Source: an uncultured Methanosarcinales archaeon
GTDB taxonomy: Archaea; Nanobdellota; Nanobdellia; Woesearchaeales; CAYNLP01
Assembly (NCBI GenBank): GCA_964398115.1
Contig: CAYNLP010000001.1
Span: 37,590 to 87,098 of the forward strand
Direction of reading: 5' to 3'
Length of the DNA stretch: 49,509 bases
Shown: in pieces, positions 1-49,509 of the stretch
Layout of the letters: every line of letters starts with the position of its first letter
How positions within the stretch are numbered: the stretch's first letter is position 1
Position numbers and translations under genes: made by a program
The notes under the pieces: generated by a model
The model's input: only the letters and a program-made list of their open reading frames with translations
Databases searched by the model: none
Told to the model about the DNA's origin: nothing

Positions 1-4
1 CACA

Positions 5-352
5 GTGGTTTACTCGTTCTTGACTTTTCATTATAACGGTAAGATGAGTAAGGCAATAAAGCGCATACCGAAGGAGTTCAAGAAAGGCTTTGGCTTTGGT
101 TTAGATAGTGAATATACGTGGAAGTTCAAACAACTCAAAAGATGTAATGGTATAGCTCTATACAAGCGTTCAAGACCTTTAGGCAACCTAACATACTATG
201 AAGTCGTTGAAATACGAGCCAGACAAACACGTCAAAAGGATGATAAGGTTTTGAAAGAAGTCTACCCGCCAAAAAGCGATTTTGGTAATTACGGTTTTTG
301 CTATAAAGAAAAAGAAAAAGCACTAAAGAAATTTCGGGAGTGGGTAGAATGA
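5..352 (+). CDS. Hypothetical protein (frame is open to the left window edge, so possibly 5' partial; internal ATG at 44)
   Basis: 115-aa ORF. Its stop TGA (350-352) overlaps the ATG (349-351) of the next ORF. No motif recognised. Confidence 0.5.
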   Translation: MVYSFLTFHYNGKMSKAIKRIPKEFKKGFGFGLDSEYTWKFKQLKRCNGIALYKRSRPLGNLTYYEVVEIRARQTRQKDDKVLKEVYPPKSDFGNYGFCYKEKEKALKKFREWVE

Positions 353-453
353 CGTGGGAAAAAATCTTCTCATATCGGGATAGAAAACTAGAGAAGTGGA
401 GAGAAGAAAATAGCTGCAATTGTGATTGCAAAAAGGGTGAAGTAGAAGTATGA
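349..453 (+). CDS. 34-aa micro-ORF with a CNCDC cysteine cluster
   Basis: ATG at 349 overlaps the upstream stop. Its own TGA (451-453) overlaps the mcm ATG (450-452), giving a chain of ATGA couplings. Translation MTWEKIFSYRDRKLEKWREENSCNCDCKKGEVEV. Confidence 0.3.
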   Translation: MTWEKIFSYRDRKLEKWREENSCNCDCKKGEVEV

Positions 454-2573
454 GTGAAGAGAATTCTGAAAACGCCTATAGTAATATTGTATCGTTGTAT
501 CGTGAGTATTGTGAGTATCATAATACAAGCGATACAAACGATACAGATGATACTGCGATACAACAACTAATAAGGCATTTTGAGAAACAAAGTTACAAAC
601 AACAAATTCTATTCGAATTGTACGAAGAAAACTACAATAATCAAGATTTAGCTGAAAGATTAGATGTTGAGGAACACATAGCAAGGAAAACCACTAAGCG
701 TTTGAAAGACGATGGTTTAATTGAGGTTAAGGAGAAAGACGGTAATACAAAAATATACGGCCTTACCACTAGAGGACAAAACAGGATAAAAGATTTAGTT
801 AAAAACTATGTAAAAAACAATACTTCACCATTAGTACAAGGTAAAGTCCGACAAGATAAAAAGGTTCAATCTTGGATTAACTACTTTGAAAGCCACGAGG
901 ACATTTCAAAAAGTAACAGTGGAAACTACAAACCACACATTACTACAACACTAGACCATATTGCGAAATTCAACCCTGACCTAGAACAAAAGATTGAACA
1001 AAGCCCTAGACAAGTTTTGAAAGCAGGGAAAAAAGCAATTGCTGAATTAAGCGATAAAAAGGAATATGCTGTAACACTAGAGATTGAATTGCCTGATACC
1101 CTTTCTTTCAATAAAGATATTAGTCAGCTACGGCAGAGTGATATAGGCGGTTTGATAACAGTAGAGGGTATCATCAGGCACAGAACAGAGTTGAATCCTC
1201 TAGCTGTAAAGCGAGTTTTTGAGTGTCCAAGCTGTAAGAACGTGATACATATAGAGCAAGACACTCGAAAGAAGAAAAAACCAAGTAAATGTAGTTGCGG
1301 TCGTAAAGGCAAATTCCACCAAATTGACGTAGAGTATCAAGACTATAGAATTCTAAAAATAGAAGAGTTAGACGAAGATAAAGGACACGTAACCAATCCT
1401 GAAAGTATATACGTAGAACTAAGGAATGAATTGACTAGACCTGGACGAGATACATACTTACAACCTGGTAGCAAGGTAAAGGTTTGTGGAATACTTGATG
1501 TTCGTGAAGCAAAAAAATCAAACAATAACGTTATGCTTAAACAGATTGACGGTTTATATATTGAGCCGTTAGATGATGACTACAGTAATTTAGAAATAGC
1601 AGAGGAGGACGAAGAAAAGTTTGAAGAAATTAAAAACAAAGAAAACCCCATCGAGTTCTTAAGTAATCAAGTGTTCGGGCATATAGTTGGTATGGATAAC
1701 GCCAAGAAGTCGGCACTACTACAACAATTTAGTAATGGATACACAAAGAGAAATAATGGTAACAAAGACAGAGGTTGGTTAAACGTTTGCATTCTTGGCG
1801 ATCCTGGTACAGCAAAATCAGATATAGGGAAAAGAATAGTTGATATTGCCCCTAGAAGTAAATCGGCACAAGCAACGAGTAGTAGTGGGGTTGGTTTGAC
1901 AGCTACGGCTCAAAGTGATGAAATGACGGGCGACTATTATGCCGAAGCTGGAGTTTTGGGTTTAGCTAATAGAGGAACGGCTTTTATTGACGAAATAGAT
2001 AAGATTGGAGAAGATGAGTTAAACTCAGTACATAATGCTATAGAGGACGGTAAAGTTAATTTGGATAAGGCAAACGTTCACGCTACTATTAGTACTGAAA
2101 CTAGAGTACTTGCGTCGGCTAATCCTGAAGATGATATAGTTGGCGACCAGAACCCTAGAAAACAACTCGGCGATGTGATAAAGAATAAGACAATCCCTGA
2201 TAGGTTTGACTTGATTGTTTTAGCGGAAAACTCTAGAAGTAAAGACAAAACCAAAAAAATCGCAGACACTTTCAACGAAGATAACGAGATAGAACAAAGC
2301 GATATAGATGACCAGACCATTAAGAAGTATATTCTAAAAAGTAGAGAGTTTAATCCTTCTATACCAAGCGACCTATTTGAAAAGTTAAAAGAATTATTTG
2401 TTGAAATAGAAGATGTAAAAGAATTCTATAGGGTAACACCTAGAGTTATGAGAACACTAATAGCTTTAGCTAAAGCTCACGCAAGAGCTAGACACAGCGA
2501 TACGGTAAACAAAGAGGACGTAAGGAAATCCGAAGAGCTATACAGGAGGGTAATGACCAATCCAAAATGGTGA
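450..2573 (+). CDS. mcm: MCM-family replicative helicase (AAA+) with N-terminal winged-helix extension
   Basis: Walker A GDPGTAKS and Walker B AFIDEIDK. Sensor-1-like VLASANP and Arg-finger region PDRFDL. Zinc motif CPSCKN...CSCG in an OB-like N domain. N-terminal wHTH-like LFELYEENYNNQDLAERLDV...GLIEV. Confidence 0.9.
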   Translation: MSEENSENAYSNIVSLYREYCEYHNTSDTNDTDDTAIQQLIRHFEKQSYKQQILFELYEENYNNQDLAERLDVEEHIARKTTKRLKDDGLIEVKEKDGNTKIYGLTTRGQNRIKDLVKNYVKNNTSPLVQGKVRQDKKVQSWINYFESHEDISKSNSGNYKPHITTTLDHIAKFNPDLEQKIEQSPRQVLKAGKKAIAELSDKKEYAVTLEIELPDTLSFNKDISQLRQSDIGGLITVEGIIRHRTELNPLAVKRVFECPSCKNVIHIEQDTRKKKKPSKCSCGRKGKFHQIDVEYQDYRILKIEELDEDKGHVTNPESIYVELRNELTRPGRDTYLQPGSKVKVCGILDVREAKKSNNNVMLKQIDGLYIEPLDDDYSNLEIAEEDEEKFEEIKNKENPIEFLSNQVFGHIVGMDNAKKSALLQQFSNGYTKRNNGNKDRGWLNVCILGDPGTAKSDIGKRIVDIAPRSKSAQATSSSGVGLTATAQSDEMTGDYYAEAGVLGLANRGTAFIDEIDKIGEDELNSVHNAIEDGKVNLDKANVHATISTETRVLASANPEDDIVGDQNPRKQLGDVIKNKTIPDRFDLIVLAENSRSKDKTKKIADTFNEDNEIEQSDIDDQTIKKYILKSREFNPSIPSDLFEKLKELFVEIEDVKEFYRVTPRVMRTLIALAKAHARARHSDTVNKEDVRKSEELYRRVMTNPKW

Positions 2574-2577
2574 TAGT

Positions 2578-2712
2578 ATGAGTTGGGGTTATCGTGATTG
2601 GGGTCGTGGAGAACACTTTGTACAGAAAGACGGTGAGGTGTGTCGAGAGTGTGGTCGTGATACCGCCGTTAGTAACAAGACAGGTTTATGCCGTAAGTGT
2701 AACGAAAAATGA
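2578..2712 (+). CDS. 44-aa zinc-ribbon mini-protein
   Basis: MSWGYRDWGRGEHFVQKDGEVCRECGRDTAVSNKTGLCRKCNEK with two CxxC pairs. Starts 4 nt after the mcm stop, with GGTGA just upstream. Confidence 0.5.
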   Translation: MSWGYRDWGRGEHFVQKDGEVCRECGRDTAVSNKTGLCRKCNEK

Positions 2713-2757
2713 AATATGAAACTTTTGTGAAATTTTTGTGAGGAGGGTTTGGTATTT

Positions 2758-2970
2758 ATGGGGCAATACGAAGTTTTACAGCTGCTGAAAGAAAAAGGTG
2801 AGACCTTAACGGTTAGGGATGTTAAGGACGAGTTGGGTATTAGTCGGACGAGTGCTTATGATAACCTTTCCAGTTTGGAGAAGTTTGGACTGGTCGAATG
2901 CAGTACTAGGGTTTTGATTGTTGGGAATCATCAGCGTAAAGAGGTTAAGGTTTACGAGGCAACGGCTTAA
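2758..2970 (+). CDS. Small winged-helix DNA-binding protein (TrmB/MarR/ArsR-like)
   Basis: LTVRDVKDELGISRTSAYDNLSSLEKFGLVE is a typical wHTH. ATG 2758 lies about 10 nt after GAGGAGGG, and the TTG at 2749 in the ORF track is less likely. Confidence 0.7.
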   Translation: MGQYEVLQLLKEKGETLTVRDVKDELGISRTSAYDNLSSLEKFGLVECSTRVLIVGNHQRKEVKVYEATA

Positions 2971-2974
2971 GAAA

Positions 2975-3148
2975 ATGAGTAGCGAGGATAGAAAAACGGG
3001 TACGAGAGGTAAACTTATGGTGGATTTCCTAAAGGGGAATGTTCAGATCAAGACATGTAGAAATTGTAACTCAACCTTAGGACGTGAAAGAGTGGGTGTT
3101 GGAGAAAAGGTTGAGGATGGCTTATGTTCGAGGTGTGAAGAGGAATGA
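2975..3148 (+). CDS. 57-aa zinc-ribbon protein
   Basis: CRNC...CSRC pairs. The in-frame ATG at 2975 lies 4 nt after the upstream stop, and the longer track ORF from 2918 overlaps the previous gene. Confidence 0.5.
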   Translation: MSSEDRKTGTRGKLMVDFLKGNVQIKTCRNCNSTLGRERVGVGEKVEDGLCSRCEEE

Positions 3149-3160
3149 TTCAAAAGGTGT

Positions 3161-3295
3161 ATGGTTGGTATGACCGTAACAGGTCTAGGATATTTTGGTA
3201 TAGCATATATGCTGTTTTCCTATACCTTACTGTTCGTTTTGCTATGGCTTTATGAATACAAAGAAACAAGTTTTTGGAGGATTGAATTAAGTTGA
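3161..3295 (+). CDS. 44-aa single-pass membrane mini-protein
   Basis: MVGMTVTGLGYFGIAYMLFSYTLLFVLLWLYEYKETSFWRIELS has a hydrophobic core. It sits below the ORF-track size cutoff and was found by reading the sequence. Confidence 0.4.
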   Translation: MVGMTVTGLGYFGIAYMLFSYTLLFVLLWLYEYKETSFWRIELS

Positions 3296-3465
3296 GTGAA
3301 GATGACAAGAAGCGGATAGTTTTGGAATTGGATATGAAAGAGTTAAATAATATTCAAGAGAAAATACTCGACATATTCAGAGAGGAAGACCTAACCACTC
3401 CAGAAGCGTTTTACATACTTCATAATCTCTCATGGAAGATTAACTTACGAGATTATCACGAATAA
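3292..3465 (+). CDS. 57-aa hypothetical protein (TTG start)
   Basis: TTG at 3292 overlaps the upstream TGA (TTGA), with GGAGG 11 nt upstream. Translation (M)SEDDKKRIVLELDMKELNNIQEKILDIFREEDLTTPEAFYILHNLSWKINLRDYHE. Confidence 0.4.
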   Translation: MSEDDKKRIVLELDMKELNNIQEKILDIFREEDLTTPEAFYILHNLSWKINLRDYHE

Positions 3466-3486
3466 GTAAGAGGAGGTGTTTCAAAT

Positions 3487-3651
3487 ATGCCTAAGGAAAA
3501 AAAGCTGACCACAACAGTACACAAAAGCGGCGAAGAGTATCTAAAGGTTAGTGTTCCAATTCAGTTAGCACGTGCGAAAGGTTGGAGTAGTGGTACTCGA
3601 CTAAGCTGGACTGTGGAAGAAGACGGCAAGATTAGATTAGAAGAAGCATAA
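3487..3651 (+). CDS. 54-aa AbrB/SpoVT-like (swapped-hairpin) DNA-binding protein
   Basis: AGGAGGTG SD upstream. LKVSVPIQLARAKGWSSGTRLSWTVEEDGKIRL resembles the SpoVT-AbrB pattern. Confidence 0.5.
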   Translation: MPKEKKLTTTVHKSGEEYLKVSVPIQLARAKGWSSGTRLSWTVEEDGKIRLEEA

Positions 3652-3702
3652 TCTCAGATTTTAAATCTTCATCCATTTTTTAATTCTTACCCAATTATTG
3701 TT

Positions 3703-4017
3703 TCATTCTTGGTACATATCTGATACTTTCTCGTAACCCCAAACACCGAGGGATATCACTCCATAAATCACCAAAAAAATCAGGAAAACAAGCACTAATT
3801 CCACAAGGAGAGTTCCAAAAGTATTACACGAAGAGCAACAATCCCCTAATATGGTAAAAGGCAATCTATGATAACAGTCTATAGGCGCCGCCATAGGTCC
3901 AGAATTGCAAGTAACATTCTCACATTGTCTTGTTAACCAAGCAAGAAAAATCGTGATCAAAAAAGTTATCAAAACAGACACATTCAACTTATTAAAACAA
4001 CGATTCCAATCCATCAC
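3703..4017 (-). CDS. Two-TM membrane protein with Cys-rich loop
   Basis: 104-aa ORF with hydrophobic segments at both ends and a CENVTCNSG...CYH...CCSSC loop. Confidence 0.5.
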   Translation of the reverse strand: MMDWNRCFNKLNVSVLITFLITIFLAWLTRQCENVTCNSGPMAAPIDCYHRLPFTILGDCCSSCNTFGTLLVELVLVFLIFLVIYGVISLGVWGYEKVSDMYQE

Positions 4018-4406
4018 TCCCTTTACAAAAACGACGCTATAAAAAAATTATTTCTTTTCAATAAATAGGTTTAGAAAATATTAATCTCAGAAACTTATAA
4101 ATTTTTGTTCTCAGATTCCCAGTTGATAATTCTTTTGTATACGTATTCGATTGGATGAAGCGGAATAATCAAAGATTGAGTTCACATAGTGTTTTTTAGA
4201 CGAGGAAAAACGGTTTTTGACGATATGTGTGAATGGGGAAATTATAGTATATATACTTACATAGATGATTGGATACTGCGAAAATGCAAGACGGAAAGCT
4301 GGAGAAGTAGCAGGAAAAGATAAGGGATAATAAGGGATATGCTTGGGAATGAAAGCGTAAACCAAGAAGAAATGGGGTATAACTTCAAAATGTAAAGTTA
4401 AATATC

Positions 4407-4472
4407 AAGTTATAACGGGTTTTTGTGGACTATAACGTAAAGTAAGGGTTGCGCCCCCGCCACTTAACTTAA
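4407..4472 (+). repeat. 66-nt unit 1 of a paralogous pair (candidate small RNA, iteron or att-like element)
   Basis: Same length as unit 2 and 46/66 identical by hand alignment. Conserved ends are AAGTTATAA-GGG..TTTGT and CCCGCCA-TTAACTTAA. Terminal 6-mers AAGTTA/TAACTT are inverted complements. GC-rich core GCGCCCCCGCCAC sits in an AT-rich tract. Confidence 0.55.
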
Positions 4473-4537
4473 ATTAAAGAAAAAGAGAAATAACAAAGTT
4501 TGTTGATAATAATAGTGAAAGTGTGAAGTTGAATGTG

Positions 4538-4603
4538 AAGTTATAAGGGGGGTTTGTAGAGGAGAGTGTGAATGAAACCGACCGCGCCCGCCATTTAACT
4601 TAA
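4538..4603 (+). repeat. 66-nt unit 2 of the paralogous pair
   Basis: See unit 1. The offset is exactly 131 nt. It is preceded by tandem TGTGAAGTT-GAA-TGTGAAGTT (4522-4542). Confidence 0.55.
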
Positions 4604-5046
4604 CTTACAAACAAAATTTAGTCATATTTTGTATTTAGTTGAGGAGGTGAAGCAAAATTACAACGTTTGAAATAGTGCTGATAGGTACAGGCGTTTTTGT
4701 GTTCCTTTTGTGTTTTGCTCTGACTTGGTACTTAGATCCACGTACAAGGATATAGAAAAAAAATGCAGTTAGTCAAAAAATTGACGAACTGGAGAAGTGA
4801 ATACGAGAAGATTAATTAGTAGAAGCGATTGATGTTCGTTCGTTCGGTAACATCTTATATATTACAAACTCAAAATTATAACAAAAATTTTATTAATATA
4901 ATATCTTGTATTAATACTAATACTAATGTAGAGGTCTTAACAACGTTCTTATGTGTACTTTGAACATATTTTATTCTACTACGGACAGGGCTTTGAACAT
5001 TCTCTGCCATAAATTTTATATTCTAACAAAAAACTAAAGCTTTGTG

Positions 5047-5679
5047 ATGAAGAAAGCAATAATAGCATTAACCCTAATTCTTGCCCTAACAAGCTGTAAT
5101 CAATCACAAACAGAACTAAGTTATTCAGAAGTTAACCAAACTACCAATCAAGAAGAATTCATCCATCAAGTCGTTGAAAGCAATGAAGACTTAAGACAGC
5201 AGAAAACAAGTTTACAGAATAAAGTAAATGATTTACAATCAAAATTGAAAGGACAAAACCAAACTATTAGGGAATTAGAAAGGACTATTCAAAACTTACG
5301 TCAAAGATTACAAGTTCCACCAGCACCACAGGATAGAATAAAACAAGGAGATATATCCATATTTGGAAACCGTTTTACAGTGAGAGAAGGAGACGTGTTC
5401 GTAGCAGTTTTTGAAAACACCGACTCTATGAAACCAGTACTAGATCAAACTTCACTAGCCATACAAGTACCTCCTTCCAACTACGAAGTAGAAACTGGTG
5501 ACATAATAGCTTTCAAAGCCAACTACACCGACAAGTTAGTCGTTCATAGAATCATCGCAACCGGCACTGACAGCCAAGGATGGTTTGCCATTACCAAAGG
5601 TGACAACAACCCCACACCAGATCAAGGCAAAGTCAGAAAAGAAGATATAGTAGGAGTTACCCTATCAATACTCTACTAA
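5047..5679 (+). CDS. Signal peptidase I, archaeal/ER Sec11-type (S26 family), with lipobox-like N-terminus and coiled-coil insert
   Basis: Catalytic Ser box TDSMKPVL, His box LVVHRII and GDNN box. N-terminus MKKAIIALTLILALTSC. Q/E-rich coiled coil at about aa 40-95. A GTG at 5044 is an alternative start. Confidence 0.8.
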   Translation: MKKAIIALTLILALTSCNQSQTELSYSEVNQTTNQEEFIHQVVESNEDLRQQKTSLQNKVNDLQSKLKGQNQTIRELERTIQNLRQRLQVPPAPQDRIKQGDISIFGNRFTVREGDVFVAVFENTDSMKPVLDQTSLAIQVPPSNYEVETGDIIAFKANYTDKLVVHRIIATGTDSQGWFAITKGDNNPTPDQGKVRKEDIVGVTLSILY

Positions 5680-5726
5680 CAAAAGGAAAGTATTAAAATA
5701 ACTAAATTTCCTAAAAATAAAAGAGG

Positions 5727-5996
5727 ATGGAAAACACACAAAAATTTTTGATAGGAGCCATAGTCCTCCTGTTATTATTGAACATAGCCACTCTTGTATT
5801 CGTCTTAAACAGCACAAACTCGATAACAGGTGCGGCCGTAACCAGCTCTAATTCCTTAACTGAGGGATCGGTAGTTATAGAAGGAAAACTAGCAGAAGAC
5901 AGTGAACTGAATAAATGCTGTGACGTGGGAGAAAAGAAGGGATGTTACGTCACTCAAGGAAGTGGATGTTCCGCATGCAACTCAGTATGTGAGTGA
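5727..5996 (+). CDS. Small membrane-anchored Cys-rich protein
   Basis: N-terminal TM LIGAIVLLLLLNIATLVFVL and C-terminal CCDVGEKKGCYVTQGSGCSACNSVCE. Confidence 0.5.
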   Translation: MENTQKFLIGAIVLLLLLNIATLVFVLNSTNSITGAAVTSSNSLTEGSVVIEGKLAEDSELNKCCDVGEKKGCYVTQGSGCSACNSVCE

Positions 5997-6329
5997 GGTA
6001 TTTGGAAAATACTTATCCACTCTAGTTAAATCAATATGGTCTTCTTGAACAATAACTTTTGGTTTCTCACCCCACTCCTCTTCTACAAGGTTAGAATACA
6101 CCAAGGCGGGACCTTCATACTCTGGCTTAACCTTAATTTTTAAACCTTTTTCATCATCAAATTTACCAATTACTGTCTGAAACAAAAAACCGTTTCTAAC
6201 AATATTTTCCAAGTTATCTACAGGGACGTGACCACTTGGACCCGTAACAAAATTTCCACGAACCTTCTTCCCAAAAGCTTTTTGTAAAAGTTCGTTAACC
6301 TGCCTTACCCTATCAGTTTCCGAACTCAT
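5982..6329 (-). CDS. Hypothetical cytoplasmic protein
   Basis: 115-aa ORF with ordinary composition. It converges on and overlaps the previous gene by 15 nt. No motif recognised. Confidence 0.5.
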   Translation of the reverse strand: MSSETDRVRQVNELLQKAFGKKVRGNFVTGPSGHVPVDNLENIVRNGFLFQTVIGKFDDEKGLKIKVKPEYEGPALVYSNLVEEEWGEKPKVIVQEDHIDLTRVDKYFPNTSLTY

Positions 6330-6415
6330 TAACGTAAGAAAAATATTGTATGATTTTTAAACATATGCAGAAAATAAGTTTTAAATAAACAACTAATTTT
6401 TCCAACACTTGCAAC

Positions 6416-6547
6416 GCGGGGGTTCCCGAGTGGCCAAAGGGGCAGGACTTAAGATAAACCCTTAAGTGTTTGAGGCCTAAACAGCCGATGAAAAATAAGA
6501 AATCCTGTGGCTTAGTGCCTTCAAGGGTTCGAATCCCTTCCCCCGCA
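6416..6547 (+). tRNA. tRNA-Leu (anticodon UAA) with 48-nt intron at the canonical 37/38 position
   Basis: Acceptor GCGGGGG/CCCCCGC plus discriminator A. Anticodon stem CAGGA/TCCTG with loop CTTAAG[intron]A, anticodon TAA at 6450-6452. Long variable arm GGCTTAGTGCC. T arm AAGGG-TTCGAAT-CCCTT. Intron is about 6454-6501 and contains CTTAAG complementary to the anticodon loop. No encoded CCA. Confidence 0.9.
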
Positions 6548-6594
6548 CTCTATTGAAAAAATTATTTAAGTGCTTCACTTCTTCAACATCGATT

Positions 6595-7563
6595 ATGGAA
6601 AGAGATTGGATCCTAACAGGTTCACTTGTAATTGGCATACCTCTTTTCATATATATCCTTCTTCAAACCAACACGGGAGAGATGATAAACCTTCTTCAAT
6701 CCGCTCCCATCCAACCCATTATAGGATTCATAATAACATCCATAGTTTTAGTGTTTCTATTCACATTCGCATGGGCTGTCCTCCTCTACTCAGAAAGTAT
6801 ACATCTTCCTTTCAGACGTCTCATTTCCTACAGAATGATAGGTTTTGCAATAAGTTACGTCACTCCAGGACCGAAAATCGGCGGTGAAATAACCCAAGCA
6901 AGAGTTGCAAGTAGAGAAGGTAACGAGAAAAAACTTTTAACAACCTCAATTATGGAAAACATTTCACACACCATCGCAGGATTAATTTTTGACGGCGCAG
7001 TTATAGGAATAGCTATAGCATTCATACCTATACCTCCTTTCTTTCATTACGTTTTCTACACCTTGACAGGAATAGCACTGATAATTCCTTTCCTATACCA
7101 CATAGTGATAAAAGAAGACTTCAAACCTGTTTCCTGGATTGTTGAAAAACTAGACAGTGTAGGGATGATAGCAAGAAAAGAGTATCAAAAAGCTGTTGTA
7201 AACGCTGAAAAATACTTTAAAAAGTATTTGAATGAAAACCAAAAAAGTATCGTTATAAGCACTCTGATATTATTCTTTTCTAAGTTAATACTTTCTATCC
7301 AAATCATGTTCATAGCACAAATGCTTTCAGTGAACTTAACCATTCCTCAAGCTATGTTGTTCGCAGCGGTGATCGACATAGCATACACCATCCCGGCGTA
7401 CATGGGAATAGGCGTGTTAGAAGCCGGGCAAGCCTCAATCTCTAGCGTTTTAGGATTAACTGGCGGTTTTGGAGTGACAGTCGCCTTGCTAACAAGAGTT
7501 CGCGACCTAACAATCAGTGGATTAGGACTAACCATGCTCTGGCACTATAGAGAAAAATCCTAA
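6595..7563 (+). CDS. Polytopic membrane protein, UPF0104 / lysyl-PG-synthase-TM (flippase-like) family
   Basis: Multiple TM helices and RMIGFAISYVTPGPKIGGEITQARV, which is typical of the family. ATG 6595 is preferred because the TTG at 6553 starts 6 nt after the tRNA. Confidence 0.6.
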   Translation: MERDWILTGSLVIGIPLFIYILLQTNTGEMINLLQSAPIQPIIGFIITSIVLVFLFTFAWAVLLYSESIHLPFRRLISYRMIGFAISYVTPGPKIGGEITQARVASREGNEKKLLTTSIMENISHTIAGLIFDGAVIGIAIAFIPIPPFFHYVFYTLTGIALIIPFLYHIVIKEDFKPVSWIVEKLDSVGMIARKEYQKAVVNAEKYFKKYLNENQKSIVISTLILFFSKLILSIQIMFIAQMLSVNLTIPQAMLFAAVIDIAYTIPAYMGIGVLEAGQASISSVLGLTGGFGVTVALLTRVRDLTISGLGLTMLWHYREKS

Positions 7564-7635
7564 ACAAATTTGACAGAAGAAAAAAGTTTTTAATTACCCA
7601 CCACTTTTCAAACCCAAAGAAAGAGGTGGGTTTAT

Positions 7636-8712
7636 TTGGTTTTAGAACAGTTTAAAGTTGAAGAATTCAATTGGGGTCCAGGACTTTTCCTGATAGGATA
7701 TCACCTCGCTTTCTTCATCACCTTACCAATTTACTTGGCAAATCAACTTCCAGGTTGGAAACTACTCCTAGGAACTTTCATATTATATTACGTGACGGGC
7801 TTGTGCTTGACCGCCGGCCAGCATAGGCTTTACAGCCACAAAGCATACGACGCTAATCCCATAGTAGAAAGCATCATGCTTTTCTTCATAACAAGCGCGG
7901 CAGAAGGAAGCGCGATTGAATGGGCACACGACCACAGACTTCATCACAAACACGTAGACAGCGATAAAGACCCTTACAACGTAGAAAAAGGATTGTGGTA
8001 CGCACATTTCACCTGGATGTTAGAAAAGAAAAACAGGTATTTAGAAAAAGTCACACCCGACTTGTTAGAAAACAAACTAGCCAAGTTCCAACACGACCAC
8101 TACGGCCTCCTCTTTCTAATAAGCAATGTAATACTAACAGGAGGACTGGCTTGGTGGACAGGAGACGTATTCGGCTCCATCGTCATAGGATTCCTAGCAA
8201 GAATATTCTTCATACACCACAGCACATGGTTTATCAACAGCATAGCACACTACTGGGGCACCAAGCCATTCAGCAAAGAACACAGCGCGGTAAACAACTT
8301 CATAATTGCCATACTTACATGGGGAGAGGGATATCACAACTACCACCACACATTTGAAGGTGACTACCGAAACGGTGTTTGGTGGTGGCAATTCGACCCT
8401 ACCAAAGCACTGATATGGATTTTAGAAAAACTGGGGCTAGCGAAACACTTAAACAAAGTAAAGAAAAGCACTGTGCGAAAAGCAATGTTGATGGAAGACA
8501 AACAAAAAATGTTATACGTAGTAGAAGACGCAGAAGTCAAGAAAAGGATAAAAGAACTACATCAAAGCCTTACAAACAAGCTGCAAGAAATCTACGATTC
8601 AAAAACAGAAGAGGTTAAAGAGAAAAAGAAACAGTTCAAAAAGGAATGGAAAGAATGGACGAAACTTTGCGAACAAGTATTAAGTGAACACCCGGAAGCA
8701 CATCATCACTAA
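7636..8712 (+). CDS. Membrane fatty-acid desaturase, Delta-9 (stearoyl-CoA/acyl-lipid desaturase) family, with K/E-rich C-terminal extension
   Basis: Three His boxes: HRLYSHKAY, HDHRLHHKH and GEGYHNYHH. Also NSIAHYWG. TTG start 6 nt after GAGGTGG. The C-terminal roughly 85 aa are coiled-coil-like and end HPEAHHH. Confidence 0.9.
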   Translation: MVLEQFKVEEFNWGPGLFLIGYHLAFFITLPIYLANQLPGWKLLLGTFILYYVTGLCLTAGQHRLYSHKAYDANPIVESIMLFFITSAAEGSAIEWAHDHRLHHKHVDSDKDPYNVEKGLWYAHFTWMLEKKNRYLEKVTPDLLENKLAKFQHDHYGLLFLISNVILTGGLAWWTGDVFGSIVIGFLARIFFIHHSTWFINSIAHYWGTKPFSKEHSAVNNFIIAILTWGEGYHNYHHTFEGDYRNGVWWWQFDPTKALIWILEKLGLAKHLNKVKKSTVRKAMLMEDKQKMLYVVEDAEVKKRIKELHQSLTNKLQEIYDSKTEEVKEKKKQFKKEWKEWTKLCEQVLSEHPEAHHH

Positions 8713-8723
8713 CAAAACTGTAT

Positions 8724-9158
8724 CTAACCGTACATTCCAACGATTTTATCTTCTTCAATCACGTGCCCTTCCATAGCTTCTAAAACATCTTCTTTATCCG
8801 CATTGTTAGGCAAATCCAAATTCGTATCCAAAGCATAAATTTTGAAAAAATATCTGTGAGTCCCACTCGGAGGACACGGACCACCGTAATCATTTTTTTG
8901 AAAATCATTCAAAGCCTGTTCTCCAGGAACGCTATCTTCTTTAATCTCTGTAGTTTCAGGACTAATATTATAGACAATCCAATGATCCCAAGTTCCTGGC
9001 GGAGCGTCAGGATCATCAACTATCAAAGCAAGAGTCTCAGAACCTTCCGGTACACCCTCGATATTCAAAGGCGGGTTTACATCCTTACCGTCGCAAGTAT
9101 ACTTTTCCGGAATGTTAGATTCGTTGTTAAAAACAGGACTGCTTATATTCAAACTCAT
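8724..9158 (-). CDS. PEBP / YbhB-YbcL family protein
   Basis: DDPDAPPGTWDHW and GPCPPSGTHRYFFKIYALD motifs. ATG at 9158 follows GAGGTGA, and the track start at 9230 adds an implausible N-terminus. Confidence 0.85.
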   Translation of the reverse strand: MSLNISSPVFNNESNIPEKYTCDGKDVNPPLNIEGVPEGSETLALIVDDPDAPPGTWDHWIVYNISPETTEIKEDSVPGEQALNDFQKNDYGGPCPPSGTHRYFFKIYALDTNLDLPNNADKEDVLEAMEGHVIEEDKIVGMYG

Positions 9159-9263
9159 CAAAACTTCACCTCTCTCACTCTTCTTGACATTTGTTTGAAA
9201 CCTTATAAAATTTAGTTTTTTCAGAAACATTTATAATAATAATCTATCATTACCAATCATGGG

Positions 9264-9665
9264 GTGAATGGAAACATGTTTGAATTTATGGAAGACTATC
9301 ACGACGAAGCTTATTTTGTAATGAGAGTACTAGCTGGACTGCTATTCATGCAACACGGAGCACAAAAACTGTTCGGCGTTCTAGGCGGAGAACAAGCACA
9401 ACTTGTCAGCCAAATGGGAATAGCAGGGGTTATAGAATTCTTTGGAGGACTATTCATAACCATTGGATTATTCACCCGACTTGCAGCCGTGCTAGGAGGT
9501 TTAGAAATGCTTTGGGCGTACTTCACAGTTCACATTTCAGAAAGTTTCTGGCCTATCTTAAACGGTGGAGAAGGCGCTTTGCTATTCTTCACAGTCTTCC
9601 TAATCTTCATGGTTCACGGCGCGAAGAAGTGGGGAGTGGATAACTTAATTTCGGCGACGAGGTAG
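9264..9665 (+). CDS. DoxX family membrane protein
   Basis: LLFMQHGAQKLFG motif and 4 TM helices. Start is ambiguous (GTG 9264 or ATG 9276). Confidence 0.75.
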   Translation: MNGNMFEFMEDYHDEAYFVMRVLAGLLFMQHGAQKLFGVLGGEQAQLVSQMGIAGVIEFFGGLFITIGLFTRLAAVLGGLEMLWAYFTVHISESFWPILNGGEGALLFFTVFLIFMVHGAKKWGVDNLISATR

Positions 9666-9702
9666 CAAATTTTATAAACCACTAAATCGTCCCGAAACAC
9701 AC

Positions 9703-10404
9703 ATGAAGAAAACACTCCTAACTACAATTTTTATAAGCCTATTATTGATAGCTTGTTCGCCGCAAAAAGACAATCCTCAAACAGAAAAGATCGAAACAGT
9801 GAATGAAGTACTAGATGCTATCAAAAAACTTGATTCAGAATACAACACGTCTTTCAGAAGAGAACAAATGAATAAAGTCATTTTAAACACGGACGAAATC
9901 GAATCTTACTTGAGAGACTTAGAGAATATCAGTCAGAGAGTGGATGCTAAGAACCAGCAACAAGGTGAGTGGATTAATTGGACGTTACAAGCAAGAAAAG
10001 AAATGTTACTAAGCCAGTTCGGATTTCAACAAGCATGGGTTGGAGTTGGAAAATCTGGGAGGGTAAGTGAAGGTTTTTCCTGCAACGACTTTAATTCAGT
10101 GCAAAAGTCTAGTTTACTTTTAGAAAGATCTTTGCTTCTAGGAAACAACGCAACCAGCTACCTTGACGCGTTACTGACAGAAAACATGAATTTAAGTGAT
10201 GAAATCGGCGTGGATGAAAATAAACCCGCATTTTATAATTCAAAATTTGACGCCGTATACGTAGAGTTACAAAGAAATGCTGTGGCTATGAACGAATTCT
10301 GCAACCAAACAGTACAGTTTAACCATTATAATTTCACAAAACTTATAGAAGAAACAGACGTTAACACAAGCAAATACAAGAGAGGTGCTACAAATGGGAA
10401 TTGA
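9703..10404 (+). CDS. Secreted protein with bacterial-type lipobox, unknown function
   Basis: MKKTLLTTIFISLLLIACSPQ signal. No recognised domain. Confidence 0.6.
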   Translation: MKKTLLTTIFISLLLIACSPQKDNPQTEKIETVNEVLDAIKKLDSEYNTSFRREQMNKVILNTDEIESYLRDLENISQRVDAKNQQQGEWINWTLQARKEMLLSQFGFQQAWVGVGKSGRVSEGFSCNDFNSVQKSSLLLERSLLLGNNATSYLDALLTENMNLSDEIGVDENKPAFYNSKFDAVYVELQRNAVAMNEFCNQTVQFNHYNFTKLIEETDVNTSKYKRGATNGN

Positions 10405-10792
10405 AGAACCAGAATCTATGGAAAATTTGATGTATGTCACTAACAGAAGACTAGGCGACGGAAAGATAATGGCCTGGACTTATAGAGTTGACTGTCCAGA
10501 ATGCGATGAAGAATACCTTACTAAGCCCAGCAAGAAGACAGGGAAAGGGCCTAACACTCGAGCTAAAAAGTATACTTGTGACAACTGCGGTTTTGAAATG
10601 CCTGAAGAAGACGTTAGAGACGCAGCAGTGCTACAAGCCAAGTATACTTGTCCTCACTGTGGTGAGAAAGGAACAGCTGAAACCGACTACAAAAGAGAAA
10701 AGTACAAAGGGACAAAAGCTTACATCTTTACATGCGAACACTGTGATGAAGAAATTCCATTAACGAAGAAAATGAAAGAGGTCGACCTCTAA
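10394..10792 (+). CDS. Four-CxxC zinc-ribbon protein
   Basis: CPECDEE, CDNCGFE, CPHCGEK and CEHCDEE motifs. ATG 10394 follows AGAGGTG. GTG 10385 is an alternative start. Confidence 0.6.
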   Translation: MGIEEPESMENLMYVTNRRLGDGKIMAWTYRVDCPECDEEYLTKPSKKTGKGPNTRAKKYTCDNCGFEMPEEDVRDAAVLQAKYTCPHCGEKGTAETDYKREKYKGTKAYIFTCEHCDEEIPLTKKMKEVDL

Positions 10793-11199
10793 TCTCCATT
10801 CACTAAGTAATCAATACTCCTCTTATACGCTCTTGCATACCTTTGCATCATTTTAATGGTAGGAGTGGAAGTATTTCTTTCATGCTTTCCTATGGTATTA
10901 TGATTTATACCTACTTCTTCAGATACTTCACGCAGGGTCATGCCTTCCTCTAATCTGAGTTGGGTTAATCTATGACCTAATGTTCCTTCCTCTCTTTCTT
11001 TCAAAACTTTAGGTTTTTTCAAATGGGGACTAGAATAATTCCTTCGTCTTTCACTGCTCACAACTGCAGCGGCATGTAGTCGGTCCCACGCTTCTTGATA
11101 ACTACAGTTTGGATAACCCCAATCCTTTGCTATAGGCTGATAAGAGTTTAATCCTACCATTTTTGCTAGGCATTTCTGCGTTGGTGGTTTGCCAAACAT
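10789..11199 (-). CDS. XRE-family HTH protein with unknown N-terminal domain
   Basis: C-terminal LRLEEGMTLREVSEEVGINHNTIGKHERNTSTPTIKMMQRYARAYKRSIDYL is a classic HTH_3. Confidence 0.7.
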   Translation of the reverse strand: MFGKPPTQKCLAKMVGLNSYQPIAKDWGYPNCSYQEAWDRLHAAAVVSSERRRNYSSPHLKKPKVLKEREEGTLGHRLTQLRLEEGMTLREVSEEVGINHNTIGKHERNTSTPTIKMMQRYARAYKRSIDYLVNGD

Positions 11200-11295
11200 T
11201 TCATGGTAGAACCTGTAATTAACTATTTCTTGTGCTTACCTAGAATTCTTACTCCACGGCCTACCTATTTCTCTGGTCATCAAAATTAAGAATTA

Positions 11296-11643
11296 TTATT
11301 CGGTTTTAATTGTGTAAGTGGCGATACCACCAGCACCGCAGTCGTACACATACATTACGCCATCTCGTAATATTTGGTAATCTATGAGATCACAATTATC
11401 GTGTAAGATGTTGATACTTTTGCCTGCCACGTTTTCAGACTCATTTAACAGGACAGGGGTGGCATTAGAACCTTCACCTTTCACCACCATCGTCGGTGGT
11501 TTAGGAAGGTTACTTAACTCTCCTGATTTAAAATCAGCAACTCCAGACGATTTATCTGGAGTTTGTTGCGTCATAAAGACCATTCCTACAATTCCTACCA
11601 CTGCCACGACGCTCACTATGTAAAGACTTGTCTTATCACTCAT
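11296..11643 (-). CDS. Membrane-anchored or secreted small protein
   Basis: N-terminal TM LYIVSVVAVVGIVGMVFM followed by a beta-rich C-terminal domain. Confidence 0.5.
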   Translation of the reverse strand: MSDKTSLYIVSVVAVVGIVGMVFMTQQTPDKSSGVADFKSGELSNLPKPPTMVVKGEGSNATPVLLNESENVAGKSINILHDNCDLIDYQILRDGVMYVYDCGAGGIATYTIKTE

Positions 11644-11683
11644 AACGCTACTTAAACATAATAGGTTTTATTTAAACCTTTCG

Positions 11684-12241
11684 TCATCCGTAAAAGCTTA
11701 TTCTTTCTTCCGTACACATAACCGCTAACAACATTTTAGGATTATCTTTCTTTATCCTTTCCAAGCTATCAAGGTCGGTTTGAGAAGCTATGCATCTCTG
11801 ATAAGGATGGCTATGTAAATCAATTATGGTACCAACAGGGCATGGATCGGAAACCACTCTGTAAACATGAGCTGAATGAACTTCTGGCTGCATTACTTCA
11901 CTAACAATATAATTATTTCCTTCAACTCGTCCTTTCAAACAACTCTTAAACTCATGCTCTTGATTATCTCTGTAAAGCTCAACCAATTCATCATAAGTAT
12001 TGCCTTGAAAAACAATCGTTTTATTCCCATAATTAAAATATCCGCTATCTACACTACTGCTTTCAAAAAATCCAGCTATGACATCATGGACTCTAGGACT
12101 GACGATTAGGTAAGAAATGAAGAGAACTGCTAGTATTATTGCCAATCCATAACGCCAATAAGGACTAACGCTTAACCTTTCAGCATCTTCATCAAGTTCT
12201 TCATCAATCTCACGCGCTTCTTTCTCAGGATCAATATCCAT
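11684..12241 (-). CDS. Membrane-anchored JAB/MPN (JAMM) metalloprotease-domain protein
   Basis: Canonical JAMM motif HSHPYQRCIASQTD (HxHx7SxxD) with an upstream Glu (MQPEVH). Acidic N-terminus, then TM GLAIILAVLFISYLIV. ATG 12241 is preferred, and the TTG at 12292 sits 13 nt from tRNA-Pro. Confidence 0.7.
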   Translation of the reverse strand: MDIDPEKEAREIDEELDEDAERLSVSPYWRYGLAIILAVLFISYLIVSPRVHDVIAGFFESSSVDSGYFNYGNKTIVFQGNTYDELVELYRDNQEHEFKSCLKGRVEGNNYIVSEVMQPEVHSAHVYRVVSDPCPVGTIIDLHSHPYQRCIASQTDLDSLERIKKDNPKMLLAVMCTEERISFYG

Positions 12242-12304
12242 AGAAAAAGTAACGTCAACCAAGTTTAAATAAAGGTTGGTATGTTTTCTCAAAAACTACA
12301 AAAG

Positions 12305-12378
12305 AGGGGTTGTAGTGTAGCTTGGCTATCACTCTGCGTTCGGGGCGCAGCAACGGGGGTTCAAATCCTCCCAACCCC
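12305..12378 (+). tRNA. tRNA-Pro (anticodon CGG)
   Basis: Acceptor GGGGTTG/CAACCCC plus A. Anticodon stem CTGCG/CGCAG with loop TTCGGGG. T arm GGGGG-TTCAAAT-CCTCC. 74 nt, no intron, no encoded CCA. Confidence 0.9.
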
Positions 12379-12424
12379 ACTTTCTATAACAATCTTTAAA
12401 AACCAACATTCTATCCTCTAAGTT

Positions 12425-14521
12425 GTGGCGCAAACAAACGATGACAGGATTGTAGTAACCAGTGCACTTCCATACGCAAATGGACCCATCCACATCGGAC
12501 ACTTAGTCGAATATATCCAAAGCGACATAATAACTCGATTCTACAAACTTCAAGGAAAAGACGCAGTACACTTGTGTGCGGCAGACACTCACGGAACACC
12601 CATTCAAGTAAACGCGCAAGAAGAAAACATGGAACCAGAAGAATTCGTAAATAAATGGTACGATAAACAACTCGACAGTTTCAAACTATTCAACATCGAA
12701 TTCGACAGTTACCACAGCACAGATAGTGAAGAAAACAAGTATTTTGTAGAGACTTTTTACAAACGCTTACAAGAAAAAGACATGATATATCAAGAAGAAA
12801 TCGAACAAGCATATTGTGAAGAAGACGAACGCTTCTTACCAGACCGATACGTTAAAGGAACATGCCCAGAATGCGGAGCAGAAAATCAATACGGCGACCA
12901 GTGCGAAAGTTGTGGATCGACATACGAACCTACCGACTTGGAAAACGCGGAATGCCAACTATGCGGAAACGAGCCAGTAACGAAAACTAGCGAACACTAC
13001 TTCTTCAAACTAAGCGAGATGGAAGACGAACTAGAAGAATGGATATCCAACAACGACAACTTACAAGACGAGATCAAAAACCAAATCTTGAACTGGATAG
13101 ATGACGGCTTAGATGATTGGTGTATAAGCAGAGACAAACCATACCACGGTTTTGAAATTCCAGACAGCGACGACAAATACTTCTACGTTTGGCTCGACGC
13201 ACCAATGGGATATATCAGTAGCTTAGCCAACTACCTAGACGGGGATGTTGAAAAGGCTGAAGAGTACTGGAACGATAGCGAAATAATTCACTTCATAGGA
13301 AAAGACATAATCTACTTCCACCTATTATTTTGGCCCGCTGTTTTAATGAAAACCGATATGAACCTACCAAGCAATGTGTTTGCACACGGATTCCTAAACT
13401 TGAAAGGCGAGAAGATGAGCAAATCAAGAGGGACCTTCTTAACCGCGGAAGAATGGGCAGAAATAGCCGATCCTGAACTACTAAGGTTCTACTATGCAGC
13501 CAGTTTGACAGACAAAGTCGTAGACATAAACCTAGATGTGGATAACTTCCAAGAAAGGGTTAACAACGAACTCGTTAGCAACATCGCTAACCTCGTATAC
13601 AGAACTTTAAGCTTTGTAAACAAATACTTTGAAAAAGAAATCGGCGACGACATTGACGAAGACTTCATAGGAATTCTAAAGCGAAGGATAAACGATGTCA
13701 TCGACCACTATGAAGAATACAATTTGAGGAAAGCAATGGATATGATATTGCACATCAGCCAGGAGGGCAATAAATACTTCCAGGACAAAAGGCCTTGGGT
13801 TACGGCAAGGACAAACAAGACAGAATGTAGGCGTACCTTAACCACGTGCGTAAACTTGGTTAAAAACTTGATAATACTTCTCAAACCCGTAATGCCTGAG
13901 TACGCCGAGGAGATTGAAAAGCAACTCAACCTAGAAGGACTAACCATGGACGACCTAGGATTTGACCTGACCAACCACGAAATTGGAGAGGCAGACATTG
14001 TTTATGAAAAGATACAAGAGATAGAAGTGGAAGCAGAAGAAAGCATTTTCGAAAAACTCAACCTTAGAGTGGCAGAAGTCCTCGACGTGAGAGATCATCC
14101 AAACGCGGACAACCTCTACCTGTTAGACATCGACCTAGGCGATGAAGAAAGACAAATAGTAGCCGGATTAAAAGACCACTATCAAACAAGCGAATTAGAA
14201 GGTAAAAAAATCGTGGTAGTGGCCAACATGGAAGAAGCAGAAATCCGAGGAGAGAAAAGCGAAGCAATGATGCTAGCCGCAGAAGGAGTAGATGAAGAAG
14301 GAGAAGACGCCGTTGGAATCCTATTCGTCCAAAGCACTCCAAATGGTGATCCAATCAAAATCAGCGGTGTTGGAAGAAGCGACGAGAAGATAAGCTTCGA
14401 TGAATTCCAAGAAGTAGATATAACTACCAAGGAAGGACGGGTTTACCACGACGACGAAATGCTCCGAACAAACAGCGAATACGTAAAAGTAGAACGCGTT
14501 GAAGAAGGAAGTGTCAAGTAA
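12425..14521 (+). CDS. metG: Methionyl-tRNA synthetase with C-terminal Trbp111/EMAP-like tRNA-binding domain
   Basis: HIGH region PYANGPIHIGHL, KMSKS loop KMSKSRG and zinc knuckles CPECG...CESCG. C-terminal LRVAEVLDVRDHPNADNLYLLDIDLG. GTG start about 28 nt after TTTAAAAA, so apparently leaderless. Confidence 0.95.
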   Translation: MAQTNDDRIVVTSALPYANGPIHIGHLVEYIQSDIITRFYKLQGKDAVHLCAADTHGTPIQVNAQEENMEPEEFVNKWYDKQLDSFKLFNIEFDSYHSTDSEENKYFVETFYKRLQEKDMIYQEEIEQAYCEEDERFLPDRYVKGTCPECGAENQYGDQCESCGSTYEPTDLENAECQLCGNEPVTKTSEHYFFKLSEMEDELEEWISNNDNLQDEIKNQILNWIDDGLDDWCISRDKPYHGFEIPDSDDKYFYVWLDAPMGYISSLANYLDGDVEKAEEYWNDSEIIHFIGKDIIYFHLLFWPAVLMKTDMNLPSNVFAHGFLNLKGEKMSKSRGTFLTAEEWAEIADPELLRFYYAASLTDKVVDINLDVDNFQERVNNELVSNIANLVYRTLSFVNKYFEKEIGDDIDEDFIGILKRRINDVIDHYEEYNLRKAMDMILHISQEGNKYFQDKRPWVTARTNKTECRRTLTTCVNLVKNLIILLKPVMPEYAEEIEKQLNLEGLTMDDLGFDLTNHEIGEADIVYEKIQEIEVEAEESIFEKLNLRVAEVLDVRDHPNADNLYLLDIDLGDEERQIVAGLKDHYQTSELEGKKIVVVANMEEAEIRGEKSEAMMLAAEGVDEEGEDAVGILFVQSTPNGDPIKISGVGRSDEKISFDEFQEVDITTKEGRVYHDDEMLRTNSEYVKVERVEEGSVK

Positions 14522-14527
14522 CCGACA

Positions 14528-14537
14528 TTTTTATATA
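14528..14537 (+). promoter_or_regulatory. TATA-box-like element upstream of the 1242-aa gene
   Basis: TTTTTATATA lies about 35 nt before ATG 14569, with no SD, consistent with a short or absent leader. Confidence 0.35.
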
Positions 14538-14568
14538 CCTAGAAGTGCAAAAATTCTAACTGTTTATT

Positions 14569-17500
14569 ATGACGAGAAAAGTAATCCTAGGCTTGATAAC
14601 CATCTTCTTACTAACCATACCTCTCTCATCAGGTCAAGAAGTAACCAATCTCGAACTCACTAAATACGATTCAAAAGTAGAACTTGTAAGCACACAAAAT
14701 TATAGAACCGCAGACATGCACTTCACCTACCAAGGACCCAGCTTCGACGAAGTAACTATCGACACCGGTAACCTCTACGTAGAAGATGACAATCCAGTAA
14801 AAACTATTTCTAGAAACAACTGTGTCAAAGAAAACGACGCTTACCACTGTACACTGACAGATTTAAGAATTCAACCACCCGTCCAAGAGGGAAACACATT
14901 CCAAGGACAGATAAACTTCAGATTCATAGGGGATGAAATCCACGAGGATAGAGTAAACTACAATTTCGAAATTGACAACACACAACCCGTGATTGAAAAC
15001 ATCGGCACACCTGCTTGCGAGGAAGACTGCAACATAGGACCAAACGGCAAGCTAAAAATAAAAATCCAAGATGAAAAAGCAAGTTTCAACAACGGCTACA
15101 TCTTCTACCACGTAAACGAAGGAAGCGCTTACATGGTCGACAGCTGCAACTCAACCACTTGCACCGCGTCGATAAACTACAACTGCCAACAAGGAGAAAA
15201 CGTAAAAGTTGACATTGGAGACTATCAAAACGTTCCAAGCCAAGATGACGCTGGCAACCCAGTAAGATTCAACGAAGGAGAAATCACAGAAACATTCACC
15301 TGCGACAGAACCAAGCCAGAAATTCAAAGCTTCACAGTAACAAGCGAAGGAACACCACAGATAACAGAGAATGAAACGGTGACGATACAAGCGACAGTGA
15401 AAGACAACAGCGCAGTATTGATAAAAGCTAACGCAAAGAGTTTCAACGAAAAAGACAAAGTATTAACAAACAAATGCACACCTAACGGGGAAAGTCAGCA
15501 ATGCACACTAAAGTTCAAAGCAAACAAGTCAGCTTACAGACAAGCCCGCATACAATTCACGTTTGAAGACGAAGCAGGAAACACCGTGTCAACAAAAAAA
15601 CAATTAGAAATACTGGAAGAAGCAACAGGAGACGTAAACAACCTATGGACAGTACGAAACGTCCAAGCCAGCCCAACACAAGTTAATACTAAAACACTTC
15701 AATATTTCGAAAAAAAGGTTTACGCATCCACCGCGTTAATCCCAGAACTGGGAGGTGCAGGAGTAGTACAGCAAAAACTTCAAGGATGTCAAGTTGAAGA
15801 ACCTAACATGAACCTTGAAGCAGAATTGATGAGTACAGGAAAAACATTCCAAGTAAAAACCACTCTCCCCACCAGCCTTTCTCAAACAAAGAAGTCAAAA
15901 ATATTCATAAACTGCACGGTTGAAACACACAGCAAGAGACGGACAAGAGCTGTTTCAAATTCAGAAATTGACAGTTTCAGCTACCAAATAAACCTAGAAG
16001 ACTTTCCAGACAGACCAGAAAAATTACAAGAAGAACTCAAAAACATACAAAGCCAAAACAAGAAGTGGAACGATTATTTTGGAACAGTTCAAAAATGGAC
16101 TAACACCTTCACCACGATTTGCAGAGCAGGACAAAAAATAAAGGGGATAACCGGCTTGTTAGGAGGAGTAGAACAAGCATTTTGCTCCAACCCAGTAACT
16201 GCAGGAGCAGCCCCAAGTTTGAAACCACCAGCGGACGCAACTGGTAAGTCAAGCGATGCATTATGGACAGGTCTAGGCAAGTTTTGCAAGTTCTTAACCT
16301 GCAATACCAAAGTACAAGAAGGATTGGAAGATTGGGTTACAAGCCTCGACTTCGGAAGTGGAGCAAGCGTAGACTCAATAACCTCAAGCCTAGGCTTGCC
16401 CAAAGAAGCGCTTTTCCGACCAGAAAACAGCTTAGTTTGGAGCGCCGCCACTTTATGCCTTCCAGGAATGGTTTCAAACCTACAACGCTACAGGGTCATC
16501 CAATGCGAATATCAGAGGTGCATACAGCAAGACAGCATACAAGCAGGAATTCCAAGCTATGCATGTAGAGAAGTAAAGAGTAGGAGTACATGTCAATTCA
16601 CGACAGGACAAATCAGCAAACTTATACCTCAAAGCTTGATGTTCCAACAAGCAGGAAATCTCGTAAAACAAGCACTATCCAACCCGATAGGCCTTCTTGG
16701 AGCAGGTATAAACACTGTCTTTAGTTGCGCCAGTAAACCAGCATGTAGTGGACACGTTGCATGTACCATAACCGACGCTGTAAGTAAAGTAGGACAGTAT
16801 GTCAGCATGTTCAAAGGCATTAGCAACACTGCAACCTCTATGAAGAATGGCTTTAATTCCGCCCAACAAACCGGACCATGCAAAGCAGTAAAAGAACAAG
16901 GAGATGTTGAACTGTACGACCCTGTCGTAGACTCACAAATATCAGAAAGTGAAAAGTCAAGTTTCAGAAATTGCCAAAACGGGATGTGCTCTAATGGAAA
17001 TATTAGAGTAGGACCAAATGGAAATACTGAACTATTAGCTTATCCAGACGATTCCGGTAACGGTAATCTTCATATAAAGTATGAAGGGAGTTATCGGCGA
17101 ATAGAAAGAACCTCAGAAAGTTTGAACATAGACATGACACAAACAATAGATGAAAATAATATAAAAAGTTCCCAGGCACAAACTATTACAATAGTTAGAA
17201 CCCAGCCAACAGTTACTGTAGGAATGCAAGCAGGATTGGAAACAACTGGATCTGACACTTTTTCCAAGAAACAGATTTTAGAGAAAACAGAGGCTGGAAC
17301 AACTCCTGCAACTGAAAAGGTATTGGCTGATAGAGATGAGTTGCAAGAACAAGCCCAGGAGAACCAGGAGAGAAAGCAACAACAGAGGGAAGATCAAGAA
17401 GAGTCCAATGAAGCAGCTAAACAACACGGTCAAGCGATAGGTCAACTAAACAAGTTAGAAAACGAAGTCGAAAGATGGGCTTCAAACCAAGAAGATTATA

Positions 17501-18297
17501 CTGCAAGCGATGTAGAAGATTTCATGAACGATCTTAAAAGTTACTGTTCAGGACCTGCTTGTAATGCTATACCAAAAGTTGAAGAGGTAAATAATGGAAA
17601 AGTAATCTTTGTCTCAGGCGAATCAATGGAAGCCAGCCAAGCAGTAGATTACGTAACTGACCAGATAAACCAGGCGAGAGACGAAAGAAAAGAAGAATTA
17701 CAAAACTTAATGGAAAAAGAATTAGACGCTTCCGATCACGTCATGGATGCTATAAGAACAGGTATCAGCTTTTCAAGAGTTGGCAACACCGCCGTGGATA
17801 TATTGGATCCGGATTGGGGATTCCTACAAGACTACAAAGAGATAGTGCCTCAAAAGATTGGTCAGATATTCGACGTACCCCAACAAGCAATAGGAAAAGC
17901 TTGCAAACAAAACTTTGACCTACAAACCACAGGAACTCTACCAGGCGGTCCAAGCGTGAACTTCCAGCCAGCAATGCATTTAGAGGCTTATAAGCAAGCT
18001 AGAGAGCCAGGAAGTGAGTATAGCATCACTGCAGTAGTCACGCCACCCGTCAAGGATAACGCGACTTTCAACATAGTAGCAAAAGGAGAGGAAGAAAAAG
18101 TGGTAGTGGAAGACGTCACGGTAACCAACACGTCAGGTAGTTACAGCAGAACCCGAACTAACACGATCAAGTTCAGAAGTGAAAATCAGTATGATAAAGT
18201 GTGCTTCCGATTTGAAAAAATTCCTGAAAACGGTTACGGCGGTATAAGCCTCGAAAACAACGAATTCTGTAACGAGGTAAAAGAGGTGGAAGTATGA
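14569..18297 (+). CDS. Giant secreted Cys-rich surface protein (Ig-like N-terminal repeats, Cys-rich core, Q/E coiled coil, beta-rich C-terminus)
   Basis: Sec signal MTRKVILGLITIFLLTIPLSSGQ. DxTxPxI-type Ig-domain starts (DNTQPVIENIG, DRTKPEIQSF). Very Cys-dense central region (about aa 520-790). Coiled coil ELQEQAQENQERKQQQREDQEE. No recognised family. Confidence 0.8.
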   Translation: MTRKVILGLITIFLLTIPLSSGQEVTNLELTKYDSKVELVSTQNYRTADMHFTYQGPSFDEVTIDTGNLYVEDDNPVKTISRNNCVKENDAYHCTLTDLRIQPPVQEGNTFQGQINFRFIGDEIHEDRVNYNFEIDNTQPVIENIGTPACEEDCNIGPNGKLKIKIQDEKASFNNGYIFYHVNEGSAYMVDSCNSTTCTASINYNCQQGENVKVDIGDYQNVPSQDDAGNPVRFNEGEITETFTCDRTKPEIQSFTVTSEGTPQITENETVTIQATVKDNSAVLIKANAKSFNEKDKVLTNKCTPNGESQQCTLKFKANKSAYRQARIQFTFEDEAGNTVSTKKQLEILEEATGDVNNLWTVRNVQASPTQVNTKTLQYFEKKVYASTALIPELGGAGVVQQKLQGCQVEEPNMNLEAELMSTGKTFQVKTTLPTSLSQTKKSKIFINCTVETHSKRRTRAVSNSEIDSFSYQINLEDFPDRPEKLQEELKNIQSQNKKWNDYFGTVQKWTNTFTTICRAGQKIKGITGLLGGVEQAFCSNPVTAGAAPSLKPPADATGKSSDALWTGLGKFCKFLTCNTKVQEGLEDWVTSLDFGSGASVDSITSSLGLPKEALFRPENSLVWSAATLCLPGMVSNLQRYRVIQCEYQRCIQQDSIQAGIPSYACREVKSRSTCQFTTGQISKLIPQSLMFQQAGNLVKQALSNPIGLLGAGINTVFSCASKPACSGHVACTITDAVSKVGQYVSMFKGISNTATSMKNGFNSAQQTGPCKAVKEQGDVELYDPVVDSQISESEKSSFRNCQNGMCSNGNIRVGPNGNTELLAYPDDSGNGNLHIKYEGSYRRIERTSESLNIDMTQTIDENNIKSSQAQTITIVRTQPTVTVGMQAGLETTGSDTFSKKQILEKTEAGTTPATEKVLADRDELQEQAQENQERKQQQREDQEESNEAAKQHGQAIGQLNKLENEVERWASNQEDYTASDVEDFMNDLKSYCSGPACNAIPKVEEVNNGKVIFVSGESMEASQAVDYVTDQINQARDERKEELQNLMEKELDASDHVMDAIRTGISFSRVGNTAVDILDPDWGFLQDYKEIVPQKIGQIFDVPQQAIGKACKQNFDLQTTGTLPGGPSVNFQPAMHLEAYKQAREPGSEYSITAVVTPPVKDNATFNIVAKGEEEKVVVEDVTVTNTSGSYSRTRTNTIKFRSENQYDKVCFRFEKIPENGYGGISLENNEFCNEVKEVEV

Positions 18298-20408
18298 AGA
18301 AAGGACAATTCACAATAACAGTGATAATAGCCCTGCTGATTCTAGTAGGAGTTGGTGTTTTCATATACTATACTTCTCAACCCACGGAAAATCCAGAGGT
18401 GGAAACTGAGGTGAAGACTCCTGTAGCGAGTTATGTTTCCAGCTGTACACAAGAAGTAGCTAGGCAAGGATTAGAAAGGATTGGCAGACAAGGCGGTTAC
18501 GTCAATTCGTCAAAACACTATTCCTTAGATAGTAATTTACCAACTACAGAAAAGCCATACTTGCAAGTGGCGCCAGATTCTGAAAGTATAATTCCATACT
18601 GGCATTACCTTCAATCAAGTAACGAGTGTTCAGAAAATTGTAGGTTTGAAAGTGAAGCACCTACGTTGCAGGGATCACAAGATAGTATTCAAGCACAATT
18701 AGAAAGGTATGTTGATAGAAATGTTGAGAATTGTATCGCAAACTTTTCTAGCATTCAAGAAAGCAAGGTTGAAGTCTTAGGTCAGCCACGTTCAAGAGTT
18801 GAATTTCTTGATAACAACGTACAAGTTAAATTGAATTATCCGTTAAGGGTTAAAACAGATACAGAGAACGTTACTTTAGAAGACCACACTGCAGAGTTGG
18901 ATGTCGCGTTTAAGAGGTTGTATAAGACAGCGATTGGTTTGAACAAGTTTAACACAAACGTTGACTTTTTCGAAAATTCTGTTTCAAAAAGCGTGCTTAA
19001 CTCACACTCTATGGGGTTAGATCCTGAAATACCTCCAATGCAAGGTGGTGTCGAGTTTGACAGTGCAGGTCCTTGGTACAAGCCAGATGTTAGAGAGAAA
19101 TTAAAGACTTATTTGAATGATGAAATGAGTAAGGTTAGCGTGGAAGGAACAGTTAACAGCCAAATCGTCCTGACAAACAATACAGTTAGGAATGCTCAAA
19201 ATGACGATCTCTACCTTCCAGGGGAAGGAACTCCTTATAGTTATCAAAAAATTTCTGACCTTGCTATAAGTTTTGAGTACTTGCCGTGGTGGGATTTGTA
19301 TCTTGACATCACTGGTGAGGGAAGCAGTGGACAATTCATAAGACCCCAGCCCATTTGGCCTCCTAGCCTTGGAGGAATGCTACTCCCGTTGCGTATAGAG
19401 AATTTCAATTATGATTTGAGTTATCCAGTAATGGCTACGGTTAGTCAACCAAATGCTTTCGGTGGAGACGGTTATGAACTCCGTTTTGCGGTAGAGTCTA
19501 ACTTAAGAAATAACGATCCTTTGAACTCCAGTTTTTCTTCTACGTTTTTAGAATTGCAAAGCACGGGAACTTATTTGTGTGATCAGCAGCAGAGAAATAG
19601 TGGCGATATTAATATCACGGTAGAGAACGAGGTTACGGGTGAAAGGTTGGAAGGAGCAAGCATACAGTATAGTTGTGGTTCTGAAAGTTGTTATATTGAT
19701 GAGACTAACAGTACTGGTTTCGTTTCAGAAAATTTACCGGTTTGTGGTAATGGATTGTTGACGGTTAACAAGCCAGGTTTTGGAAGTGAAGAAGTCAGCC
19801 TTACCACCCAGGCTGGTCGTTCAGAAAGTTTGACGGTGGAGTTAATGCCTGAGTTTGAAGTTGAGGCGACGGTTATGAAGAAAATGCTTGGTGAGGTTGA
19901 ACCTGAAAGTTATCAGGAAGAGAGTACTTGGAACTTTGTTGGTACTTTAAGAGAGTTAGAACGGGATGAAACCGCTATAATCGTTTTGAGAAAGGTTGAT
20001 AGTGACTACACCCGGGTTGTTGAGTATAATGGTTCTGGCGTTCCTGCAACGGTTTCACTTAGTCCTGGAACTTATGAATTAGAAGGTCACTTGACTAAGA
20101 ATGTTTCTGACAATCCAGTTGTCATTTCTGAAAAAGAAGTTTGTGAAGGAGTTCCTGGATTTGAAGAGTGTGTTGTTTTGAATAGCACTGAAATGAACAA
20201 GACTGTCTTAAGTGGAGGTTTGGATTTGAGTGGTGAAAACAGTGTGGACATTTCCGCTTCTAACCTTCAAAGCGGTAGTATTAGGTTTTACGTCGCAGGA
20301 GTAAATGTTAATGATATTGACAGGCATTTGGACATGACAGTTTTCGGGAAGTATCCTGAAATAACGGGTGATAACTCGGGAGAGTTTAAGCCTGAATTTA
20401 CTGGTTAG
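18294..20408 (+). CDS. Large surface protein with class III (type IV pilin-like) signal peptide
   Basis: N-terminus MKKGQFTITVIIALLILVGVGVFIYY matches the archaeal prepilin KGQ-plus-hydrophobic pattern. The ATG overlaps the upstream stop (ATGA) and follows GAGGTGG. There is a CarboxypepD_reg-like beta-sandwich segment (GDINITVENEVTGERLEGASIQ...LLTVNKPGF). Confidence 0.8.
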   Translation: MKKGQFTITVIIALLILVGVGVFIYYTSQPTENPEVETEVKTPVASYVSSCTQEVARQGLERIGRQGGYVNSSKHYSLDSNLPTTEKPYLQVAPDSESIIPYWHYLQSSNECSENCRFESEAPTLQGSQDSIQAQLERYVDRNVENCIANFSSIQESKVEVLGQPRSRVEFLDNNVQVKLNYPLRVKTDTENVTLEDHTAELDVAFKRLYKTAIGLNKFNTNVDFFENSVSKSVLNSHSMGLDPEIPPMQGGVEFDSAGPWYKPDVREKLKTYLNDEMSKVSVEGTVNSQIVLTNNTVRNAQNDDLYLPGEGTPYSYQKISDLAISFEYLPWWDLYLDITGEGSSGQFIRPQPIWPPSLGGMLLPLRIENFNYDLSYPVMATVSQPNAFGGDGYELRFAVESNLRNNDPLNSSFSSTFLELQSTGTYLCDQQQRNSGDINITVENEVTGERLEGASIQYSCGSESCYIDETNSTGFVSENLPVCGNGLLTVNKPGFGSEEVSLTTQAGRSESLTVELMPEFEVEATVMKKMLGEVEPESYQEESTWNFVGTLRELERDETAIIVLRKVDSDYTRVVEYNGSGVPATVSLSPGTYELEGHLTKNVSDNPVVISEKEVCEGVPGFEECVVLNSTEMNKTVLSGGLDLSGENSVDISASNLQSGSIRFYVAGVNVNDIDRHLDMTVFGKYPEITGDNSGEFKPEFTG

Positions 20409-21300
20409 ATTGGCTCATTATTTGTACGTCTTTTAACCTGTCGCAGTAGTTCTTGTTGTTTTCTTGTTGTACTTCGGTGCAGTATTGAGTTTGTCCTTCT
20501 ACTATAAAGTTCATGTAGCAGTTGTCTCTCGTGGTGGTATCGCTTATTTTTTGGCAGAATTGGGCTCTGTTTGATTCTTTTACTACGAGGAATAGGCAGT
20601 CATCTTTTTGGGTTTGGTTTTCTAGTTTCATGCAGAGTTGTTCTGCTTGGCTTGGTTGTGTGGCTGCTTTGTTGCGTACTTTTTCTAATATGTTGTCTTC
20701 AGTTGATTGATCTTTTGTTTCTTGAGAATTTCTTGGTTGTACTTGGAATGTGAATGAGGAGCTCGCCTTTTTACCGTCGTAGTTTGCTATTGCTTCGAGG
20801 GTGTAAGTTCCAGGCTGGTTGGGAGCTTGGATGCTTCCATCTCTTATCACGGAAGTGCTTACTGCAAATGTTTCTTCATTGCTATAAACCGCTTCTCCAT
20901 TATCATCTAAAATTTTGTAATTAACCACTGCGTCAAACTTTTCTGCATCTCCTAGATTGGTTAGTTTTATACTGTAAGATACTTGTCCGCCCGCTTGGAC
21001 GGTTCCTCCTGTCTTGGTGATTTGAAAGTCTAATAACGCTTCGGATCCTATCATGCCAGCGAATTCTAGAACTCCTATCACTATGCCGGCTGCTAGTATT
21101 AATAAGAGTAGGGTGTAGGCTATGGCAGATTTGGAGATGTGATGTTCGTGCTTTACTGTTTGTCCTGTTCTACTGGCTCTTTTCAACGCGTTGTTAATGG
21201 TTTGATTGTCGTATCCATAGTTTTCTAGATAACTCTTTATGTAATCCTCGCTATATCCTTGGTTGATGAGTTTTTCAACATAATCTGCCAGGTCTGTCAT
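20398..21300 (-). CDS. Bitopic membrane protein: cytoplasmic helical N-domain, TM, Ig/CARDB-like ectodomain, Cys-repeat tail
   Basis: N-terminal DYVEKLINQGYSEDYIKSYLENYGYD and TM AYTLLLLILAAGIVIGVL. Beta-sandwich-like GGQVSYSIKLTNLGDAE...PGTYTLEAIANY. C-terminal repeats of C-x8-10-(D/R)(D/N)-C. Confidence 0.7.
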   Translation of the reverse strand: MTDLADYVEKLINQGYSEDYIKSYLENYGYDNQTINNALKRASRTGQTVKHEHHISKSAIAYTLLLLILAAGIVIGVLEFAGMIGSEALLDFQITKTGGTVQAGGQVSYSIKLTNLGDAEKFDAVVNYKILDDNGEAVYSNEETFAVSTSVIRDGSIQAPNQPGTYTLEAIANYDGKKASSSFTFQVQPRNSQETKDQSTEDNILEKVRNKAATQPSQAEQLCMKLENQTQKDDCLFLVVKESNRAQFCQKISDTTTRDNCYMNFIVEGQTQYCTEVQQENNKNYCDRLKDVQIMSQSNQ

Positions 21301-21384
21301 TAACTTGTTTTTTACTACTGTTTGTATATAAAATTAGTGGAAAGGCAAAAGTTTAAATTCTACAATTACCTGGTTTATAAATTG

Positions 21385-21993
21385 ATGAGTGAAAAACCTG
21401 AACCGATTAGGAAGTTAGAGGAGAGAGATAAGCGTATTTATCAGGCTATTCAAAGTGCTCGGTTAGCTTCTACTCAAGCTAAGTTGGCTGGTGAGGAAAA
21501 GCTAGTGGATGAGTCGGGTAGTCCTGATTATGGCAAGTTGCAAGATAAAGAGGTTCAGGATGAGTCTATCGATGCTATGGTTGAGTCGTACGCTTCAGCT
21601 GCTACTAAGCATTTCCGAGTTGAGGACACTCCTGTTGACGATCCTGATTTCTATGAAGACTTGGTGAAGGAGTTTACTGGTTTGACTAGGGATGAATTGG
21701 AGAAGCATATGAGGACTCACGAAGATAAGTTCTTTGATGTTTTTTATGAGCAGGTGCATGATAATGTTATTAGTAGGTTGGAGAGACAGTTGAGGCCTTA
21801 TGCTCATGATCATATTGGTGAGGAGCATATTGATGATTTGGTTGAGCATATGGATTCAGAGGTTGATTACGATTCTGATATGTTGAAGCCTCGGCAAGCG
21901 GCTGTTTTGTATAATATGCATCAGAGTAGAGGGCCTGTGTCTGAGGAGGTTGTTGAAGATTTGCCGGATTATTTGATTAAAGATGCGGCTTAA
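21385..21993 (+). CDS. Acidic hypothetical protein
   Basis: 203-aa D/E-rich ORF from the first ATG. The track TTG start at 21322 is less plausible. No motif recognised. Confidence 0.5.
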   Translation: MSEKPEPIRKLEERDKRIYQAIQSARLASTQAKLAGEEKLVDESGSPDYGKLQDKEVQDESIDAMVESYASAATKHFRVEDTPVDDPDFYEDLVKEFTGLTRDELEKHMRTHEDKFFDVFYEQVHDNVISRLERQLRPYAHDHIGEEHIDDLVEHMDSEVDYDSDMLKPRQAAVLYNMHQSRGPVSEEVVEDLPDYLIKDAA

Positions 21994-22092
21994 GAATGAT
22001 TTCCTTTATAAATAAAACCGAAACATTTAAATACCACAAATGTAATTACTACTAATAGATAACAAAAAATTAAATTCAAGGGGGTAATCACC

Positions 22093-22716
22093 ATGCCAGA
22101 AGAAAACATTCCACAACCAGTTTCAACATACCGAGAGGAAAGAGACGAAGTTGATAGATCAACAAACGAAGCACGATTCAACTTCGAAAGAGGCTTAGTC
22201 AGAGGATTAGAAACACAGCTAGGTGAAAACGGTTACGACTGGCCCGCAGAAGGAGTAGACGCTGAAGAAGTAGCCGACACATACAGACAATTTGGTTTAG
22301 AATTCATAAGTGGAAAAGGTCAAGAACAAATCCAAAACGTTGGAAATATAGAAGATGATTCATTTGTCAACGCATTGCTTCACGGAGTCCTACCTAGAAC
22401 CAACTTAGTTTACAACATGGTTGACCAGATGGGAACAGATGTCAGCGTTGGAAGAATTGAACAAACAGATCAATTCCAAGAAGAAATGCAGACAGCTAGA
22501 CAAGCTAGAGCTAGTGACTTAGAAAGAGCAGCTCAAGAACTATCAGCTGAAGACGTTGTCAATTACACAGGAATTGATGAAGAGCCTTACGACTTAAACG
22601 CTGATAGGATTAGAGACAATCCGCAAATCTTCGGACCTCTCATCGACGCAAAAGATGAAGGTCAGTTGGAACAAATGTTGCGACAAGGCGGATTCTACCA
22701 ACCAAGTAGGAATTAA
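22093..22716 (+). CDS. Acidic hypothetical protein
   Basis: ATG lies 8 nt after GGGGGT. 207 aa, D/E/Q-rich, no motif recognised. Confidence 0.55.
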   Translation: MPEENIPQPVSTYREERDEVDRSTNEARFNFERGLVRGLETQLGENGYDWPAEGVDAEEVADTYRQFGLEFISGKGQEQIQNVGNIEDDSFVNALLHGVLPRTNLVYNMVDQMGTDVSVGRIEQTDQFQEEMQTARQARASDLERAAQELSAEDVVNYTGIDEEPYDLNADRIRDNPQIFGPLIDAKDEGQLEQMLRQGGFYQPSRN

Positions 22717-22798
22717 ATTTCTTTTCTCTATTTTTTTCCTATTTTTTTATCAAAACCTTTATAAATTTCTTAGAGTTAGCGATTTCTATGGGGGATAA

Positions 22799-24649
22799 AT
22801 GGTGAAAGATTACGAACCTTCTCAACTGCCGGAAGAACCCGATCCAGAAAAAGAAAATCCTTTAGATAATTTGGATCAACAGTTAGGTGAAGATCTCTCC
22901 AATGAAGCTCTAGACAAGCTTGAAGAAATCCAGGGCAAGTTGGACTCGTTTAAAGAAGACGTTCTAGATAAGTTCCAAGATTACGTAGTAGGCATTTCTT
23001 TACTTCCACCAAGTCAGGAAGAAGAGGCTAAAGATAACATAAACTTGATGGTGTTGATAGATGATTCAGACAGCGAAAAAATGAGTAAACAAGAACTTAA
23101 AGAAAAACTTACCAAAATCATCGGCGACATGGCACAAAACGTAGACGAAAATATGAAACCAGACGTCCTCCTCTTAAGTGAATTGTGGCAGATGTGCTAC
23201 GATGGAAAATACGACATATTACAAACAATTAGCATGAGCGCACCGGTTTATGACACAGGAATGCTAGACGCTATCAAAATTGCAGAAGTTCATAAAAACA
23301 TGGTTCTCGAAAAATTCGAAAAATACATCGTTTGCTACGTACTAGCCGGAAGCCTCGTACAAGGAAGAGCCACGCCCAAGTCAGACATTGATGTCTTCAT
23401 AGTAATTGACGACACCGACGTGAAAAGGATGAGTAGAGCCGAGCTTAAAGATAAATTACGAGCTATCATCGTTGGCATGGGAATGGACGCAGGAGAAATG
23501 ACCGGGATAAAGAACAAGTTAAACATTCAAGTATATATCCTCACTGACTTCTGGGATAATATCAAAGAAGCCAATCCGATTATCTTCACTTTCCTACGAG
23601 ATGGGGTGCCATTCTACGATCGAGGCATCTTCATGCCATGGAAACAACTCTTGCAGATGGGACGTATCAAGCCATCGCCGGAAGCAATAGACATGTACAA
23701 AAGCACCGGCGACAAAATGATTAAAAGAGCTCAAAGCAAATTGAAAGAGATAGCTATGGACGACTTGTTCTATGCAGCCTTGACACCAAGCCAAGCCGCG
23801 CTGATGATGTACGGTGAAGCACCACCGACGCCGAAAGAAACACCCGCCTTGTTAAAAGACATATTCGTAGAGAAAGAAGACTTACTAGAAGAAAAATACA
23901 TTAACACTATGAAGAAACTTATCAAAACCAGGAAGAGACTGGAACATGGAGACGTACAAGATATCAGTGGAGAAGAAATTGACGACTTGATGGAAAAAGC
24001 AGAAAACTACCTAGAAAGAATAAAAAGCTTATACGATGAAATAGAAGACTTGAAAGAAAGAGAAAGCATTATCGAAACATACGAGAAAGTTATTACAGTC
24101 GCTCGAGATGTTTTAAACCTAGAAGGAGTAGAGAAAGTAAGCGACGACAACATAATAGAAAAGTTTGAAAAAGAAGTCGTCAACGCAGGCATAATTCCAG
24201 AAAAGTTCTTAAGAATGATGAAAGACATAAAAGAAGCTAGAAATAAATACGAAAAAGGCGAACTCACCACATCTGACATTAACAAAGTGAAGAAACAAAG
24301 CAAAGAAGTTATCAAAAACTTAGTTGAACACATCCAAAGAAAGAGAGGAAGAGAACTAGAAAAAACTAAGTTAAGAGTCAAGTACGATGATGAAAAATTT
24401 GGAGAGATACTCTTACTAGAAAATCAAGCGTTCGTAACACACGACGTCGACAGTGAAGAAAAAGAAATTCACAAAGCAAGAATCACGGAAGAAGGAAGTT
24501 TAGAAAACATCGAAGAAAGCAGCTTAGAAGAAATGGAACAAGCTATTTCTAACACAGACCTACCTAACAGAACATTCATTAAAGAACCACTCTTTGAAGA
24601 CTTGAAAGACATTTTCGGCCGAGATGTAGAAGTTCTTGTCAATAGGTGA
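22799..24649 (+). CDS. Protein with duplicated minimal nucleotidyltransferase (Pol-beta-like) modules and long helical C-terminus
   Basis: Canonical GSLVQGRATPKSDIDVFIVIDDTD. An upstream degenerate copy (MVLIDDSDSEKMSKQELKEKL versus FIVIDDTDVKRMSRAELKDKL) shows internal duplication. Confidence 0.7.
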   Translation: MVKDYEPSQLPEEPDPEKENPLDNLDQQLGEDLSNEALDKLEEIQGKLDSFKEDVLDKFQDYVVGISLLPPSQEEEAKDNINLMVLIDDSDSEKMSKQELKEKLTKIIGDMAQNVDENMKPDVLLLSELWQMCYDGKYDILQTISMSAPVYDTGMLDAIKIAEVHKNMVLEKFEKYIVCYVLAGSLVQGRATPKSDIDVFIVIDDTDVKRMSRAELKDKLRAIIVGMGMDAGEMTGIKNKLNIQVYILTDFWDNIKEANPIIFTFLRDGVPFYDRGIFMPWKQLLQMGRIKPSPEAIDMYKSTGDKMIKRAQSKLKEIAMDDLFYAALTPSQAALMMYGEAPPTPKETPALLKDIFVEKEDLLEEKYINTMKKLIKTRKRLEHGDVQDISGEEIDDLMEKAENYLERIKSLYDEIEDLKERESIIETYEKVITVARDVLNLEGVEKVSDDNIIEKFEKEVVNAGIIPEKFLRMMKDIKEARNKYEKGELTTSDINKVKKQSKEVIKNLVEHIQRKRGRELEKTKLRVKYDDEKFGEILLLENQAFVTHDVDSEEKEIHKARITEEGSLENIEESSLEEMEQAISNTDLPNRTFIKEPLFEDLKDIFGRDVEVLVNR

Positions 24650-24653
24650 AAAT

Positions 24654-25202
24654 ATGAGGACTGGAATAAAAGTAAACGAAGCCATGACCACCAAACCAGT
24701 AACTACCAATCCTACCACGACTATTCAAGATGCTGCCCGGCTTATGACCAAATTCGACGTTGGAAGCGTATTAATCCAAGAACAAGAAGAAGTTATTGGT
24801 ATAGTAACGGAATACGACCTGACCAGAAAAGTAGTAGCGAATAACAGAGACACGACAGAACCAGTTGAGAACATCATGGAAGAAACCATGACAATGATAG
24901 AACCAGACCGAGACGTGACCGAAGCACTACAAATGATGAACGACAACGATATAAGACACTTACCCGTCGGTAAAGATGGAAAACTGAACGGTCTTATAAC
25001 CATGAAAGACATTCTGAAAATCGAGCCTGAATTATTCGAACTAGTTGTAGAGAAGATTAGATTAAGAGAAGAAAATAGGAAGCCAATAGCAACTGTTGTT
25101 GGTGAGGAAGGAATGTGTGAAAGTTGCGGCAATTACGCAGAAATATTGTATGAAGTGAACGGGTCTATGATATGCAGGAAATGTAGGGCTCAAGCTCAAT
25201 AA
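24654..25202 (+). CDS. CBS-domain pair protein with C-terminal zinc ribbon
   Basis: Two CBS repeats (VGSVLIQEQEEVIGIVTEYDL and IRHLPVGKDGKLNGLITMKDIL) and CESCG...CRKC. ATG follows AGGTGA. Confidence 0.8.
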   Translation: MRTGIKVNEAMTTKPVTTNPTTTIQDAARLMTKFDVGSVLIQEQEEVIGIVTEYDLTRKVVANNRDTTEPVENIMEETMTMIEPDRDVTEALQMMNDNDIRHLPVGKDGKLNGLITMKDILKIEPELFELVVEKIRLREENRKPIATVVGEEGMCESCGNYAEILYEVNGSMICRKCRAQAQ

Positions 25203-25247
25203 TATTTAAAAAGTGTCTTAGTATCTCATTCTACCAAGGGGATAACT

Positions 25248-25946
25248 TTGAATCCAGAGCACATCGGCGTTATAATGGACGGAAACCGTAGGTATGCACG
25301 TGAAAGAGATATGCATGCGTGGAAAGGGCACGAAGCAGGCGGTGAAAAACTAAAAGAATTCTTGGAATGGTGCAAAGACTTAGGGATTAAAGAAGCTACT
25401 TTCTACACTTTCTCAGTTCAAAACTTTAAGAGGAGTAAAAAAGAAAAACAAAAATTGTTCCATCTTATGAAAAAAGAACTATCAAACTTGATGGAAGATG
25501 ATAAGTTCTTGAAAAATGATCACGACGTACAAGTACGTTTTGTAGGCCGGACCAATATGTTTCCAGAAGAATTGCAAGAAAAAATGAAAGAGGTAGAACA
25601 ACATACTGAAGACAATAAAGAATACAACTTAAACTTCGCAGTAGGATACGGCGGTAGAGAAGAACTCATCGACGCAATAAGAAAAGTAGGAAAGAAAATA
25701 GAAAACGAAAAATTAAAAGCTGAAGAAGTAAGTCAAGAAGAAATCTCTGAAGAACTTTATCTAGATAGCGAACCTGACATGATAATAAGAACAGGCGACG
25801 TTGTAAGAACATCAAACTTCTTAATGTGGCAAGGAATATACTCAGAATGGTTCTTCCTTGAAAAAATGTGGCCCGCTATAGAGAAAGAAGACTTAAAACG
25901 ATGCATTGAAGAGTTCAAAAAACGAGAAAGGAGATTTGGTGAATAA
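25248..25946 (+). CDS. uppS: cis-prenyltransferase (undecaprenyl/tritrans,polycis-polyprenyl diphosphate synthase)
   Basis: HIGVIMDGNRRYA and RTSNFLMWQ signature motifs. TTG start 6 nt after AAGGGG. Confidence 0.9.
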   Translation: MNPEHIGVIMDGNRRYARERDMHAWKGHEAGGEKLKEFLEWCKDLGIKEATFYTFSVQNFKRSKKEKQKLFHLMKKELSNLMEDDKFLKNDHDVQVRFVGRTNMFPEELQEKMKEVEQHTEDNKEYNLNFAVGYGGREELIDAIRKVGKKIENEKLKAEEVSQEEISEELYLDSEPDMIIRTGDVVRTSNFLMWQGIYSEWFFLEKMWPAIEKEDLKRCIEEFKKRERRFGE

Positions 25947-25947
25947 A

Positions 25948-26499
25948 TCACTCTCTAAAAGTTTCGGCTTCAAATTTAAACACTTTATTCCTTTTCTCTT
26001 TCCAACCGTTAAAGCTAAGACCTGCTTTTTGAGCCAAGCTATTCAACAACTGCATAGGAGTGTACTCATTTGCTTCTCCAGGTAATATGATAGCGCGACC
26101 CGCTCCTTCTAAGTAAAGCCCAAAGTTTTCTCCTTTAAGCTGATCAGTATACTTTTCTGGATTTCCCCTTAACATTTCAGGATTCTGAAGCACAGAAATT
26201 TCAAACTCTACATTTTCTAACTCATTTTCTTGAACGCTTGTTCTAGGAGATTTCAAAGCCGCTCTCCGAGCCACTTCAACAACGGTTTTATACAAAGCCT
26301 GTTGAGGATTAACTTCCCAAGCACGCCCCTTGATATGACGATTTTTAATAACCTTAACCACGACGCCTTTTTCATCTGTCAAATGCTCTACACTACTAAC
26401 ATCAGGTTCTCCATCGGAATAAGAAGTTTCTACAGCGTTTCTTGCAAGTTCTAACAAGTGAACTTTATCAACTTCGTTCATATATTTTAGAAAAGACAC
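25948..26499 (-). CDS. AMMECR1-fold protein, divergent (hallmark Cys motif absent)
   Basis: Collinear with my recollection of archaeal AMMECR1 (recalled, not aligned to a database): LLELARNAVE, VEFEISVLQNPE, GLYLEGAGRAIILPGEA, QKAGLSFNGW, KVFKFEAETF. IKGRAWE replaces LRGCIG and SPRT replaces DPRF. Confidence 0.6.
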   Translation of the reverse strand: MSFLKYMNEVDKVHLLELARNAVETSYSDGEPDVSSVEHLTDEKGVVVKVIKNRHIKGRAWEVNPQQALYKTVVEVARRAALKSPRTSVQENELENVEFEISVLQNPEMLRGNPEKYTDQLKGENFGLYLEGAGRAIILPGEANEYTPMQLLNSLAQKAGLSFNGWKEKRNKVFKFEAETFRE

Positions 26500-26514
26500 G
26501 ATTTTATATAAATC

Positions 26515-26790
26515 TTACATGGCTTTCTTGAAACTTTTCAAGAAATCATCGTTTTTGTCTTCAATTCTTTCAACCGCGTCGCTGATAACTTCTGCCACGT
26601 CGTTACCCCTCTTTACTTGAACTACCAGTCTTGGTTCTCCAACGAGCGGATGGTCGACGTTGTAAGCAGAACTTTTAACGGCATCATCATTCCACAATTC
26701 TTTCTTTAATACATTACAGAAAGTGTGGTCCGCACCTTCAATGTCCATCACAACTCGGTTTTTCGTCCTTTCTTCAACTTTTATCTCCAT
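26515..26790 (-). CDS. rpoL: DNA-directed RNA polymerase subunit L (Rpo11)
   Basis: 91 aa. GADHTFCNVLKKEL...AYNVDHPLVGEPRLVVQV matches the RpoL/Rpb11 pattern. Confidence 0.85.
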   Translation of the reverse strand: MEIKVEERTKNRVVMDIEGADHTFCNVLKKELWNDDAVKSSAYNVDHPLVGEPRLVVQVKRGNDVAEVISDAVERIEDKNDDFLKSFKKAM

Positions 26791-26877
26791 ATTTAAGCCG
26801 GAAAAGAGAGTTATTTAAATACTTTATGGGTTTTTTCAATCAAAGCTTATTTATAACCCATCGTCTTTAAGTCGTGT

Positions 26878-27225
26878 ATGACGTTTCATCCAGGACGTGT
26901 TTTGAAAACTATACATCCTGACGACAAGGATGTTGAGAGTAGTGATGAAAGCGCGCAAGCCACTGTACAGATGTGGGATGGTAACTTATTCACATTTCTA
27001 ATAAAAGAAGAAATCCAGGATAAAGTAAATGAAGGAAGTATAGTCTTAGTTGACTATCGACCTATTGGAGAGGGTAAAATGCCTGTGGCGAATCAAAAAA
27101 TTGTGAAAGTGTTACAAGGACAACTAGCTCAAGAAGTGTGGAAGAGATATCAAGACTTCCAAGATAACCGACAGCAAAACAGTTCTCAAACTAGTCCTAT
27201 ACAGCAACCTAGCTATATGGGTTAA
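26878..27225 (+). CDS. Hypothetical protein
   Basis: 115-aa ORF with an ATG start. No motif recognised. Confidence 0.5.
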   Translation: MTFHPGRVLKTIHPDDKDVESSDESAQATVQMWDGNLFTFLIKEEIQDKVNEGSIVLVDYRPIGEGKMPVANQKIVKVLQGQLAQEVWKRYQDFQDNRQQNSSQTSPIQQPSYMG

Positions 27226-27638
27226 ATATTTATTTCTGCCTTGTCACCAACACTAACGTTTTCTGCTTGGCCCGCATTTACTTCTAAAACGTATTTAGCT
27301 TTTACACCAGGGTTGTAACTCTTGCAAGGTTCTTCCTTACAAGGTGTCGCGTTCCTTTCCACGTATACCACACTCCCATCTTTTTCCATCCATATCATGT
27401 CTAGATTGATATATGTGTTTTTCATCCAAAAACTGTATACGTCGCTTTGATTAAATACGAAAATCATTCCTTCATCTTCCGGCATTTCTTCTAAGAACAT
27501 CAAGCCTTGAGTTCTTTCCTGAGGTTCATCCGCTACTCGGACGTCGAAGCATTTGCTTTCAAAACAGACTTGATCTGTTGTGTTTGTCGCTTGACATCCT
27601 GCGAGCACGAGTAAAGCTAGTACTAAAACTTTCTTCAT
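27222..27638 (-). CDS. DUF192 (COG1430) protein with lipobox signal
   Basis: MKKVLVLALLVLAGCQ signal. GLMFLEEMPEDEGMIFVF...FWMKNTYINLDMIW is typical of DUF192. ATG 27638 is preferred over TTG 27653. Confidence 0.75.
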   Translation of the reverse strand: MKKVLVLALLVLAGCQATNTTDQVCFESKCFDVRVADEPQERTQGLMFLEEMPEDEGMIFVFNQSDVYSFWMKNTYINLDMIWMEKDGSVVYVERNATPCKEEPCKSYNPGVKAKYVLEVNAGQAENVSVGDKAEINI

Positions 27639-27658
27639 ACTTGTTGTAAACAATCACC

Positions 27659-27666
27659 TTTATATA
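27659..27666. promoter_or_regulatory. Shared TATA-like element in a 53-nt divergent spacer
   Basis: TTTATATA lies 21-28 nt from the minus-strand ATG (27638) and 26-33 nt from the plus-strand ATG (27692). Neither gene has an SD. Confidence 0.3.
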
Positions 27667-27691
27667 TTAGAGTTTCGGAAAAAATAATTGA

Positions 27692-28546
27692 ATGGTTTTA
27701 GAACATTTGTTCCCTGCAGACTGGTTACAGAAAAAAAGTCGGTACGGTTTTATACTAGGATTTCTGTATTCAATTATTGGAATAGCTTTGGCTAAGATTT
27801 TGTTTCCTGAAGATCCTGCTCTGGTAGCCGTAGCTTTCACATCCTTGATGCTACTCCCGGAACTGTATAAAATGTTTAGTATCGAGGAGAGGGAGGAGGG
27901 GAAAGAAGAGCAATTTTCTATCAGAGAATTGTTTAAGGATAACTTACCTTTTGTTAAATCTTATCTCATGATATTCCTAGGTATTTTACTATCTTATAGT
28001 ATTTCTTCAATGATACTGCCTTCTTTTGAAGTGAATACTTTGTTTAGAGAGCAACTTGAAGTTAGAGGTGGAAACCTGACAGGCGGCGCTGTTTTCAGTC
28101 AAGGACTTTTTGTAAGCTTATTGAAAAACAATTTTTGGGTTCTGGTTGCTTGTTTCTTTCTTAGCTTGTTTACTGGTGACGGCGCGATTTTCTTAATAAC
28201 TTGGAACGCGAGTGTTTGGGGGACTATATTTGGGGTTACTGCAAGGAATGCAGCTAGTCTCAGCGGCAGTCCTTTATACTATTTTGTTTTAATAATGATG
28301 ATAGTAACTCCTCACATGATACTGGAGGCGTTATCATATATCCTGGCAGCTATTAGCGGCGGGGTCATATCCAAAGACGTTTTATTGGAAAAGATTGACA
28401 GTGAGCGTTTTAACACCGTCTTTGTTTACAACTTTGTCCTATTCCTTGCCGCATCGCTATTCTTACTTGCAGGTGTAGCGGTGGAAACATTCGTTTTGGA
28501 GAACAGTACCAGATACGCCGAGATAGTTAGTATGAGTTACGATTAA
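27692..28546 (+). CDS. SpoIIM-like / DUF95 integral membrane protein
   Basis: Multi-TM protein, with PHMILEALSYILAAISGG typical of the stage II sporulation M-like family. Confidence 0.65.
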   Translation: MVLEHLFPADWLQKKSRYGFILGFLYSIIGIALAKILFPEDPALVAVAFTSLMLLPELYKMFSIEEREEGKEEQFSIRELFKDNLPFVKSYLMIFLGILLSYSISSMILPSFEVNTLFREQLEVRGGNLTGGAVFSQGLFVSLLKNNFWVLVACFFLSLFTGDGAIFLITWNASVWGTIFGVTARNAASLSGSPLYYFVLIMMIVTPHMILEALSYILAAISGGVISKDVLLEKIDSERFNTVFVYNFVLFLAASLFLLAGVAVETFVLENSTRYAEIVSMSYD

Positions 28547-28959
28547 AGGTTCCAAAGATCAAGGTCGGTTTCTTCATCATAACTTCTTTCTATCTTACCA
28601 GCAGGGTCGATGAAGACTTCACAAGCCGCACTCACCACTGCCTTGTTTAAATGTCCAGCTTTAGCATTATGATCATCTCCAGCCAAGTTTATATGGATGT
28701 GTACGAAAGGCTCTCCATCTTTCAAACTCACGTTACCCATCATAGGAGCTATTTCATGATCTCCTTTAAATTCTTTACTATAGTATTCTTCATCATTTGT
28801 GTCATAATAAGCTATTTCGAAATGATCAGTTGCTCCAACACCCATTATAGAAGCTCCTTCAATGTTTTGTTCTTTACAGAATTGTGTTAACGTTTCAATA
28901 ATTTCTTCGCCTTTTTCAACACTTACGATGTAACGCGCTCCTGCTTTCTTATATTCCAT
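28543..28959 (-). CDS. PPC / DUF296 domain protein
   Basis: GEEIIETLTQFCKEQNIEGASIMGVGA...PFVHIHINLAGDDHNAKAGHL matches the DUF296 pattern. Confidence 0.75.
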   Translation of the reverse strand: MEYKKAGARYIVSVEKGEEIIETLTQFCKEQNIEGASIMGVGATDHFEIAYYDTNDEEYYSKEFKGDHEIAPMMGNVSLKDGEPFVHIHINLAGDDHNAKAGHLNKAVVSAACEVFIDPAGKIERSYDEETDLDLWNL

Positions 28960-29053
28960 AATACCTATTTCTTTTTCCCTGGTATTAAAATCTTACCACT
29001 GGACATTTGTACGCGTGAGGTATAAAAGGTAAAACAAACTTTTGCTGGTAGAT

Positions 29054-29383
29054 ATGAGCGCGGAAAAATTCAGTCAAAGACATAGAAGCTGGTCGATGGA
29101 AAAAAGTCAAGAAGAACTAGCAAGGGAAGTTATGGATTCTCTTCAAAAGTGTCAAGAAAGGCTGCGTATTGAAGTAGACGGAAAGGTAATCCATGCAGAA
29201 GTCGAGCCTGAACACTTGGTTGAAGACTTACTGGCAGAATTTTTATGGAAACAATTCCCCAACTATTACGTAGTGTTAGAGTCAAGCAGAGGAACGTTTA
29301 CCTCTGGAAGAAACATCGCAGGTGTTTTGAGAATGGAAGAGGAAAGAAAAGATTTAGTAGAAAAACTTCAGCGTAGCATTTGA
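29054..29383 (+). CDS. Hypothetical protein
   Basis: First ATG of a 113-aa ORF. No motif recognised. Confidence 0.45.
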   Translation: MSAEKFSQRHRSWSMEKSQEELAREVMDSLQKCQERLRIEVDGKVIHAEVEPEHLVEDLLAEFLWKQFPNYYVVLESSRGTFTSGRNIAGVLRMEEERKDLVEKLQRSI

Positions 29384-29495
29384 ATTAGACAGATTTAATT
29401 TTTTTTCAGTAATTTTCAAACAACTATCATGATATAACTTATTCATTATCGCAATACTTAAAAAGAAGCTCTATTACTCTTGTTATTGCACATTA

Positions 29496-30035
29496 ATGTT
29501 GGGGGTGCAAAAGGTGTTTTTTGATAGTAATATCTCTGAAAAGTTAGAGAAGATGGAGGCTTCTATAAGGTCTAGTTTTGAAGCCGTTAAGAAGGAAATG
29601 GATAATCATCTGGATAGCATTAATAAGAATACTGATGAAATTCAGCACGTTTATGATTACCTTTCTGAGTTAGAAGCTAAGATGAATAAGTTATCAGAGC
29701 GTATGGAAAAAGTTGAGATGATGAATAATCCGTCTCACGCTGAACCATTGAGTTGTAACGTTAAACTTAACAGGAGAGAGCAAGAAGTTTTCATGGTTCT
29801 CTACGCCTCTGATGATAAAGTAACTACGGATGAAATTGCTAGAAAGCTTGGTTTCAGTGATGAGATGGTGATTAATTACTTGTATAACTTGATAGCTAAA
29901 GGCGTGCCTATTAGAAAAGAATGTATAGGTAACAGGATGGTTCTTTCTTTGAATAAGAAGTTTGAGAATTTACAGGCTAAGAAGAACATTTTAGATATTG
30001 AAGAGTCTGTAGCAAAAGAAGTTATGAAAGCATGA
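29496..30035 (+). CDS. Coiled-coil protein with C-terminal winged-helix DNA-binding domain
   Basis: N-terminal heptad-rich region. C-terminal REQEVFMVLYASDDKVTTDEIARKLGFSDEMVINYLYNLIAKGVPI. GTG 29514 after GGGGG is an alternative start. Confidence 0.6.
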   Translation: MLGVQKVFFDSNISEKLEKMEASIRSSFEAVKKEMDNHLDSINKNTDEIQHVYDYLSELEAKMNKLSERMEKVEMMNNPSHAEPLSCNVKLNRREQEVFMVLYASDDKVTTDEIARKLGFSDEMVINYLYNLIAKGVPIRKECIGNRMVLSLNKKFENLQAKKNILDIEESVAKEVMKA

Positions 30036-30302
30036 TTATTTCATCTTTTTAGTTAACTTCTTTATTCGATCTAGGTATTTGCCAGCTTTAGCGTGGTTTC
30101 CTCTTTTAACTTGTGAATGATACTTTCTAAGATATTTTTCAATCTTTTTAGCAGTTTTATATCCAACATCATCTCTTGAAAGGTCATTAACCTTCCTAAA
30201 CTTATCAAGTATTGCTTCAGAAAGTTCCATTAATTCTTCTCTTTCGTACAGTTCTATTAGTTGTGTCAATTGTGCTATTGTTTTTGCGGTTTTGTTTGCC
30301 AT
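30036..30302 (-). CDS. Small basic helical protein
   Basis: 88-aa K/R-rich ORF. No motif recognised. Confidence 0.45.
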   Translation of the reverse strand: MANKTAKTIAQLTQLIELYEREELMELSEAILDKFRKVNDLSRDDVGYKTAKKIEKYLRKYHSQVKRGNHAKAGKYLDRIKKLTKKMK

Positions 30303-30348
30303 AAGGGTACTTTTTCTAATAGTTAATATAAAAAAGTTGTTTTTCTAA

Positions 30349-30400
30349 AACTTTTAATCAATAACTATATATAATATTTCTATAAATTATAATAAAAAAC
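30349..30400 (+). repeat. Left copy of a 52-bp imperfect direct repeat bracketing the recombinase cassette
   Basis: AACTTTTAATCAAT (14/14), then 10 nt (6/10), then AATATTTCTA (10/10), then 18 nt (13/18). That is 43/52 identical to 32215-32266 by hand alignment, in the same register. Confidence 0.6.
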
Positions 30401-30527
30401 AGTAAATTCCTAACACAAATAATGACTATAAATAGGAAAACCAATACATAGAATAACCAATAAAAAAACACTAAAACATATATTATAACCAATAAATTTA
30501 TAAACCAAAAACATAATAAAAAATCAC

Positions 30528-30893
30528 ATGACACCAAACAAAAAAGAAAACTCAATATTGAAATTAAAAGGATTCCTTTCATTCCTCATACTACACGAAT
30601 TAAGAGGAGAAAAGCTCTGCGGCGAAGACTTAGCATTAAGAATAGGACGAAGAAAAGGATCCGTATTAACCCCTGGAACAATTTATCCAGCATTAAAAAA
30701 ACTACACAAAAAAGGCCTTGTCAAATACAGGAAAGATGGAAGAAAAAAATACTATAAATTAACCGAAAAAGGAGAAGACGAGTTAGAGTCATCTTATAAA
30801 AAATTCAGTAATTATTTCTATGGATTAAAAAATAAGATTAAGAGAGAGTGGTATGAGCCATTACCAGAGCACGAATCTTTTTATAATAATTAA
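30528..30893 (+). CDS. PadR-family winged-helix transcriptional regulator
   Basis: FLILHELRGEKLCGEDLALRI...LTPGTIYPALKKLHKKGLVKYRKDGRKKYYKLTEKGEDEL is a canonical PadR N-domain. Confidence 0.85.
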   Translation: MTPNKKENSILKLKGFLSFLILHELRGEKLCGEDLALRIGRRKGSVLTPGTIYPALKKLHKKGLVKYRKDGRKKYYKLTEKGEDELESSYKKFSNYFYGLKNKIKREWYEPLPEHESFYNN

Positions 30894-31006
30894 TCTATGA
30901 TAAAAAACTTTTATTAAAATAAATATAGTTTTTGATTAAAACTTATAATCGTAAAATAACAATGTTTATCGAAAACGTTAAATAAAGAGAAAGGAAAAAG
31001 ATAAAC

Positions 31007-31261
31007 ATGGTAAAAAATGAAGTAAAACTTTGGATCTCCACATTTTTATTCTTAGTAGCGATAGCCACAATAATAGCAATAAAACCTATGCCCAACAAAG
31101 CAGAAGTTGTAGAGCAAAACATAGCAGGACAAGCCACATGTATGGAAAGAGATAGCGGCTGGATATGTTGCTATGGACACGCTACAGATACAGCAATAAA
31201 GTTTGACGGCAACAAAGCACATATTAGACATTCACCATCAAAAGTTCAAGAAGTTTGCTAA
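31007..31261 (+). CDS. Small membrane-anchored Cys-containing protein
   Basis: TM LWISTFLFLVAIATIIAI followed by CMERDSGWICCYGH. The SD is weak. Confidence 0.4.
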   Translation: MVKNEVKLWISTFLFLVAIATIIAIKPMPNKAEVVEQNIAGQATCMERDSGWICCYGHATDTAIKFDGNKAHIRHSPSKVQEVC

Positions 31262-31342
31262 ACATCGTCAACTTTCACCAATTTCATCTATAAGGCCGGA
31301 CTTATTCAACAAAAGAAGCACTTTCTAATCAACTAAACAATA

Positions 31343-31423
31343 AACGTAATACTTTATACAAAGTATAACGTTAAACGTAACAAGATATAGCAAAAACGTA
31401 ACATTTTTAAGAAGTATTACGTT
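31343..31423. promoter_or_regulatory. Array of five ACGTAA/TTACGT-core motifs forming two imperfect palindromes, ending 10 nt before the recombinase ATG
   Basis: AACGTAATACTTTATACAAAGTATAACGTT (31343-31372) pairs at 13 of 15 positions. AACGTAACA occurs at 31374 and 31395, and an inverted TTACGTT at 31417-31423. Confidence 0.55.
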
Positions 31424-31433
31424 ATATAGTGAT

Positions 31434-32063
31434 ATGAGCAAAGAAAACAAGACACCAAAGAAAAAAGGACACGATCGCAGCCAATTTCACCTAACCGAAG
31501 ACCAAATAAAACAATTAATTAAAACAACAGAAAAACTGCGAGATAAATTAATAATTAAATTACTAGCATACTGTGGCCTAAGAAGATTCGAAGTAGCAAA
31601 AATAAAACTAGAAGATATCGACTTAGAAGATCGCAAGATCAGAATCGAAGGCAAGAAAAATATTGAAAGACTGGCAACAATATTCGCAGATAGCCTTTTA
31701 GAAGATCTAAAAATGTATATCCGCTATGTGCTGGATGGAAGAGAAAAAGGGTACCTCTTCCCGGCAAAATCCATCCTCAATGAATCAGGACACATTTCAG
31801 AAACACAAATAAATAGAATAGTCGCAAAAGCAGGAGATAGAGCTGGTTTGAAAAATCCCGTCCCAGAACTAAAAAACATTAACCCGCACCTTCTAAGACA
31901 TAGTTGTGCCCGAATATTGAAAGATAGAGGTCTTAGTTTAGAAGTAGTTCAAAAGGTATTAGGCCACCTCTCATATCAAACAACAATGGATTTGTATGGT
32001 ACAAAAAGTATTTCTGAAATGGATGAAGAGCTTCAAGAAAAAATGGGAGATGCTTTTGAGTAA
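31434..32063 (+). CDS. Tyrosine recombinase/integrase, short form (catalytic domain only)
   Basis: Arg I in LAYCGLRRFEV, HxxR in HLLRHSCA, His in VLGHLS and catalytic Tyr in TTMDLYG. It is only 209 aa and Arg I falls near residue 50, so there is no normal N-terminal core-binding domain. Confidence 0.85.
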   Translation: MSKENKTPKKKGHDRSQFHLTEDQIKQLIKTTEKLRDKLIIKLLAYCGLRRFEVAKIKLEDIDLEDRKIRIEGKKNIERLATIFADSLLEDLKMYIRYVLDGREKGYLFPAKSILNESGHISETQINRIVAKAGDRAGLKNPVPELKNINPHLLRHSCARILKDRGLSLEVVQKVLGHLSYQTTMDLYGTKSISEMDEELQEKMGDAFE

Positions 32064-32214
32064 TCCCTCTAATAGCAAGAATTTATGATTAAATATTTTT
32101 GTCATAATTTGAAATTTTTGTAAAATCCAGCAAAAAGTTTTGTTTAAAACTTGTAATCAAAAACAAAATCATTAATTAATTGTTTGCCCAATATATAGGA
32201 TATACAATAAATAT

Positions 32215-32266
32215 AACTTTTAATCAATTATAATAAATAATATTTCTAAAATCTTTAATAAAAAAT
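32215..32266 (+). repeat. Right copy of the 52-bp imperfect direct repeat
   Basis: See 30349-30400. It ends 122 nt before ATG 32388. Confidence 0.6.
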
Positions 32267-32387
32267 TAAATTTTTCAAAAAATGGTATTAGACATTATTT
32301 CTTTTCAATATAAACAAAAAATAGTTTTTCTAAATACGCGCGTTAGAAAGATTTAAATAAGAATTCAGGGGAATAAAACACTAGAAT

Positions 32388-32981
32388 ATGAAGGTTTTAC
32401 AATCGAACAGTAGATTAAAAATATTTATTCTATCTGTTATATCTACATTGTTCATCCCAAGTGTAGCAGGTGAAACAGGTCTCGATCCATTAAACAATGT
32501 TGTACGTATGATTGCTGAATTCTTCACAATACCTGCCTTAAACAATGAAGAAGTACAACTTGGCATCATAAAATTCGGAATATTCCTAATAGTTTTCGCC
32601 ATAGCCCATCTTGCACTCAGGAACGTTTGGGGAAGCGGATATGGCGGAGGAGCTAATCAAGCAAGAGCAGCCAAAGTCATAGCTTTTGTTGTAGCATTTA
32701 TTGGAAGCTTCTTCATGCCCAACGGATGGGCATTAGCACTAGGAGGAGTAATTGCAGGCCTCGTTATATTCTTACTCGTAGGTGGAGGAGCATACTATGC
32801 CACTATGAAGCTTAAAGATGACTGGCTACAAAATCTCTTCGGACTTATAATAATACTGCTCTTAATCTGGCTGACATCCACTTTTAGAGGCTACTTACAC
32901 GGAGCTAATGTTGGAGTAGGAACTGCACCAGTCTTCGTATTTGGAGCTAGGAGGTTGTTCAAATGGCTCTCTCACCAATAA
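32388..32981 (+). CDS. Polytopic membrane protein with Sec-type signal, Gly-rich loops, unknown family
   Basis: Signal IFILSVISTLFIPSVAGE followed by four or five hydrophobic helices. First gene of a four-gene operon. Confidence 0.65.
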   Translation: MKVLQSNSRLKIFILSVISTLFIPSVAGETGLDPLNNVVRMIAEFFTIPALNNEEVQLGIIKFGIFLIVFAIAHLALRNVWGSGYGGGANQARAAKVIAFVVAFIGSFFMPNGWALALGGVIAGLVIFLLVGGGAYYATMKLKDDWLQNLFGLIIILLLIWLTSTFRGYLHGANVGVGTAPVFVFGARRLFKWLSHQ

Positions 32982-35107
32982 TGGTAGAAGTTATGACAAT
33001 CGTAGTCGACTGGATGCTCTTACTCCTACTTATCCTTTTCATAGTCAAAATAGTGCAAATGATTGGAGCATTTCGAGGAAGCGGAGGAGAAAGTTGGTTT
33101 AGCTCAGAAGAGGAATCAGAGCCTACATTTGAAGAAGAACCCACAATTGAGGAAGAACCTACATTTGAAGAAGAACATCCTGAACCGGAAGAAGCTGAAG
33201 GTGCTCCAGGCACGGAAGACGGCCCTCTTGATTGGGATAACCCTGGCACAATACAAGTAGAGGTACAGAATGAAAACGGCGATCCCGTCCAAGGAGCTGA
33301 AGTAGTTATACAACCGGCAAATGTTGAAAGGAACTTCTTTGGCGGAAGAAAGTCAGGATCGGAAGCAAGAACAGGAAGAACAAACGAAGAAGGATTATTC
33401 CCCCCAGAACCTATGCAGATAGGAAGCGGAAGAGTACTCGTATCAGTAAACAAGCCCGGATTTTTCAGCAGAAAAAAGTTTTTTACTGGAAAAGAAGGAG
33501 AAGATTACATTTCTGAAAAAACTTGGGTAGTGAATCCCGACGATCACACTCATGTTCCCTTAGTTCTAGCTAGAAGCGAAGAAGGAGAAGAAACAGGAGT
33601 TATAAAAGGAAGAGTAATTGACGCGTCACAATACAAAGAAAGCGTAGCTATCAAAGATCAGGCAGAAAAGATCGTAAGAGAGGAAAGATACGGAAAGATA
33701 GGTGTGGAAGGTGCAAAAGTGATGCCTGTAGATTTCGATAATAACCCTATATATGACTCTGTCATGACAGGAAAAGACGGATCCTTCACTATCGAAGTTC
33801 CTCTAAAGAGAAAGTTTAACGTTTACGCAAAGAAAGGCGAAAAAGATGGTTGGCATATTGCAGGAACCTCAACTAATGACTTACTTTTAACACCTAACCA
33901 AAAATCAAGAGAAGATATAGTAATCCCCATAAAAGAAGAATCTCCAGTACAGGAACCAGATGAAGAAAGCAGAACACCTGAAAAGAGAGAAAAAGAAGAA
34001 CCAAAAGAGAAAGAAGGAAGAGAAGAGGTAACAAGAAGATCTAAAGAAGCTAAGGGGTACAAGGTTGAACCCAAAGTTGTGCCTAACAACGAACCAGCCC
34101 AAACAATAAACAAAAAAGAAAGACTGGCCCCTGTGGGAAGAAAACCCGGGAAAGAAAGTATGATAAAAGAAGGTTCTTCCGCAACCAATATAGAGTTAAG
34201 CTTTAGATTTCAAGGATTGAAAGAAAATAATCAACCTGTCAGGTCCACACCACTCCTGTTCTTTTGGGACTTAAACGAAGAAAGAGACGCAACAAATGAA
34301 TTCATAGAAGACCCAAACGAAGTAATAGCAAATATTGGAGGAACTGACATAAAATACAGACAAACCTCGAAGAACAAAACAATACCCTCTAAGGATAACG
34401 GAGAAAAAGGCGGAGGGCAAAAGATAGTTCCACGATACAATATACAATCAGATATAAGACCCGACAAATACCGTCTATACTGTGTAATGCTACAACCCAC
34501 AAATCCAAACAACAACCAATATTTAAAACCAATAGCTAGTCACAAAGTCCCGAAAGAACTAGTTAATCTGCTAAGATCAGCAGAAAGAGGAGATAACAAA
34601 GCCAAGAAGATTCTTAACAAATTTGTATACGACTTTGATTACATAGACATTGTATACAAATACGGTCAAGGAAAAGACAAACCCACCATGGAAGATACAC
34701 AAGAATCCATCAACTACTTCTTCCAAGATGAATATCCAGAAGATAAAGACTGGAGATTTAACCCTAATGAAAGCCTCGGATGGAAATCATCTGAATATGA
34801 GAAAAGACTAAACCTGATAGTGAAAAATATGGCCACAGCCTACAACGGCGTAGGAGCACAAGTAAAGGCCGAAGAAAGACGTAATCTAGAAAAAGCATAC
34901 CAATTCATGAAAAACTACCAGAAATGGCAAGAATACAGCAAAGAAGGAAATCAAGAGAAGAAAAAAGAAATAGAAGAAAAGATACTACAACAAGCCGATA
35001 AAGATAGCATGACCGAAATAACAGGAAAATATCTAAACAAATGGGTGAAATATTTCGCAAAGAAACTAAAGAGAAGGTTCAAAGAAAAGCAATCATACAA
35101 CGAATAA
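32963..35107 (+). CDS. Large bitopic protein: N-terminal TM, acidic EPTFEE repeats, CarboxypepD_reg-like beta-sandwiches, K/E-rich linker, unknown C-terminal domain
   Basis: AGGAGG lies 8 nt before the ATG, and the gene overlaps the upstream gene by 19 nt. Beta-sandwich-like segments GTIQVEVQNENGDPVQGAEVVIQPA and GAKVMPVD...TGKDGSFTIEVP. Charged linker EKREKEEPKEKEGREE. Confidence 0.75.
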   Translation: MALSPIMVEVMTIVVDWMLLLLLILFIVKIVQMIGAFRGSGGESWFSSEEESEPTFEEEPTIEEEPTFEEEHPEPEEAEGAPGTEDGPLDWDNPGTIQVEVQNENGDPVQGAEVVIQPANVERNFFGGRKSGSEARTGRTNEEGLFPPEPMQIGSGRVLVSVNKPGFFSRKKFFTGKEGEDYISEKTWVVNPDDHTHVPLVLARSEEGEETGVIKGRVIDASQYKESVAIKDQAEKIVREERYGKIGVEGAKVMPVDFDNNPIYDSVMTGKDGSFTIEVPLKRKFNVYAKKGEKDGWHIAGTSTNDLLLTPNQKSREDIVIPIKEESPVQEPDEESRTPEKREKEEPKEKEGREEVTRRSKEAKGYKVEPKVVPNNEPAQTINKKERLAPVGRKPGKESMIKEGSSATNIELSFRFQGLKENNQPVRSTPLLFFWDLNEERDATNEFIEDPNEVIANIGGTDIKYRQTSKNKTIPSKDNGEKGGGQKIVPRYNIQSDIRPDKYRLYCVMLQPTNPNNNQYLKPIASHKVPKELVNLLRSAERGDNKAKKILNKFVYDFDYIDIVYKYGQGKDKPTMEDTQESINYFFQDEYPEDKDWRFNPNESLGWKSSEYEKRLNLIVKNMATAYNGVGAQVKAEERRNLEKAYQFMKNYQKWQEYSKEGNQEKKKEIEEKILQQADKDSMTEITGKYLNKWVKYFAKKLKRRFKEKQSYNE
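33122..33175 (+). repeat. Three tandem 18-nt coding repeats (EPTFEE / EPTIEE / EPTFEE)
   Basis: cctacatttgaagaagaa at 33122 and 33158 is identical. The middle copy is cccacaattgaggaagaa. Confidence 0.8.
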
Positions 35108-35120
35108 AGGTGGCAAAGTC

Positions 35121-36056
35121 ATGTTTAAATTAAAAAGTTGGAGAGGCGAAAAAGGACTCATAAAACACGCCAGAAGAGAAGCTAGAAGACTTATCAGAAA
35201 AGATCTAGACCGAATACAAGACACTTGGAAAGAACTAGAACAAGCAACCGAAAATAGAGACGCTGACAAAGTACAAGAAGCCGCTTTCAAACTTATAAAC
35301 AAAGACTACCCCAAATTTTTTGACAGGATAGAAAGCATATTCCAAGAAGGACTAATTAAAGAAGAACATAAACACATCACAAACATTTACAACATAACAG
35401 TCATCTTAGAAGAGTTGAAAGAACAAGCTCAAAATAAAGGGTTACAATCCATAGTTCAACTTATAGAAGAAGACAAAAACAAATTAAAAGAAATAAGGAA
35501 AGAAATAAGAAGAGTCCTACAAAAGAGAGCGTTAAACAGTTTTGAAAGATTAAGTAATGAACAAAAGCCTTTCACAGCATCAGGTGAAGAAGAAGATGAA
35601 ATAGTGCTAGCAAGAAACATACGAGGATTCGTCAAAAAACTGGTAGGTCCTGAAAAAGACATAGCCAAAAGAGAAGATCGAGCAGAAGACATAATAAGAA
35701 AAATCGACATTTCAAGTGTAGAAAGCGAAGAAGACATAAAAGAAGTTAAGAAAAAACTGGAGAAAGCCAAGAAAGACCTTGATAAACTTCATAAATCAAT
35801 CGTGAAAGAACGCAAACTTGAAAACTGGTTGATATTTTATATAACAATGGACTTATACGAATACATAGGTGGCAGCGACTTACCTAAGCTTATTCAAAAA
35901 ATTTATCAACTTCACGAAGAAAAAGGATTTCCTAAACCCCATATAGAAAACGTGCGACAGGAATACGCTAAAGTAATACAACAAGTCAAACAATTAGCAG
36001 GAGAAATGGAAAAACTCACACGAGACGCATTAGGCGATCTCAAAAGACACACTTAA
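35121..36056 (+). CDS. Cytoplasmic coiled-coil protein, unknown family
   Basis: AAGGTGG SD, 13-nt gap from the upstream gene, and 311 aa rich in K/E heptads. No TM helix and no enzymatic motif. Confidence 0.7.
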   Translation: MFKLKSWRGEKGLIKHARREARRLIRKDLDRIQDTWKELEQATENRDADKVQEAAFKLINKDYPKFFDRIESIFQEGLIKEEHKHITNIYNITVILEELKEQAQNKGLQSIVQLIEEDKNKLKEIRKEIRRVLQKRALNSFERLSNEQKPFTASGEEEDEIVLARNIRGFVKKLVGPEKDIAKREDRAEDIIRKIDISSVESEEDIKEVKKKLEKAKKDLDKLHKSIVKERKLENWLIFYITMDLYEYIGGSDLPKLIQKIYQLHEEKGFPKPHIENVRQEYAKVIQQVKQLAGEMEKLTRDALGDLKRHT

Positions 36057-36071
36057 AGGAGGTAACTAATT

Positions 36072-36482
36072 ATGAACAAGAAAGGAGTTGTTTTCACAAG
36101 ACCAAGGGACACGTTAAGCTTTTTCATAGGACTTTTCGTAACCGCCGTAGGACTGATACCCTTACTAAATAGTTGGGGATTGATAGGCTTCAACATACCA
36201 TTGATATCGAACTTAAGCGCCAAAGTCTTGATATGGGCAGTTGCTATCTTCGGAGCATATGTCCTTATAGACGGCTTGATAGAACCACCTATGCACAGCC
36301 TTCACTGGATCCTGATAATCGCTGGTGGCGTCATGATGATAACCGGTTTGCTTCCTATCTTAAACAGCATGGGAGTGATAAGCTTTAGCCTTTCATTCCT
36401 AGAAGGCAACACCATGATTTACCGCATCTTGCTAAGCATTGAAGGCATAAGCCTCGTAATCGGCGGATTAACCATGCACTAA
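36072..36482 (+). CDS. Four-TM membrane protein with internal two-fold duplication
   Basis: AAGGAGGT SD. The halves share GLIPLLNSWGLIGFNIP versus GLLPILNSMGVISFSLS. Confidence 0.7.
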   Translation: MNKKGVVFTRPRDTLSFFIGLFVTAVGLIPLLNSWGLIGFNIPLISNLSAKVLIWAVAIFGAYVLIDGLIEPPMHSLHWILIIAGGVMMITGLLPILNSMGVISFSLSFLEGNTMIYRILLSIEGISLVIGGLTMH

Positions 36483-36506
36483 GTCGGAATTTTTCCGACA
36501 TTTTTT
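36483..36506 (+). terminator. Hairpin plus T-tract immediately after the operon stop codon
   Basis: GTCGGAA-ttt-TTCCGAC is a perfect 7-bp stem (36483-36499), followed by A then TTTTTT (36501-36506). Confidence 0.55.
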
Positions 36507-36546
36507 CCTTTACCTTTTTTACTTCTAACATTCTAAAGAAAAATCT

Positions 36547-36966
36547 ATGATTAAGAAATACGCTACACTAACCACACTCTTATTAACAGCGTGTGGCGGT
36601 GAAGAAGTAAGTCTTCCAAGTCAGTTAAGAAATCCCGACATATTCCTCTCTGGAAAAAGAGGTAGTCACTGGTACGTCTTAGCAGAAGATGAAGACAACG
36701 GATGTTCACTCGCTTACAGTTTGAAAAAAGAAGACGAAAGAAACGTCAGAATTTACAGCGGTCGCGAATGCACCAATATAACACTATACGCTAACGTGAA
36801 GTCAAAACAAAAACTAGACTATATAGTTAAATTTGGCAAAGTCAAAGGCGAAGTCGTAGAAAAATTAAACCTAAACTCTTTAAGACTTTCAGATGAACAA
36901 GCCAGTTCGATAAGGAAACAATACACTAGATGGTCCAGTCTAATCAAAGAAAAACACATCCCATAA
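36547..36966 (+). CDS. Small secreted protein with lipobox
   Basis: Signal MIKKYATLTTLLLTACGG. Confidence 0.55.
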   Translation: MIKKYATLTTLLLTACGGEEVSLPSQLRNPDIFLSGKRGSHWYVLAEDEDNGCSLAYSLKKEDERNVRIYSGRECTNITLYANVKSKQKLDYIVKFGKVKGEVVEKLNLNSLRLSDEQASSIRKQYTRWSSLIKEKHIP

Positions 36967-36968
36967 AA

Positions 36969-37223
36969 CTATTCAATCTCTACTGTTTGTCCCAGGCTTT
37001 GCCCAGGCATACCTCTTTCAAAAAGAACTCTGATAGCCCCGCTATTACCATGAGTGTCTCTCACTTCACCCTCAATAACATTCTTACCAGTATTATACTT
37101 AACATCTTTACCAACGAGATCTTTAGCTTCTTCCTTGCTCTCAACACCATCTAATTCTACTATCATCTGATTATTGTAAGTATGATGTCGTCCTCTCCTA
37201 AAACTCGCTATTATTCCTTGCAT
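36969..37223 (-). CDS. rpl35ae: Ribosomal protein L35Ae
   Basis: 84 aa. FRRGRHHTYNNQMIVEL...VKYNTGKNVIEGEVRDTHGNSGAIRVLFERGMPGQSLG matches the eL33/L35Ae pattern. Confidence 0.85.
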   Translation of the reverse strand: MQGIIASFRRGRHHTYNNQMIVELDGVESKEEAKDLVGKDVKYNTGKNVIEGEVRDTHGNSGAIRVLFERGMPGQSLGQTVEIE

Positions 37224-37258
37224 ACGAGTAAAGGGGAAAAGAAGTCGATTTATAAAAG

Positions 37259-38308
37259 TTACTCTTCAAAAAGATTGAATTCCTGGTCAGGATAAGCCTT
37301 TCTAACCAAATCCTCCCTTTTCTTAAACCTTTCACGCACCGGCTCCAACAAATCATTAATTTCATCCGACAAAGTGTTCTTCAAATCCTGAGGATGCAAC
37401 TCCTCACTTCTAAAATCTTCTTCCAAAACCTCATAATTGTCGTACTCGAGATTTCCACCATACTTTTCAGGCCTTTCTATCAAGAAGTTTTCTCCTAAAT
37501 CATTTTTCAAAGGCATTATCAAGTGTTTACAAAAAGCCAACAAACCATTACCCTCCACTTCTCCCGCAGGACAATAAGCTTTGTCAACCTTGCTCTCAAC
37601 CTCTTCTTTCGTATCTATAAGTCCTATCTTACTAGCTTCGTTTGAAGCGCTCATCTTATCTCCAGTAAGTCCCGGAAGCAACGGAGTAAAGACACAAACA
37701 TACTTGTCCCTATCCATTTTATCCATTAATTCCCTTCCCAGCATGTATATACCTCGCTGATCTATACCACCCAAAGCGACATCAGCATCTAACGCTTTCA
37801 CATCTTCAACCTGAAACAACGGATATACATAACCACCAAGTCGAGCATTTTCAGAAAACCTTACAACCTCGCTCGCGGCTCTCTCCGCCCTGTTAATAGT
37901 AACGTCTCCCATCATTTGCAACACATTCAAGAAGTAATCCTCTTCAAGCTCGAAATCCGTCCCTTTTACAAACTCGATATCTTTCTCCTCAATACCAAAA
38001 CCCTCCATCAAGCCAAGAACGCAGTGCTTATAACACTCTGCTCTCGCATCTAATAATTTCCAAGGACTTTTTTCATCATCCAAGTAAGCGTGAAGGTTAG
38101 CCAATAAAAACTTGAATTTAAAACCAGCTTTCAAGAAATCAGCGATTTTAAAGACGGGAACCATGTGACCGGTGTGCATAAAACCCGTTGGTGCATAGCC
38201 AATATAAGCCACAGGATCATCCTTATCGAAAACTTCCTTTAATTCATCCTCTTTAACAATTTCTTCAGTATTCCTCTTTATCAAATCGAAACGTTCTTTC
38301 TTATTCAT
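37259..38308 (-). CDS. tyrS: Tyrosyl-tRNA synthetase, archaeal type
   Basis: Collinear with my recollection of M. jannaschii TyrRS (recalled, not aligned to a database): IKRNTEEIVKEDELKEVF, AYIGYAPTGFMHTGH, LLANLHAYL, GGIDQRGIYMLGREL, KMSAS, KAYCPAGEVEGN, RPEKYGGNL, ELHPQDLKN. Confidence 0.9.
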   Translation of the reverse strand: MNKKERFDLIKRNTEEIVKEDELKEVFDKDDPVAYIGYAPTGFMHTGHMVPVFKIADFLKAGFKFKFLLANLHAYLDDEKSPWKLLDARAECYKHCVLGLMEGFGIEEKDIEFVKGTDFELEEDYFLNVLQMMGDVTINRAERAASEVVRFSENARLGGYVYPLFQVEDVKALDADVALGGIDQRGIYMLGRELMDKMDRDKYVCVFTPLLPGLTGDKMSASNEASKIGLIDTKEEVESKVDKAYCPAGEVEGNGLLAFCKHLIMPLKNDLGENFLIERPEKYGGNLEYDNYEVLEEDFRSEELHPQDLKNTLSDEINDLLEPVRERFKKREDLVRKAYPDQEFNLFEE

Positions 38309-38730
38309 TTTGGCTTGCTCACATCTAAGAATTCAGGGTCTACCAATCTTATTAAGTCTTTTGTTTTCATTTCCAAACCTTTATCAACGACGCCACTACC
38401 CATATGTACTTTTTCCAAATCTTTAATAGATGGGTCAAAATACACGGGGCAATCAACAAGTAAAGGACAACAACCACCCGGTGGACTGTTACTATGTTCC
38501 TTGACCTCATCAGCGTCTGCCATCCGAGCCTTTCCCGTATCAAAATAATTTTTAATCTTATCCCAATCAACAAGTTGATCCGTCTTCACACAGAAAGCAT
38601 AGAAATCTTCCCCCACTTTCAAAATTATAGTTTTAACAACATCATCTATATCATCACTCATCCTAGACTTATCAATAACTCTATACCAAACACCTTCCTC
38701 TTCCAATAATTCTTCAACTCTCATAACCAT
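38305..38730 (-). CDS. YbaK/ProX-type aminoacyl-tRNA trans-editing (deacylase) domain protein
   Basis: VKTIILKVGEDFYAFCV...ADADEVKEHSNSPPGGCCPL...VYFDPSIKDLEKVHMGSG fits the YbaK-domain pattern. Its stop overlaps the tyrS ATG (ATGA on the minus strand). Confidence 0.65.
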   Translation of the reverse strand: MVMRVEELLEEEGVWYRVIDKSRMSDDIDDVVKTIILKVGEDFYAFCVKTDQLVDWDKIKNYFDTGKARMADADEVKEHSNSPPGGCCPLLVDCPVYFDPSIKDLEKVHMGSGVVDKGLEMKTKDLIRLVDPEFLDVSKPK

Positions 38731-38859
38731 TTATTTTGAGAAAAAATAACAAACCAGTATATAAAACTTAAGCTTCTTTGTCCCTAACCAGTTATAAATT
38801 TAAACCAAAACTTTAAAAACAAGAAGATTATCCAAACACTCAGTTGGGGGTAGATAACA

Positions 38860-39297
38860 ATGGTCAACATTCAACCAAGAGAAAAAACTAGGGAAAGTAA
38901 GAGACAAAAACAAGTAACAAGCCAAGTTCAAGTAAGAAGAGAAGAGGCGGCAAACACTACAAACGTTCCAGCACCAACACCACAAAACGCAGGCGTACTA
39001 GACGTTCTAAAAGAAAGCTGGGAGATATTCCGACAAGACATGGAAAACCTATTCAATTCTGTAAAAGACAACTTCCAGAACGGCTTTAACCTAGACCACT
39101 GGGTTAAACCAGAAAAGAAAGCAGAACACTACTTAAAACAATGCTGGAATTACATGGCTCAAAACGACGTAGAAAAAGCAAGAGAAGTATACAACGACTT
39201 GATAGACGCATACGAGTCCATGAATGAAGGTGAAAAGAAAACCAACATCTACTACGAAGTACACGACATCTACCAAAGACTCTCAGAAGTTCAATAA
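38860..39297 (+). CDS. Hypothetical helical protein with basic N-terminus
   Basis: ATG follows TTGGGGG. No motif recognised. Confidence 0.5.
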   Translation: MVNIQPREKTRESKRQKQVTSQVQVRREEAANTTNVPAPTPQNAGVLDVLKESWEIFRQDMENLFNSVKDNFQNGFNLDHWVKPEKKAEHYLKQCWNYMAQNDVEKAREVYNDLIDAYESMNEGEKKTNIYYEVHDIYQRLSEVQ

Positions 39298-40482
39298 ATA
39301 AACCATAACTGGAAGCATCAAACAACCCATAGCATGAGTTCTCTTCACCCTGCACTCAGCAGGGATAACACCAACAGCGGTAGACACAACTAAAACCACA
39401 AAACCAATCCAACCACTCAAAACAAAAGTCAAAACCACAAGCAAGAAAATGACAGAAACCGCTAACTTTCTATAGTCAAAACGGTTAACCAACCTTGAAA
39501 ACCACCAACCAACTTTTAAAGCAATTAAAACACCAAGGCCGCCAGCCACCAAAGCCGTAGCTACAAAAAATAGAATCAATGATAAATCCACCGAGCCAAG
39601 AAGTTTCTGAACTGCTATAATACTACCATTCCTAGCCTTATCCAACACATAAAAAGTAGCCATGCTAAGGATAAAATTCACCGTATTAACAGAACCCAAC
39701 AAAACCATAAATCCATGATCCCCCAAGTCCCGAGAAAACTGTAAAGAAATAACAGCAGCCATAGAAGCTCCAACTCCAGGAAAAACCGCGGTTAAAAAAC
39801 CAGACAGCTGTCCTGAAAACAAAGCTTTAACACCCTTCCTAAAATCTAAATCAATACGGTTCAAATTCTTCTGCCTCGGAACAGCTTCATTCCTATCCAA
39901 ACTTATCAATAAGGTAGCAACACCAAACAATCCTGACAACATCGGAAACAACGGATTCTTTAAAACAAAAAAATCCAAAACAATATAGCCTAAACACCCA
40001 CTGAGTAAAAAAACGAGCAAAGCCCACCCTCTTTTCCTATCAGTCCAAATCATAAAAACTGCAATCAAAATTAAAAAATAACCAATAAATCCCTCAACTA
40101 AAGGATAACCATACTTCACAATTAAAAGAAAAACAGGAAAAAGAACTGAAGAAAGTATCAACGCTCCAAAACTACCAATCAAGGTCAACTTTAACGCCAT
40201 CATACCATTACCCTGAAGCAAGTACCGATGACCTGGTAAAACACCCAGTACAGTATCGCTTTCAGGAGCTCCCAAGAAAATACCTGGAATACTATCCAAA
40301 AAAGTATGGACAACACTCATGCTAATAATGAAACACGCCAAAGAAAGAAAAGAAAAATAATCCAACAAGAAAGACGCGCTACTAACCACAACCAAAGAAA
40401 TCAAATTAATATGAACTCCCGGTATCAAGCCAGTAACTATTCCACACAATATACCAAGGAAAATCCCAAGATAAACTTCCAT
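39283..40482 (-). CDS. DUF112 / TctA-like polytopic membrane transporter
   Basis: About 12 TM helices with GIVTGLIPGVHINL and LTAVFPGVGASMAAV motifs. The internal ATG at 40482 is preferred over the track start at 40593, which would abut the divergent gene. Confidence 0.55.
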   Translation of the reverse strand: MEVYLGIFLGILCGIVTGLIPGVHINLISLVVVSSASFLLDYFSFLSLACFIISMSVVHTFLDSIPGIFLGAPESDTVLGVLPGHRYLLQGNGMMALKLTLIGSFGALILSSVLFPVFLLIVKYGYPLVEGFIGYFLILIAVFMIWTDRKRGWALLVFLLSGCLGYIVLDFFVLKNPLFPMLSGLFGVATLLISLDRNEAVPRQKNLNRIDLDFRKGVKALFSGQLSGFLTAVFPGVGASMAAVISLQFSRDLGDHGFMVLLGSVNTVNFILSMATFYVLDKARNGSIIAVQKLLGSVDLSLILFFVATALVAGGLGVLIALKVGWWFSRLVNRFDYRKLAVSVIFLLVVLTFVLSGWIGFVVLVVSTAVGVIPAECRVKRTHAMGCLMLPVMVYLLNF

Positions 40483-40586
40483 CCAACAAAAAATCCAAGC
40501 AAGATTAAAAGCTGTTCTCCACAAATTCTCGGAACGTATACGAGAGAAACGTTTAAATATAGAAAGATTCAAACAAAAGTCATTAC

Positions 40587-41579
40587 ATGGCAATATTCGA
40601 AGGCCTGTTAGGAAACATATTTTTAGGAATCATAGCAATTGCAATCCTTCTATACAGCGCAGAATTTGTGGTTAGAAAACTCATAAAACTAGCTCATCAC
40701 TTCGGAGTAAGCGACACATTCATGGGTATGAGCGTTATGGCATTAGGTACAAGCATGCCTGAAATAGGTAGCCATCTCGCAGCATCAATCGGAATACTCT
40801 CAGGAAATCTCAACTACAAAATTGCAAGTTCTGCAGTTCTTGGAGCAAATATAGGGAGCGATGTAGTACAACAAACATTCGTCCTCGGCCTAGTAATATT
40901 CCTAATGGGCAGCTTAACTTTTAGCAAAGAATTTCTTAAAAAAGACTATTCAATGATGGTGGCAACAACGTTGATCACAATGCTTCTAGGATTAGATCAT
41001 AAAATATCTAGGCTTGACGGAGCGATAATGATAGGGATATTTATATGGTACATGACTTTCCTATACGAGCAAGAGGACGAACACATTCCTGAAAAAGAAG
41101 TACTAGACCATCCATTATGGATCGAAATAACCCTAACCATCTTCGGAATGGCAATACTTCTCGGCAGCAGCTCAATAGTACTAGAAGTAGTAGAATACGT
41201 TGTGAAAACAACAGGTCTTGGAGGTTCCATAATTGGCGTGTTCAGCGTAGGACTAAGTTCTGCATTACCAGAAATGTTCACCGCCATAGAAGGGATAAAG
41301 AAAAGCGCGACCGGTATATCACTAGGCACCCTGATAGGCAGCAACATTACTAATCCTATGCTAGCCATCGGCATGGGAGGACTAATATCCGAATACTACG
41401 TTCCCAAACCACTCATATATTGGGACCTACCTATGGAAACAGTAACAGCAGGACTATTACTAATATACTTATTATTCCACGATAACGAACTCGGTCGAGG
41501 TGGAGCAATATACCTAATGCTCTTATACTTCGGATACGCCATAGTGAGAATAATATACTTCCCACACGACGCATGGTAA
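40587..41579 (+). CDS. Na+/Ca2+ exchanger (CaCA, YrbG-like)
   Basis: Alpha-repeat motifs GTSMPE...GSDVVQ and SSALPEMF...GSNITNP in two 5-TM halves. Confidence 0.85.
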   Translation: MAIFEGLLGNIFLGIIAIAILLYSAEFVVRKLIKLAHHFGVSDTFMGMSVMALGTSMPEIGSHLAASIGILSGNLNYKIASSAVLGANIGSDVVQQTFVLGLVIFLMGSLTFSKEFLKKDYSMMVATTLITMLLGLDHKISRLDGAIMIGIFIWYMTFLYEQEDEHIPEKEVLDHPLWIEITLTIFGMAILLGSSSIVLEVVEYVVKTTGLGGSIIGVFSVGLSSALPEMFTAIEGIKKSATGISLGTLIGSNITNPMLAIGMGGLISEYYVPKPLIYWDLPMETVTAGLLLIYLLFHDNELGRGGAIYLMLLYFGYAIVRIIYFPHDAW

Positions 41580-41593
41580 AAGAAAAAAAGGTT

Positions 41594-43243
41594 TTAAACT
41601 GTTTTCTTCATATGTTCCATACTATAATCCCAGTCACCATCAACTTTCTTACCAGGATTGAAAATCCTGTCCGGATCAAAGATATCTTTAACCTCACCGA
41701 ACAATTCAGTCATTTCCTCTCCAAACATTTGATCCAAGTAAGTTGTTCTGATCAAACCATCATTATGCTCGGCTGTGATGCTACCGTCATACTCTCCAAT
41801 TAGGTCATAAACTTTTTCACTAACGGCAGGGATTTTCTCCCGGACACTCTTCTGAGACAAGTCCATCAAAGGTATAATATGGAAGTTTCCACTACCAGCA
41901 TGTCCAGCCAAAGTAGGGCTTATATCATGTTCTTCAAGTATATCATACATCTTCGGTAAGAATTCTGGCAAGTCCTCCGGTTTTACACAAAAATCATCTA
42001 TAAAAGGCGTTGCCCTCTTACCACTAACTTTATTCCTTAACAAGTTAAAACTTTCTCTTCTAATAGTCCAATACTTATTACCTTCTTCTTCACTATGCAT
42101 AACGACATTAGGGATTTCGTGTTCATCCAACACTTCGTGCAACTCCTCTTCTTGCTCTTCAACCTCTTCCAAATCATCCCCTGTCAATTCCACCAAAACT
42201 ACAAACTTAGGAAATCCATTAGTTAAAGTAATCCAAGCCTCTCTTCTAAACTCCCACATAAGAGAAAGGAAAGACTTGTCAACTTTTTCCGCAATTTCAG
42301 GCATAAACTTCAAACCAAGTTTTAACGTTTCATCATCAAAAGTTTCTAAACTTTCAGGTTCAAAAGGTAAAACCAAGTTCACAAACTCAGTCATTTTACC
42401 CAAGTCCTGCAAGAATGCAGCCACGAGACGACTGTGCTCTTTTTTCTCAACCAAGTTCAACTCTGCTTCTGTCCAAAAACCAAGCGTTCCCTGACTTCCT
42501 ACAAACAATTGCGTCAAGTCAAAAGTTTCTCCATCCCAAACGTTCCAAAGGTAATATCCAGCGCTGTTCTTAGAAACAGGAGGAGCAGCATCTTTTATAA
42601 GGTCTTCATTTTCTTCAATTAAATCATGAATTTCTCTATAAATTTCACCCTCTAAATCATCCTGATCTTTCTTTTCCTCTAACTCATCTTCCGAAAGTGG
42701 TTCAAAAATGTATTCATTTCCATCCCTCAAAACCACTTTTAACTTGTTAACATTATCTTGAGTCTTCCCATGGTTTAAGGACCTCTCTCCCCCACTATTG
42801 TTAGCAATCATGCCACCCAAAGCGCAAATGCTCTTACTTGCTGGATAGCTAGGAAAGTATAATCCTCTTTTCAAAGTTTCTTCTTCAAAATCTCTATAAT
42901 AAACTCCGGGTTCAACAATTGCCGAATGATCACTTTTGTTAATACTTTTGATATGGTTGAAATACTTAGTGAATACACAAATGATAGATTCATTGAGAGG
43001 CCCTCCGCTCATATCCGTACCTGCAGCCCTTGCCGTAACAGAAAGTTCAGGATATTCTTCTTTATTATCTCGAACAAAGTTAATCAAATTTTTAACATCT
43101 TCCACGTCGTGCGGGTATACCACAACTTTGGGTTCGACTTCGAAAATACTAGCGTCTGTACTATATTCTTCCAAAGTTTCAGCATCGGTGTGTACTTCAC
43201 CAGTAAGAACTTCCCGTAAGTCGTCAGCCCATTCAGGTTCCAT
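41594..43243 (-). CDS. FAD-linked oxidase (FAD_binding_4 / GlcD-D-lactate dehydrogenase-like)
   Basis: N-terminal VVVYPHDVEDVKNLINFV...TARAAGTDMSGGPL. C-terminal HAGSGNFH and GSITAEHNDGLIRT. Confidence 0.8.
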   Translation of the reverse strand: MEPEWADDLREVLTGEVHTDAETLEEYSTDASIFEVEPKVVVYPHDVEDVKNLINFVRDNKEEYPELSVTARAAGTDMSGGPLNESIICVFTKYFNHIKSINKSDHSAIVEPGVYYRDFEEETLKRGLYFPSYPASKSICALGGMIANNSGGERSLNHGKTQDNVNKLKVVLRDGNEYIFEPLSEDELEEKKDQDDLEGEIYREIHDLIEENEDLIKDAAPPVSKNSAGYYLWNVWDGETFDLTQLFVGSQGTLGFWTEAELNLVEKKEHSRLVAAFLQDLGKMTEFVNLVLPFEPESLETFDDETLKLGLKFMPEIAEKVDKSFLSLMWEFRREAWITLTNGFPKFVVLVELTGDDLEEVEEQEEELHEVLDEHEIPNVVMHSEEEGNKYWTIRRESFNLLRNKVSGKRATPFIDDFCVKPEDLPEFLPKMYDILEEHDISPTLAGHAGSGNFHIIPLMDLSQKSVREKIPAVSEKVYDLIGEYDGSITAEHNDGLIRTTYLDQMFGEEMTELFGEVKDIFDPDRIFNPGKKVDGDWDYSMEHMKKTV

Positions 43244-43298
43244 GCAGTATACTCATCCCTATACTTGTATTTAAATCCTTTGGTGAGAGAGGCCGTTT

Positions 43299-43484
43299 TT
43301 ACACGGCATCTCCCAAGACCTTATCAAAGTATCCTCTGCTCTTAATGTCAGTAATGGTTGTTTTATGAACTACCCACTTACCGTCTTCAGACATTTGAAC
43401 AGAACTTTCTACTATAGGCTGTTGACTCAATTGCTCTAACTTTTTATCATTCAACTGTATAGACATTCTTTGCCACCTCCGCAA
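43299..43484 (-). CDS. Small hypothetical protein
   Basis: 61-aa ORF between two same-strand genes. No motif recognised. Confidence 0.35.
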   Translation of the reverse strand: MRRWQRMSIQLNDKKLEQLSQQPIVESSVQMSEDGKWVVHKTTITDIKSRGYFDKVLGDAV

Positions 43485-43556
43485 TTCTTGTTAGAGACTC
43501 CTTAGTGTAATCTATTTAAAATCAGTTTCTGAACAATAACCGGAACTTTTACGAAT

Positions 43557-44138
43557 CTAGTAGATTTCTCGTTTGTCTAATTCATGTTGAACTATAGTAA
43601 CTGCTTGACTACCGAAATAAGTTAAGTTACCAAGAGAAACACTTTCAGCTGTTTGCTTTATCCTTCTTTTTTTCTTCTTAGGAATTCCTTCATGATCTCC
43701 TAAAACGAATATAGGGTTTTCACCTATCTCCACATCTCTAATAGACTTTCCTTTTTCATCTAACAAGTAAATGTTTCTATCTTCATTATTCTCTACCCAG
43801 CTAACTATGCTTTCTCTATCAACGAAACACCCCGGGAAAGCTTCAACTCTTTCATCTCCTTCACCTTTGTATAACATTCTTTTCAAAAGACCTGCAATGT
43901 CTTTCTTACTCAACTTAGTTTCTTCGCTTTCACGATTACTCCAAATCTCTAAATGCTTGGGCGGGTCAGGAGGGCCTTCAAAGAAAAGATGGAGCTTTAC
44001 ATTATTCCGTATAGCTTCTGAGAGGAAGAAAGACATTATAACCACGTGACAAGCAATGTCTAACCTTCCAGCCTGCATAGGATTATCAAAATTTCCACTC
44101 GTCCATGCATTCCTAGAAAAGTAAACGAATTCCCTCAT
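43557..44138 (-). CDS. trmY: tRNA (pseudouridine54-N1)-methyltransferase TrmY-like (SPOUT, DUF358)
   Basis: MREFVYFSRNAWTSGNF...AGRLDIACHVVIMSFFLSEAIRNNVKLHLFFEGPPDPP and LGDHEGIP fit the COG1901 pattern. Confidence 0.7.
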   Translation of the reverse strand: MREFVYFSRNAWTSGNFDNPMQAGRLDIACHVVIMSFFLSEAIRNNVKLHLFFEGPPDPPKHLEIWSNRESEETKLSKKDIAGLLKRMLYKGEGDERVEAFPGCFVDRESIVSWVENNEDRNIYLLDEKGKSIRDVEIGENPIFVLGDHEGIPKKKKRRIKQTAESVSLGNLTYFGSQAVTIVQHELDKREIY

Positions 44139-44170
44139 AATCGTAAAAGAAAGAAAAAGTATTATTTAAA

Positions 44171-44851
44171 TCATCCGACGGTTGTGCTGCCTGTTACGGA
44201 AATGTTAATCTTGCCCTGCAAGTCTGTAAACACAGCAGAGACACCTAACTTGTCTCCCTCTTCAATATTCGGTGGGTACTTCCTAGAAGGTTCAATATTC
44301 ACATTTTTTACTTCACCCGCTTTTACTAATGGAACTTCAACGTCATCCCAAATCGGGTTGTAAACTCTAAGTTCATCATTACCTGGATCCTTCAACTTTA
44401 TAGTTGTGAATAATTTCACGTCATCTTTCAAACCATTATTTATGTTGAAGGTTATATTCTCAACTTTTATTGTGGTCCTATTCCCTTTTTGAATACTCCA
44501 ATCTACACTTCGAAGATTTATTTTCAACTCTCCACTTAGTTGTTGTTCATCATCGGAGCTGTCAGACTCATTCTGCTGTTGATTTTGATTTGAATCTTGT
44601 TGATCAGAAGTTTGGTTTTCTGAAGTATTATCACTTGAGGTTTCGTTCTCTGTTTCTATTTGAGTTTCTTCCGTCACGTTCTTATTTGGAATTGTAGTTG
44701 GCTGTTTTTTCTGAGTTTTATTATCTGGACAATTGCAACTTCCACCTCCTAAGTGTTGGTTTAGAAGAAGTCCTCCAAGTACCAATATTATGATTATATA
44801 AATCGCTCTCTCCAAGAATTTTGGAGTTATTGTAATTTGTATTTGCCTCAC
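44171..44851 (-). CDS. Membrane-anchored protein with Q/N/S/D low-complexity linker and beta-rich ectodomain
   Basis: TM AIYIIIILVLGGLLL and CNCPD. Linker SDNTSENQTSDQQDSNQNQQQNESDSSDDEQQ. Confidence 0.6.
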   Translation of the reverse strand: MRQIQITITPKFLERAIYIIIILVLGGLLLNQHLGGGSCNCPDNKTQKKQPTTIPNKNVTEETQIETENETSSDNTSENQTSDQQDSNQNQQQNESDSSDDEQQLSGELKINLRSVDWSIQKGNRTTIKVENITFNINNGLKDDVKLFTTIKLKDPGNDELRVYNPIWDDVEVPLVKAGEVKNVNIEPSRKYPPNIEEGDKLGVSAVFTDLQGKINISVTGSTTVG

Positions 44852-44902
44852 TCTTAAAACCCCATTTGGAAAAATCTAAATTCTTTATATAAACCTTTCG
44901 CT

Positions 44903-46027
44903 TTATTCTTCTTCAAAATCTTTGGTTAACTGTTCAAGTAACTCTTCTGTATCTTCCGCTTCTTTACTTTTCTTCTTTTCCTTTACTTCACTTTCCGCTT
45001 CTTCACTCGCCTCTTCTAATACTTCACCCATTTCTTCTTCTGAAACACTATCTTTTTCCTCAATTTCATCAATTATTTCTTTCTGCTCTTCCTCATCTGG
45101 TGCTTGCATCATTTCAAACAGTTCATCTTTCTCTTCTTCTGCTTCTTCATCAGAGCCACCTAATGTTATTGATATAAGGCCACCTTCTTCCTCTCTACGT
45201 TTACGTTTTTCTTCCTCAACTTTTTCCCTTTCTTTTTCTATATAGTCTTTATCTAAAGCCAGCTTCACAGCTTTTTCCCTGCATTCCTTCAAAAAATTTT
45301 TTGGATTACCTTCAGTTTTCTGATACAAAGATTCAACCATTTCTTCTTGAAACGGAAAAATACCTTCTTGACCATAATTTTTAATCCTTTTATGAAGTAA
45401 ATCTTTCATATTCTCATATTCCAAACCATCTAAGGAAATATCCAACCAATCTTTTTCGTGAACGTGTCTTATATTACTTTCTCGAATTTCTTTTTCAGTA
45501 CCCGCCGCTATTATTTGCACACCTATTTTATTCTTGTAGAAATATTTGAATAAAGAAAGATACCTTTCAGGCAAACCGCCAACGTCATCTATCAATATCA
45601 GTAATCTTTGACTTTCTTCTAACTTAGAATAAATGAACTTTCCAACTTTTTCCAACCTTAATTTCTCCTGTTTTTTAGCAACATTTTTTTCATAAACATT
45701 CATCAACGGCAAGGTTAATCCTTTTATCAAATCTCTTTCTTTATTTAGCTCTGAAGCATTTATGTAAGCTACTCTAACCTTATCCTTATGATTTTTAAGC
45801 TGCGACTTTATCCATTTCAAAACGGTAGTTTTCCCTGTACCTTCTTCTCCAGAAATAGTTCCGAATGGATGTTTTTCAAGAACGAAATAGTTTAAGTCTT
45901 TTCTCTCTTCACCATATCCTGCAAAGAAATCATCAATGGGTTGCGGAATCTCCGATTGAAAAGGATTCTTCTTAAATCCAAGTTTCTTAGTCCAGTCAAA
46001 AACAAAATCATCCTCTGGCATGGTCAA
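44903..46027 (-). CDS. ExeA-like AAA ATPase with long poly-acidic C-terminal tail
   Basis: N-terminal FGFKKNPF, Walker A GEEGTGKT and Walker B LLILIDDV. The C-terminal roughly 100 aa are E/D/K-rich. Confidence 0.7.
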   Translation of the reverse strand: MTMPEDDFVFDWTKKLGFKKNPFQSEIPQPIDDFFAGYGEERKDLNYFVLEKHPFGTISGEEGTGKTTVLKWIKSQLKNHKDKVRVAYINASELNKERDLIKGLTLPLMNVYEKNVAKKQEKLRLEKVGKFIYSKLEESQRLLILIDDVGGLPERYLSLFKYFYKNKIGVQIIAAGTEKEIRESNIRHVHEKDWLDISLDGLEYENMKDLLHKRIKNYGQEGIFPFQEEMVESLYQKTEGNPKNFLKECREKAVKLALDKDYIEKEREKVEEEKRKRREEEGGLISITLGGSDEEAEEEKDELFEMMQAPDEEEQKEIIDEIEEKDSVSEEEMGEVLEEASEEAESEVKEKKKSKEAEDTEELLEQLTKDFEEE

Positions 46028-46067
46028 AAATAATGGAAATCTGTTTAAAAAGTTACCGTTAAATCAC

Positions 46068-46409
46068 TTAACCAACAATTCTAATTCGAGAAGCTTTAAT
46101 CTCTTTTTCACCATTGTAAGTTGTCACCTCTCCCTTAACTTGAACAAACTGGCCTTCAGTTAAATTAACATCTTCAAAAACAACCGCTTTAACCTCTTGT
46201 AATTCCGAAAGATAAAGTATAGTTACATTATCACTTTTGTAAACGCCAGTTACAGTTCCTTCAATAACTGTTTCTGAAAAATCATCCATCCCCTTTACTT
46301 CTTCAATCGAGCTTACATCCATTTCCATAGATCTAGATAAAAAGAATAAAATAGTCAATCCAAACAAGCTAACTATCAAACTTGCTTTTACAAGAGTGGA
46401 TTCCTGCAT
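46068..46409 (-). CDS. Membrane-anchored OB-fold protein
   Basis: N-terminal TM ASLIVSLFGLTILFFL. VIEGTVTGVY...VQVKGEVTTYNGEKEIKASRI resembles the tRNA_anti-like OB fold. Confidence 0.6.
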   Translation of the reverse strand: MQESTLVKASLIVSLFGLTILFFLSRSMEMDVSSIEEVKGMDDFSETVIEGTVTGVYKSDNVTILYLSELQEVKAVVFEDVNLTEGQFVQVKGEVTTYNGEKEIKASRIRIVG

Positions 46410-46493
46410 ATCTACAAATCAAATTCTATACCTTAAAACACTTCTCAACAAATAGTTGCAAAAATTCCGAAAATGCTCTTTTACGGGCTAAAC

Positions 46494-46501
46494 TTTATAT
46501 A
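46494..46501 (+). promoter_or_regulatory. TATA-box-like element upstream of lon
   Basis: TTTATATA lies 15-24 nt before the GTG 46516 / ATG 46525 candidates, consistent with a leaderless transcript. Confidence 0.3.
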
Positions 46502-46515
46502 GTCATTGGTCATTC

Positions 46516-48429
46516 GTGGAAAACATGGGAGAAGACGGAAAGCTCGAGTTTGAAACAACCAAAGAAATAGAAGTACCTGACAACCTCATTAACCAAGTAA
46601 TAGGACAAAAGGAAGCCGTCGAAGTCGTTAAGAAAGCCAGTGAACAAAGAAGACATGTACTTCTTATTGGAGAGCCAGGAACAGGAAAATCAATGCTTGG
46701 AATGGCCCTCGCAGAACTCTTACCAAAAGAAGAACTGATAGATGTGTTAGCATATCCCAACCCTAACGACGAAAACAAACCCTTAATAAGAACCGTCCCA
46801 GCTGGAAAAGGCCGAGAAATAGTCTCAGAAAGCAAAGTTCAAGACAACCAAATGTTCAAGCATCAAAACTTATTCATTCTAGCACTAGCCATACTCGCCA
46901 TGCTAGTACCATGGTGGATACTAAACCAATACACAGACAAGCTGGGAGCAACAGCGGGCGCAATCATGTTCGCAGCATTCTTCCTAGGAGGAATGATGTT
47001 CGTAGCAGCTTTCATAATCTTCCTCAACGTCGGTAACAGAATGCAAGGCGGAGAAGACGACTCACCTAAACTAGTAGTAGACAACCACGGAAAAAAACAC
47101 GCACCATTCCAAGACGCTACAGGAGCACACGCAGGAGCCCTACTAGGAGACGTCCTACACGACCCATTCCAATCAGGAGGGCTAGGAACACCTCCTCATC
47201 AAAGAGTCGTAGGAGGAATGATTCACAAAAGCCACCAAGGAGTCCTATTCATAGATGAAATAGCAACTCTCTCACCCCACACACAACAAGAACTATTAAC
47301 AGCACTACAAGAAGGAAAATATAGCATAACAGGACAAAGCGAAAGAAGCGCAGGAGCCATGGTAAGAACAGAACAAGTACCATGCAATTTTGTTCTAGTA
47401 GCAGCTGGAAACGCAGAAACAATAGAACAAATGCATCCAGCACTCAGATCAAGAATACGAGGATACGGATACGAAGTCTACATGAAAGAAACAATGGAAG
47501 ATACCAAAGAGAATAGGAAGAAACTAGCGCAATTCGTAGCTCAAGAAGTTGAAAAAGATGAAAAAATCCCCCACTTCACTAAAGACGCTGTAAACTACAT
47601 GATACAAGAAGCAAGTCGACGAGCCAACAGAAAAGATCACTTCACACTAAGGTTCAGAGAACTCGGAGGCCTGATCCGAGCAGCAGGCGACCTAGCAGTA
47701 GAAAAAGAAGACGACGAAGTAAGAAAAGAACACATAGTAGAAGCCAAGACAATAGCAAGAACATTAGAAGAACAAATGGCAGACAGATTCATCGAACGAA
47801 AGAAAGAATACGAAGTTATAGTCGTAGATGGGAAAAAAATAGGACGAGTAAACGGACTCGCAGTCATGGGAGGCGGATCCAACTTTTCAGGAATTGTACT
47901 ACCCATCGAATCCGAAGTCACTCCCGGCGGAGAACAAAAAGAAATAGTAGCAACCGGCAAACTAGGAGAAATAGCGCAAGAAGCTGTCAAAAACGTTTCA
48001 GCAATTGTCAAAAAATACTTTGGAGAAGATATCAAAGAAACATACGACATATACGTACAATTCTTACAAACCTACGAAGGCGTCGAAGGAGATAGTGCAA
48101 GCATAGCAGTAGCAACTTCAATAATATCAGCCTTGAAAAATATTCCTGTAAAGCAAAACTATGCCATGACAGGAAGCCTATCCGTAAGAGGAGAAGTACT
48201 ACCAGTAGGAGGCGTTTCAAGCAAAGTAGAAGCCGCAGCAGACGCCGGTATAAAAAACATAATAGTCCCAAAAAGCAACATGCAAGACATAGTAGTAGAC
48301 GACGAAATACTAGAAGAAATAAACTTGATACCCGTCGAAACAATAGCTGAAGTATTAGAGGAATCACTAGATTGGAGAGGGCACAGCGAAACACTAAAGA
48401 AAGTCAAAGAATACCACGGAAGAAATTAA
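46516..48429 (+). CDS. lon: Archaeal membrane-bound Lon protease (LonB)
   Basis: Walker A GEPGTGKS, two TM helices inserted in the AAA module and Walker B VLFIDEI. Protease Ser motif [22 protein letters not shown] 46525 is an alternative start. Confidence 0.95.
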
Positions 48430-48475
48430 AAAAACTGAGTTCTAACAAAAGCAGATCTCCACCAATTTCTAAAAT

Positions 48476-48658
48476 TCAATATCTAAAACCTTGAATAGAT
48501 AAAAAACCGATAAGTACAAAAGCAACCCAAGAAACCCAAAGAGGGATGGTAACTCCTCCCACTTCGAAACTCCATCCAAGAATTACTCTTAACAAATGAA
48601 CAATAGAAACAATTCCAAAAACTACAGATGCCGTCTTAATAAAAGTTGACTCTTTCAT
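48476..48658 (-). CDS. Small two-TM membrane protein
   Basis: 60-aa hydrophobic ORF. Confidence 0.4.
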   Translation of the reverse strand: MKESTFIKTASVVFGIVSIVHLLRVILGWSFEVGGVTIPLWVSWVAFVLIGFLSIQGFRY

Positions 48659-48695
48659 CCTAAAGAAAAGTTAGGCAACTACTAATATTTAAATT

Positions 48696-49509
<814 letters not shown>

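Follow-up and report, generated by a model that had tools for sequence, protein, structure and literature searches.

What is the function of a 1-kb non-coding tract that carries two similar units of 66 nt and lies in the neighbourhood of a gene for an MCM helicase? A sequence-only reading of a 49,509-nt stretch of DNA from an uncultured archaeon (the window, by which this whole stretch is meant throughout) had offered three answers: that the units encode two small RNAs, structured or guide-like, that iterons and an AT-rich stretch form the replication origin of an element, or that the tract is an att region. The answer that is tentatively preferred here, as a possibility rather than a probability, is that the tract holds a cluster of repeats that a protein would bind and that would serve an integrated, MCM-encoding element as origin or control region.

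The tract is bounded by a gene for a membrane protein of 104 aa on one side and one for a signal-peptidase-like protein on the other (Table 1), and its sequence was unaltered in assembler contigs from two sediment metagenome runs; these were the only runs found to contain the sequence, both of DNA at ~5× and none of RNA, and no variants in the tract were seen in them. It had been described as the largest ORF-free region of the window, which is so at an ORF threshold of 50–70 aa (4366–5043 being the top gap) and not so at 100 aa, where 4018–5043 (1026 nt) is second to 2574–3702, a region full of small genes. An 84-aa ORF at 4111–4365 (−), on the pyrimidine-rich strand, looks spurious. A tRNA relic in the tract was also rejected, with zero finds by ARAGORN and alignments to tRNA genes that were not significant.

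Table 1. Features of the tract and its surroundings, in window positions (a dot marks a feature given no strand).
Feature	Position	Strand	Basis or detail
Divergent MCM helicase, candidate initiator/helicase	450–2573	+	Profile and relative searches
Five small genes, candidate DNA-binding partners	2578–3651	+	44-aa Zn-ribbon, 73-aa wHTH, 76 aa, 57 aa, 54-aa AbrB/MazE-like
Outlying site AAGTTGAATGTG	3979–3990	−	Within 5' end of 104-aa gene; perfect 12-nt inverted match to 4526–4537
Non-coding tract	4020–5043	.	ORF lists; between divergent genes 3703–4017 (−) and 5044–5679 (+)
Two host-type BRE/TATA promoter matches	4036–4051, 4092–4107	−	10.2 bits and 8.9 bits; serve 104-aa gene
Extra inverted site TGAAGTTATACCCC	4374–4387	−	Immediately upstream of module 1; perfectly complementary to 4536–4545 over its first 10 nt
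Module 1 of 98-nt duplication, holds unit 1 (4407–4472)	4387–4484	+	Alignment, pattern scan
5' block A1, conserved	4387–4419	+	AAGTTR cores at 4395 and 4407 (12-nt spacing), followed by CGGG; 27/33 against A2
Variable centre of unit 1 (31 nt)	4420–4450	.	48% identical to 4551–4581 in unit 2
3' block B1, conserved	4451–4472	−	AAGTTAAGTGG then CGGGGGCGC on − strand
A+T-rich inter-module spacer (~75–80% A+T, 45 nt)	4473–4517	.	Composition profile
Module 2 of 98-nt duplication, holds unit 2 (4538–4603)	4518–4615	+	Alignment, pattern scan
5' block A2, conserved	4518–4552	+	Tandem TGTGAAGTTNAA ×2 (cores 4526, 4538), then GGGGGG
3' block B2, conserved	4582–4607	−	Two overlapping AAGTTA cores, then ATGGCGGGCGCGG (− strand)
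A+T-rich tract, candidate unwinding element	4857–4927	.	(TAATAC)×2.7, A+T palindromes
Host-type promoter of signal-peptidase-like gene (start 5044)	5009–5024	+	Promoter matrix
tRNA-Leu	6416–6547
tRNA-Pro	12306–12380

Both units lie where the sequence-only reading had placed them, all of its coordinates being correct, and the identity of 46/66 was reproduced; the pattern AAGTTATAA-N(30–60)-TTAACTTAA has exactly two matches, which are the two units, and matched in 0/100 shuffles. The duplication exceeds these units, spanning 98 nt at an offset of 131 with 69/98 positions identical (70%). A profile built from both copies found no third copy in the window, and the duplication was found not to be part of a longer 131-nt array. 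Conserved ends and variable centres, as had been reported, were recovered with the 5' block identical at 27/33 positions, the centre at 15/31 and the 3' block at 19/22, such that the module ends stand at 82–86% identity against 48% for the 31-nt centre, whose length is unchanged. This unevenness is significant by Fisher's test at p = 0.001, with boundaries picked post hoc, and at p = 0.029 by a scan statistic.

The module ends are defined by the hexamer AAGTTR, eight sites of which fall on the two strands of 4375–4610 (236 nt) against 0.6 expected (Poisson P = 3e-7), a count that is raised by the paralogy of the two modules, whose sites are not independent. The cluster is the densest in the window, and across 1.59 Mb of other fetched loci no stretch of this length had more than 5. 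The sites are laid out as two tandem pairs at 12-nt spacing, the pairs 131 nt apart, with half of the sites inverted and no array of three or more; a G-run often follows the hexamer, and in four sites it is oriented toward the module centre. Block B1 is the block A motif inverted, its G-run pointing to the unit centre, and the cores of block B2 read TAACTT on the + strand at 4596 and 4601. Sites B1 and A2, which are inverted, stand on either side of the inter-module spacer, and the G-runs of both are directed away from it. By our own estimate, ~0.05 inverted matches such as that of the outlying site would be expected by chance.

Less was left of the GTGTGAA iterons: GTGTGAATG does occur twice (4227, 4566), as does TGTGAAGTT (4522, 4534), but no enrichment was found past the effect of the duplication, the significant motif being the AAGTTR cores. 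Repeats of 9 nt were frequent in shuffles, the region ranked only ~22–28 of 379 windows for short direct repeats, and its inverted-repeat content was ordinary. The AT-rich stretch is real, with 90% A+T over 60 nt from 4857 and TAATAC repeated 2.7 times at 4912–4927; this 60-mer is only the fourth most AT-rich in the window, richer A+T tracts lying at 30–32 kb, and the 90% A+T tract (4857–4916) is without flanking inverted AAGTTA/G-run sites, unlike 4473–4517.

The tract had been said to lie next to an MCM gene, which is loosely true, as the gene ends 1.45 kb away with six small genes between. The MCM carries an extra N-terminal winged helix (~residues 36–118) and no C-terminal one; a single-sequence model of the N-terminus is of low confidence (pLDDT 42), and its helix-helix-strand-strand order fits a winged helix. 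Against the cellular MCM model the protein scores 293 bits (cut-off 940), its nearest relatives are ~30% and at most 34% identical among 5.8 billion proteins (up to 55% for the host MetRS), and it gives 278 bits with cellular DPANN MCMs vs 174 with element-borne MCMs; the gene, which lies outside the TBP-MCM context found in two DPANN genomes, could still be of cellular origin. It is followed by a run of genes for 44–76 aa, among them the 73-aa wHTH gene 1.05 kb upstream of the tract, and distant MCMs (alignments over 91–93% of the length) occur in similar runs on short element-like contigs. The element-borne MCM contigs L090–L093 contain no comparable repeat region. The protein is taken as element-like, and its gene context resembles the replication module of a mobile element. 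Assembler depth (~5×) did not clearly set the MCM module apart from the genes around it, and in this part of the window neither an integrase nor an att site that would bound an element was found.

Judged from base order, the modules resemble a docking site for protein more than they do two genes for small RNAs, and the two units would be DNA-level protein-binding modules. Each 98-bp module would present AAGTTR(W)A twice in tandem (12 bp apart) at its left and once or twice inverted at its right, around a 31-bp centre that may vary in sequence while its length is fixed; conserved ends with a variable centre of kept length fit two binding blocks held at a fixed distance. The modules and the 90% A+T tract, which lies 250 bp further downstream, would jointly form a cis-acting control region, most likely a replication origin, of an integrated mobile element that may still be active or may be decaying, the putative replication module of which comprises the wHTH-MCM gene and the small DNA-binding genes after it. 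A winged-helix protein of the element, for which the MCM N-terminal domain and the 73-aa wHTH protein are candidates, may bind the AAGTTR/G-run sites, these forming an oriented array. Such binding would bring the MCM to A+T-rich DNA close by, in the 45-bp inter-module spacer or in 4857–4927.

The proposal of an element origin thus draws circumstantial support from gene context and the motif cluster, while the canonical features of archaeal origins are absent. A search for the origin recognition box (ORB, TTTCCASTGGAAA, up to 3 mismatches) gave 12 scattered matches in the window vs 21.9 expected, one of them (3 mismatches) in the tract. No orc1/cdc6 gene is adjacent or elsewhere in the window, where the sole AAA_22 protein (44903–46027) scores 21 bits vs an orc1/cdc6 cut-off of 181 and found no PDB relative; a canonical archaeal origin therefore fails as a reading. 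The small number of modules, the shortness and A+T-richness of the motif, the distance of the MCM gene and the failure to find a homologous region for comparison also count against an origin.

In archaeal oriC regions Orc1/Cdc6 binds ORB or mini-ORB boxes (PMC4010727, PMC1904270). The tract may be like them in that an A+T-rich segment, the inter-module spacer, is bordered by inverted repeats, and its composite sites carry a terminal G-run that recalls the ORB 'G-string'. It is unlike them in lacking the TTCC...GAA ORB core and an orc1/cdc6 gene, its sequence being unrelated. Iteron-type plasmid origins, e.g. of the IncP-1 type, are recognised by winged-helix Rep proteins (PMC6563490). Here the likeness is in a cluster of short repeats within a large intergenic region, an adjoining A+T-rich tract, and a nearby gene for a putative winged-helix replication protein, whereas a regular array of at least three direct repeats of 17–22 bp is missing; the sites of the tract measure 9–15 bp and come as tandem pairs with inverted copies in two 98-bp modules, and the putative initiator is an MCM fusion, encoded at some distance, in place of a Rep protein. 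A third comparison is offered by SV40 large T antigen and papillomavirus E1, in which an origin-binding domain is fused to a helicase. By analogy, the wHTH-MCM could be one protein that both recognises head-to-head short origin repeats and serves as replicative helicase; the analogy is of mechanism only, between an AAA+ MCM and SF3 helicases, and the binding is putative.

Possible too, if somewhat unlikely, is that the tract is a non-functional relic, in which a local 131-bp tandem duplication sits in decaying element or intergenic DNA and the end conservation reflects chance or recent partial gene conversion. This would agree with there being two copies only, with the modest scan statistic, with an element that gives no sign of activity, and with the searches for relatives. 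The homologous regions from related contigs that the sequence-only reading had wished to compare were found in none of the collections searched: the exact unit pattern gave 9 hits in 185,579 species genomes, all attributable to chance and none with the GGG/CCCGCC features, and 0 hits in IMG/VR, where looser block patterns gave 16 and 41 loci in which similarity never extended past the pattern. BLAST against phage records gave zero matches, and the two metagenome runs gave no further contig that matched at 80% or more. A metagenome scan with MetRS reached sequences that were at nearest 54–55% identical, with no common gene order and no unit-like sequence, and the signal-peptidase-like neighbour has one relative (45% identical), in another context and with an upstream spacer of only 134 nt. 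The + strand of 4020–4660 has a purine content of 0.595, coding-like (0.57–0.64 in most soluble-protein genes) as in a decayed gene; however, of the 24 stop-to-stop frames of at least 25 aa in the tract, the ten of at least 34 aa were taken to Pfam and gave zero matches. Decay also sits poorly with the difference in identity between ends and centre by Fisher's test, and with the conserved parts being exactly those that bear the eightfold motif, in both orientations.

That the units are two small RNA genes, guide-like or regulatory, with pairing handles (AAGUUA/UAACUU, GGG/CCC) around the variable 31-nt centre, is considered unlikely. A variable centre of fixed length between conserved ends would suit such genes; in each unit the two terminal 6-mers complement each other, as had been observed, with a shared closing stem predicted, and the + strand is purine-rich, as transcribed strands are. 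None of the tests (promoter, fold, covariation, Rfam, C/D boxes) gave support, however. With a position weight matrix from 34 promoters of the same organism (consensus GAAAGATTTAAATACC), no host-type promoter was found at or beside the units on either strand, the maximum being 2.1 bits vs 8–17 bits in most real promoters (11.3 bits for that of tRNA-Pro); the RNAs may, on this account, be made from a non-consensus element promoter or excised from a longer transcript. Units and modules folded no better than shuffles on either strand (unit z +0.9 to −0.9), and the + strand of 4370–4640 (271 nt) folded worse than 193/200 shuffles (z +1.8). The suggested covariance analysis, comparing the two copies, yielded no meaningful covariation: the consensus structure reaches only −6 kcal/mol, its two 'compensatory' positions involve G-U pairs of a weak inner helix, and the closing stems are invariant between copies and so uninformative. 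Rfam gave zero matches to the units even at E = 10, the C box (RUGAUGA) and D box (CUGA) are absent from both strands of both units, and the variable centres, proposed as guides, had no match of at least 11 nt within the window. The motif is moreover found outside the units and inverted, which fits DNA recognition better. Units and archaeal C/D box sRNAs are alike in their ~60–70 nt, conserved ends, variable guide-like interior and short terminal stem, and differ in that the units have no C box, D box, k-turn, Rfam match or promoter. A bolder version, in which the units would be genes for an undescribed element-encoded small RNA with handles AAGUUAUAA...GCCAnUUAACUUAA and a swappable 31-nt centre guiding a protein to nucleic-acid targets beyond the window, is very improbable.

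Transcriptional control is a quite improbable function for the array. The AAGTTATAA and AAGTTAAAT boxes would then be degenerate BRE/TATA elements, i.e. duplicated weak promoters, or operators of element genes, and a transcript might lead, for example, to frame 4651–4755. The motif does resemble the host BRE/TATA consensus AAG-TTTAAATA, genes for small wHTH and AbrB-like regulators are nearby, and a perfect Shine-Dalgarno sequence (GAGGAGGTGA, 4641–4650) precedes this stop-free hydrophobic frame. Yet promoter scores at the modules are far under those of real promoters, no start codon (ATG, GTG or TTG) stands at a workable distance in the frame, and roughly every second GGAGGT site of the window likewise lacks a start codon after it. 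The modules also lie >270 nt from the promoter matches of 8 bits or more at 4036 (−), 4092 (−) and 5009 (+), which argues against simple operators.

An att or recombination site at an element–host junction, where the GC-rich ...GCCA cores would be left over from tRNA 3' ends, is scarcely credible, although the tract has element-like genes on one side and host-like genes on the other, tRNA-Leu follows 1.4 kb to its right, and direct reading finds AAGGGTT and CCCCCGC in both unit 1 and the tRNA-Leu 3' end. The test covered the window, with the element's left end falling outside it, and the proposal found no backing: no repeat is common to the tract and tRNA-Pro or the newly found tRNA-Leu, local alignments of the tract to either equal those of shuffles, no exact repeat of at least 13 nt of either tRNA region occurs in the tract (the few of 11–13 nt in the window are chance-like), and contigs from the two ~5× DNA runs hold neither excision joints nor empty sites. 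The 15-bp arms and 36-bp spacer are unlike tyrosine-recombinase core sites, and the window's one integrase lies 26 kb off, with 54-nt repeats of its own. A MITE or small non-autonomous transposon was rejected on two adjacent copies at 70% identity with none elsewhere in the window, and a CRISPR mini-array on blocks A and B being mutually inverted, not direct, with no such array from Tandem Repeats Finder.

To our knowledge, hardly any replication origin has been mapped for mobile elements of DPANN-like or other uncultivated archaea, and the way in which MCM helicases encoded on elements locate their DNA is not understood. If the AAGTTR/G-run modules were bound by the MCM-fused winged helix, this would be an MCM recognising its own origin without Orc1/Cdc6, in the manner of viral initiator-helicases. 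Should the tract be only a relic, or regulatory DNA of an ordinary kind, its wider importance is small. The basis in either case is a single locus in one low-coverage metagenomic population.

Two minor observations were made on composition and on the flanking promoters. GC skew tracks gene direction and is uninformative on origin, and CTCAGA repeats lie on either side of the TATA box in the promoter match at 4092–4107.

The tract at 4020-5043 is the window's largest gene-free tract, lies between divergently transcribed genes, and was unchanged in sequence in assembler contigs from two sediment metagenome runs (~5x depth). The observation made in the sequence-only reading, two paralogous 66-nt units, was confirmed and sharpened. 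The units were recovered at the exact positions proposed (4407-4472 and 4538-4603), with an end-anchored pattern that matched nowhere else and in 0 of 100 shuffles, but the similarity itself proved broader, covering 98 nt rather than 66 nt, with 69/98 positions identical between 4387-4484 and 4518-4615 at an offset of 131 nt (referred to as modules). The duplication consists of two copies and is not a fragment of a longer array; a profile built from both found no third copy in the window. Identity was 27/33 in the 5' block, 15/31 in the centre and 19/22 in the 3' block, against a random expectation of 29%, and this uneven divergence gave Fisher p = 0.001 with boundaries picked after looking, and p = 0.029 by a scan statistic.

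The GTGTGAA iterons proposed for the same region are present as 9-mers, but comparable repeats are frequent in shuffles, and the real repeated element is AAGTTR. Ranked against 379 windows, the tract's short direct repeats were just moderately unusual (rank ~22-28), and its inverted repeats were at an ordinary level. Between 4375 and 4610, AAGTTR occurs eight times over both strands where 0.6 would be expected (Poisson P = 3e-7; the paralogy of the modules inflates the counts), which makes this the window's densest cluster; unrelated fetched loci spanning 1.59 Mb never exceeded five per 236-nt window. Three or four sites per ~85 nt are unusual even for a single module. Aligned sites read (G/T)T(G/A)-AAGTT-(A/G)(A/T)A(T/A), with a G-run next in four. 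The left end of a module carries a tandem pair of sites spaced by 12 nt, the right end one or two in inverted orientation, and the G-runs point toward the module centre. An A+T-rich 45-nt spacer, bordered by inverted sites, separates the two modules.

Features of the tract and of other loci in the window
Feature	Position	Strand or orientation	Basis or remark
104-aa membrane protein gene	3703-4017	-	one flank of tract
Inverted copy of AAGTTGAATGTG, 12 nt, perfect	3979-3990	inverted	repeat search
Promoters of 104-aa gene	4036, 4092	-	consensus scan
Additional inverted AAGTTR site	4374-4387	inverted	directly upstream of modules
Promoter of 5044 gene	5009	+	consensus scan
Lipoprotein-like protein with archaeal signal-peptidase-I-type C-terminal domain	5044-5679	+	other flank of tract
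tRNA-Leu, class II, intron-containing, anticodon UAA	6416-6547	+	local cmscan, 41.5 bits vs gathering score 29
54-nt direct repeats	30346-30399, 32212-32265	direct	83% identical, 1866 nt apart
Inverted copy of 54-nt repeat	30920-30947	inverted	within mini-element 30346-32265

We tentatively read the tract as a DNA-level candidate protein-binding repeat cluster, possibly serving an integrated, MCM-encoding element as its origin or control region, in which the AAGTTR cluster would be bound by the wHTH of the MCM or by a 73-aa wHTH protein. A functionless diverged duplication is somewhat less probable. The anatomy shared with origins in general comprises a large gene-free tract, a dense one-motif cluster in both orientations with G-runs, the spacer amid inverted sites, and a 90% A+T 60-mer 250 nt off. 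This last feature bears out the A+T-rich stretch noted earlier and is among the window's four most A+T-rich, the three richer ones lying at 30-32 kb. Chromosomal origins of archaea combine A+T-rich segments, flanking ORB repeats and an adjoining orc1/cdc6 gene (PMC4010727), and TTCC and GAA cores, often with a G-string, are common to ORB and mini-ORB boxes (PMC1904270). In the window, the ORB consensus was not enriched (12 loose matches vs 22 expected) and a bona fide orc1/cdc6 gene was absent, and the tract therefore stands outside the archaeal chromosomal origin family. For the element origin proposed earlier, the motif cluster and the gene context give circumstantial support.

Archaeal viruses and plasmids often recruit an MCM as their main replication protein (PMC6563490). 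The MCM at 450-2573 reached no more than 34% identity in a set of 5.8 billion proteins, with Woese-/Pacearchaeota MCMs as top matches, and scored 293 bits against the cellular MCM model (cut-off 940). Several wHTH families matched residues 36-118, as an extra N-terminal winged helix (viral HTH family, 3.6e-6), and the N-terminal secondary-structure order fits such a fold, the structure model being poor; the C-terminal winged-helix family PF21120, carried by most cellular matches, gave no match. The gene lies outside the TBP-MCM arrangement found around two cellular DPANN MCMs and is followed by five small genes (Zn-ribbon, wHTH, 76-aa, 57-aa, AbrB/MazE-like), and distant MCMs aligning over 91-93% of its product have a similar gene run on short element-like contigs. 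This MCM looks element-derived, with the caveat that it scores higher against cellular DPANN MCMs than against the element copies. The tract is a single, unconserved locus at low coverage and matches a type of feature already known.

The more novel alternative, a guide-like or structured pair of small RNA genes, is unlikely. At the gathering threshold Rfam had no match in the tract; with E relaxed to 10 it gave two chance-level matches, neither on the units. ARAGORN found no tRNA there. The units folded no better than shuffles on either strand (z +0.88 to -0.92); for the 271-nt stretch with both modules, the + strand folded worse than 193/200 shuffles and the - strand was unremarkable. Folded jointly, the two modules gave a weak consensus structure (-6 kcal/mol), and the closing helices provide no covariation evidence because they are invariant between copies. 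With the organism's own promoter consensus scanned across the tract, no position in or next to the units scored above 2.1 bits, and the variable centres, suggested as guides, had no match above 10 nt elsewhere in the window. Taken together, the Rfam, folding, covariation, promoter and centre-match tests therefore leave the RNA reading without positive support. Sequencing runs containing the sequence were two sediment metagenome runs and zero RNA runs.

Derived from 34 upstream regions, the promoter consensus GAAAGATTTAAATACC is clear and can serve in annotation; its TATA box mostly ends 20-35 nt ahead of the start codon, implying many leaderless or short-leader mRNAs. Leader-bearing genes have Shine-Dalgarno sites of the form GGAGGT or GGGGG. 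The modules are quite unlikely to be an array of promoters or operators: the three tabulated promoters were the tract's only matches of at least 8 bits, and every strong match lies >270 nt from the modules, which argues against plain operators. A 21-nt direct repeat at 4071-4115, including copies of CTCAGA at a spacing of 24 nt, flanks the TATA box of the 104-aa gene's second promoter (4092-4107, - strand) and is a possible operator. Ten stop-to-stop frames tested in the tract had zero Pfam matches. A perfect Shine-Dalgarno GAGGAGGTGA at 4641-4650(+) precedes a stop-free frame, 4651-4755(+), encoding a hydrophobic 34-residue peptide SKITTFEIVLIGTGVFVFLLCFALTWYLDPRTRI. None of ATG, GTG and TTG is suitably placed to start it; the sole rightly spaced codon is ATT (4657), and about half of the window's GGAGGT sites have no start codon downstream. 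The arrangement at 4641-4755 reflects either an unusual ATT start or a motif that arose by chance, the strand being purine-rich.

An att region, also proposed earlier, is very improbable, as no significant repeat is common to the tract and tRNA-Pro (12306-12380) or tRNA-Leu, joints, empty sites and alternative junctions are all absent from the contigs of the two runs over 1-12400, and depth (~5x) shows no clear difference between MCM module and flanking genes. The tRNA-Leu, with ~51 nt inserted after the anticodon loop and a strong promoter AAGTTTTAAATAAA at ~6378, was missed by ARAGORN and by whole-window Rfam at the gathering threshold. The mini-element at 30346-32265 is very A+T-rich (27% G+C). 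Its repeats enclose genes for a PadR-like wHTH protein (30528-30893) and for a tyrosine recombinase of short length, 209 aa (31434-32063; Phage_integrase E = 1.7e-32), and it may represent an Xer/dif-type locus or else a small integrative element.

The window is archaeal, as called from LonB, the intron-containing tRNA and the archaeal-type signal peptidase, and the lineage is isolated; the closest MetRS relatives are 54-55% identical and share no gene order. A 374-aa AAA_22 ATPase at 44903-46027(-) resembles Orc1/Cdc6 at first sight and was rejected (21 bits vs cut-off 181, no winged-helix C-terminal match, no PDB sequence relative). A run of large proteins at 14569-24649 (1242, 704, 300 and 616 aa), none of which hit a Pfam family at E up to 1e-5, is typical of unknown surface or secreted proteins in small-genome archaea. 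The related contig L151 encodes a protein, also of 374 aa, that matches MCM_lid weakly (6900-8024). L151 is also the sole relative that could be detected for the signal-peptidase-like gene and tsaD/kae1 (45% and 44% identity), and there, at 8474-10504, ~500 nt separate the two. Their counterparts at 5044-5679 and 48696-49502 of the window lie 43 kb from each other and in opposite orientation, which implies a large rearrangement or insertion between the two genes.

What the first reader, a model, noticed from the sequence alone, without database searches (positions are those of the whole stretch)
14569..20408. Translationally coupled giant surface-protein pair: Cys-rich 1242-aa secreted protein plus 704-aa protein with a pilin-type signal peptide
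Two very large genes overlap by ATGA (18294-18297), and GAGGTGG precedes the second start. The first has a Sec signal, Ig-like N-terminal repeats, an unusually Cys-dense roughly 270-aa core that I cannot assign to any family, a Q/E coiled coil and a beta-rich C-terminus. The second begins MKKGQFTITVIIALLILVGVGVFIYY. That is the archaeal class III (prepilin) pattern of basic residues, Gly, Gln and then a hydrophobic helix, but it is attached to a 680-aa ectodomain instead of a small pilin. This arrangement resembles a filament-tip or minor-pilin-anchored adhesin paired with a secreted partner. In an episymbiotic small-genome archaeon it would be a plausible host-attachment device. Together with the convergent membrane protein at 20398-21300, this is a candidate undescribed surface system.
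Basis: partly seen in the sequence, partly recalled or inferred. Interest (0 to 1): 0.75.

Follow-up and report, generated by a model that had tools for sequence, protein, structure and literature searches.

The report
Pilin-anchored surface-protein cassette of Woesearchaeota
Two overlapping genes encode a secreted, disulfide-rich giant protein and a partner with a pilin-type signal peptide; the pair is conserved across many small-genome (DPANN) archaea, belongs to no described protein family, and is a good but unproven candidate for how these cells build a surface or host-contact structure.

Summary
Gene A (14569-18297, 1242 aa) and gene B (18294-20408, 704 aa) overlap by ATGA, with GAGGTGG before B's start. 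Both partner families are adjacent and co-oriented in 65 of 89 sequences examined; most exceptions are cut by a contig end. B relatives occur in at least 132 species-level genomes, all Woesearchaeota/Nanoarchaeia-type. The usual order is B then A, so this window shows a minority arrangement. Here A is also fused to a third cassette protein, "C". B's N-terminus, [K/R][K/R]-[G/A/S]-Q-[V/I]-[T/S]-x-F-I-I-I-G, is kept in 111 of 113 family members, and the Gln is invariant. Real pilins encoded beside type IV pilus ATPase/platform genes in six related loci have the same K-[A/G]|Q junction. A has only a Sec-type signal and no membrane anchor. Its Cys-rich core has ten invariant cysteines and is predicted as a long-helix bundle with no match in Pfam, PDB or viral structure libraries. 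B's N-terminal ectodomain is also unassigned; its C-terminal beta-sandwiches resemble adhesin, pilin and SlaB stalk domains. Best reading: a pilin-type-anchored B tethers secreted A on the cell surface. The tip-adhesin and host-attachment roles remain inference. The window encodes no prepilin peptidase or pilus machinery.

The parts
14530..14537 (+). TTTATATA, an archaeal TATA-box-like element about 32-39 nt upstream of the A start codon; it implies a very short leader
   Evidence: Read directly from the sequence. No archaeal promoter tool was available; the sigma-70 scan does not apply to archaea. Inference.
14569..18297 (+). Gene A, 1242 aa: a Sec-signal secreted protein without a membrane anchor. 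It consists of Ig-like repeats, a Cys-rich helical core and a fused C-like domain.
   Evidence: ORF. Homologues in L001 and L002. Hydropathy. No Pfam or NCBIfam family.
14569..14634 (+). Predicted Sec-type signal peptide of A (aa 1-22, MTRKVILGLITIFLLTIPLSSG|QE)
   Evidence: N-terminal hydrophobic segment, Kyte-Doolittle mean 1.85. All A-family partners have comparable N-termini. The cleavage site is inferred; no signal-peptide predictor was available.
14746..15618 (+). Ig-like repeat region of A (aa ~60-350), with a Cys pair in each repeat
   Evidence: Cys positions. Weak Glucodextran_B hit at aa 256-291. Big_13/Big_3_3 hits in 6 and 5 of 40 family members, and a repeated C..C..DxxGN..DxxxP consensus. 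Boundaries are approximate.
16066..16893 (+). Cys-rich core of A (aa ~500-775): the conserved module of the A family, predicted as an all-alpha long-helix bundle with ten invariant Cys (aa 518, 573, 578, 630, 646, 651, 666, 675, 732, 771)
   Evidence: Alignment A5 of 58 sequences. AF2 model pLDDT 76, pTM 0.64, all helices. Exhaustive phmmer finds 814 representative clusters. No fold match in PDB (best E 0.16) or BFVD (best E 0.029). No PDB sequence relative.
16870..18288 (+). C-like region of A (aa 768-1240), homologous to the separate ~600-740-aa Sec-signal protein 'C' that follows A in most relatives. It includes the Q/E-rich charged stretch at aa ~900-1000.
   Evidence: The HMM of neighbour cluster 3 matches W_A 768-1240, i-Evalue 1.6e-10. 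Cluster 3 sits right after A in 36 loci. Charge profile.
18284..18290 (+). GAGGTGG Shine-Dalgarno-like motif, ending 3 nt (18291-18293) before the B start codon
   Evidence: Sequence. L002 has GAGGTG in the same place. Only 18 of 62 pairs in relatives have an SD-like motif there.
18294..18297 (+). ATGA start/stop overlap (translational coupling of A and B)
   Evidence: The same 4-nt overlap is found in 26 of 62 adjacent pairs in relatives.
18294..20408 (+). Gene B, 704 aa: a surface glycoprotein candidate anchored by a class III (prepilin-type) signal
   Evidence: ORF. Ten homologues. 132 species genomes carry a relative. AF2 model pLDDT 74.9. N-glycosylation sequons at 1.56 per 100 aa, against 0-0.7 per 100 aa in the 14 other window proteins compared.
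18294..18374 (+). Class III-type signal and hydrophobic helix of B (MKKG|QFTITVIIALLILVGVGVFIYY, aa 1-27)
   Evidence: Family logo: -3/-2 K or R, -1 G/A/S, +1 Q 100%, +3 T/S, +5 F 94%, +9 G 90% in 111 of 113 members. The motif is otherwise found only in pilin-like small proteins among 983 ORFs. Modelled helix 3-27. Cleavage itself is inferred.
18411..19553 (+). Conserved N-terminal alpha/beta ectodomain of B (aa ~40-420), with the YDxSYPV and FxxExNxRNN motifs and conserved C51/C147; no known family or fold match
   Evidence: Alignments A1 and A3. Model. No Pfam hit in 11 members. No PDB sequence hit. Foldseek hits cover only the C-terminal domains.
19581..20243 (+). Two beta-sandwich stalk-type domains of B (aa ~430-650; transthyretin-like / CarboxypepD_reg-like)
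   Evidence: Foldseek hits: transthyretin-like domain of carboxypeptidase D (TM 0.79-0.80 on the target), CnaB2 domain, Gram-positive pilins, SlaB 8qox_B at E 1.3e-6. CarboxypepD_reg hits in 2 of 11 family members.
20398..21300 (-). Convergent 300-aa single-pass membrane protein with a DUF11-like Ig domain and a Cys-rich C-terminus; a recurrent neighbour of B
   Evidence: ORF. DUF11 E 2e-4, below the curated cut-off. The family (cluster 7) lies next to B in 14 loci. Whether it belongs to the system is not established.

Best explanation
A and B are obligate partners of a cell-surface complex specific to Woesearchaeota/Nanoarchaeia-type DPANN archaea.

Proposed mechanism:
1. A and B are made from one transcript and translationally coupled through the ATGA overlap, which favours matched amounts.
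2. A is exported through Sec. Its signal peptide is removed, and it has no anchor of its own.
3. B carries a type IV pilin-like (class III) signal. A prepilin peptidase of the EppA/PibD type is inferred to cut between Gly4 and Gln5.
4. That leaves a highly conserved hydrophobic helix. It either stays in the membrane as a stalk or is loaded by a type IV pilus-like machine into a short filament.
5. B's linker, orphan alpha/beta head and two beta-sandwich domains project outward and hold A.
6. A displays Ig-like repeats and a helical bundle locked by about five disulfides. In this lineage A also includes the otherwise separate subunit C.
7. The most likely role is a surface or contact structure, for attachment to or interaction with another cell or a substrate.

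Shown here: the gene structure, the coupling, co-conservation of the pair, the conserved class III signature and its specificity, the lack of an anchor on A, the A::C fusion, and the absence of known family or fold for the two key domains.

Inferred: peptidase cleavage, physical A-B binding, any filament association, and the adhesion or host-contact role.
For: Coupling: ATGA overlap plus GAGGTGG.

Co-conservation: an A-core protein is on the same strand as B in 70 of 89 sources and adjacent in 65. Of 62 non-redundant adjacent pairs, 32 overlap and 16 more lie within 30 nt. The pairing holds in either gene order, and the shared part of A is the Cys-rich core.

Fusion: A residues 768-1240 match the downstream subunit C of relatives, i-Evalue 1.6e-10.

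Class III signature: it is present in 111 of 113 B-family members, with Q at 100%, F at +5 in 94% and G at +9 in 90%. Pilins next to T2SSE/T2SSF in L009, L010, L013, L015 and L027 have the same junction (KKKA|QAAMEF, RKA|QASIEV). Among 983 ORFs the motif occurs only in B proteins and small pilin-like proteins. In L006, two of those small pilin-like ORFs lie directly upstream of B-A.

Literature: the +1 Gln is essential for EppA processing in M. maripaludis (PMC4390842). Class III signals on large non-pilin surface proteins, and large adhesins in archaeal T4P loci, are established (PMC4858521; preprint 10.64898/2026.04.22.720090).

Pilus machinery nearby: an ATPase and two platform genes lie within 10 kb upstream in 6 of the 34 loci with enough flank.

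Topology: A has no hydrophobic segment beyond its signal, and B has only the N-terminal one.

Surface character: B's beta-sandwich domains resemble adhesin, pilin and SlaB stalk domains. B is enriched in N-glycosylation sequons. Both proteins have conserved Cys pairs.

Origin: cellular, not viral.
Against: - The 49.5-kb window has no prepilin peptidase, T2SSE or T2SSF. The rest of this genome could not be read.
- T4P genes are near the cassette in only 6 of 34 loci, probably about two lineages, so the linkage is modest.
- Pfam's Class_IIIsignal model does not hit B, and B lacks the +5 Glu typical of Epd-type pilins.
- In the AF2 model the N-terminal helix joins the ectodomain through a low-confidence linker, not a continuous pilin alpha-1/beta-sheet fold.
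- No A-B complex prediction could be run, so binding rests only on genomic evidence.
- Nothing identifies a ligand, a host or an adhesive activity.
Confidence: 0.55

Rival explanations
1. The cassette encodes the main cell-envelope (S-layer-type) scaffold of these archaea. B would be the membrane-anchored stalk and A (with C) the outer canopy, like SlaB/SlaA in Sulfolobales. It would be a housekeeping wall rather than an attachment device.
For: - The pair is widespread and sits in a stable core-genome position next to MetRS in 41 loci.
- The two-component logic fits: an anchored ~700-aa protein plus an anchorless ~1000-1250-aa secreted protein in one operon.
- SlaB (8qox_B) is among B's best Foldseek hits, E 1.3e-6.
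- B is sequon-rich and both proteins are acidic.
- Sequence divergence is fast, 22-32% identity between relatives.
Against: - B's anchor is N-terminal with a pilin-type signature, not a C-terminal TM like SlaB's.
- The SlaB match covers generic beta-sandwich domains only, with TM-scores of 0.12-0.18.
- The most conserved part of A is an all-alpha, ten-cysteine bundle, unlike the beta-rich lattice domains of known S-layer proteins.
- The full cassette has two B-type proteins, three secreted proteins and membrane proteins, which is more complex than a lattice plus anchor.
- One A-family member carries a lytic transglycosylase domain.
- Small pilin genes or T4P operons adjoin the cassette in some lineages.
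Confidence: 0.22
2. B is an ordinary uncleaved type II (signal-anchor) membrane protein. In this reading the K-K-G-Q motif and conserved helix reflect topology or helix-helix packing within the complex, not prepilin-peptidase processing or any link to pilus machinery.
For: - No peptidase or pilus genes in the window.
- Most cassettes (28 of 34 with enough flank) have no T4P genes nearby.
- No Class_IIIsignal Pfam hit, and no +5 Glu.
- A flexible linker, not a pilin fold, follows the helix.
Against: - An invariant Gln immediately after a G/A/S that follows two basic residues, in 111 of 113 members, is the EppA-type cleavage signature and is not needed for a signal anchor.
- The same junction is used by true pilins in the same loci.
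- The motif is absent from the roughly 860 other ORFs scanned, apart from small pilin-like proteins.
- Bindosome-type class III proteins also have a linker after the helix.
Confidence: 0.13
3. The complex acts on a partner cell's membrane or wall. B would position A, and A's disulfide-locked helical bundle would rearrange and insert into, or open, the partner cell's envelope, as a feeding, fusion or pore device.
For: - The A-core is a bundle of very long helices, one of 58 residues, with low-charge Gly/Ala/Ser/Thr-rich, moderately hydrophobic conserved segments such as LSNPIGLLGAGINTVF. Blocks of residues 501-550 and 651-750 are only 8-14% charged.
- One family member adds an SLT lytic transglycosylase domain.
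- DPANN archaea are known to depend on host cells (general knowledge, not tested here).
Against: - No structural similarity to any known pore-former, translocator or fusogen; the best hits are generic BAR-like bundles at E >= 0.16.
- Hydrophobicity is below transmembrane level, at most 1.13.
- SLT is found in one member only; 40 other members show only Ig-like domains.
- Ten invariant cysteines argue for a rigid rather than a refolding domain.
Confidence: 0.08

Closest known systems
Archaeal class III-signal (type IV pilin-like) proteins with large non-pilin ectodomains, e.g. the bindosome sugar-binding proteins GlcS/AraS/TreS of Saccharolobus processed by PibD
   Same: A short basic leader ends in a small residue and is followed by a conserved hydrophobic helix, a flexible linker and a large globular ectodomain. 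The genes are often not located in the T4P locus (for the literature; for B).
   Different: B's ectodomain is not a substrate-binding protein and has no known family. It is not next to an ABC transporter. It is strictly paired with a Sec-secreted giant partner. The +1 residue is an invariant Gln, as in EppA substrates.
EppA-processed Epd pilins of Methanococcus maripaludis and the archaeal TFF 'System 1' (two platform genes), which is also reported in DPANN
   Same: A K-G/A|Q cleavage junction with an essential +1 Gln (PMC4390842). Related loci carry an ATPase, two platform genes and small pilins with that junction. That matches the System 1 layout described in preprint 10.64898/2026.04.22.720090.
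   Different: B is 700 aa rather than a small pilin, lacks the +5 Glu and the QxSxEF-type DUF361 motif, gets no PF04021 hit and does not model as a pilin fold.
Modular and tip-located type IV pilus adhesins in bacteria (S. sanguinis PilB/PilC modular pilins; PilY1 with minor pilins), and the large 'adhesin or S-layer-like' proteins noted in archaeal T4P loci (Makarova et al. 2016, PMC4858521)
   Same: The concept is shared: a pilin-type N-terminus or pilus association is used to display a large functional module, and conserved cysteines are noted in archaeal T4P-associated secreted proteins.
   Different: No pilin module, vWA, lectin, DUF2341 or beta-propeller domain was detected in A or B. 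The cassette is usually not inside a T4P locus.
SlaA/SlaB two-component S-layer of Sulfolobales
   Same: An operon encoding a large anchorless secreted protein plus a smaller membrane-anchored partner with beta-sandwich domains. SlaB is a Foldseek hit for B.
   Different: The anchor polarity is opposite and of pilin type. A's conserved module is an all-alpha Cys-rich bundle. There is no sequence relationship.

Membership tests
Class III signal peptide / type IV pilin-like proteins (archaeal) | Short N-terminal leader with basic residues at -2/-3 and G/A/S at -1 | tested here: met
   MKKG|Q in the window. Family-wide: -3 K75%/R17%, -2 K45%/R44%, -1 G74%/A19%/S5%.
Class III signal peptide / type IV pilin-like proteins (archaeal) | A hydrophobic helix of about 20 residues immediately after the cleavage site | tested here: met
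   Kyte-Doolittle 19-residue maximum of 2.94 at residue 6. AF2 helix 3-27. The QVTxFIIIGI consensus is strongly conserved.
Class III signal peptide / type IV pilin-like proteins (archaeal) | Cleavage by an A24-family prepilin peptidase (PibD/EppA/FlaK) encoded in the same genome | not testable with these tools
   No A24 peptidase among the window's ORFs. The rest of the 87-kb contig and the genome are not retrievable. Cleavage needs experiment.
Class III signal peptide / type IV pilin-like proteins (archaeal) | Match to the curated Pfam model Class_IIIsignal (PF04021/DUF361) | tested here: not met
   B has no Pfam hit at E <= 0.1, and none of 11 family members hits it.
Class III signal peptide / type IV pilin-like proteins (archaeal) | Genomic association with a T4P-type ATPase (T2SSE) and platform protein (T2SSF) | tested here: inconclusive
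   Absent from the window. Present within 10 kb upstream in 6 of 34 related loci with enough flank. Small pilin-like ORFs lie directly upstream of B in L006.
Type IV pilin fold (structural pilin or minor pilin) | A continuous alpha-1 helix whose C-terminal half packs on the globular beta domain | tested here: not met
   In the AF2 model, helix 3-27 is followed by a low-confidence linker at residues 29-37, and a separate helix 41-65 starts the ectodomain. The linker region varies in length across the family. The model rests on 11 sequences, so this is not a strong negative.
EppA-type (Epd pilin) substrates | Gln at +1, essential for EppA processing (PMC4390842) | tested here: met
   Gln at +1 in 100% of the 111 members with an N-terminus. 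Literature statement.
EppA-type (Epd pilin) substrates | Small pilin with the conserved QxSxEF/Glu+5 N-terminal motif | tested here: not met
   B is 704 aa. Position +5 is Thr in the window and Phe in 94% of the family.
Bindosome-type class III substrate-binding proteins | A periplasmic/solute-binding-protein domain next to an ABC transporter | tested here: not met
   No SBP family hit. The neighbours are MetRS, A, a 300-aa membrane protein and an NTP-transferase.
SlaA/SlaB-type two-component S-layer | Anchor subunit with a C-terminal TM helix and coiled coil; canopy subunit made of beta-rich domains | tested here: not met
   B's only TM helix is N-terminal. The SlaB similarity is limited to beta-sandwich domains, TM 0.12-0.18. 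A's conserved module is all-alpha.
PilY1-like / DUF2341 pilus-tip adhesins | DUF2341 or a PilY1 beta-propeller domain | tested here: not met
   No such Pfam hit in A, B or 40 A-family and 11 B-family members.

The most novel reading that the evidence does not exclude
The cassette is an undescribed DPANN-specific cell-contact machine. Pilin-anchored B proteins, loaded by an Epd/System 1-type T4P apparatus, would present secreted partners. A's disulfide-stapled helical bundle would be a new kind of envelope-engaging module that docks onto or opens the host cell surface. That would make it the long-sought molecular basis of Woesearchaeal episymbiosis.
Probability: 0.12. Interest if true: 0.9.

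Novelty: new variant of a known kind. Interest (0 to 1): 0.6.

Why it matters
Woesearchaeota and their relatives are abundant, uncultured archaea with small genomes. How they build their envelope or attach to partner cells is unknown.

This work defines a conserved and easily recognised gene cassette, found in at least 132 species-level genomes, with 814 sequence clusters for the A core. The cassette has a pilin-type anchored subunit and two domains with no known family or fold.

It offers concrete targets for proteomics, antibody or cryo-ET labelling, and structure determination in enrichment cultures.

It would also extend the known use of class III signal peptides in archaea from pilins and solute-binding proteins to tethering a multi-subunit surface complex.

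If the complex turns out to be only an S-layer-like wall, it would still be the first candidate envelope proteins for this large clade.

Tried and rejected
- Word-indexed homology search with the A-core alignment returned nothing, not even the query's own protein. This was a failure of candidate selection, not evidence of absence: the exhaustive phmmer search found 814 clusters.
With the single protein it found no relatives. It worked only with a 6-sequence subset.
- Looking up the window's own contig through B and through MCM failed, so the genome's pilus machinery could not be examined.
- Foldseek of full-length B was dominated by generic beta-sandwich domains and says nothing about the N-terminal head. 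No sub-domain search was possible.
- A-core Foldseek against PDB and BFVD gave only insignificant long-helix matches to BAR domains, chemoreceptors and tape-measure proteins. I rejected these as homology.
- Profile searches against PDB sequences gave only noise, E >= 0.029.
- The weak Pfam hits were rejected as below threshold and unsupported: Glucodextran_B for A, MmdD and SAG1386 for B's TM helix, and CagE_TrbE_VirB for the ORF at 35121.
- The idea that the window cluster at 32.4-37.0 kb corresponds to the accessory genes of L002's T4P operon was not supported; BLAST found no hits.
- Viral or mobile-element origin was rejected: there are no relatives in IMG/VR contigs.
- The sigma-70 promoter/terminator scan does not apply to an archaeon and was not used.

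Full report
**1. Observation**

The window has two long same-strand ORFs: A at 14569-18297 (1242 aa) and B at 18294-20408 (704 aa). The junction reads aaaGAGGTGGaagtATGAag, so B's ATG overlaps A's TGA by four bases and a Shine-Dalgarno-like GAGGTGG ends three bases (18291-18293) before B's ATG. A TTTATATA element at 14530-14537 lies about 32-39 nt before A's ATG. That would suit an archaeal TATA box with a very short leader, but this comes from reading the sequence, not from a test.

A begins with a Sec-like signal (MTRKVILGLITIFLLTIPLSSG|QE). It has no other segment whose 19-residue hydropathy exceeds 1.13. B has a single strongly hydrophobic segment, at residues 1-32. Neither protein reaches any Pfam or NCBIfam threshold.

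**2. Organism and context**

The window encodes archaeal housekeeping genes: MCM, LonB, Kae1/TsaD, MetRS, a class Ib aminoacyl-tRNA synthetase and an undecaprenyl-diphosphate-synthase-type prenyltransferase. It has one tRNA-Pro.

Relatives of B are found only in MAGs labelled Woesearchaeota, Nanoarchaeota or Nanoarchaeia. Many others are labelled 'uncultured Methanosarcinales', but one of these is a complete 774-kb chromosome, so that label is very likely wrong. The small-genome DPANN assignment is therefore supported indirectly.

**3. The pair is one conserved unit, and part of a larger cassette**

B has ten distant homologues at 22-32% identity. A scan of species-representative genomes found 132 genomes with a relative, and 80 loci were retrieved.

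I called ORFs in all 89 available sequences and searched them with HMMs of B and of the A core. An A-core protein lies on the same strand as B in 70 of them and is directly adjacent in 65. Most of the 19 without A are cut by a contig end. Among 62 non-redundant adjacent pairs, 32 overlap (26 by exactly 4 nt) and 16 more lie within 30 nt.

The usual order is B then A. The window, L001 and L002 show the minority order, A then B. MetRS sits upstream in 41 loci.

Complete examples (L010, and the complete chromosome L037) show a longer, translationally coupled cassette:
- MetRS
- a small membrane protein (not always present)
- B1
- A
- C, a Sec-signal protein of about 600-740 aa, found in 36 loci
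- a ~250-270-aa membrane protein, found in 31 loci
- B2, a second B-type protein with the same N-terminus
- D, an Ig/fn3-rich Sec-signal protein

The window lacks separate C, B2 and D. However, an HMM of C matches A residues 768-1240 (i-Evalue 1.6e-10). The window's A is therefore an A::C fusion, which is independent evidence that these subunits work together.

The convergent 300-aa membrane protein (20398-21300) belongs to a family that lies next to B in 14 loci.

No relative was found in viral contigs.

**4. B's N-terminus is a class III-type signature**

In 111 of 113 B-family proteins the N-terminus reads [K/R][K/R]-[G/A/S]-Q-[V/I]-[T/S]-[V/I]-F-I-I-I-G. The two exceptions are N-terminally truncated fragments. 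Gln is present in 100%, Phe at +5 in 94% and Gly at +9 in 90%. The window's version (KKG|QFTITVIIA) is a slightly divergent copy.

In six related loci a divergent operon lies 6-8 kb upstream. It encodes a T2SSE-type ATPase, two T2SSF-type platform genes and small pilins whose junctions are KKKA|QAAMEF and RKA|QASIEV, that is, the same K-[A/G]|Q site.

Across 983 ORFs from 86 loci, the motif occurs only in B proteins, in those pilins, and in two small pilin-like ORFs that directly precede B-A in L006.

[quoted passage not shown] A T4P 'System 1' with two platform genes is reported in methanogens and DPANN (preprint 10.64898/2026.04.22.720090).

An invariant Gln at this position, and this degree of helix conservation, are not expected for a plain signal anchor. 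I therefore take prepilin-type processing as likely. It remains an inference:
- The window has no A24 peptidase, ATPase or platform gene.
- The rest of the genome was unreachable.
- T4P genes are close to the cassette in only 6 of 34 loci with enough flank, probably about two lineages.

**5. Structures**

B was modelled with an 11-sequence alignment (pLDDT 74.9, pTM 0.51). The model shows:
- helix 3-27
- a low-confidence Pro/Glu/Thr-rich linker
- an alpha/beta region (residues ~40-420) that carries the family's conserved motifs (YDxSYPV, FxxExNxRNN, C51/C147)
- two beta-sandwich domains (~430-650)
- a small helical C-terminus

Foldseek against the PDB matches only the beta-sandwiches. The hits are transthyretin-like/CarboxypepD_reg domains, CnaB-type Gram-positive pilin and adhesin domains, and SlaB of the Sulfolobus S-layer, with low global TM-scores. 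The head region has no Pfam, PDB-sequence or fold match. B is not modelled as a pilin fold. Its layout of helix, linker and large ectodomain resembles bindosome-type class III proteins. B is enriched in N-glycosylation sequons, at 1.56 per 100 aa against 0-0.7 per 100 aa in the 14 other window proteins compared.

The A core was modelled with 58 sequences (pLDDT 76, pTM 0.64). It is all-alpha, with very long helices, one of 58 residues. Ten cysteines are invariant (A residues 518, 573, 578, 630, 646, 651, 666, 675, 732, 771), which suggests five disulfides. The core has no significant match in the PDB (best E 0.16, BAR-like bundles), in BFVD (best E 0.029) or in PDB sequences.

The A-core family is large. 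An exhaustive phmmer search found 814 clusters at 50% identity with E <= 1e-3, and 383 with E <= 1e-10. Most are ~1000-1100-aa proteins with the core at the C-terminus.

The only other recurrent domains in the A family are Ig-like (Big_13, Big_3_3). One member, in L006, adds a C-terminal SLT lytic transglycosylase domain.

**6. Most likely mechanism**

A is exported by Sec and has no anchor. B has a pilin-type anchor and stalk-like domains. The two genes are coupled and co-inherited, and in this lineage A is fused to a third subunit.

The best-supported reading is a surface complex in which processed B tethers A (and C) to the cell. The tether would be either B's helix staying in the membrane or B being built into a short T4P-type fibre.

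A contact or attachment role is plausible from several features: the adhesin-like domains, the proximity to pilin and T4P genes in some lineages, the lifestyle of the clade, and the single SLT fusion. It has not been shown. I put this explanation at 0.55.

**7. Rivals**

- S-layer-type anchor plus canopy, 0.22. Stable core-genome position, two-component logic and the SlaB hit favour it. Anchor polarity, the all-alpha Cys-rich core, the cassette's complexity and the pilin links count against it.
- Plain uncleaved signal anchor, 0.13. The missing machinery in the window and the non-pilin fold favour it. The invariant Gln, the junction shared with pilins and the motif's specificity count against it.
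- Membrane- or wall-active device, 0.08. Long low-charge helices and the SLT fusion favour it. The lack of any fold similarity to pore-formers or fusogens, sub-transmembrane hydrophobicity and rigid disulfides count against it.

**8. Comparison with known systems and novelty**

Several things are already known in archaea: class III signals on large non-pilin proteins, large adhesin-like or S-layer-like secreted proteins associated with T4P loci, and conserved cysteines in such proteins. Modular pilins are known in bacteria.

What is new here:
- the specific cassette, with a strictly paired class III-anchored B and Sec-secreted A, plus C, B2 and D
- its breadth in Woesearchaeota-type genomes
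- two domains with no family or fold assignment

I found no description of it in the searchable literature, although that library is incomplete.

I classify it as a new variant of a known kind, a pilin-type-anchored archaeal surface complex, built from new protein families. Interest is 0.6. The 'filament-tip adhesin for host attachment' reading is a reasonable but untested refinement.

Noticed in passing
window 31434-36966: A tyrosine recombinase (Phage_integrase, E 2e-32) at 31434-32063 is followed by a same-strand cluster of family-less membrane or secreted proteins: 197 aa, 714 aa with a weak CarboxypepD_reg domain, 311 aa, 136 aa, and a 139-aa lipoprotein-like protein. GC drops to 0.31 at 30-32 kb. 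This may be an integrated element or a second surface-protein cluster.
   Followed up: partly
L006 3622-7335 (partner of B in a JGI metagenome contig): This A-family protein carries a C-terminal SLT lytic transglycosylase domain (E 2.5e-9, aa 1092-1165) and a TSP3 repeat. Two small pilin-like ORFs (KKG|QLEI..., KRG|QAEI...) sit directly upstream of B in the same operon. A peptidoglycan-cleaving domain in a wall-less archaeal lineage hints at action on a bacterial partner.
   Followed up: partly
L009-L088 record titles, e.g. L037 = OZ246410.1: About 30 of the 80 genome records that carry the cassette are titled 'uncultured Methanosarcinales archaeon', including a complete 774-kb chromosome.
   Followed up: no
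window 21322-24649, and L002 12385-15769: Downstream of the pair, a 616-aa protein with a nucleotidyltransferase (NTP_transf_2/Polbeta) domain is 62% identical to its L002 counterpart. CBS-domain and prenyltransferase genes follow it in the same order in both loci. The two small acidic proteins between B and this gene (223 and 207 aa; 222 and 228 aa in L002) have no family and no detectable mutual similarity.
   Followed up: partly
window 10385-10792 and 12306-12380: A multi-zinc-ribbon protein (135 aa; DUF7560/DUF7836 hits) belongs to a family found upstream of MetRS in 17 of the related loci, so synteny extends beyond the cassette. A tRNA-Pro(CGG) lies immediately upstream of MetRS.
   Followed up: no
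L010 1-6607, and the equivalent regions of L002, L009, L013, L015, L027: The T4P-like operon next to the cassette also includes a conserved ~610-680-aa cytoplasmic protein with an N-terminal winged-helix/DeoR-like HTH and a weak TPR hit (split into 149 aa + 676 aa in L002), located between the ATPase and the divergent promoter. It may be a dedicated regulator or assembly factor.
   Followed up: no
window 450-2573: The MCM helicase carries an extra N-terminal winged-helix region (weak TFIIE_alpha/MarR-type hits at aa 36-118) ahead of the canonical MCM_N/OB/AAA/lid domains.
   Followed up: no
window 44903-46027 (-): A 374-aa AAA_22/STAND-like NTPase (AAA_22 E 6e-14; weak NB-ARC and NACHT hits). 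It could be an Orc1/Cdc6-type protein or a STAND defence NTPase. This was not resolved.
   Followed up: no
tool behaviour: The word-indexed protein search with the A-core alignment returned zero hits, whereas the exhaustive HMMER search with the same region found 814 clusters. Low-complexity or compositionally unusual queries can make the indexed search fail silently.
   Followed up: yes

Follow-up and report, generated by a model that had tools for sequence, protein, structure and literature searches.

Does a tyrosine recombinase gene that stands between direct repeats necessarily mark an integrated element? The question is raised by a 1.9-kb locus in the 49.5-kb stretch of Woesearchaeote DNA that we analysed as a whole (the window), in which two 52-bp segments enclose a short recombinase gene and two further genes, and which an earlier note had read as a minimal integrative or excisable cassette. 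We find that these repeats are built from a 21-bp motif, conserved in many DPANN archaea as a flanking element of Xer-type recombinase genes; the locus is therefore probably a resident, chromosomal Xer-like recombinase locus in which the motif arrays serve as accessory protein-binding sites, and not a mobile cassette. The features discussed below are collected in Table 1.

Table 1. Features of the recombinase locus and its neighbours, in window coordinates
Feature	Position	Strand	Basis and remarks
HTH179, 179 aa, coiled-coil and C-terminal winged-helix	29496..30035	+	Pfam HTH_11/TrmB-like matches
88-aa ORF, between HTH179 stop and left P1 array	30036..30302	-	lineage-specific
Left P1 array (left repeat of the earlier note)	30343..30400	+	PWM 24.8 bits; internal duplication, family D2
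PadR winged-helix regulator, 121 aa	30528..30893	+	PF03551, 44.7 bits (cut-off 27)
Internal P1 copies, between PadR and 84-aa genes	30900..30952		PWM
84-aa protein, one N-terminal hydrophobic helix, Cys-containing tail	31007..31261	+	no Pfam family
Site 1, dif-like 11-6-11 palindrome, 28 bp	31344..31371	+	ACGTAATACTT-TATACA-AAGTATAACGT
Isolated ACGTAACA half-site between sites 1 and 2	31374..31381	+	conserved GTAAC block, 47-species alignment
Site 2, second palindrome	31396..31422	+	ACGTAACA-N11-TATTACGT; PWM 18.7 bits
XerA-like tyrosine recombinase, catalytic domain only, 209 aa	31434..32063	+	PF00589, 113 bits
Right P1 arrays	32085..32266		PWM; adjoin recombinase stop codon, the position typical of about 45 species
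Downstream operon	32388..36966	+	197-aa membrane protein, 714-aa protein, 311-, 136- and 139-aa proteins

The repeats and their core motif

The two segments, 30349-30400 and 32215-32266, do align in register at 43 of 52 positions, and they have in common a perfect 14-mer (AACTTTTAATCAAT) and a perfect 10-mer (AATATTTCTA); a repeat search lengthens the pair slightly, to 30346-30399 and 32212-32265 (83% over 54 nt). Their significance was assessed with dinucleotide-preserving shuffles, the statistic being the highest ungapped score of one intergenic region against the other: the observed score of 27 was reached by 0 of 500 shuffles, which gave a mean of 11.5 (sd 1.4) and a maximum of 18. The repeats are real, as the earlier note had claimed, but they are not a unique pair, for their core motif recurs across the locus.

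This core, P1, is a 19-21-bp near-palindrome (TTCTAAAAC-TTTTAATCAA or TTGATTAAAA-C-TTTTAATCAA) that reads as a 7-7-7 arm-spacer-arm layout and is found in both orientations, in arrays of 2-6 copies. The 1.9-kb locus holds at least seven copies and the rest of the window one weak match. Each 52-bp repeat consists of two P1 copies about 34 bp apart (repeat family D2): the left array joins a strong copy at 30343-30361 to a degenerate one around 30377-30395, and the right repeat is made up of 32209-32227 (18.7 bits) and 32244-32262 (16.7 bits). Nearer the recombinase stop codon lie a minus-strand copy at 32085-32103 (17.1 bits) and a dyad at 32140-32160 (starts 32140/32142; 12.5/19.5 bits). The internal copies, a weak one at 30900-30918 (PWM 11.5) and a dyad at 30932-30952 (starts 30932/30934; TTGATTAAAACTTATAATCG; 18.7 and 15.0 on the two strands), form with the left copy an inverted repeat, I1.

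P1 across species and loci

In about 45 species of Woesearchaeota and Nanoarchaeota (all genomes compared are metagenome-assembled), clusters of P1 stand on either side of the orthologous recombinase gene. Matches of at least 15 bits fall only at -900 to -200 and +500 to +800 relative to that gene, with essentially none elsewhere within +/-5 kb, and P1 matches total 311 against 48 in a shuffled control. The motif also lies beside full-length XerA genes that are paired with HTH179, the winged-helix gene upstream of our locus. Eighty loci sampled independently through HTH179 carry 74 P1 sites in the first 250 bp past its stop codon and practically none (about 0) across the 5 kb upstream of it; of the 38 loci whose sequence reaches far enough, 28 have a tyrosine recombinase adjoining the P1 array, and a second P1 cluster often lies beyond the far side of the recombinase. 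The module is inverted relative to its flanking genes in several lineages. P1 itself is unchanged between the mini-recombinase loci and the full-length XerA loci, and since it stays constant across recombinase families, we argue that a protein other than the recombinase reads it.

Another account would make P1 a locus-specific transcription signal, either an unusual BRE/TATA-like promoter or a bidirectional terminator or insulator, with no dedicated accessory protein. P1 contains AAAAC-TTTTAAT, which on reading resembles an archaeal BRE plus TATA; in two loci (L096 and L097) a P1 dyad precedes the start codon of xerA by about 18-38 bp; the arrays stand at the 3' ends of HTH179 and of the recombinase, with T4 runs on both strands; and in L022 and its relatives the stop codon of a cargo gene falls inside a P1 copy. 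However, a canonical BRE/TATA of its own precedes the ATG of every gene in the window locus, at a distance of about 27-30 bp, and general promoters or terminators are not expected to be confined to one locus, as P1 is within the 49.5 kb and within +/-5 kb at more than 100 loci. Arrays of P1 copies in both orientations also speak against this account, which we regard as improbable.

The 209-aa recombinase

The Phage_integrase domain spans residues 20-188 of the protein, and the catalytic residues of the earlier note (R...HxxR...H...Y), together with a lysine, are all present: R50, K74, H152-x-x-R155, H178 and Y188 show no variation among 15 orthologues. The missing core-binding domain is likewise borne out. 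The N-terminal domain of Pyrococcus abyssi XerA comprises residues 1-103 (PMC3646895); our protein aligns only from XerA residue 104 onward (residues 104-274), so the core-binding domain is absent, and the ORF cannot be lengthened upstream. The archaeal XerA profile NF040815 (XerA_Arch) gives 131.4 bits over positions 85-258 of 263, below its curated cut-off of 220 bits, and the best PDB matches are 4A8E and 5HXY. The protein thus appears, from these alignments, to be a XerA-derived enzyme that lost its core-binding domain. An AlphaFold2 model built on a shallow alignment had a mean pLDDT of 55, too poor for a fold search.

Two places where a detached core-binding domain might lie were considered and rejected. 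The 88-aa minus-strand ORF has a sub-threshold match to Phage_int_SAM_5 (19.5 bits against a cut-off of 22.3), and no homologue in about 45 related loci, and it does not resemble the N-terminal domains of full-length XerA neighbours. The ORFs of about 100 aa found upstream of the recombinase elsewhere are unrelated cargo (Cys-rich, ferritin-like, PadR or toxin-antitoxin-like).

The family is large, with more than 370 homologues of 201-234 aa that share 73-81% identity, and occurs in at least 50 species-level genomes at about one copy per genome. Identity across species is 72-85% although third-codon (synonymous) sites are saturated, and divergence correlates with that of the neighbouring HTH179 (Mantel rho 0.34, p=0.008). 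No close relatives were found on viral contigs: matches in IMG/VR are partial and reach at most 45% identity.

Palindromes upstream of the recombinase

Directly upstream of the gene lie two palindromes (sites 1 and 2). About 47 species have kept site 1, with the consensus ACGTAACACTT-TATACA-AAATGTTACGT, and its PWM score of 32.8 bits is the sole match in the 49.5 kb, the next best reaching 9.8. Site 2 overlaps the BRE/TATA of the recombinase gene and includes a block, ACGTAACATTTAAATAATCTGTTAC, that is also conserved in about 47 species. A second family of mini-recombinases has its palindromes in the same tandem layout, 51-52 bp apart. The palindromes upstream of related recombinases co-vary with the recombinase family, being built on ACGTAACA, ACGCAACA or GTCGCACAA/GTGCGTATAA; for 9 of 29 full-length recombinases next to HTH179, a GC-containing 11-6-11 palindrome lies upstream (for example GGTGCGTATAA-GGTACA-TTATACGCATT), against 2.6% of shuffles. 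We take site 1 to be the putative core recombination site of the mini-recombinase and site 2 a putative autoregulatory operator; site 1 resembles a TATA-containing operator and could have a purely regulatory role.

Two related possibilities were set aside. The 52-bp repeats are not extra dif-like sites, as no match to the site 1 PWM of 8 bits or more falls on them. IMEX-like elements carrying site 1 were sought on viral contigs, and the 95 matches to its 15-mer core all lack the second arm, which marks them as chance matches. A dif site is expected once per chromosome, at the replication terminus; the cumulative GC skew of the window peaks near 36 kb, and tests for a terminus over the +/-5-kb flanks of 27 loci gave p=0.25 for GC skew and p=0.08 for strand bias.

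Without its core-binding domain, the enzyme would seem to need a partner to clamp the DNA. The mini-recombinase might accordingly act as a second subunit or as a paralogue alongside a full-length XerA whose gene lies elsewhere, in the manner of XerC/XerD, or it might have a separate task at site 1. Two loci point this way: in L011 a bona fide XerA lies 1.3 kb from the mini-recombinase, and in L093 recombinases of 168 and 291 aa stand in tandem with a palindrome between them, so the mini-enzyme is not necessarily the dimer resolvase of the cell. Against a partner stand the 44 of 45 family-1 loci that hold no other recombinase within +/-5 kb (the window holds none either), the complete catalytic set, and the fact that the enzyme has palindromes of its own with two identical outer arms, which imply a homodimer on each site. 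We consider either role quite unlikely.

Genes between and beside the arrays

The three enclosed ORFs described by the earlier note (PadR, the 84-aa protein and the recombinase) exist, and only the recombinase is a constant member of the locus. PadR lies near the recombinase in about four other species only (L001-4, L008, L036 and L042), which counts against the proposal that it supplies DNA targeting and led us to reject it as the P1-binding factor. The 84-aa protein has no homologue in related loci, and it does not resemble the Cys-rich proteins of 98-104 aa that fill this slot in other loci. In most species the recombinase-adjacent slot holds 0-2 genes; the PadR, 84-aa and 88-aa genes appear, by this comparison, to be lineage-specific insertions in variable spacers between the P1 arrays and the core. 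An Rfam scan of the window found only a tRNA-Pro.

The downstream operon, whose 714-aa product has a CarboxypepD_reg-like domain, is a neighbour and not part of the conserved module: homologues of its 197-aa protein follow the recombinase only in L001-4 and L059. The idea that the cassette acts as a switch for this operon found no support, and the operon has, as read from its upstream region, a BRE/TATA of its own some 30 bp ahead of the ATG.

On the cassette reading, PadR, the membrane protein and the integrase would have integrated recently, the 52-bp repeats would be attL and attR, and excision would fuse 30348 to 32267. Statistically real direct repeats do bracket a tyrosine recombinase, and GC dips to 27-35% over 30-33 kb. 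The low GC, however, is simply that of AT-rich intergenic DNA, and the supposed att sites are a multi-copy motif, conserved in more than 100 loci of many species. The recombinase, far from being a newcomer, is an ancient and nearly single-copy chromosomal gene under strong purifying selection that co-diverges with its neighbour, lacks close relatives on viral contigs, and has its own, different and highly conserved palindrome directly upstream; neither PadR nor the 84-aa gene is a conserved partner of it. Related genomes yielded no empty site: in the closest relative (L008/L059) and in L001 the recombinase sits, as in the window, between HTH179 and the 197-aa gene. Recent integration of a mobile cassette is largely refuted by these observations and we hold it to be very improbable. 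What survives of the earlier proposal, besides the repeats themselves and the catalytic-domain-only enzyme, is that the repeats belong functionally with the recombinase.

P1 as a possible crossover site

The repeats might also belong with the recombinase as its substrate. P1 arrays would then be recombination sites, and the dif-like site, gene and cargo that they bracket would be inverted or excised by the enzyme or by a partner, the module being domesticated and the ACGTAACA palindromes only operators. Inversion of the module would be directly explained if P1 were a recombination site, and it is seen against a shared flank in L017 and L027 compared with L022, L034 and L011, and relative to HTH179 in L020 and L114, while full-length XerA genes adjoin HTH179 in both orientations. 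Unrelated cargo genes lie between P1 copies, and a 98-104-aa gene bounded by P1 copies shows presence/absence polymorphism. The 7-7-7 layout of P1 would suit a crossover site, and invertases of the FimB/FimE type are similarly small, their profile NF007370 aligning over nearly its full length (query residues 14-185, profile positions 7-174 of 200), at 53 bits against a cut-off of 221.

The products expected of such recombination are nevertheless not what the loci hold. The "empty" state in L034 keeps both P1 copies and 57 bp of unrelated filler in place of a single hybrid site; insertions downstream of the gene have no P1 on their far side; and at three HTH179 genes without a neighbouring recombinase P1 is absent, with no single-copy scar. 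Four strain variants with identical recombinases (L001-L004, 21 contigs) all have the same orientation (4/4), so that both orientations were not seen in one population, whereas orientation differs between species, and for the inversions only one flank is traceable. Lastly, P1 does not vary from one recombinase family to the next, although the palindromes of those families have diverged. We judge crossover at P1 unlikely and continue to favour P1 as an accessory binding site.

HTH179

If P1 is read by another protein, HTH179 is a candidate P1-binding or accessory factor. The family is uncharacterised, has no Pfam family of its own and is confined to Woesearchaeota and Nanoarchaeota; besides the matches in Table 1, it has a weak NCBIfam match to Lrs14/Sta1-like proteins and a PDB match to an Lrs14-like protein (6CMV, E=0.0017). 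In 25 species an orthologue precedes the recombinase gene; HTH179 has 27-46% identity across species, as against 72-85% for the recombinase. The full-length recombinases next to HTH179 score 240-278 bits, above the NCBIfam XerA equivalog cut-off of 220. Against this candidate stand three HTH179 genes that have neither a recombinase nor P1 beside them, and about 20 recombinase loci that carry P1 without HTH179 within 5 kb; HTH179 would accordingly have to act in trans.

Comparison with known systems

The nearest relatives are the archaeal XerA/dif systems of Pyrococcus abyssi, Thermoplasma acidophilum and Sulfolobus. The likeness lies in the best profile and structure matches (NF040815, 4A8E, 5HXY), in the full RKHRHY catalytic set, and in site 1, since archaeal dif is likewise a 28-bp 11-6-11 imperfect palindrome (PMC2958812); the dif region is moreover flanked by inverted repeats in Thermococcales and M. 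stadtmanae (PMC2958812). Activity of P. abyssi XerA was studied with the purified protein and half-site suicide substrates (PMC3646895). The present system differs in its recombinase (209 aa versus about 280, without the N-terminal core-binding domain), in the position of site 1 directly upstream of the gene (in Thermococcales dif lies away from xerA), in the second palindrome over the promoter, in the arrays of a distinct 21-bp motif that bracket the gene, and in that at least one genome encodes a bona fide XerA besides the mini-enzyme.

Bacteria offer partial parallels. In XerS/difSL of streptococci and XerH/difH of Helicobacter and Campylobacter, a single recombinase gene adjoins its cognate dif-like site, as here, and XerS and XerH are among the NCBIfam and PDB matches; those enzymes, however, are two-domain proteins of about 355-360 aa under FtsK control, whereas ours has the catalytic domain alone, belongs to an archaeon that lacks FtsK and is encoded between motif arrays. 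FimB and FimE of E. coli are also about 200 aa and essentially catalytic domain only, and depend on accessory DNA-binding and bending proteins (IHF, Lrp) near their recombination sites, but the best homology of the mini-recombinase is to XerA and not to Fim. In the plasmid Xer sites cer and psi (ArgR/PepA, ArcA/PepA) and in Tn3-type res, arrays of accessory sites beside the core crossover site impose control or topological selectivity. With these the putative role of P1 has only the accessory-array concept in common: there is no sequence or protein homology, and P1 arrays lie on both sides, spanning the recombinase gene.

Integrated archaeal elements with integrases of the SSV and pNOB8 types also place a tyrosine recombinase between direct repeats. 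In our locus, by contrast, the repeats are multi-copy conserved motifs and not a duplicated target, the gene is unsplit, ancient and about single-copy, and there are neither element genes nor empty sites. Integrons (IntI, attI and attC, including archaeal ones) resemble it in having a recombinase beside a slot of unrelated small genes with imperfect palindromes between them, and TIGR02249 is a secondary match of the mini-recombinase (65.6 bits against a cut-off of 265). The defining features of an integron-like cassette platform are nonetheless missing: the 209-aa enzyme lacks the IntI-specific additional domain, the 21-bp P1 as read does not fit the RYYYAAC...GTTRRRY cores of attC, the cargo genes carry their own BRE/TATA promoters, and the indels lack the clean form expected of P1 x P1 exchange. 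We rejected that comparison as an explanation.

Discussion

The conserved core of the locus consists of sites 1 and 2 and the 209-aa recombinase, bracketed by P1 arrays. In the explanation that we favour, the mini-recombinase would bind the ACGTAACA-type palindromes, acting in Xer-like fashion to recombine sister or dimeric chromosomes at site 1 and repressing its own promoter through site 2. The P1 arrays would be bound by a dimeric DNA-binding protein, most likely the often adjacent HTH179, and would not be crossover sites; the resulting nucleoprotein structure on either side of the recombinase/dif unit may control its expression or the recombination itself. Both the Xer function of the locus and the identity of the P1-binding protein are what we infer from conservation and gene arrangement.

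As a matter of annotation, the locus is a warning that a recombinase between direct repeats is not always an integrated element. It also documents a large family of XerA derivatives, extremely conserved, that have the catalytic domain alone. By the usual definition a "simple" tyrosine recombinase has a core-binding and a catalytic domain (PMC8138268), and a natural enzyme without the clamp raises the question of how sites are recognised and synapsed; such an enzyme could also be a compact tool.

How Xer recombination is restricted to chromosome dimers in archaea without FtsK is an acknowledged open question (PMC2958812; PMC8371274). The three-part association described here (a XerA-type recombinase with a gene-adjacent dif-like site, two-sided P1 arrays, and HTH179) recurs at more than 100 loci across the Woesearchaeota and Nanoarchaeota. 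A bolder proposal, which we put forward tentatively and ourselves find doubtful, is that P1 arrays and HTH179 form a previously unrecognised accessory nucleoprotein system that brackets dif/xer in DPANN archaea and controls Xer recombination, as a stand-in for FtsK or for cer/psi-type factors, or even as a Tus/RTP-like fork trap, and that this system let one lineage dispense with the core-binding domain. The locus is in any case a concrete, testable candidate for the control of Xer recombination in FtsK-less archaea.

The P1 repeats and the genes between them

The 52-bp repeats that an earlier note had placed around a three-gene cassette are real: segments 30349-30400 and 32215-32266 are identical in register at 43 of 52 positions, with the perfect 14-mer and 10-mer described, and the two intergenic regions align without gaps at a best score of 27, compared with a mean of 11.5 and a maximum of 18 in 500 dinucleotide-preserving shuffles. 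All three enclosed reading frames also exist (PadR, the 84-aa protein and the 209-aa tyrosine recombinase; see table). The catalytic residues of the recombinase are invariant across its orthologues, and the proposed lack of a core-binding domain is confirmed, since P. abyssi XerA aligns only from residue 104 and its N-terminal domain comprises residues 1-103 (PMC3646895).

The repeats are not, as had been supposed, a unique pair; the motif is multi-copy in the locus and each repeat itself consists of two copies spaced about 34 bp apart. This motif, P1, is a 19-21-bp near-palindrome of the form TTCTAAAAC-TTTTAATCAA or TTGATTAAAA-C-TTTTAATCAA, and its core, at up to one mismatch, is absent from the rest of the 49.5-kb window. 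In about 45 species, P1 matches of at least 15 bits are confined to -900 to -200 and +500 to +800 relative to the recombinase gene, that is, just 5' of the conserved block carrying site 1 (a dif-like palindrome) and just past the recombinase stop codon, with almost none elsewhere within 5 kb on either side (311 matches in total vs 48 in the shuffled control). A second recurring motif lies alongside the P1 arrays, one copy overlapping the PadR TATA box; it is also found in distant loci from other metagenome-assembled genomes (L001:4130-4415 and 6795-6834, and past HTH179 in L083 and L085).

Features of the recombinase locus and its surroundings (window positions)
Feature	Position	Strand	Description
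MCM	450-2573		housekeeping gene
1242-aa ORF	14569-18297	+	no Pfam family at E<=1e-3
704-aa ORF	18294-20408	+	no Pfam family at E<=1e-3
HTH179	29496-30035	+	179-aa coiled-coil and C-terminal winged-helix protein
88-aa ORF	30036-30302	-	exactly between HTH179 stop codon and left P1 array
P1 core AAAACTTNTAATC	30347, 30938, 32146, 32213		four copies with at most one mismatch
P1 by position weight matrix	30343, 30900, 30932/30934, 32085, 32140/32142, 32209, 32244		several are dyads
Second motif ATATAGGATA(A/T)CCAATAAAT	30443-30464, 30475-30496, 32190-32211		alongside P1 arrays
PadR ORF			PF03551, 44.7 bits
84-aa protein			one hydrophobic helix; no family
Hairpin and T-run	~31289-31306		GC-rich short hairpin, then T-run (e.g. 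AAAGGCCGGCTTTTTTT)
Site 1	31344-31371		11-6-11 palindrome; consensus ACGTAACACTT-TATACA-AAATGTTACGT
Lone GTAAC half-site			in conserved upstream block
Site 2	31396-31422		ACGTAACA-N11-TGTTACGT; overlaps recombinase TATA box
209-aa recombinase	31434-32063	+	Phage_integrase domain, 113 bits
714-aa protein	32963-35107		18-nt tandem repeats, especially 33118-33176, encoding an acidic EEEPTFEEE-type stretch; CarboxypepD_reg-like domain

An ancient recombinase with an adjacent dif-like site

The best family match of the recombinase is archaeal XerA (NF040815, 131 bits), the score falling under the cut-off of 220 because the alignment covers the catalytic half only; the top PDB matches are 4A8E and 5HXY. 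There are more than 370 homologues, and the best 120 range from 201 to 234 aa at 73-81% identity; a scan of species-representative genomes gave 52 loci of full length, with essentially a single copy in each genome. At conserved residues, third-codon positions are 35-53% identical, where chance alone would give about 35%, so the proteins diverged long ago and under very strong purifying selection. HTH179 is only 27-46% identical over the same species, and its divergence tracks that of the recombinase (Mantel rho 0.34, p=0.008). IMG/VR holds no close relative of the recombinase, and the literature searched contains no description of a catalytic-domain-only Xer.

About 95 bp immediately 5' of the recombinase gene are kept in about 47 species, as a block made up of site 1, a lone GTAAC half-site and site 2. 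Site 1 has the 11-6-11 layout of archaeal dif (PMC2958812). At 32.8 bits it has no second copy in the window, where the runner-up scores 9.8, and neither 52-bp repeat matches it. From its position, site 2 would allow the recombinase to regulate its own expression. Just 5' of site 1, at the same position in most related loci, are the hairpin and T-run and a conserved CCCTTCGACG block; these could serve to terminate the cargo gene or extend the flank of the dif-like site.

The window is a segment of archaeal chromosome of about 38% GC with MCM, MetRS, TyrRS, tRNA-Pro and other housekeeping genes, and going by the names of its homologues it belongs to the DPANN archaea, among the Woesearchaeota/Nanoarchaeota. 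The cumulative GC skew has its maximum near 36 kb, and the genes, predominantly on the plus strand up to about 37 kb (5-6 kb away from the dif-like site), are predominantly on the minus strand beyond it. Both are compatible with a replication terminus; a terminus test on the 5-kb flanks of 27 loci was not significant. The operon in L001-L004 that is the counterpart of that encoding the 714-aa downstream protein is strain-variable, with proteins of 861, 967 and 1092 aa, and about seven copies of a 44-bp tandem repeat lie ahead of it (L001:7539-7948).

A variable slot beside the recombinase

The slot from the upstream P1 copies to site 1 contains no gene in about 20 species and elsewhere holds unrelated small genes: PadR (three species), Cys-rich proteins of 98-104 aa (five), ferritin-like proteins (two) and toxin-antitoxin-like genes. 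In the closest relative, L008/L059, the order is HTH179-PadR-recombinase-197-aa gene and the 88-aa and 84-aa genes are missing; neither of these two has a homologue among the related loci (about 45). PadR and the 84-aa gene are variable fillers of this slot; with the recombinase a conserved resident gene and P1 bracketing recombinases across species, the mobile-cassette model is unsupported. The 88-aa ORF gave a weak, sub-threshold match to an integrase SAM-like N-terminal domain; it does not resemble the corresponding domains of XerA proteins encoded nearby.

That P1 is itself the crossover site seems to us improbable. The module is reversed relative to a shared flank in L017/L027 and, in L020 and L114, relative to HTH179, and P1 bounds the presence or absence of a cargo gene, all as crossover at P1 would have it; yet the "empty" L034 retains the two P1 copies with 57 bp of filler, downstream indels have no P1 boundary on their far side, HTH179-only loci bear no P1 scar, and strain variants with identical recombinase share one common orientation.

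Several metagenome-assembled contigs end inside the recombinase gene or at most a few hundred bp away (L008/L059, L060/L061, L062), and the JABHRR assembly has one full copy and a partial second; a mixture of strains, repeats or a structurally heterogeneous locus might account for this.

HTH179, a candidate reader of P1

HTH179 belongs to an uncharacterised family that is restricted to this clade and whose winged helix weakly matches the Lrs14 type. It is the commonest neighbour of the recombinase (25 species), always upstream and with its 3' end abutting the P1 array. In an independent sample of 80 metagenome loci collected through HTH179 alone, 74 P1 sites lie within 250 bp past the HTH179 stop codon vs about 0 over 5 kb upstream; of the 38 loci whose sequence extends far enough, 28 have a tyrosine recombinase adjoining the array, often with a second P1 cluster on its far side. 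These recombinases belong to the same mini family, to a second mini family of 215-219 aa and about 36% identity, or to full-length enzymes (268-292 aa, usually convergent with HTH179) that reach XerA equivalog level (245-278 bits).

Upstream palindromes differ between recombinase families. Those of the second mini family, in tandem, carry ACGCAACA in place of ACGTAACA, and for nine of 29 full-length enzymes the 300 bp upstream include a GC-containing 11-6-11 palindrome (vs 2.6% of shuffles), for example ACGTCGTACAA-GGTACA-TTGTGCGACGT and GGTGCGTATAA-GGTACA-TTATACGCATT. That these palindromes change with the recombinase is what would be expected of its own binding sites. P1 does not change between mini and full-length enzymes, which suggests that it has a different reader. 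In L144, a gene of the second mini family is bracketed by another repeat, AAACTCTCACTTTTTAG, in inverted and direct copies (5991-6033/6976-7018 and 7017-7045); here the bracketing principle is retained while the motif differs.

The association has its limits. P1 is absent from three HTH179 loci with no neighbouring recombinase, about 20 recombinase loci have P1 and no HTH179 within 5 kb, and five loci have HTH179 and P1 and no tyrosine recombinase. One of these five has a serine recombinase in the slot: in L119 (5641-6399), a 252-aa enzyme of resolvase/invertase type takes the usual tyrosine-recombinase position after the HTH179-P1 array, about 640-1398 bp past the HTH179 stop. Two loci could represent a two-recombinase arrangement: in L011 the mini-enzyme lies 1.3 kb from a bona fide full-length XerA (244 bits; 6771-7589, minus strand), and in L093 a 168-aa short recombinase is in tandem with a 291-aa XerA (4314-4820 and 4944-5819), with a perfect 11-6-11 palindrome between them. 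The mini-enzyme thus need not be the sole resolvase.

Neither an HTH179-like partner protein nor the P1 motif is described in the literature searched. Taken together, the locus is that of an ancient resident recombinase that derives from XerA and has a dif-like site beside its gene. We infer an Xer-like function for it; the P1 arrays most likely bind an accessory protein, and HTH179, the best candidate, would presumably be their reader.

Follow-up and report, generated by a model that had tools for sequence, protein, structure and literature searches.

Four consecutive plus-strand genes, here called g1 to g4, lie in the window (the whole 49,509-nucleotide stretch of DNA analysed), and we tentatively propose that they encode a vertically inherited, membrane-anchored complex restricted to Woesearchaeota/Nanoarchaeia, which may act as a scaffold on the cytoplasmic face with a logic similar to that of Psp/Lia modules, and which in the clade of the window may be controlled by a PadR-type regulator. 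The complex matches no known system. In searches of Pfam, NCBIfam, PHROGs, PADLOC and PDB, no family threshold was reached by any of the four products, with the sole exception of generic CarboxypepD_reg/CnaB-type β-sandwiches in g2; neither enzyme, ATPase or transporter signatures nor matches to secretion-system families were found in them. The initial annotation, which recognized no known-family motif, was thus right in that the proteins stay unassignable after profile and structure searches, and since no component reaches a family threshold, any proposal of function has to be drawn from architecture and context alone.

The operon and its products

The genes and their expression signals are as follows:

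32352-32359, + strand: TATA-like element TTTAAATA, ~32 nt 5' of the g1 ATG, putative archaeal promoter read from the sequence
32388-32981, + strand: g1, ORF of 197 aa
32950-32955, + strand: SD of g2, AGGAGG, 7 nt 5' of the g2 ATG
32963-35107, + strand: g2, ORF of 714 aa
35121-36056, + strand: g3, ORF of 311 aa
36072-36482, + strand: g4, ORF of 136 aa
36483-36506, + strand: hairpin GTCGGAA-TTT-TTCCGAC (7 bp, 3-nt loop) at 36483-36499, then ATTTTTT, directly 3' of the g4 stop

Judged from spacing, SDs and terminator, g1-g4 are one real operon. The tight linkage described in the initial annotation was verified, with its ORFs, the 19-nt overlap between g1 and g2 and the gaps of 13 nt (g2-g3, 35108-35120) and 15 nt (g3-g4, 36057-36071), and the three strong SDs (that of g2, AAGGTGG for g3 and AAGGAGGT for g4) are all present. 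An SD is absent at g1, which together with the TATA-like element fits a leaderless first gene of an archaeal operon. The perfect 7-bp hairpin with T6 is also there. By itself it does not stand out from chance, as a scan of 6.5 kb found four terminator-like sites versus 4.8 expected; what makes it a credible terminator is that it immediately follows the stop codon of g4.

About 12 assemblies of 36-55% GC, from tiny DPANN archaea of the Woesearchaeota/Nanoarchaeia, share the gene order g1, g2N, variable middle protein(s), g3, g4 (loci L002, L004, L006, L007, L009, L012/L016, L013 and L017, with partial versions in L001, L008, L011, L014 and L018), which bears out the co-occurrence across related genomes for which the initial annotation had suggested a check. 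Moreover, g1 and g2 form a single fused protein in four homologues (P0007, P0008, P0016 and a 383-aa protein of L009). A functional link between the four genes is supported by this synteny and these fusions.

The description of g1 as a signal-peptide-bearing polytopic protein with Gly-rich loops (GSGYGGGAN and GGGAYY) holds: a basic N-terminus is followed by a hydrophobic signal-like segment and four TM segments. A profile of three orthologues built without g1 recovered it at E=1.6e-19, and the N-terminal part of the fused protein P0007 aligns with it collinearly (E=7e-6). Some g1 proteins of the split type have a weakly hydrophobic segment behind TM4 that could be an additional TM.

The second product, g2, is a single-pass membrane protein of 714 aa with one N-terminal TM; this start is supported over the 704-aa start given in the database, because an SD is present and the N-termini of orthologues align from residue 1. 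Its parts are:

32969-33073, + strand: TM helix (aa 3-37), corresponding to TM 5 of the platform in fused homologues
33118-33176, + strand: acidic tandem repeat, EPTFEEE-type, 3 copies with an 18-nt period, within a disordered linker (aa 38-76)
33230-33574, + strand: β-sandwich 1 (aa 90-204), LDxxNPG-type, conserved core of the g2N family
33593-33931, + strand: β-sandwich 2 (aa 211-323) with a helical insertion, from the AlphaFold model and profile matches
33947-34129, + strand: K/E-rich disordered linker (aa 329-389), from AlphaFold
34130-35104, + strand: C-terminal region (aa 390-714), a poorly conserved part and then helices at 531-706, from predicted secondary structure

This agrees with the bitopic protein with acidic repeats, K/E linker and a large C-terminal domain of no known fold that had been described, and the CarboxypepD_reg-like β-sandwiches seen at the outset prove to be two real domains, modelled by AlphaFold with pLDDT of about 75-96 and matched by Foldseek. 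Sandwich 1 matches Pfam CarboxypepD_reg at E=1.4e-6 (29 bits, under the 32.3-bit cut-off), while sandwich 2 is also detected in P0008, P0016, L012 and L016 and, weakly, in the large signal-peptide-less protein of L002 (E=3.3e-4). For the C-terminal ~325 aa AF2 gives helices only, at low confidence, and no homologue of this region was found among 1.84 billion cluster representatives; residues 503-609 weakly resemble the C-terminal parts of the 834-aa protein of L007 (E=6e-4) and of the large protein of L002 (E=0.013).

The third product, g3, is soluble and TM-free, with 41% K/R/D/E, and was matched over its full length at E=4.3e-10 by a profile of seven positional orthologues built without it. 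It had been called a cytoplasmic coiled-coil protein of 311 aa; the length, the lack of TM segments and the cytoplasm-like character stand, while its all-helical structure is predicted by a low-confidence AF2 model. The best conserved component is g4 (54-68% identity to orthologues), a 4-TM protein made, as initially noted, of two duplicated halves, i.e. two hairpin repeats that align with each other at E=3e-5. TM4 contains an invariant Glu, and the conserved polar motifs RPRD (N-terminus), DGxIEPPMH (middle loop) and TMH (C-terminus) are predicted to face the cytoplasm. Sub-threshold Pfam matches of g4 are to 2-TM-hairpin families; LiaI-LiaF-like_TM1 recurs in five of nine orthologues (best E=0.022, likewise sub-threshold).

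Which side of the membrane

Both g3 and the bulk of g2 are most likely in the cytoplasm, on account of the number of TMs in the fused forms, the positive-inside pattern, the signal-less partners and the cytoplasm-like composition, with the topology derived from hydropathy and charge counting alone. In each of the four fused homologues, a signal-like segment and five TMs precede the β-sandwich and the basic loops fall on the side predicted to be inside; the TM of g2 is flanked by an acidic N-side and a basic C-side. Neither signal peptides nor TM segments were found in the middle proteins of L002, L007, L009 and L013, or in any g3, and g2 carries regions similar to the signal-less middle proteins of L007 and L002 on the same chain as its TM anchor. 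With 34% charged residues, the soluble part of g2 is similar to MetRS and MCM, and it has two N-X-S/T sequons versus 4.1 expected (four versus 3.8 in the L004 homologue P0008), unlike a bona fide surface protein of the L004 genome, with 82 versus 35.

It is possible, if doubtful, that the operon instead encodes a cell-surface or pseudoperiplasmic structure, in which g2 would be an N-terminally anchored stalk pointing outward from a base of g1 and g4, similar to a stalk of the pilin type or to SlaB turned upside down; it would then serve envelope architecture or contact with the host cell, a plausible role in a DPANN symbiont. The sandwiches of the CarboxypepD_reg/CnaB/FN3 type argue for such an outside location by their resemblance to extracellular stalks, as almost all Foldseek matches of the tandem are extracellular stalk or pilin proteins (the best being Gram-positive pilins, TIE, SdrD, NOMO and the S-layer protein SlaB, the latter at E=1.2e-5), and the g2-like protein of L013 combines an FN3-like domain with a P/Q-rich linker. 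The signal-peptide-like N-terminus of g1 points the same way, as does the fast divergence of the soluble parts while g4 is conserved, rapid divergence being often seen for exposed proteins. However, the four lines of evidence given above place g3 and the bulk of g2 inside and weaken the trans-envelope or surface machine of the initial annotation.

The extracellular-type folds and the missing signal peptides would be reconciled if g1 and g4 formed a dedicated membrane channel by which g3 and the middle proteins, all signal-less, are exported or assembled outside. The two polytopic membrane proteins are conserved and indeed always have signal-less partners encoded beside them, and the invariant Glu and loop motifs of g4 would suit a channel, but none of the about 12 loci encodes an ATPase or another energy module, secretion-system families are not matched, and the faint T4SS_pilin match of one g1 homologue (E=0.2) is single and sub-threshold; we consider such a machine unlikely.

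Equally improbable is membrane remodelling of the ESCRT-III/PspA type, with g3 as an extremely diverged polymer of that superfamily recruited to the membrane by g1, g2 and g4. The N-terminus of g3 looks hydrophobic or amphipathic and is followed by a basic cluster, and inspected by eye, the N-termini of g3 orthologues show a hydrophobic stretch of the M-x-F/W-x-K-F-F type, then a basic helix and an 'EAEKKGS' turn, which gives the impression of the helix-1/2 tip of ESCRT-III/PspA; the best-scoring segment in the hhalign comparison with ESCRT-III runs collinearly with it, and a PadR and a 4-TM protein provide a Psp/Lia-like context. Against it, hhalign revealed no significant similarity of g3 to ESCRT-III (E=0.26, probability 0.2%) or PspA/Vipp1 (E=0.47), in both cases with hand-entered reference sequences, Pfam PspA_IM30 or Snf7 gave no match at E<=1 in eight g3 orthologues, a PDB profile search yielded coiled-coil noise only, and g3 exceeds the usual length of family members by about 80 residues.

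The upstream region and the chromosomal setting

Upstream of g1 the window contains:

30344-30361, + strand: box M1 (TCTAAAACTTTTAATCAA), 18 nt, upstream of PadR
30528-30893, + strand: PadR-family winged-helix regulator, 121 aa, Pfam PadR E=1.3e-11, candidate operon regulator
30904-30946, strand unassigned: inverted pair of M1-like boxes (repeats I1, I2), just downstream of PadR
31434-32063, + strand: tyrosine recombinase, catalytic domain only, 209 aa, Pfam Phage_integrase E=1.7e-32 over aa 20-188
32143-32262, + strand: three M1-like boxes (32143-32160, 32210-32227, 32245-32262) in the g1 upstream region (repeats D1, D9)

PadR is also found upstream of the module in L002, L017 and L018. M1 has five copies in the window versus 1.06 expected, only around PadR, the recombinase and g1, and with up to three mismatches (<=3) the window box has four matches in L002 versus 0.00 expected, two upstream of PadR, two upstream of g1 and none elsewhere. 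Weaker versions are present in L018, where a 39-nt repeat that includes this core precedes both genes, and in L017, as core copies between the integrase and g1; in L001, L004 and L009 the upstream region of the module lacks the box. Because of these positions, an operator is a likelier reading of the box in the repeats than an att site, which undercuts the initial proposal of an excisable or switchable cassette; M1 could instead serve the recombinase or another regulator. The recombinase we treat as a neighbour of the operon, claiming no action on it. It lies directly upstream in one sub-clade only (the window, L002, L017, in opposite orientation, and L018) and not in L004 or L009, so it is not a constant companion of the four genes; its positional orthologues are longer (267-282 aa), with SAM-like N-domains.

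The module is most likely chromosomal and vertically inherited, not mobile-element cargo, since searches of IMG/VR and of phage and plasmid collections yielded nothing similar. Its gene g4 is convergent with that for ribosomal protein L35Ae in the window, L002, L006, L007, L008, L009, L013 and L017, in split and fused clades alike, and UPPS, AMMECR1, TyrRS, TctA and LonB are other recurrent neighbours; this same position by housekeeping genes, in genomes of 36-55% GC, speaks against the accessory status suggested at first. That the PadR-recombinase cassette excises, inverts or integrates and so moves or switches the four genes is very unlikely: the adjacent short recombinase, the direct and inverted repeats that flank it and PadR, and the AT-rich region at 29-32.4 kb (about 31% GC) would fit, but the context is constant, the repeats of L002 bracket the housekeeping UPPS gene, the several box copies upstream of two genes are operator-like, no tRNA target was found nearby, and the putative g1 promoter lies outside the repeat-bounded segment.

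A possible sub-membrane scaffold

With low confidence, we favour a sub-membrane scaffold or membrane-maintenance complex under the control of PadR. The signal-like segment and four TMs of g1 would join the single TM of g2 in one 5-TM membrane platform, and g4, with its two 2-TM hairpins, would form a second, small one. From the platform would extend the disordered acidic linker of g2, its two Ig-like β-sandwiches, the second charged linker and the helical C-terminal region, with g3 as the soluble all-α component. All soluble parts would lie on the cytoplasmic face, as in a scaffold beneath the membrane and not in a surface structure. In the window clade, expression would probably be under the neighbouring putative PadR-type repressor, through the box common to the PadR and g1 upstream regions.

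Bacterial Psp/Lia envelope-stress modules follow a similar logic, in that they combine a regulator with a small anchor of 4 TMs, a β-rich intracellular domain tethered to the membrane and a helical, peripheral protein; their partners include a PadR-like wHTH, a 4-TM LiaI-LiaF-TM and the intracellular, membrane-proximal Toastrack (PMC11237479). This is an analogy only, with no homology demonstrable. As the products carry no enzyme, ATPase or transporter signature, a structural role is the most likely one, and the complex may organize, stabilize or reshape the membrane of these archaea from the inside.

Organization of the operon, its products and its counterparts in other genomes

The module comprises four tightly spaced plus-strand genes, g1 to g4, followed by a hairpin:

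32388-32981, plus strand, g1, ORF of 197 aa
32963-35107, plus strand, g2, ORF of 714 aa
35121-36056, plus strand, g3, ORF of 311 aa
36072-36482, plus strand, g4, ORF of 136 aa
36483-36506, directly after the last stop codon, hairpin GTCGGAA-TTT-TTCCGAC with a T-run, read from the sequence

The layout described in the initial annotation (a 19-nt overlap followed by gaps of 13 and 15 nt) is legible in the sequence, as are the Shine-Dalgarno (SD) motifs AGGAGG, AAGGTGG and AAGGAGGT and the hairpin with its T-run. A terminator scan of 6.5 kb returned 4 sites against 4.8 expected, i.e. not above chance, and the hairpin is therefore meaningful only because of its position. g1 has no SD motif and is preceded, ~32 nt 5' of its start, by the TATA-like element TTTAAATA. 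This combination is what one usually sees when the first gene of an archaeal operon is leaderless, and these signals suggest that g1 is such a gene. The window also codes for MCM, LonB, the ribosomal protein L35Ae, an archaeal-type TyrRS and MetRS, and the host is an archaeon. Past the terminator lies g5 (36547-36966), a 139-aa ORF with a lipobox-like LLTAC; it is outside the conserved module, and a weak homologue was found solely in the closest relative, locus L008 (446-883, E=1.3e-4).

The earlier descriptions of the four proteins proved accurate. g1 exhibits a signal-like N-terminus, four transmembrane (TM) segments and Gly-rich loops. g2 comprises a single N-terminal TM segment, three acidic 18-nt repeats, two β-sandwiches well modelled by AlphaFold2 (AF2; aa 90-204 and 211-323, pLDDT ~75-96), two linkers that are charged and disordered, and a C-terminal part of ~325 aa, which AlphaFold does not model beyond helices; the second β-sandwich carries a helical insertion that is kept within the g2 family only. 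In the database copy of g2 (P0001), the start lies 10 codons further downstream, giving 704 aa; this copy has a precomputed assignment to Pfam family PF27546, which is absent from the local Pfam copy; a full-text literature search for PF27546 found nothing. g3 is soluble, all-helical and 41% charged, and its AF2 model, obtained from a single sequence (pLDDT 51.7), yields helix boundaries only. g4 has four TM segments in two homologous halves (E=3e-5), which makes it a small protein of tandem 2-TM hairpins, with the conserved motifs FTRPRDT and DGxIEPPMH and a Glu in TM4.

Further loci were gathered from the contigs of g2 matches and from genome scans with the well-conserved g4. The scans rested on the g4 alignment (A8); family alignments A1 and A5 diverged too far to be of use, and alignment A6 as a query against genome contigs gave no matches. 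About a dozen loci were found, in MAGs labelled Woesearchaeota, Nanoarchaeota or Nanoarchaeia (L008 and L004 come from TPA MAGs titled 'uncultured Methanosarcinales archaeon', probably wrongly, given the labels of the other carriers). In these syntenic loci, some of them partial, g1 comes first, then the N-terminal part of g2 (as a separate gene or fused), then one or two middle proteins that vary, and finally g3 and g4; the initially reported linkage of the four genes is correct. Three database proteins matching g2 (P0007, P0008 and P0016) are fusions, in which a g1-like part with a signal and several TM segments stands ahead of a g2-like TM segment and β-sandwich; g1 itself matches P0007 with E=7e-6. 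When the window proteins are left out of the profiles, g1 is still retrieved (E=1.6e-19), and so is g3 along its entire length (E=4.3e-10); g4 shows 54-68% identity to its closer orthologues. In eight loci (the window, L002, L006, L007, L008, L009, L013 and L017) g4 is convergent with the L35Ae gene, and UPPS, AMMECR1, TyrRS, TctA and LonB are repeatedly found nearby, in genomes of 36-55% GC.

In one sub-clade (L004 14677-16018, L011 739-2050, L012 2887-4081, L014 419-1664 and L016 3091-4285) L35Ae is replaced after g4 by two other conserved genes, which may be additional components of the module. The first encodes an acidic, helical protein of ~180-220 aa with a Pro-rich tail ending in K/R-R-x-F-G-F and a weak BAR_3 match (E=1e-3), and the second a coiled-coil protein of ~220 aa. 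In L006, the module is split by four minus-strand genes (8658-13802; 529, 345, 465 and 366 aa, all without a recorded Pfam match), which separate the fused g1-g2 from g3-g4.

Sidedness of the soluble domains

The initial annotation had suggested a trans-envelope machine or a cell-surface or host-contact structure; in the surface reading, g2 would be a stalk with its soluble part outside the cell. The fold speaks for such a stalk: the type of β-sandwich found in g2, as well as the FN3 domain found in L013, is typically extracellular. TM count, charge and composition point the other way. In four fused homologues, a signal-like segment and five TM segments precede the β-sandwich, with basic loops on the predicted inside, and the TM segment of g2 itself is flanked by acidic residues on the N-side and basic residues on the C-side. 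Neither a signal peptide nor a TM segment is present in any g3 protein or in the middle proteins of L002, L007, L009 and L013. Residues 503-609 of g2 match the 834-aa protein of L007 (E=6e-4) and the large protein of L002 (E=0.013), and the latter is also matched by a profile of the g2-type β-sandwich (E=3.3e-4); g2 thus carries regions akin to the signal-less middle proteins on the same chain as its TM anchor. Charged residues make up 34% of the soluble part of g2, which resembles MetRS and MCM in this respect, and N-X-S/T sequons are not in excess. Likewise, P0008 of L004 has 4 sequons versus 3.8 expected, whereas a true surface protein of the same genome has 82 versus 35. On this balance the soluble domains of g2 are rather likely to reside in the cytoplasm, and the trans-envelope or surface reading is doubtful.

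Elsewhere in the window, two large Pfam-less ORFs (14569-21300), one of 1242 aa with 32 Cys and one of 704 aa with 11 N-X-S/T sequons versus 7.6 expected, adjoin a protein with a weak DUF11 match, encoded on the other strand, and are probably real surface proteins. A 374-aa ORF on the minus strand (44903-46027; 373 residues scanned) encodes a STAND-type NTPase (AAA_22) with weaker nSTAND_NTPase5 and NB-ARC matches, possibly a defence or signalling gene.

Relation to known families and systems

The proteins had been called unrecognizable, and no known family fits them after profile and structure searches. Searches of Pfam, PHROGs, NCBIfam, PADLOC and PDB sequences gave no matches for g1, g3 and g4 other than one weak PADLOC match of g3 (PDLC00746, E=0.0038), PADLOC yielding nothing else, so that a defence system is not supported. 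In the same databases g2 has only a sub-threshold match to CarboxypepD_reg (PF13620; aa 96-172, E=1.4e-6, 29.0 bits, the cut-off being 32.3), and its homologues match this family faintly or weakly. A Pfam scan of every orthologue of g1, g3 and g4 and of the middle proteins returned none above threshold, the g3 family profile found only coiled-coil noise among PDB sequences (haemagglutinin HA2, keratin), and a literature search combining DPANN and CarboxypepD_reg found nothing. An exhaustive HMMER search with g2 against 1.84 billion cluster representatives returned 13 proteins including g2 itself; apart from the latter and P0011, the matches cover aa 1-360 only, and P0011, a PKD-repeat protein with a short match to aa 423-468, is likely spurious. 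When g2, g3 and a trimmed profile of the N-terminal g2 family were run in word-indexed searches for homologues, only the query itself or P0015 came back; the poor result for g2 is probably due to low-complexity linkers swamping the candidate list. We also asked if g3 is a paralogue of the helical C-terminus of P0008-type proteins, and this was not obvious (hhalign negative, E=0.48).

By AF2 and Foldseek, g2 exhibits the seven-strand prealbumin/CnaB-like sandwich fold. At E≤1e-3, the Foldseek search gave 66 matches in the PDB, headed by tandem CnaB, pilin and TIE domains, NOMO and SlaB and also including SdrD, which are generic stalk-type β-sandwiches; against viral structures, it gave only generic tail-fibre Ig-like domains. 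Both sandwiches share their fold and their tandem arrangement along a flexible chain with the CarboxypepD_reg/CnaB/transthyretin-like stalk domains of Gram-positive pilins, B. anthracis TIE and SdrD B-repeats, and g2, like NOMO of the BOS complex and Sulfolobus SlaB, is membrane-anchored by one TM segment. However, its similarity is under the Pfam threshold, its anchor is N-terminal, its domains are predicted to be cytoplasmic, and there is no sortase motif and no S-layer partner. From the SlaB S-layer anchor (8qox_B, E=1.2e-5), with which the β-sandwich fold is all that is shared, it further differs by having neither a cleavable signal nor a C-terminal TM segment nor a SlaA-like partner.

The two homologous 2-TM hairpins of g4 resemble SPW, YiaAB, DUF308/HdeD and LiaI-LiaF-like_TM1, to which the orthologues give recurrent weak matches, but these reach only 8-20 bits against curated cut-offs of 25-31.5, and g4 has motifs of its own. 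SPW reaches E=9e-4 at best (20 bits versus 31.5); LiaI-LiaF-like_TM1 is hit by five of nine orthologues (E 0.022-1.9, at most 15 bits versus 27) and DUF308 by seven of nine (all E≥0.58), and g4 of the window gives no match at all.

A dedicated export machine is one rival reading. For g1 as a type IV secretion pilin (VirB2-like), there is a single T4SS_pilin match in one of five g1 homologues, below threshold (E=0.2), and neither a VirB4-type nor any other ATPase was found in any locus examined. Another rival is a cryptic ESCRT-III/PspA system. The layout of the module is similar to that of the Psp/Lia envelope-stress modules, for which PspA/LiaH, LiaI-LiaF-TM and Toastrack proteins and a PadR-like wHTH have been catalogued (PMC11237479). 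Shared are a PadR-family wHTH, a small 4-TM anchor, a membrane-tethered β-rich domain with a predicted place directly beneath the membrane, and a soluble all-helical protein, as well as the lack of any enzyme or ATPase. On the other hand, g3 has no significant similarity to the expected partners: none of eight orthologues matches PspA_IM30 or Snf7 in Pfam at E≤1, and in hhalign comparisons with hand-entered reference sequences the E-values were 0.47 for PspA/Vipp1 and 0.26 for ESCRT-III. Neither g2 nor the middle proteins match Toastrack (DUF4097/DUF2154/DUF2807) in Pfam, the β-rich domain being a CarboxypepD_reg/CnaB-like sandwich and not a β-helix, LiaI-LiaF-like_TM1 stays below threshold, g1 has no counterpart, and the lineage of the module is DPANN archaea. 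The likeness is best regarded as an analogy of logic, not as membership.

The upstream region and the role of the module

The repeats taken initially for the ends of a recombinase cassette hold an 18-nt box, TCTAAAACTTTTAATCAA (M1; AT-rich, core TTTTAA[T/G]CAA), present in five copies in the window, solely around PadR, the recombinase and g1:

30344-30361, TCTAAAACTTTTAATCAA box
30528-30893, plus strand, PadR-family regulator
30904-30946, inverted pair of TCTAAAACTTTTAATCAA-like boxes
31434-32063, plus strand, tyrosine recombinase
32143-32262, TCTAAAACTTTTAATCAA-like boxes

A search of L002 (55% GC) with TCTAAAACTTTTAATCAA found 4 sites versus 0.00 expected (6376-6437 and 9133-9195), two 5' of PadR and two 5' of g1, and a second motif, TAACCAATAAA, shows the same behaviour, being present ahead of both PadR and the g1 operon in the window and in L002. 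Weaker versions occur in L018, where a 39-nt repeat that contains this core lies 5' of PadR and of g1 (260-298 and 1928-1966), and in L017, where the core recurs between the recombinase and g1 (4864-5373). Since several copies are common to two promoter regions across distant genomes, the boxes are best read as putative operators of a small PadR-linked regulon, with PadR as the obvious candidate binder. An inverted pair of boxes was also observed in L006, 5' of the recombinase (294-364).

By their Pfam domains, the upstream neighbours clearly belong to the Xer-type tyrosine recombinases and PadR regulators, and the PadR-recombinase-g1 order is conserved in the split-gene clade (the window, L002, L017 and L018). 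L004 and L009 lack a recombinase next to the module, and in L006 it lies at a distance of 5 kb. The window recombinase (209 aa) retains the catalytic domain only, with R, H-x-x-R, H and Y present; unlike its positional orthologues in L002, L006, L017 and L018 (267-282 aa, the L017 copy on the opposite strand), it lacks the SAM-like N-terminal domain, and the repeats differ from Xer-type sites in being multi-copy, operator-like boxes. No unique site of the dif or att type was recognized, and the window has a single tRNA, at 12306. As to a putative invertible-promoter switch of the Fim/Hin type, inverted M1-like arms bracket the PadR-recombinase segment, with the putative TATA element of g1 (32352-32359) outside; the repeats do not enclose the whole unit, and in L002 the housekeeping UPPS gene is also enclosed. 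L017 does not represent a simple invertible segment, as a single flip fails to account for how its recombinase and M1 boxes are ordered.

The region 29000-32400 has ~31% GC (38-40% elsewhere), long intergenic regions and small genes: an HTH_11 protein (29496-30035), an 88-aa minus-strand ORF, PadR and an 84-aa TM ORF (31007-31261). The HTH gene-recombinase neighbourhood is also present in L006.

The claim that the module is accessory or switchable, suggested by the adjacent recombinase, is probably for the most part wrong. Cargo of a provirus, plasmid or ICE is not supported, since the chromosomal flanks are the same in the eight loci with L35Ae and no relatives were found in four IMG/VR scans (the C-terminal part of g2, its N-terminal part twice, and g4), in tblastn searches of GenBank phages and PLSDB plasmids with g2 and g4, or in PHROGs.

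The module is real, conserved and lineage-restricted, fits no known family, and is novel by exclusion. The reading favoured here, with low confidence, is a sub-membrane scaffold with a structural, membrane-organizing or stress-related role. g1 and the TM segment of g2 would form a 5-TM platform, and g4 would be a second membrane protein, of 4 TM segments in hairpin repeats, with its conserved polar motifs predicted to face the cytoplasm; in g2, flexible linkers would join two Ig-like domains and a helical end into an extended chain, with g3 as the soluble all-α partner. Control by PadR is probable in the clade of the window. A bolder joint reading, which we put forward tentatively and consider rather unlikely as a whole, is that of a new sub-membrane (or membrane-spanning) machine of Woesearchaeota-type DPANN archaea, either a membrane-shaping or repair scaffold independent of ESCRT-III/PspA or the membrane base of the cell-cell contact or cytoplasmic-bridge apparatus of these symbionts, with the PadR-type sensor as a switch.

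DPANN archaea have tiny genomes, in which conserved clusters without known function are common. A module of 4-6 genes kept at the same locus across the whole order in such genomes is unlikely to be dispensable. Four orphan ORFs have become a defined family set, with ~12 loci, Rosetta-stone fusions, g4 motifs and a candidate operator box, and with testable features in the predicted cytoplasmic topology, the putative control by PadR and the putative co-assembly of g1, g2 and g4.
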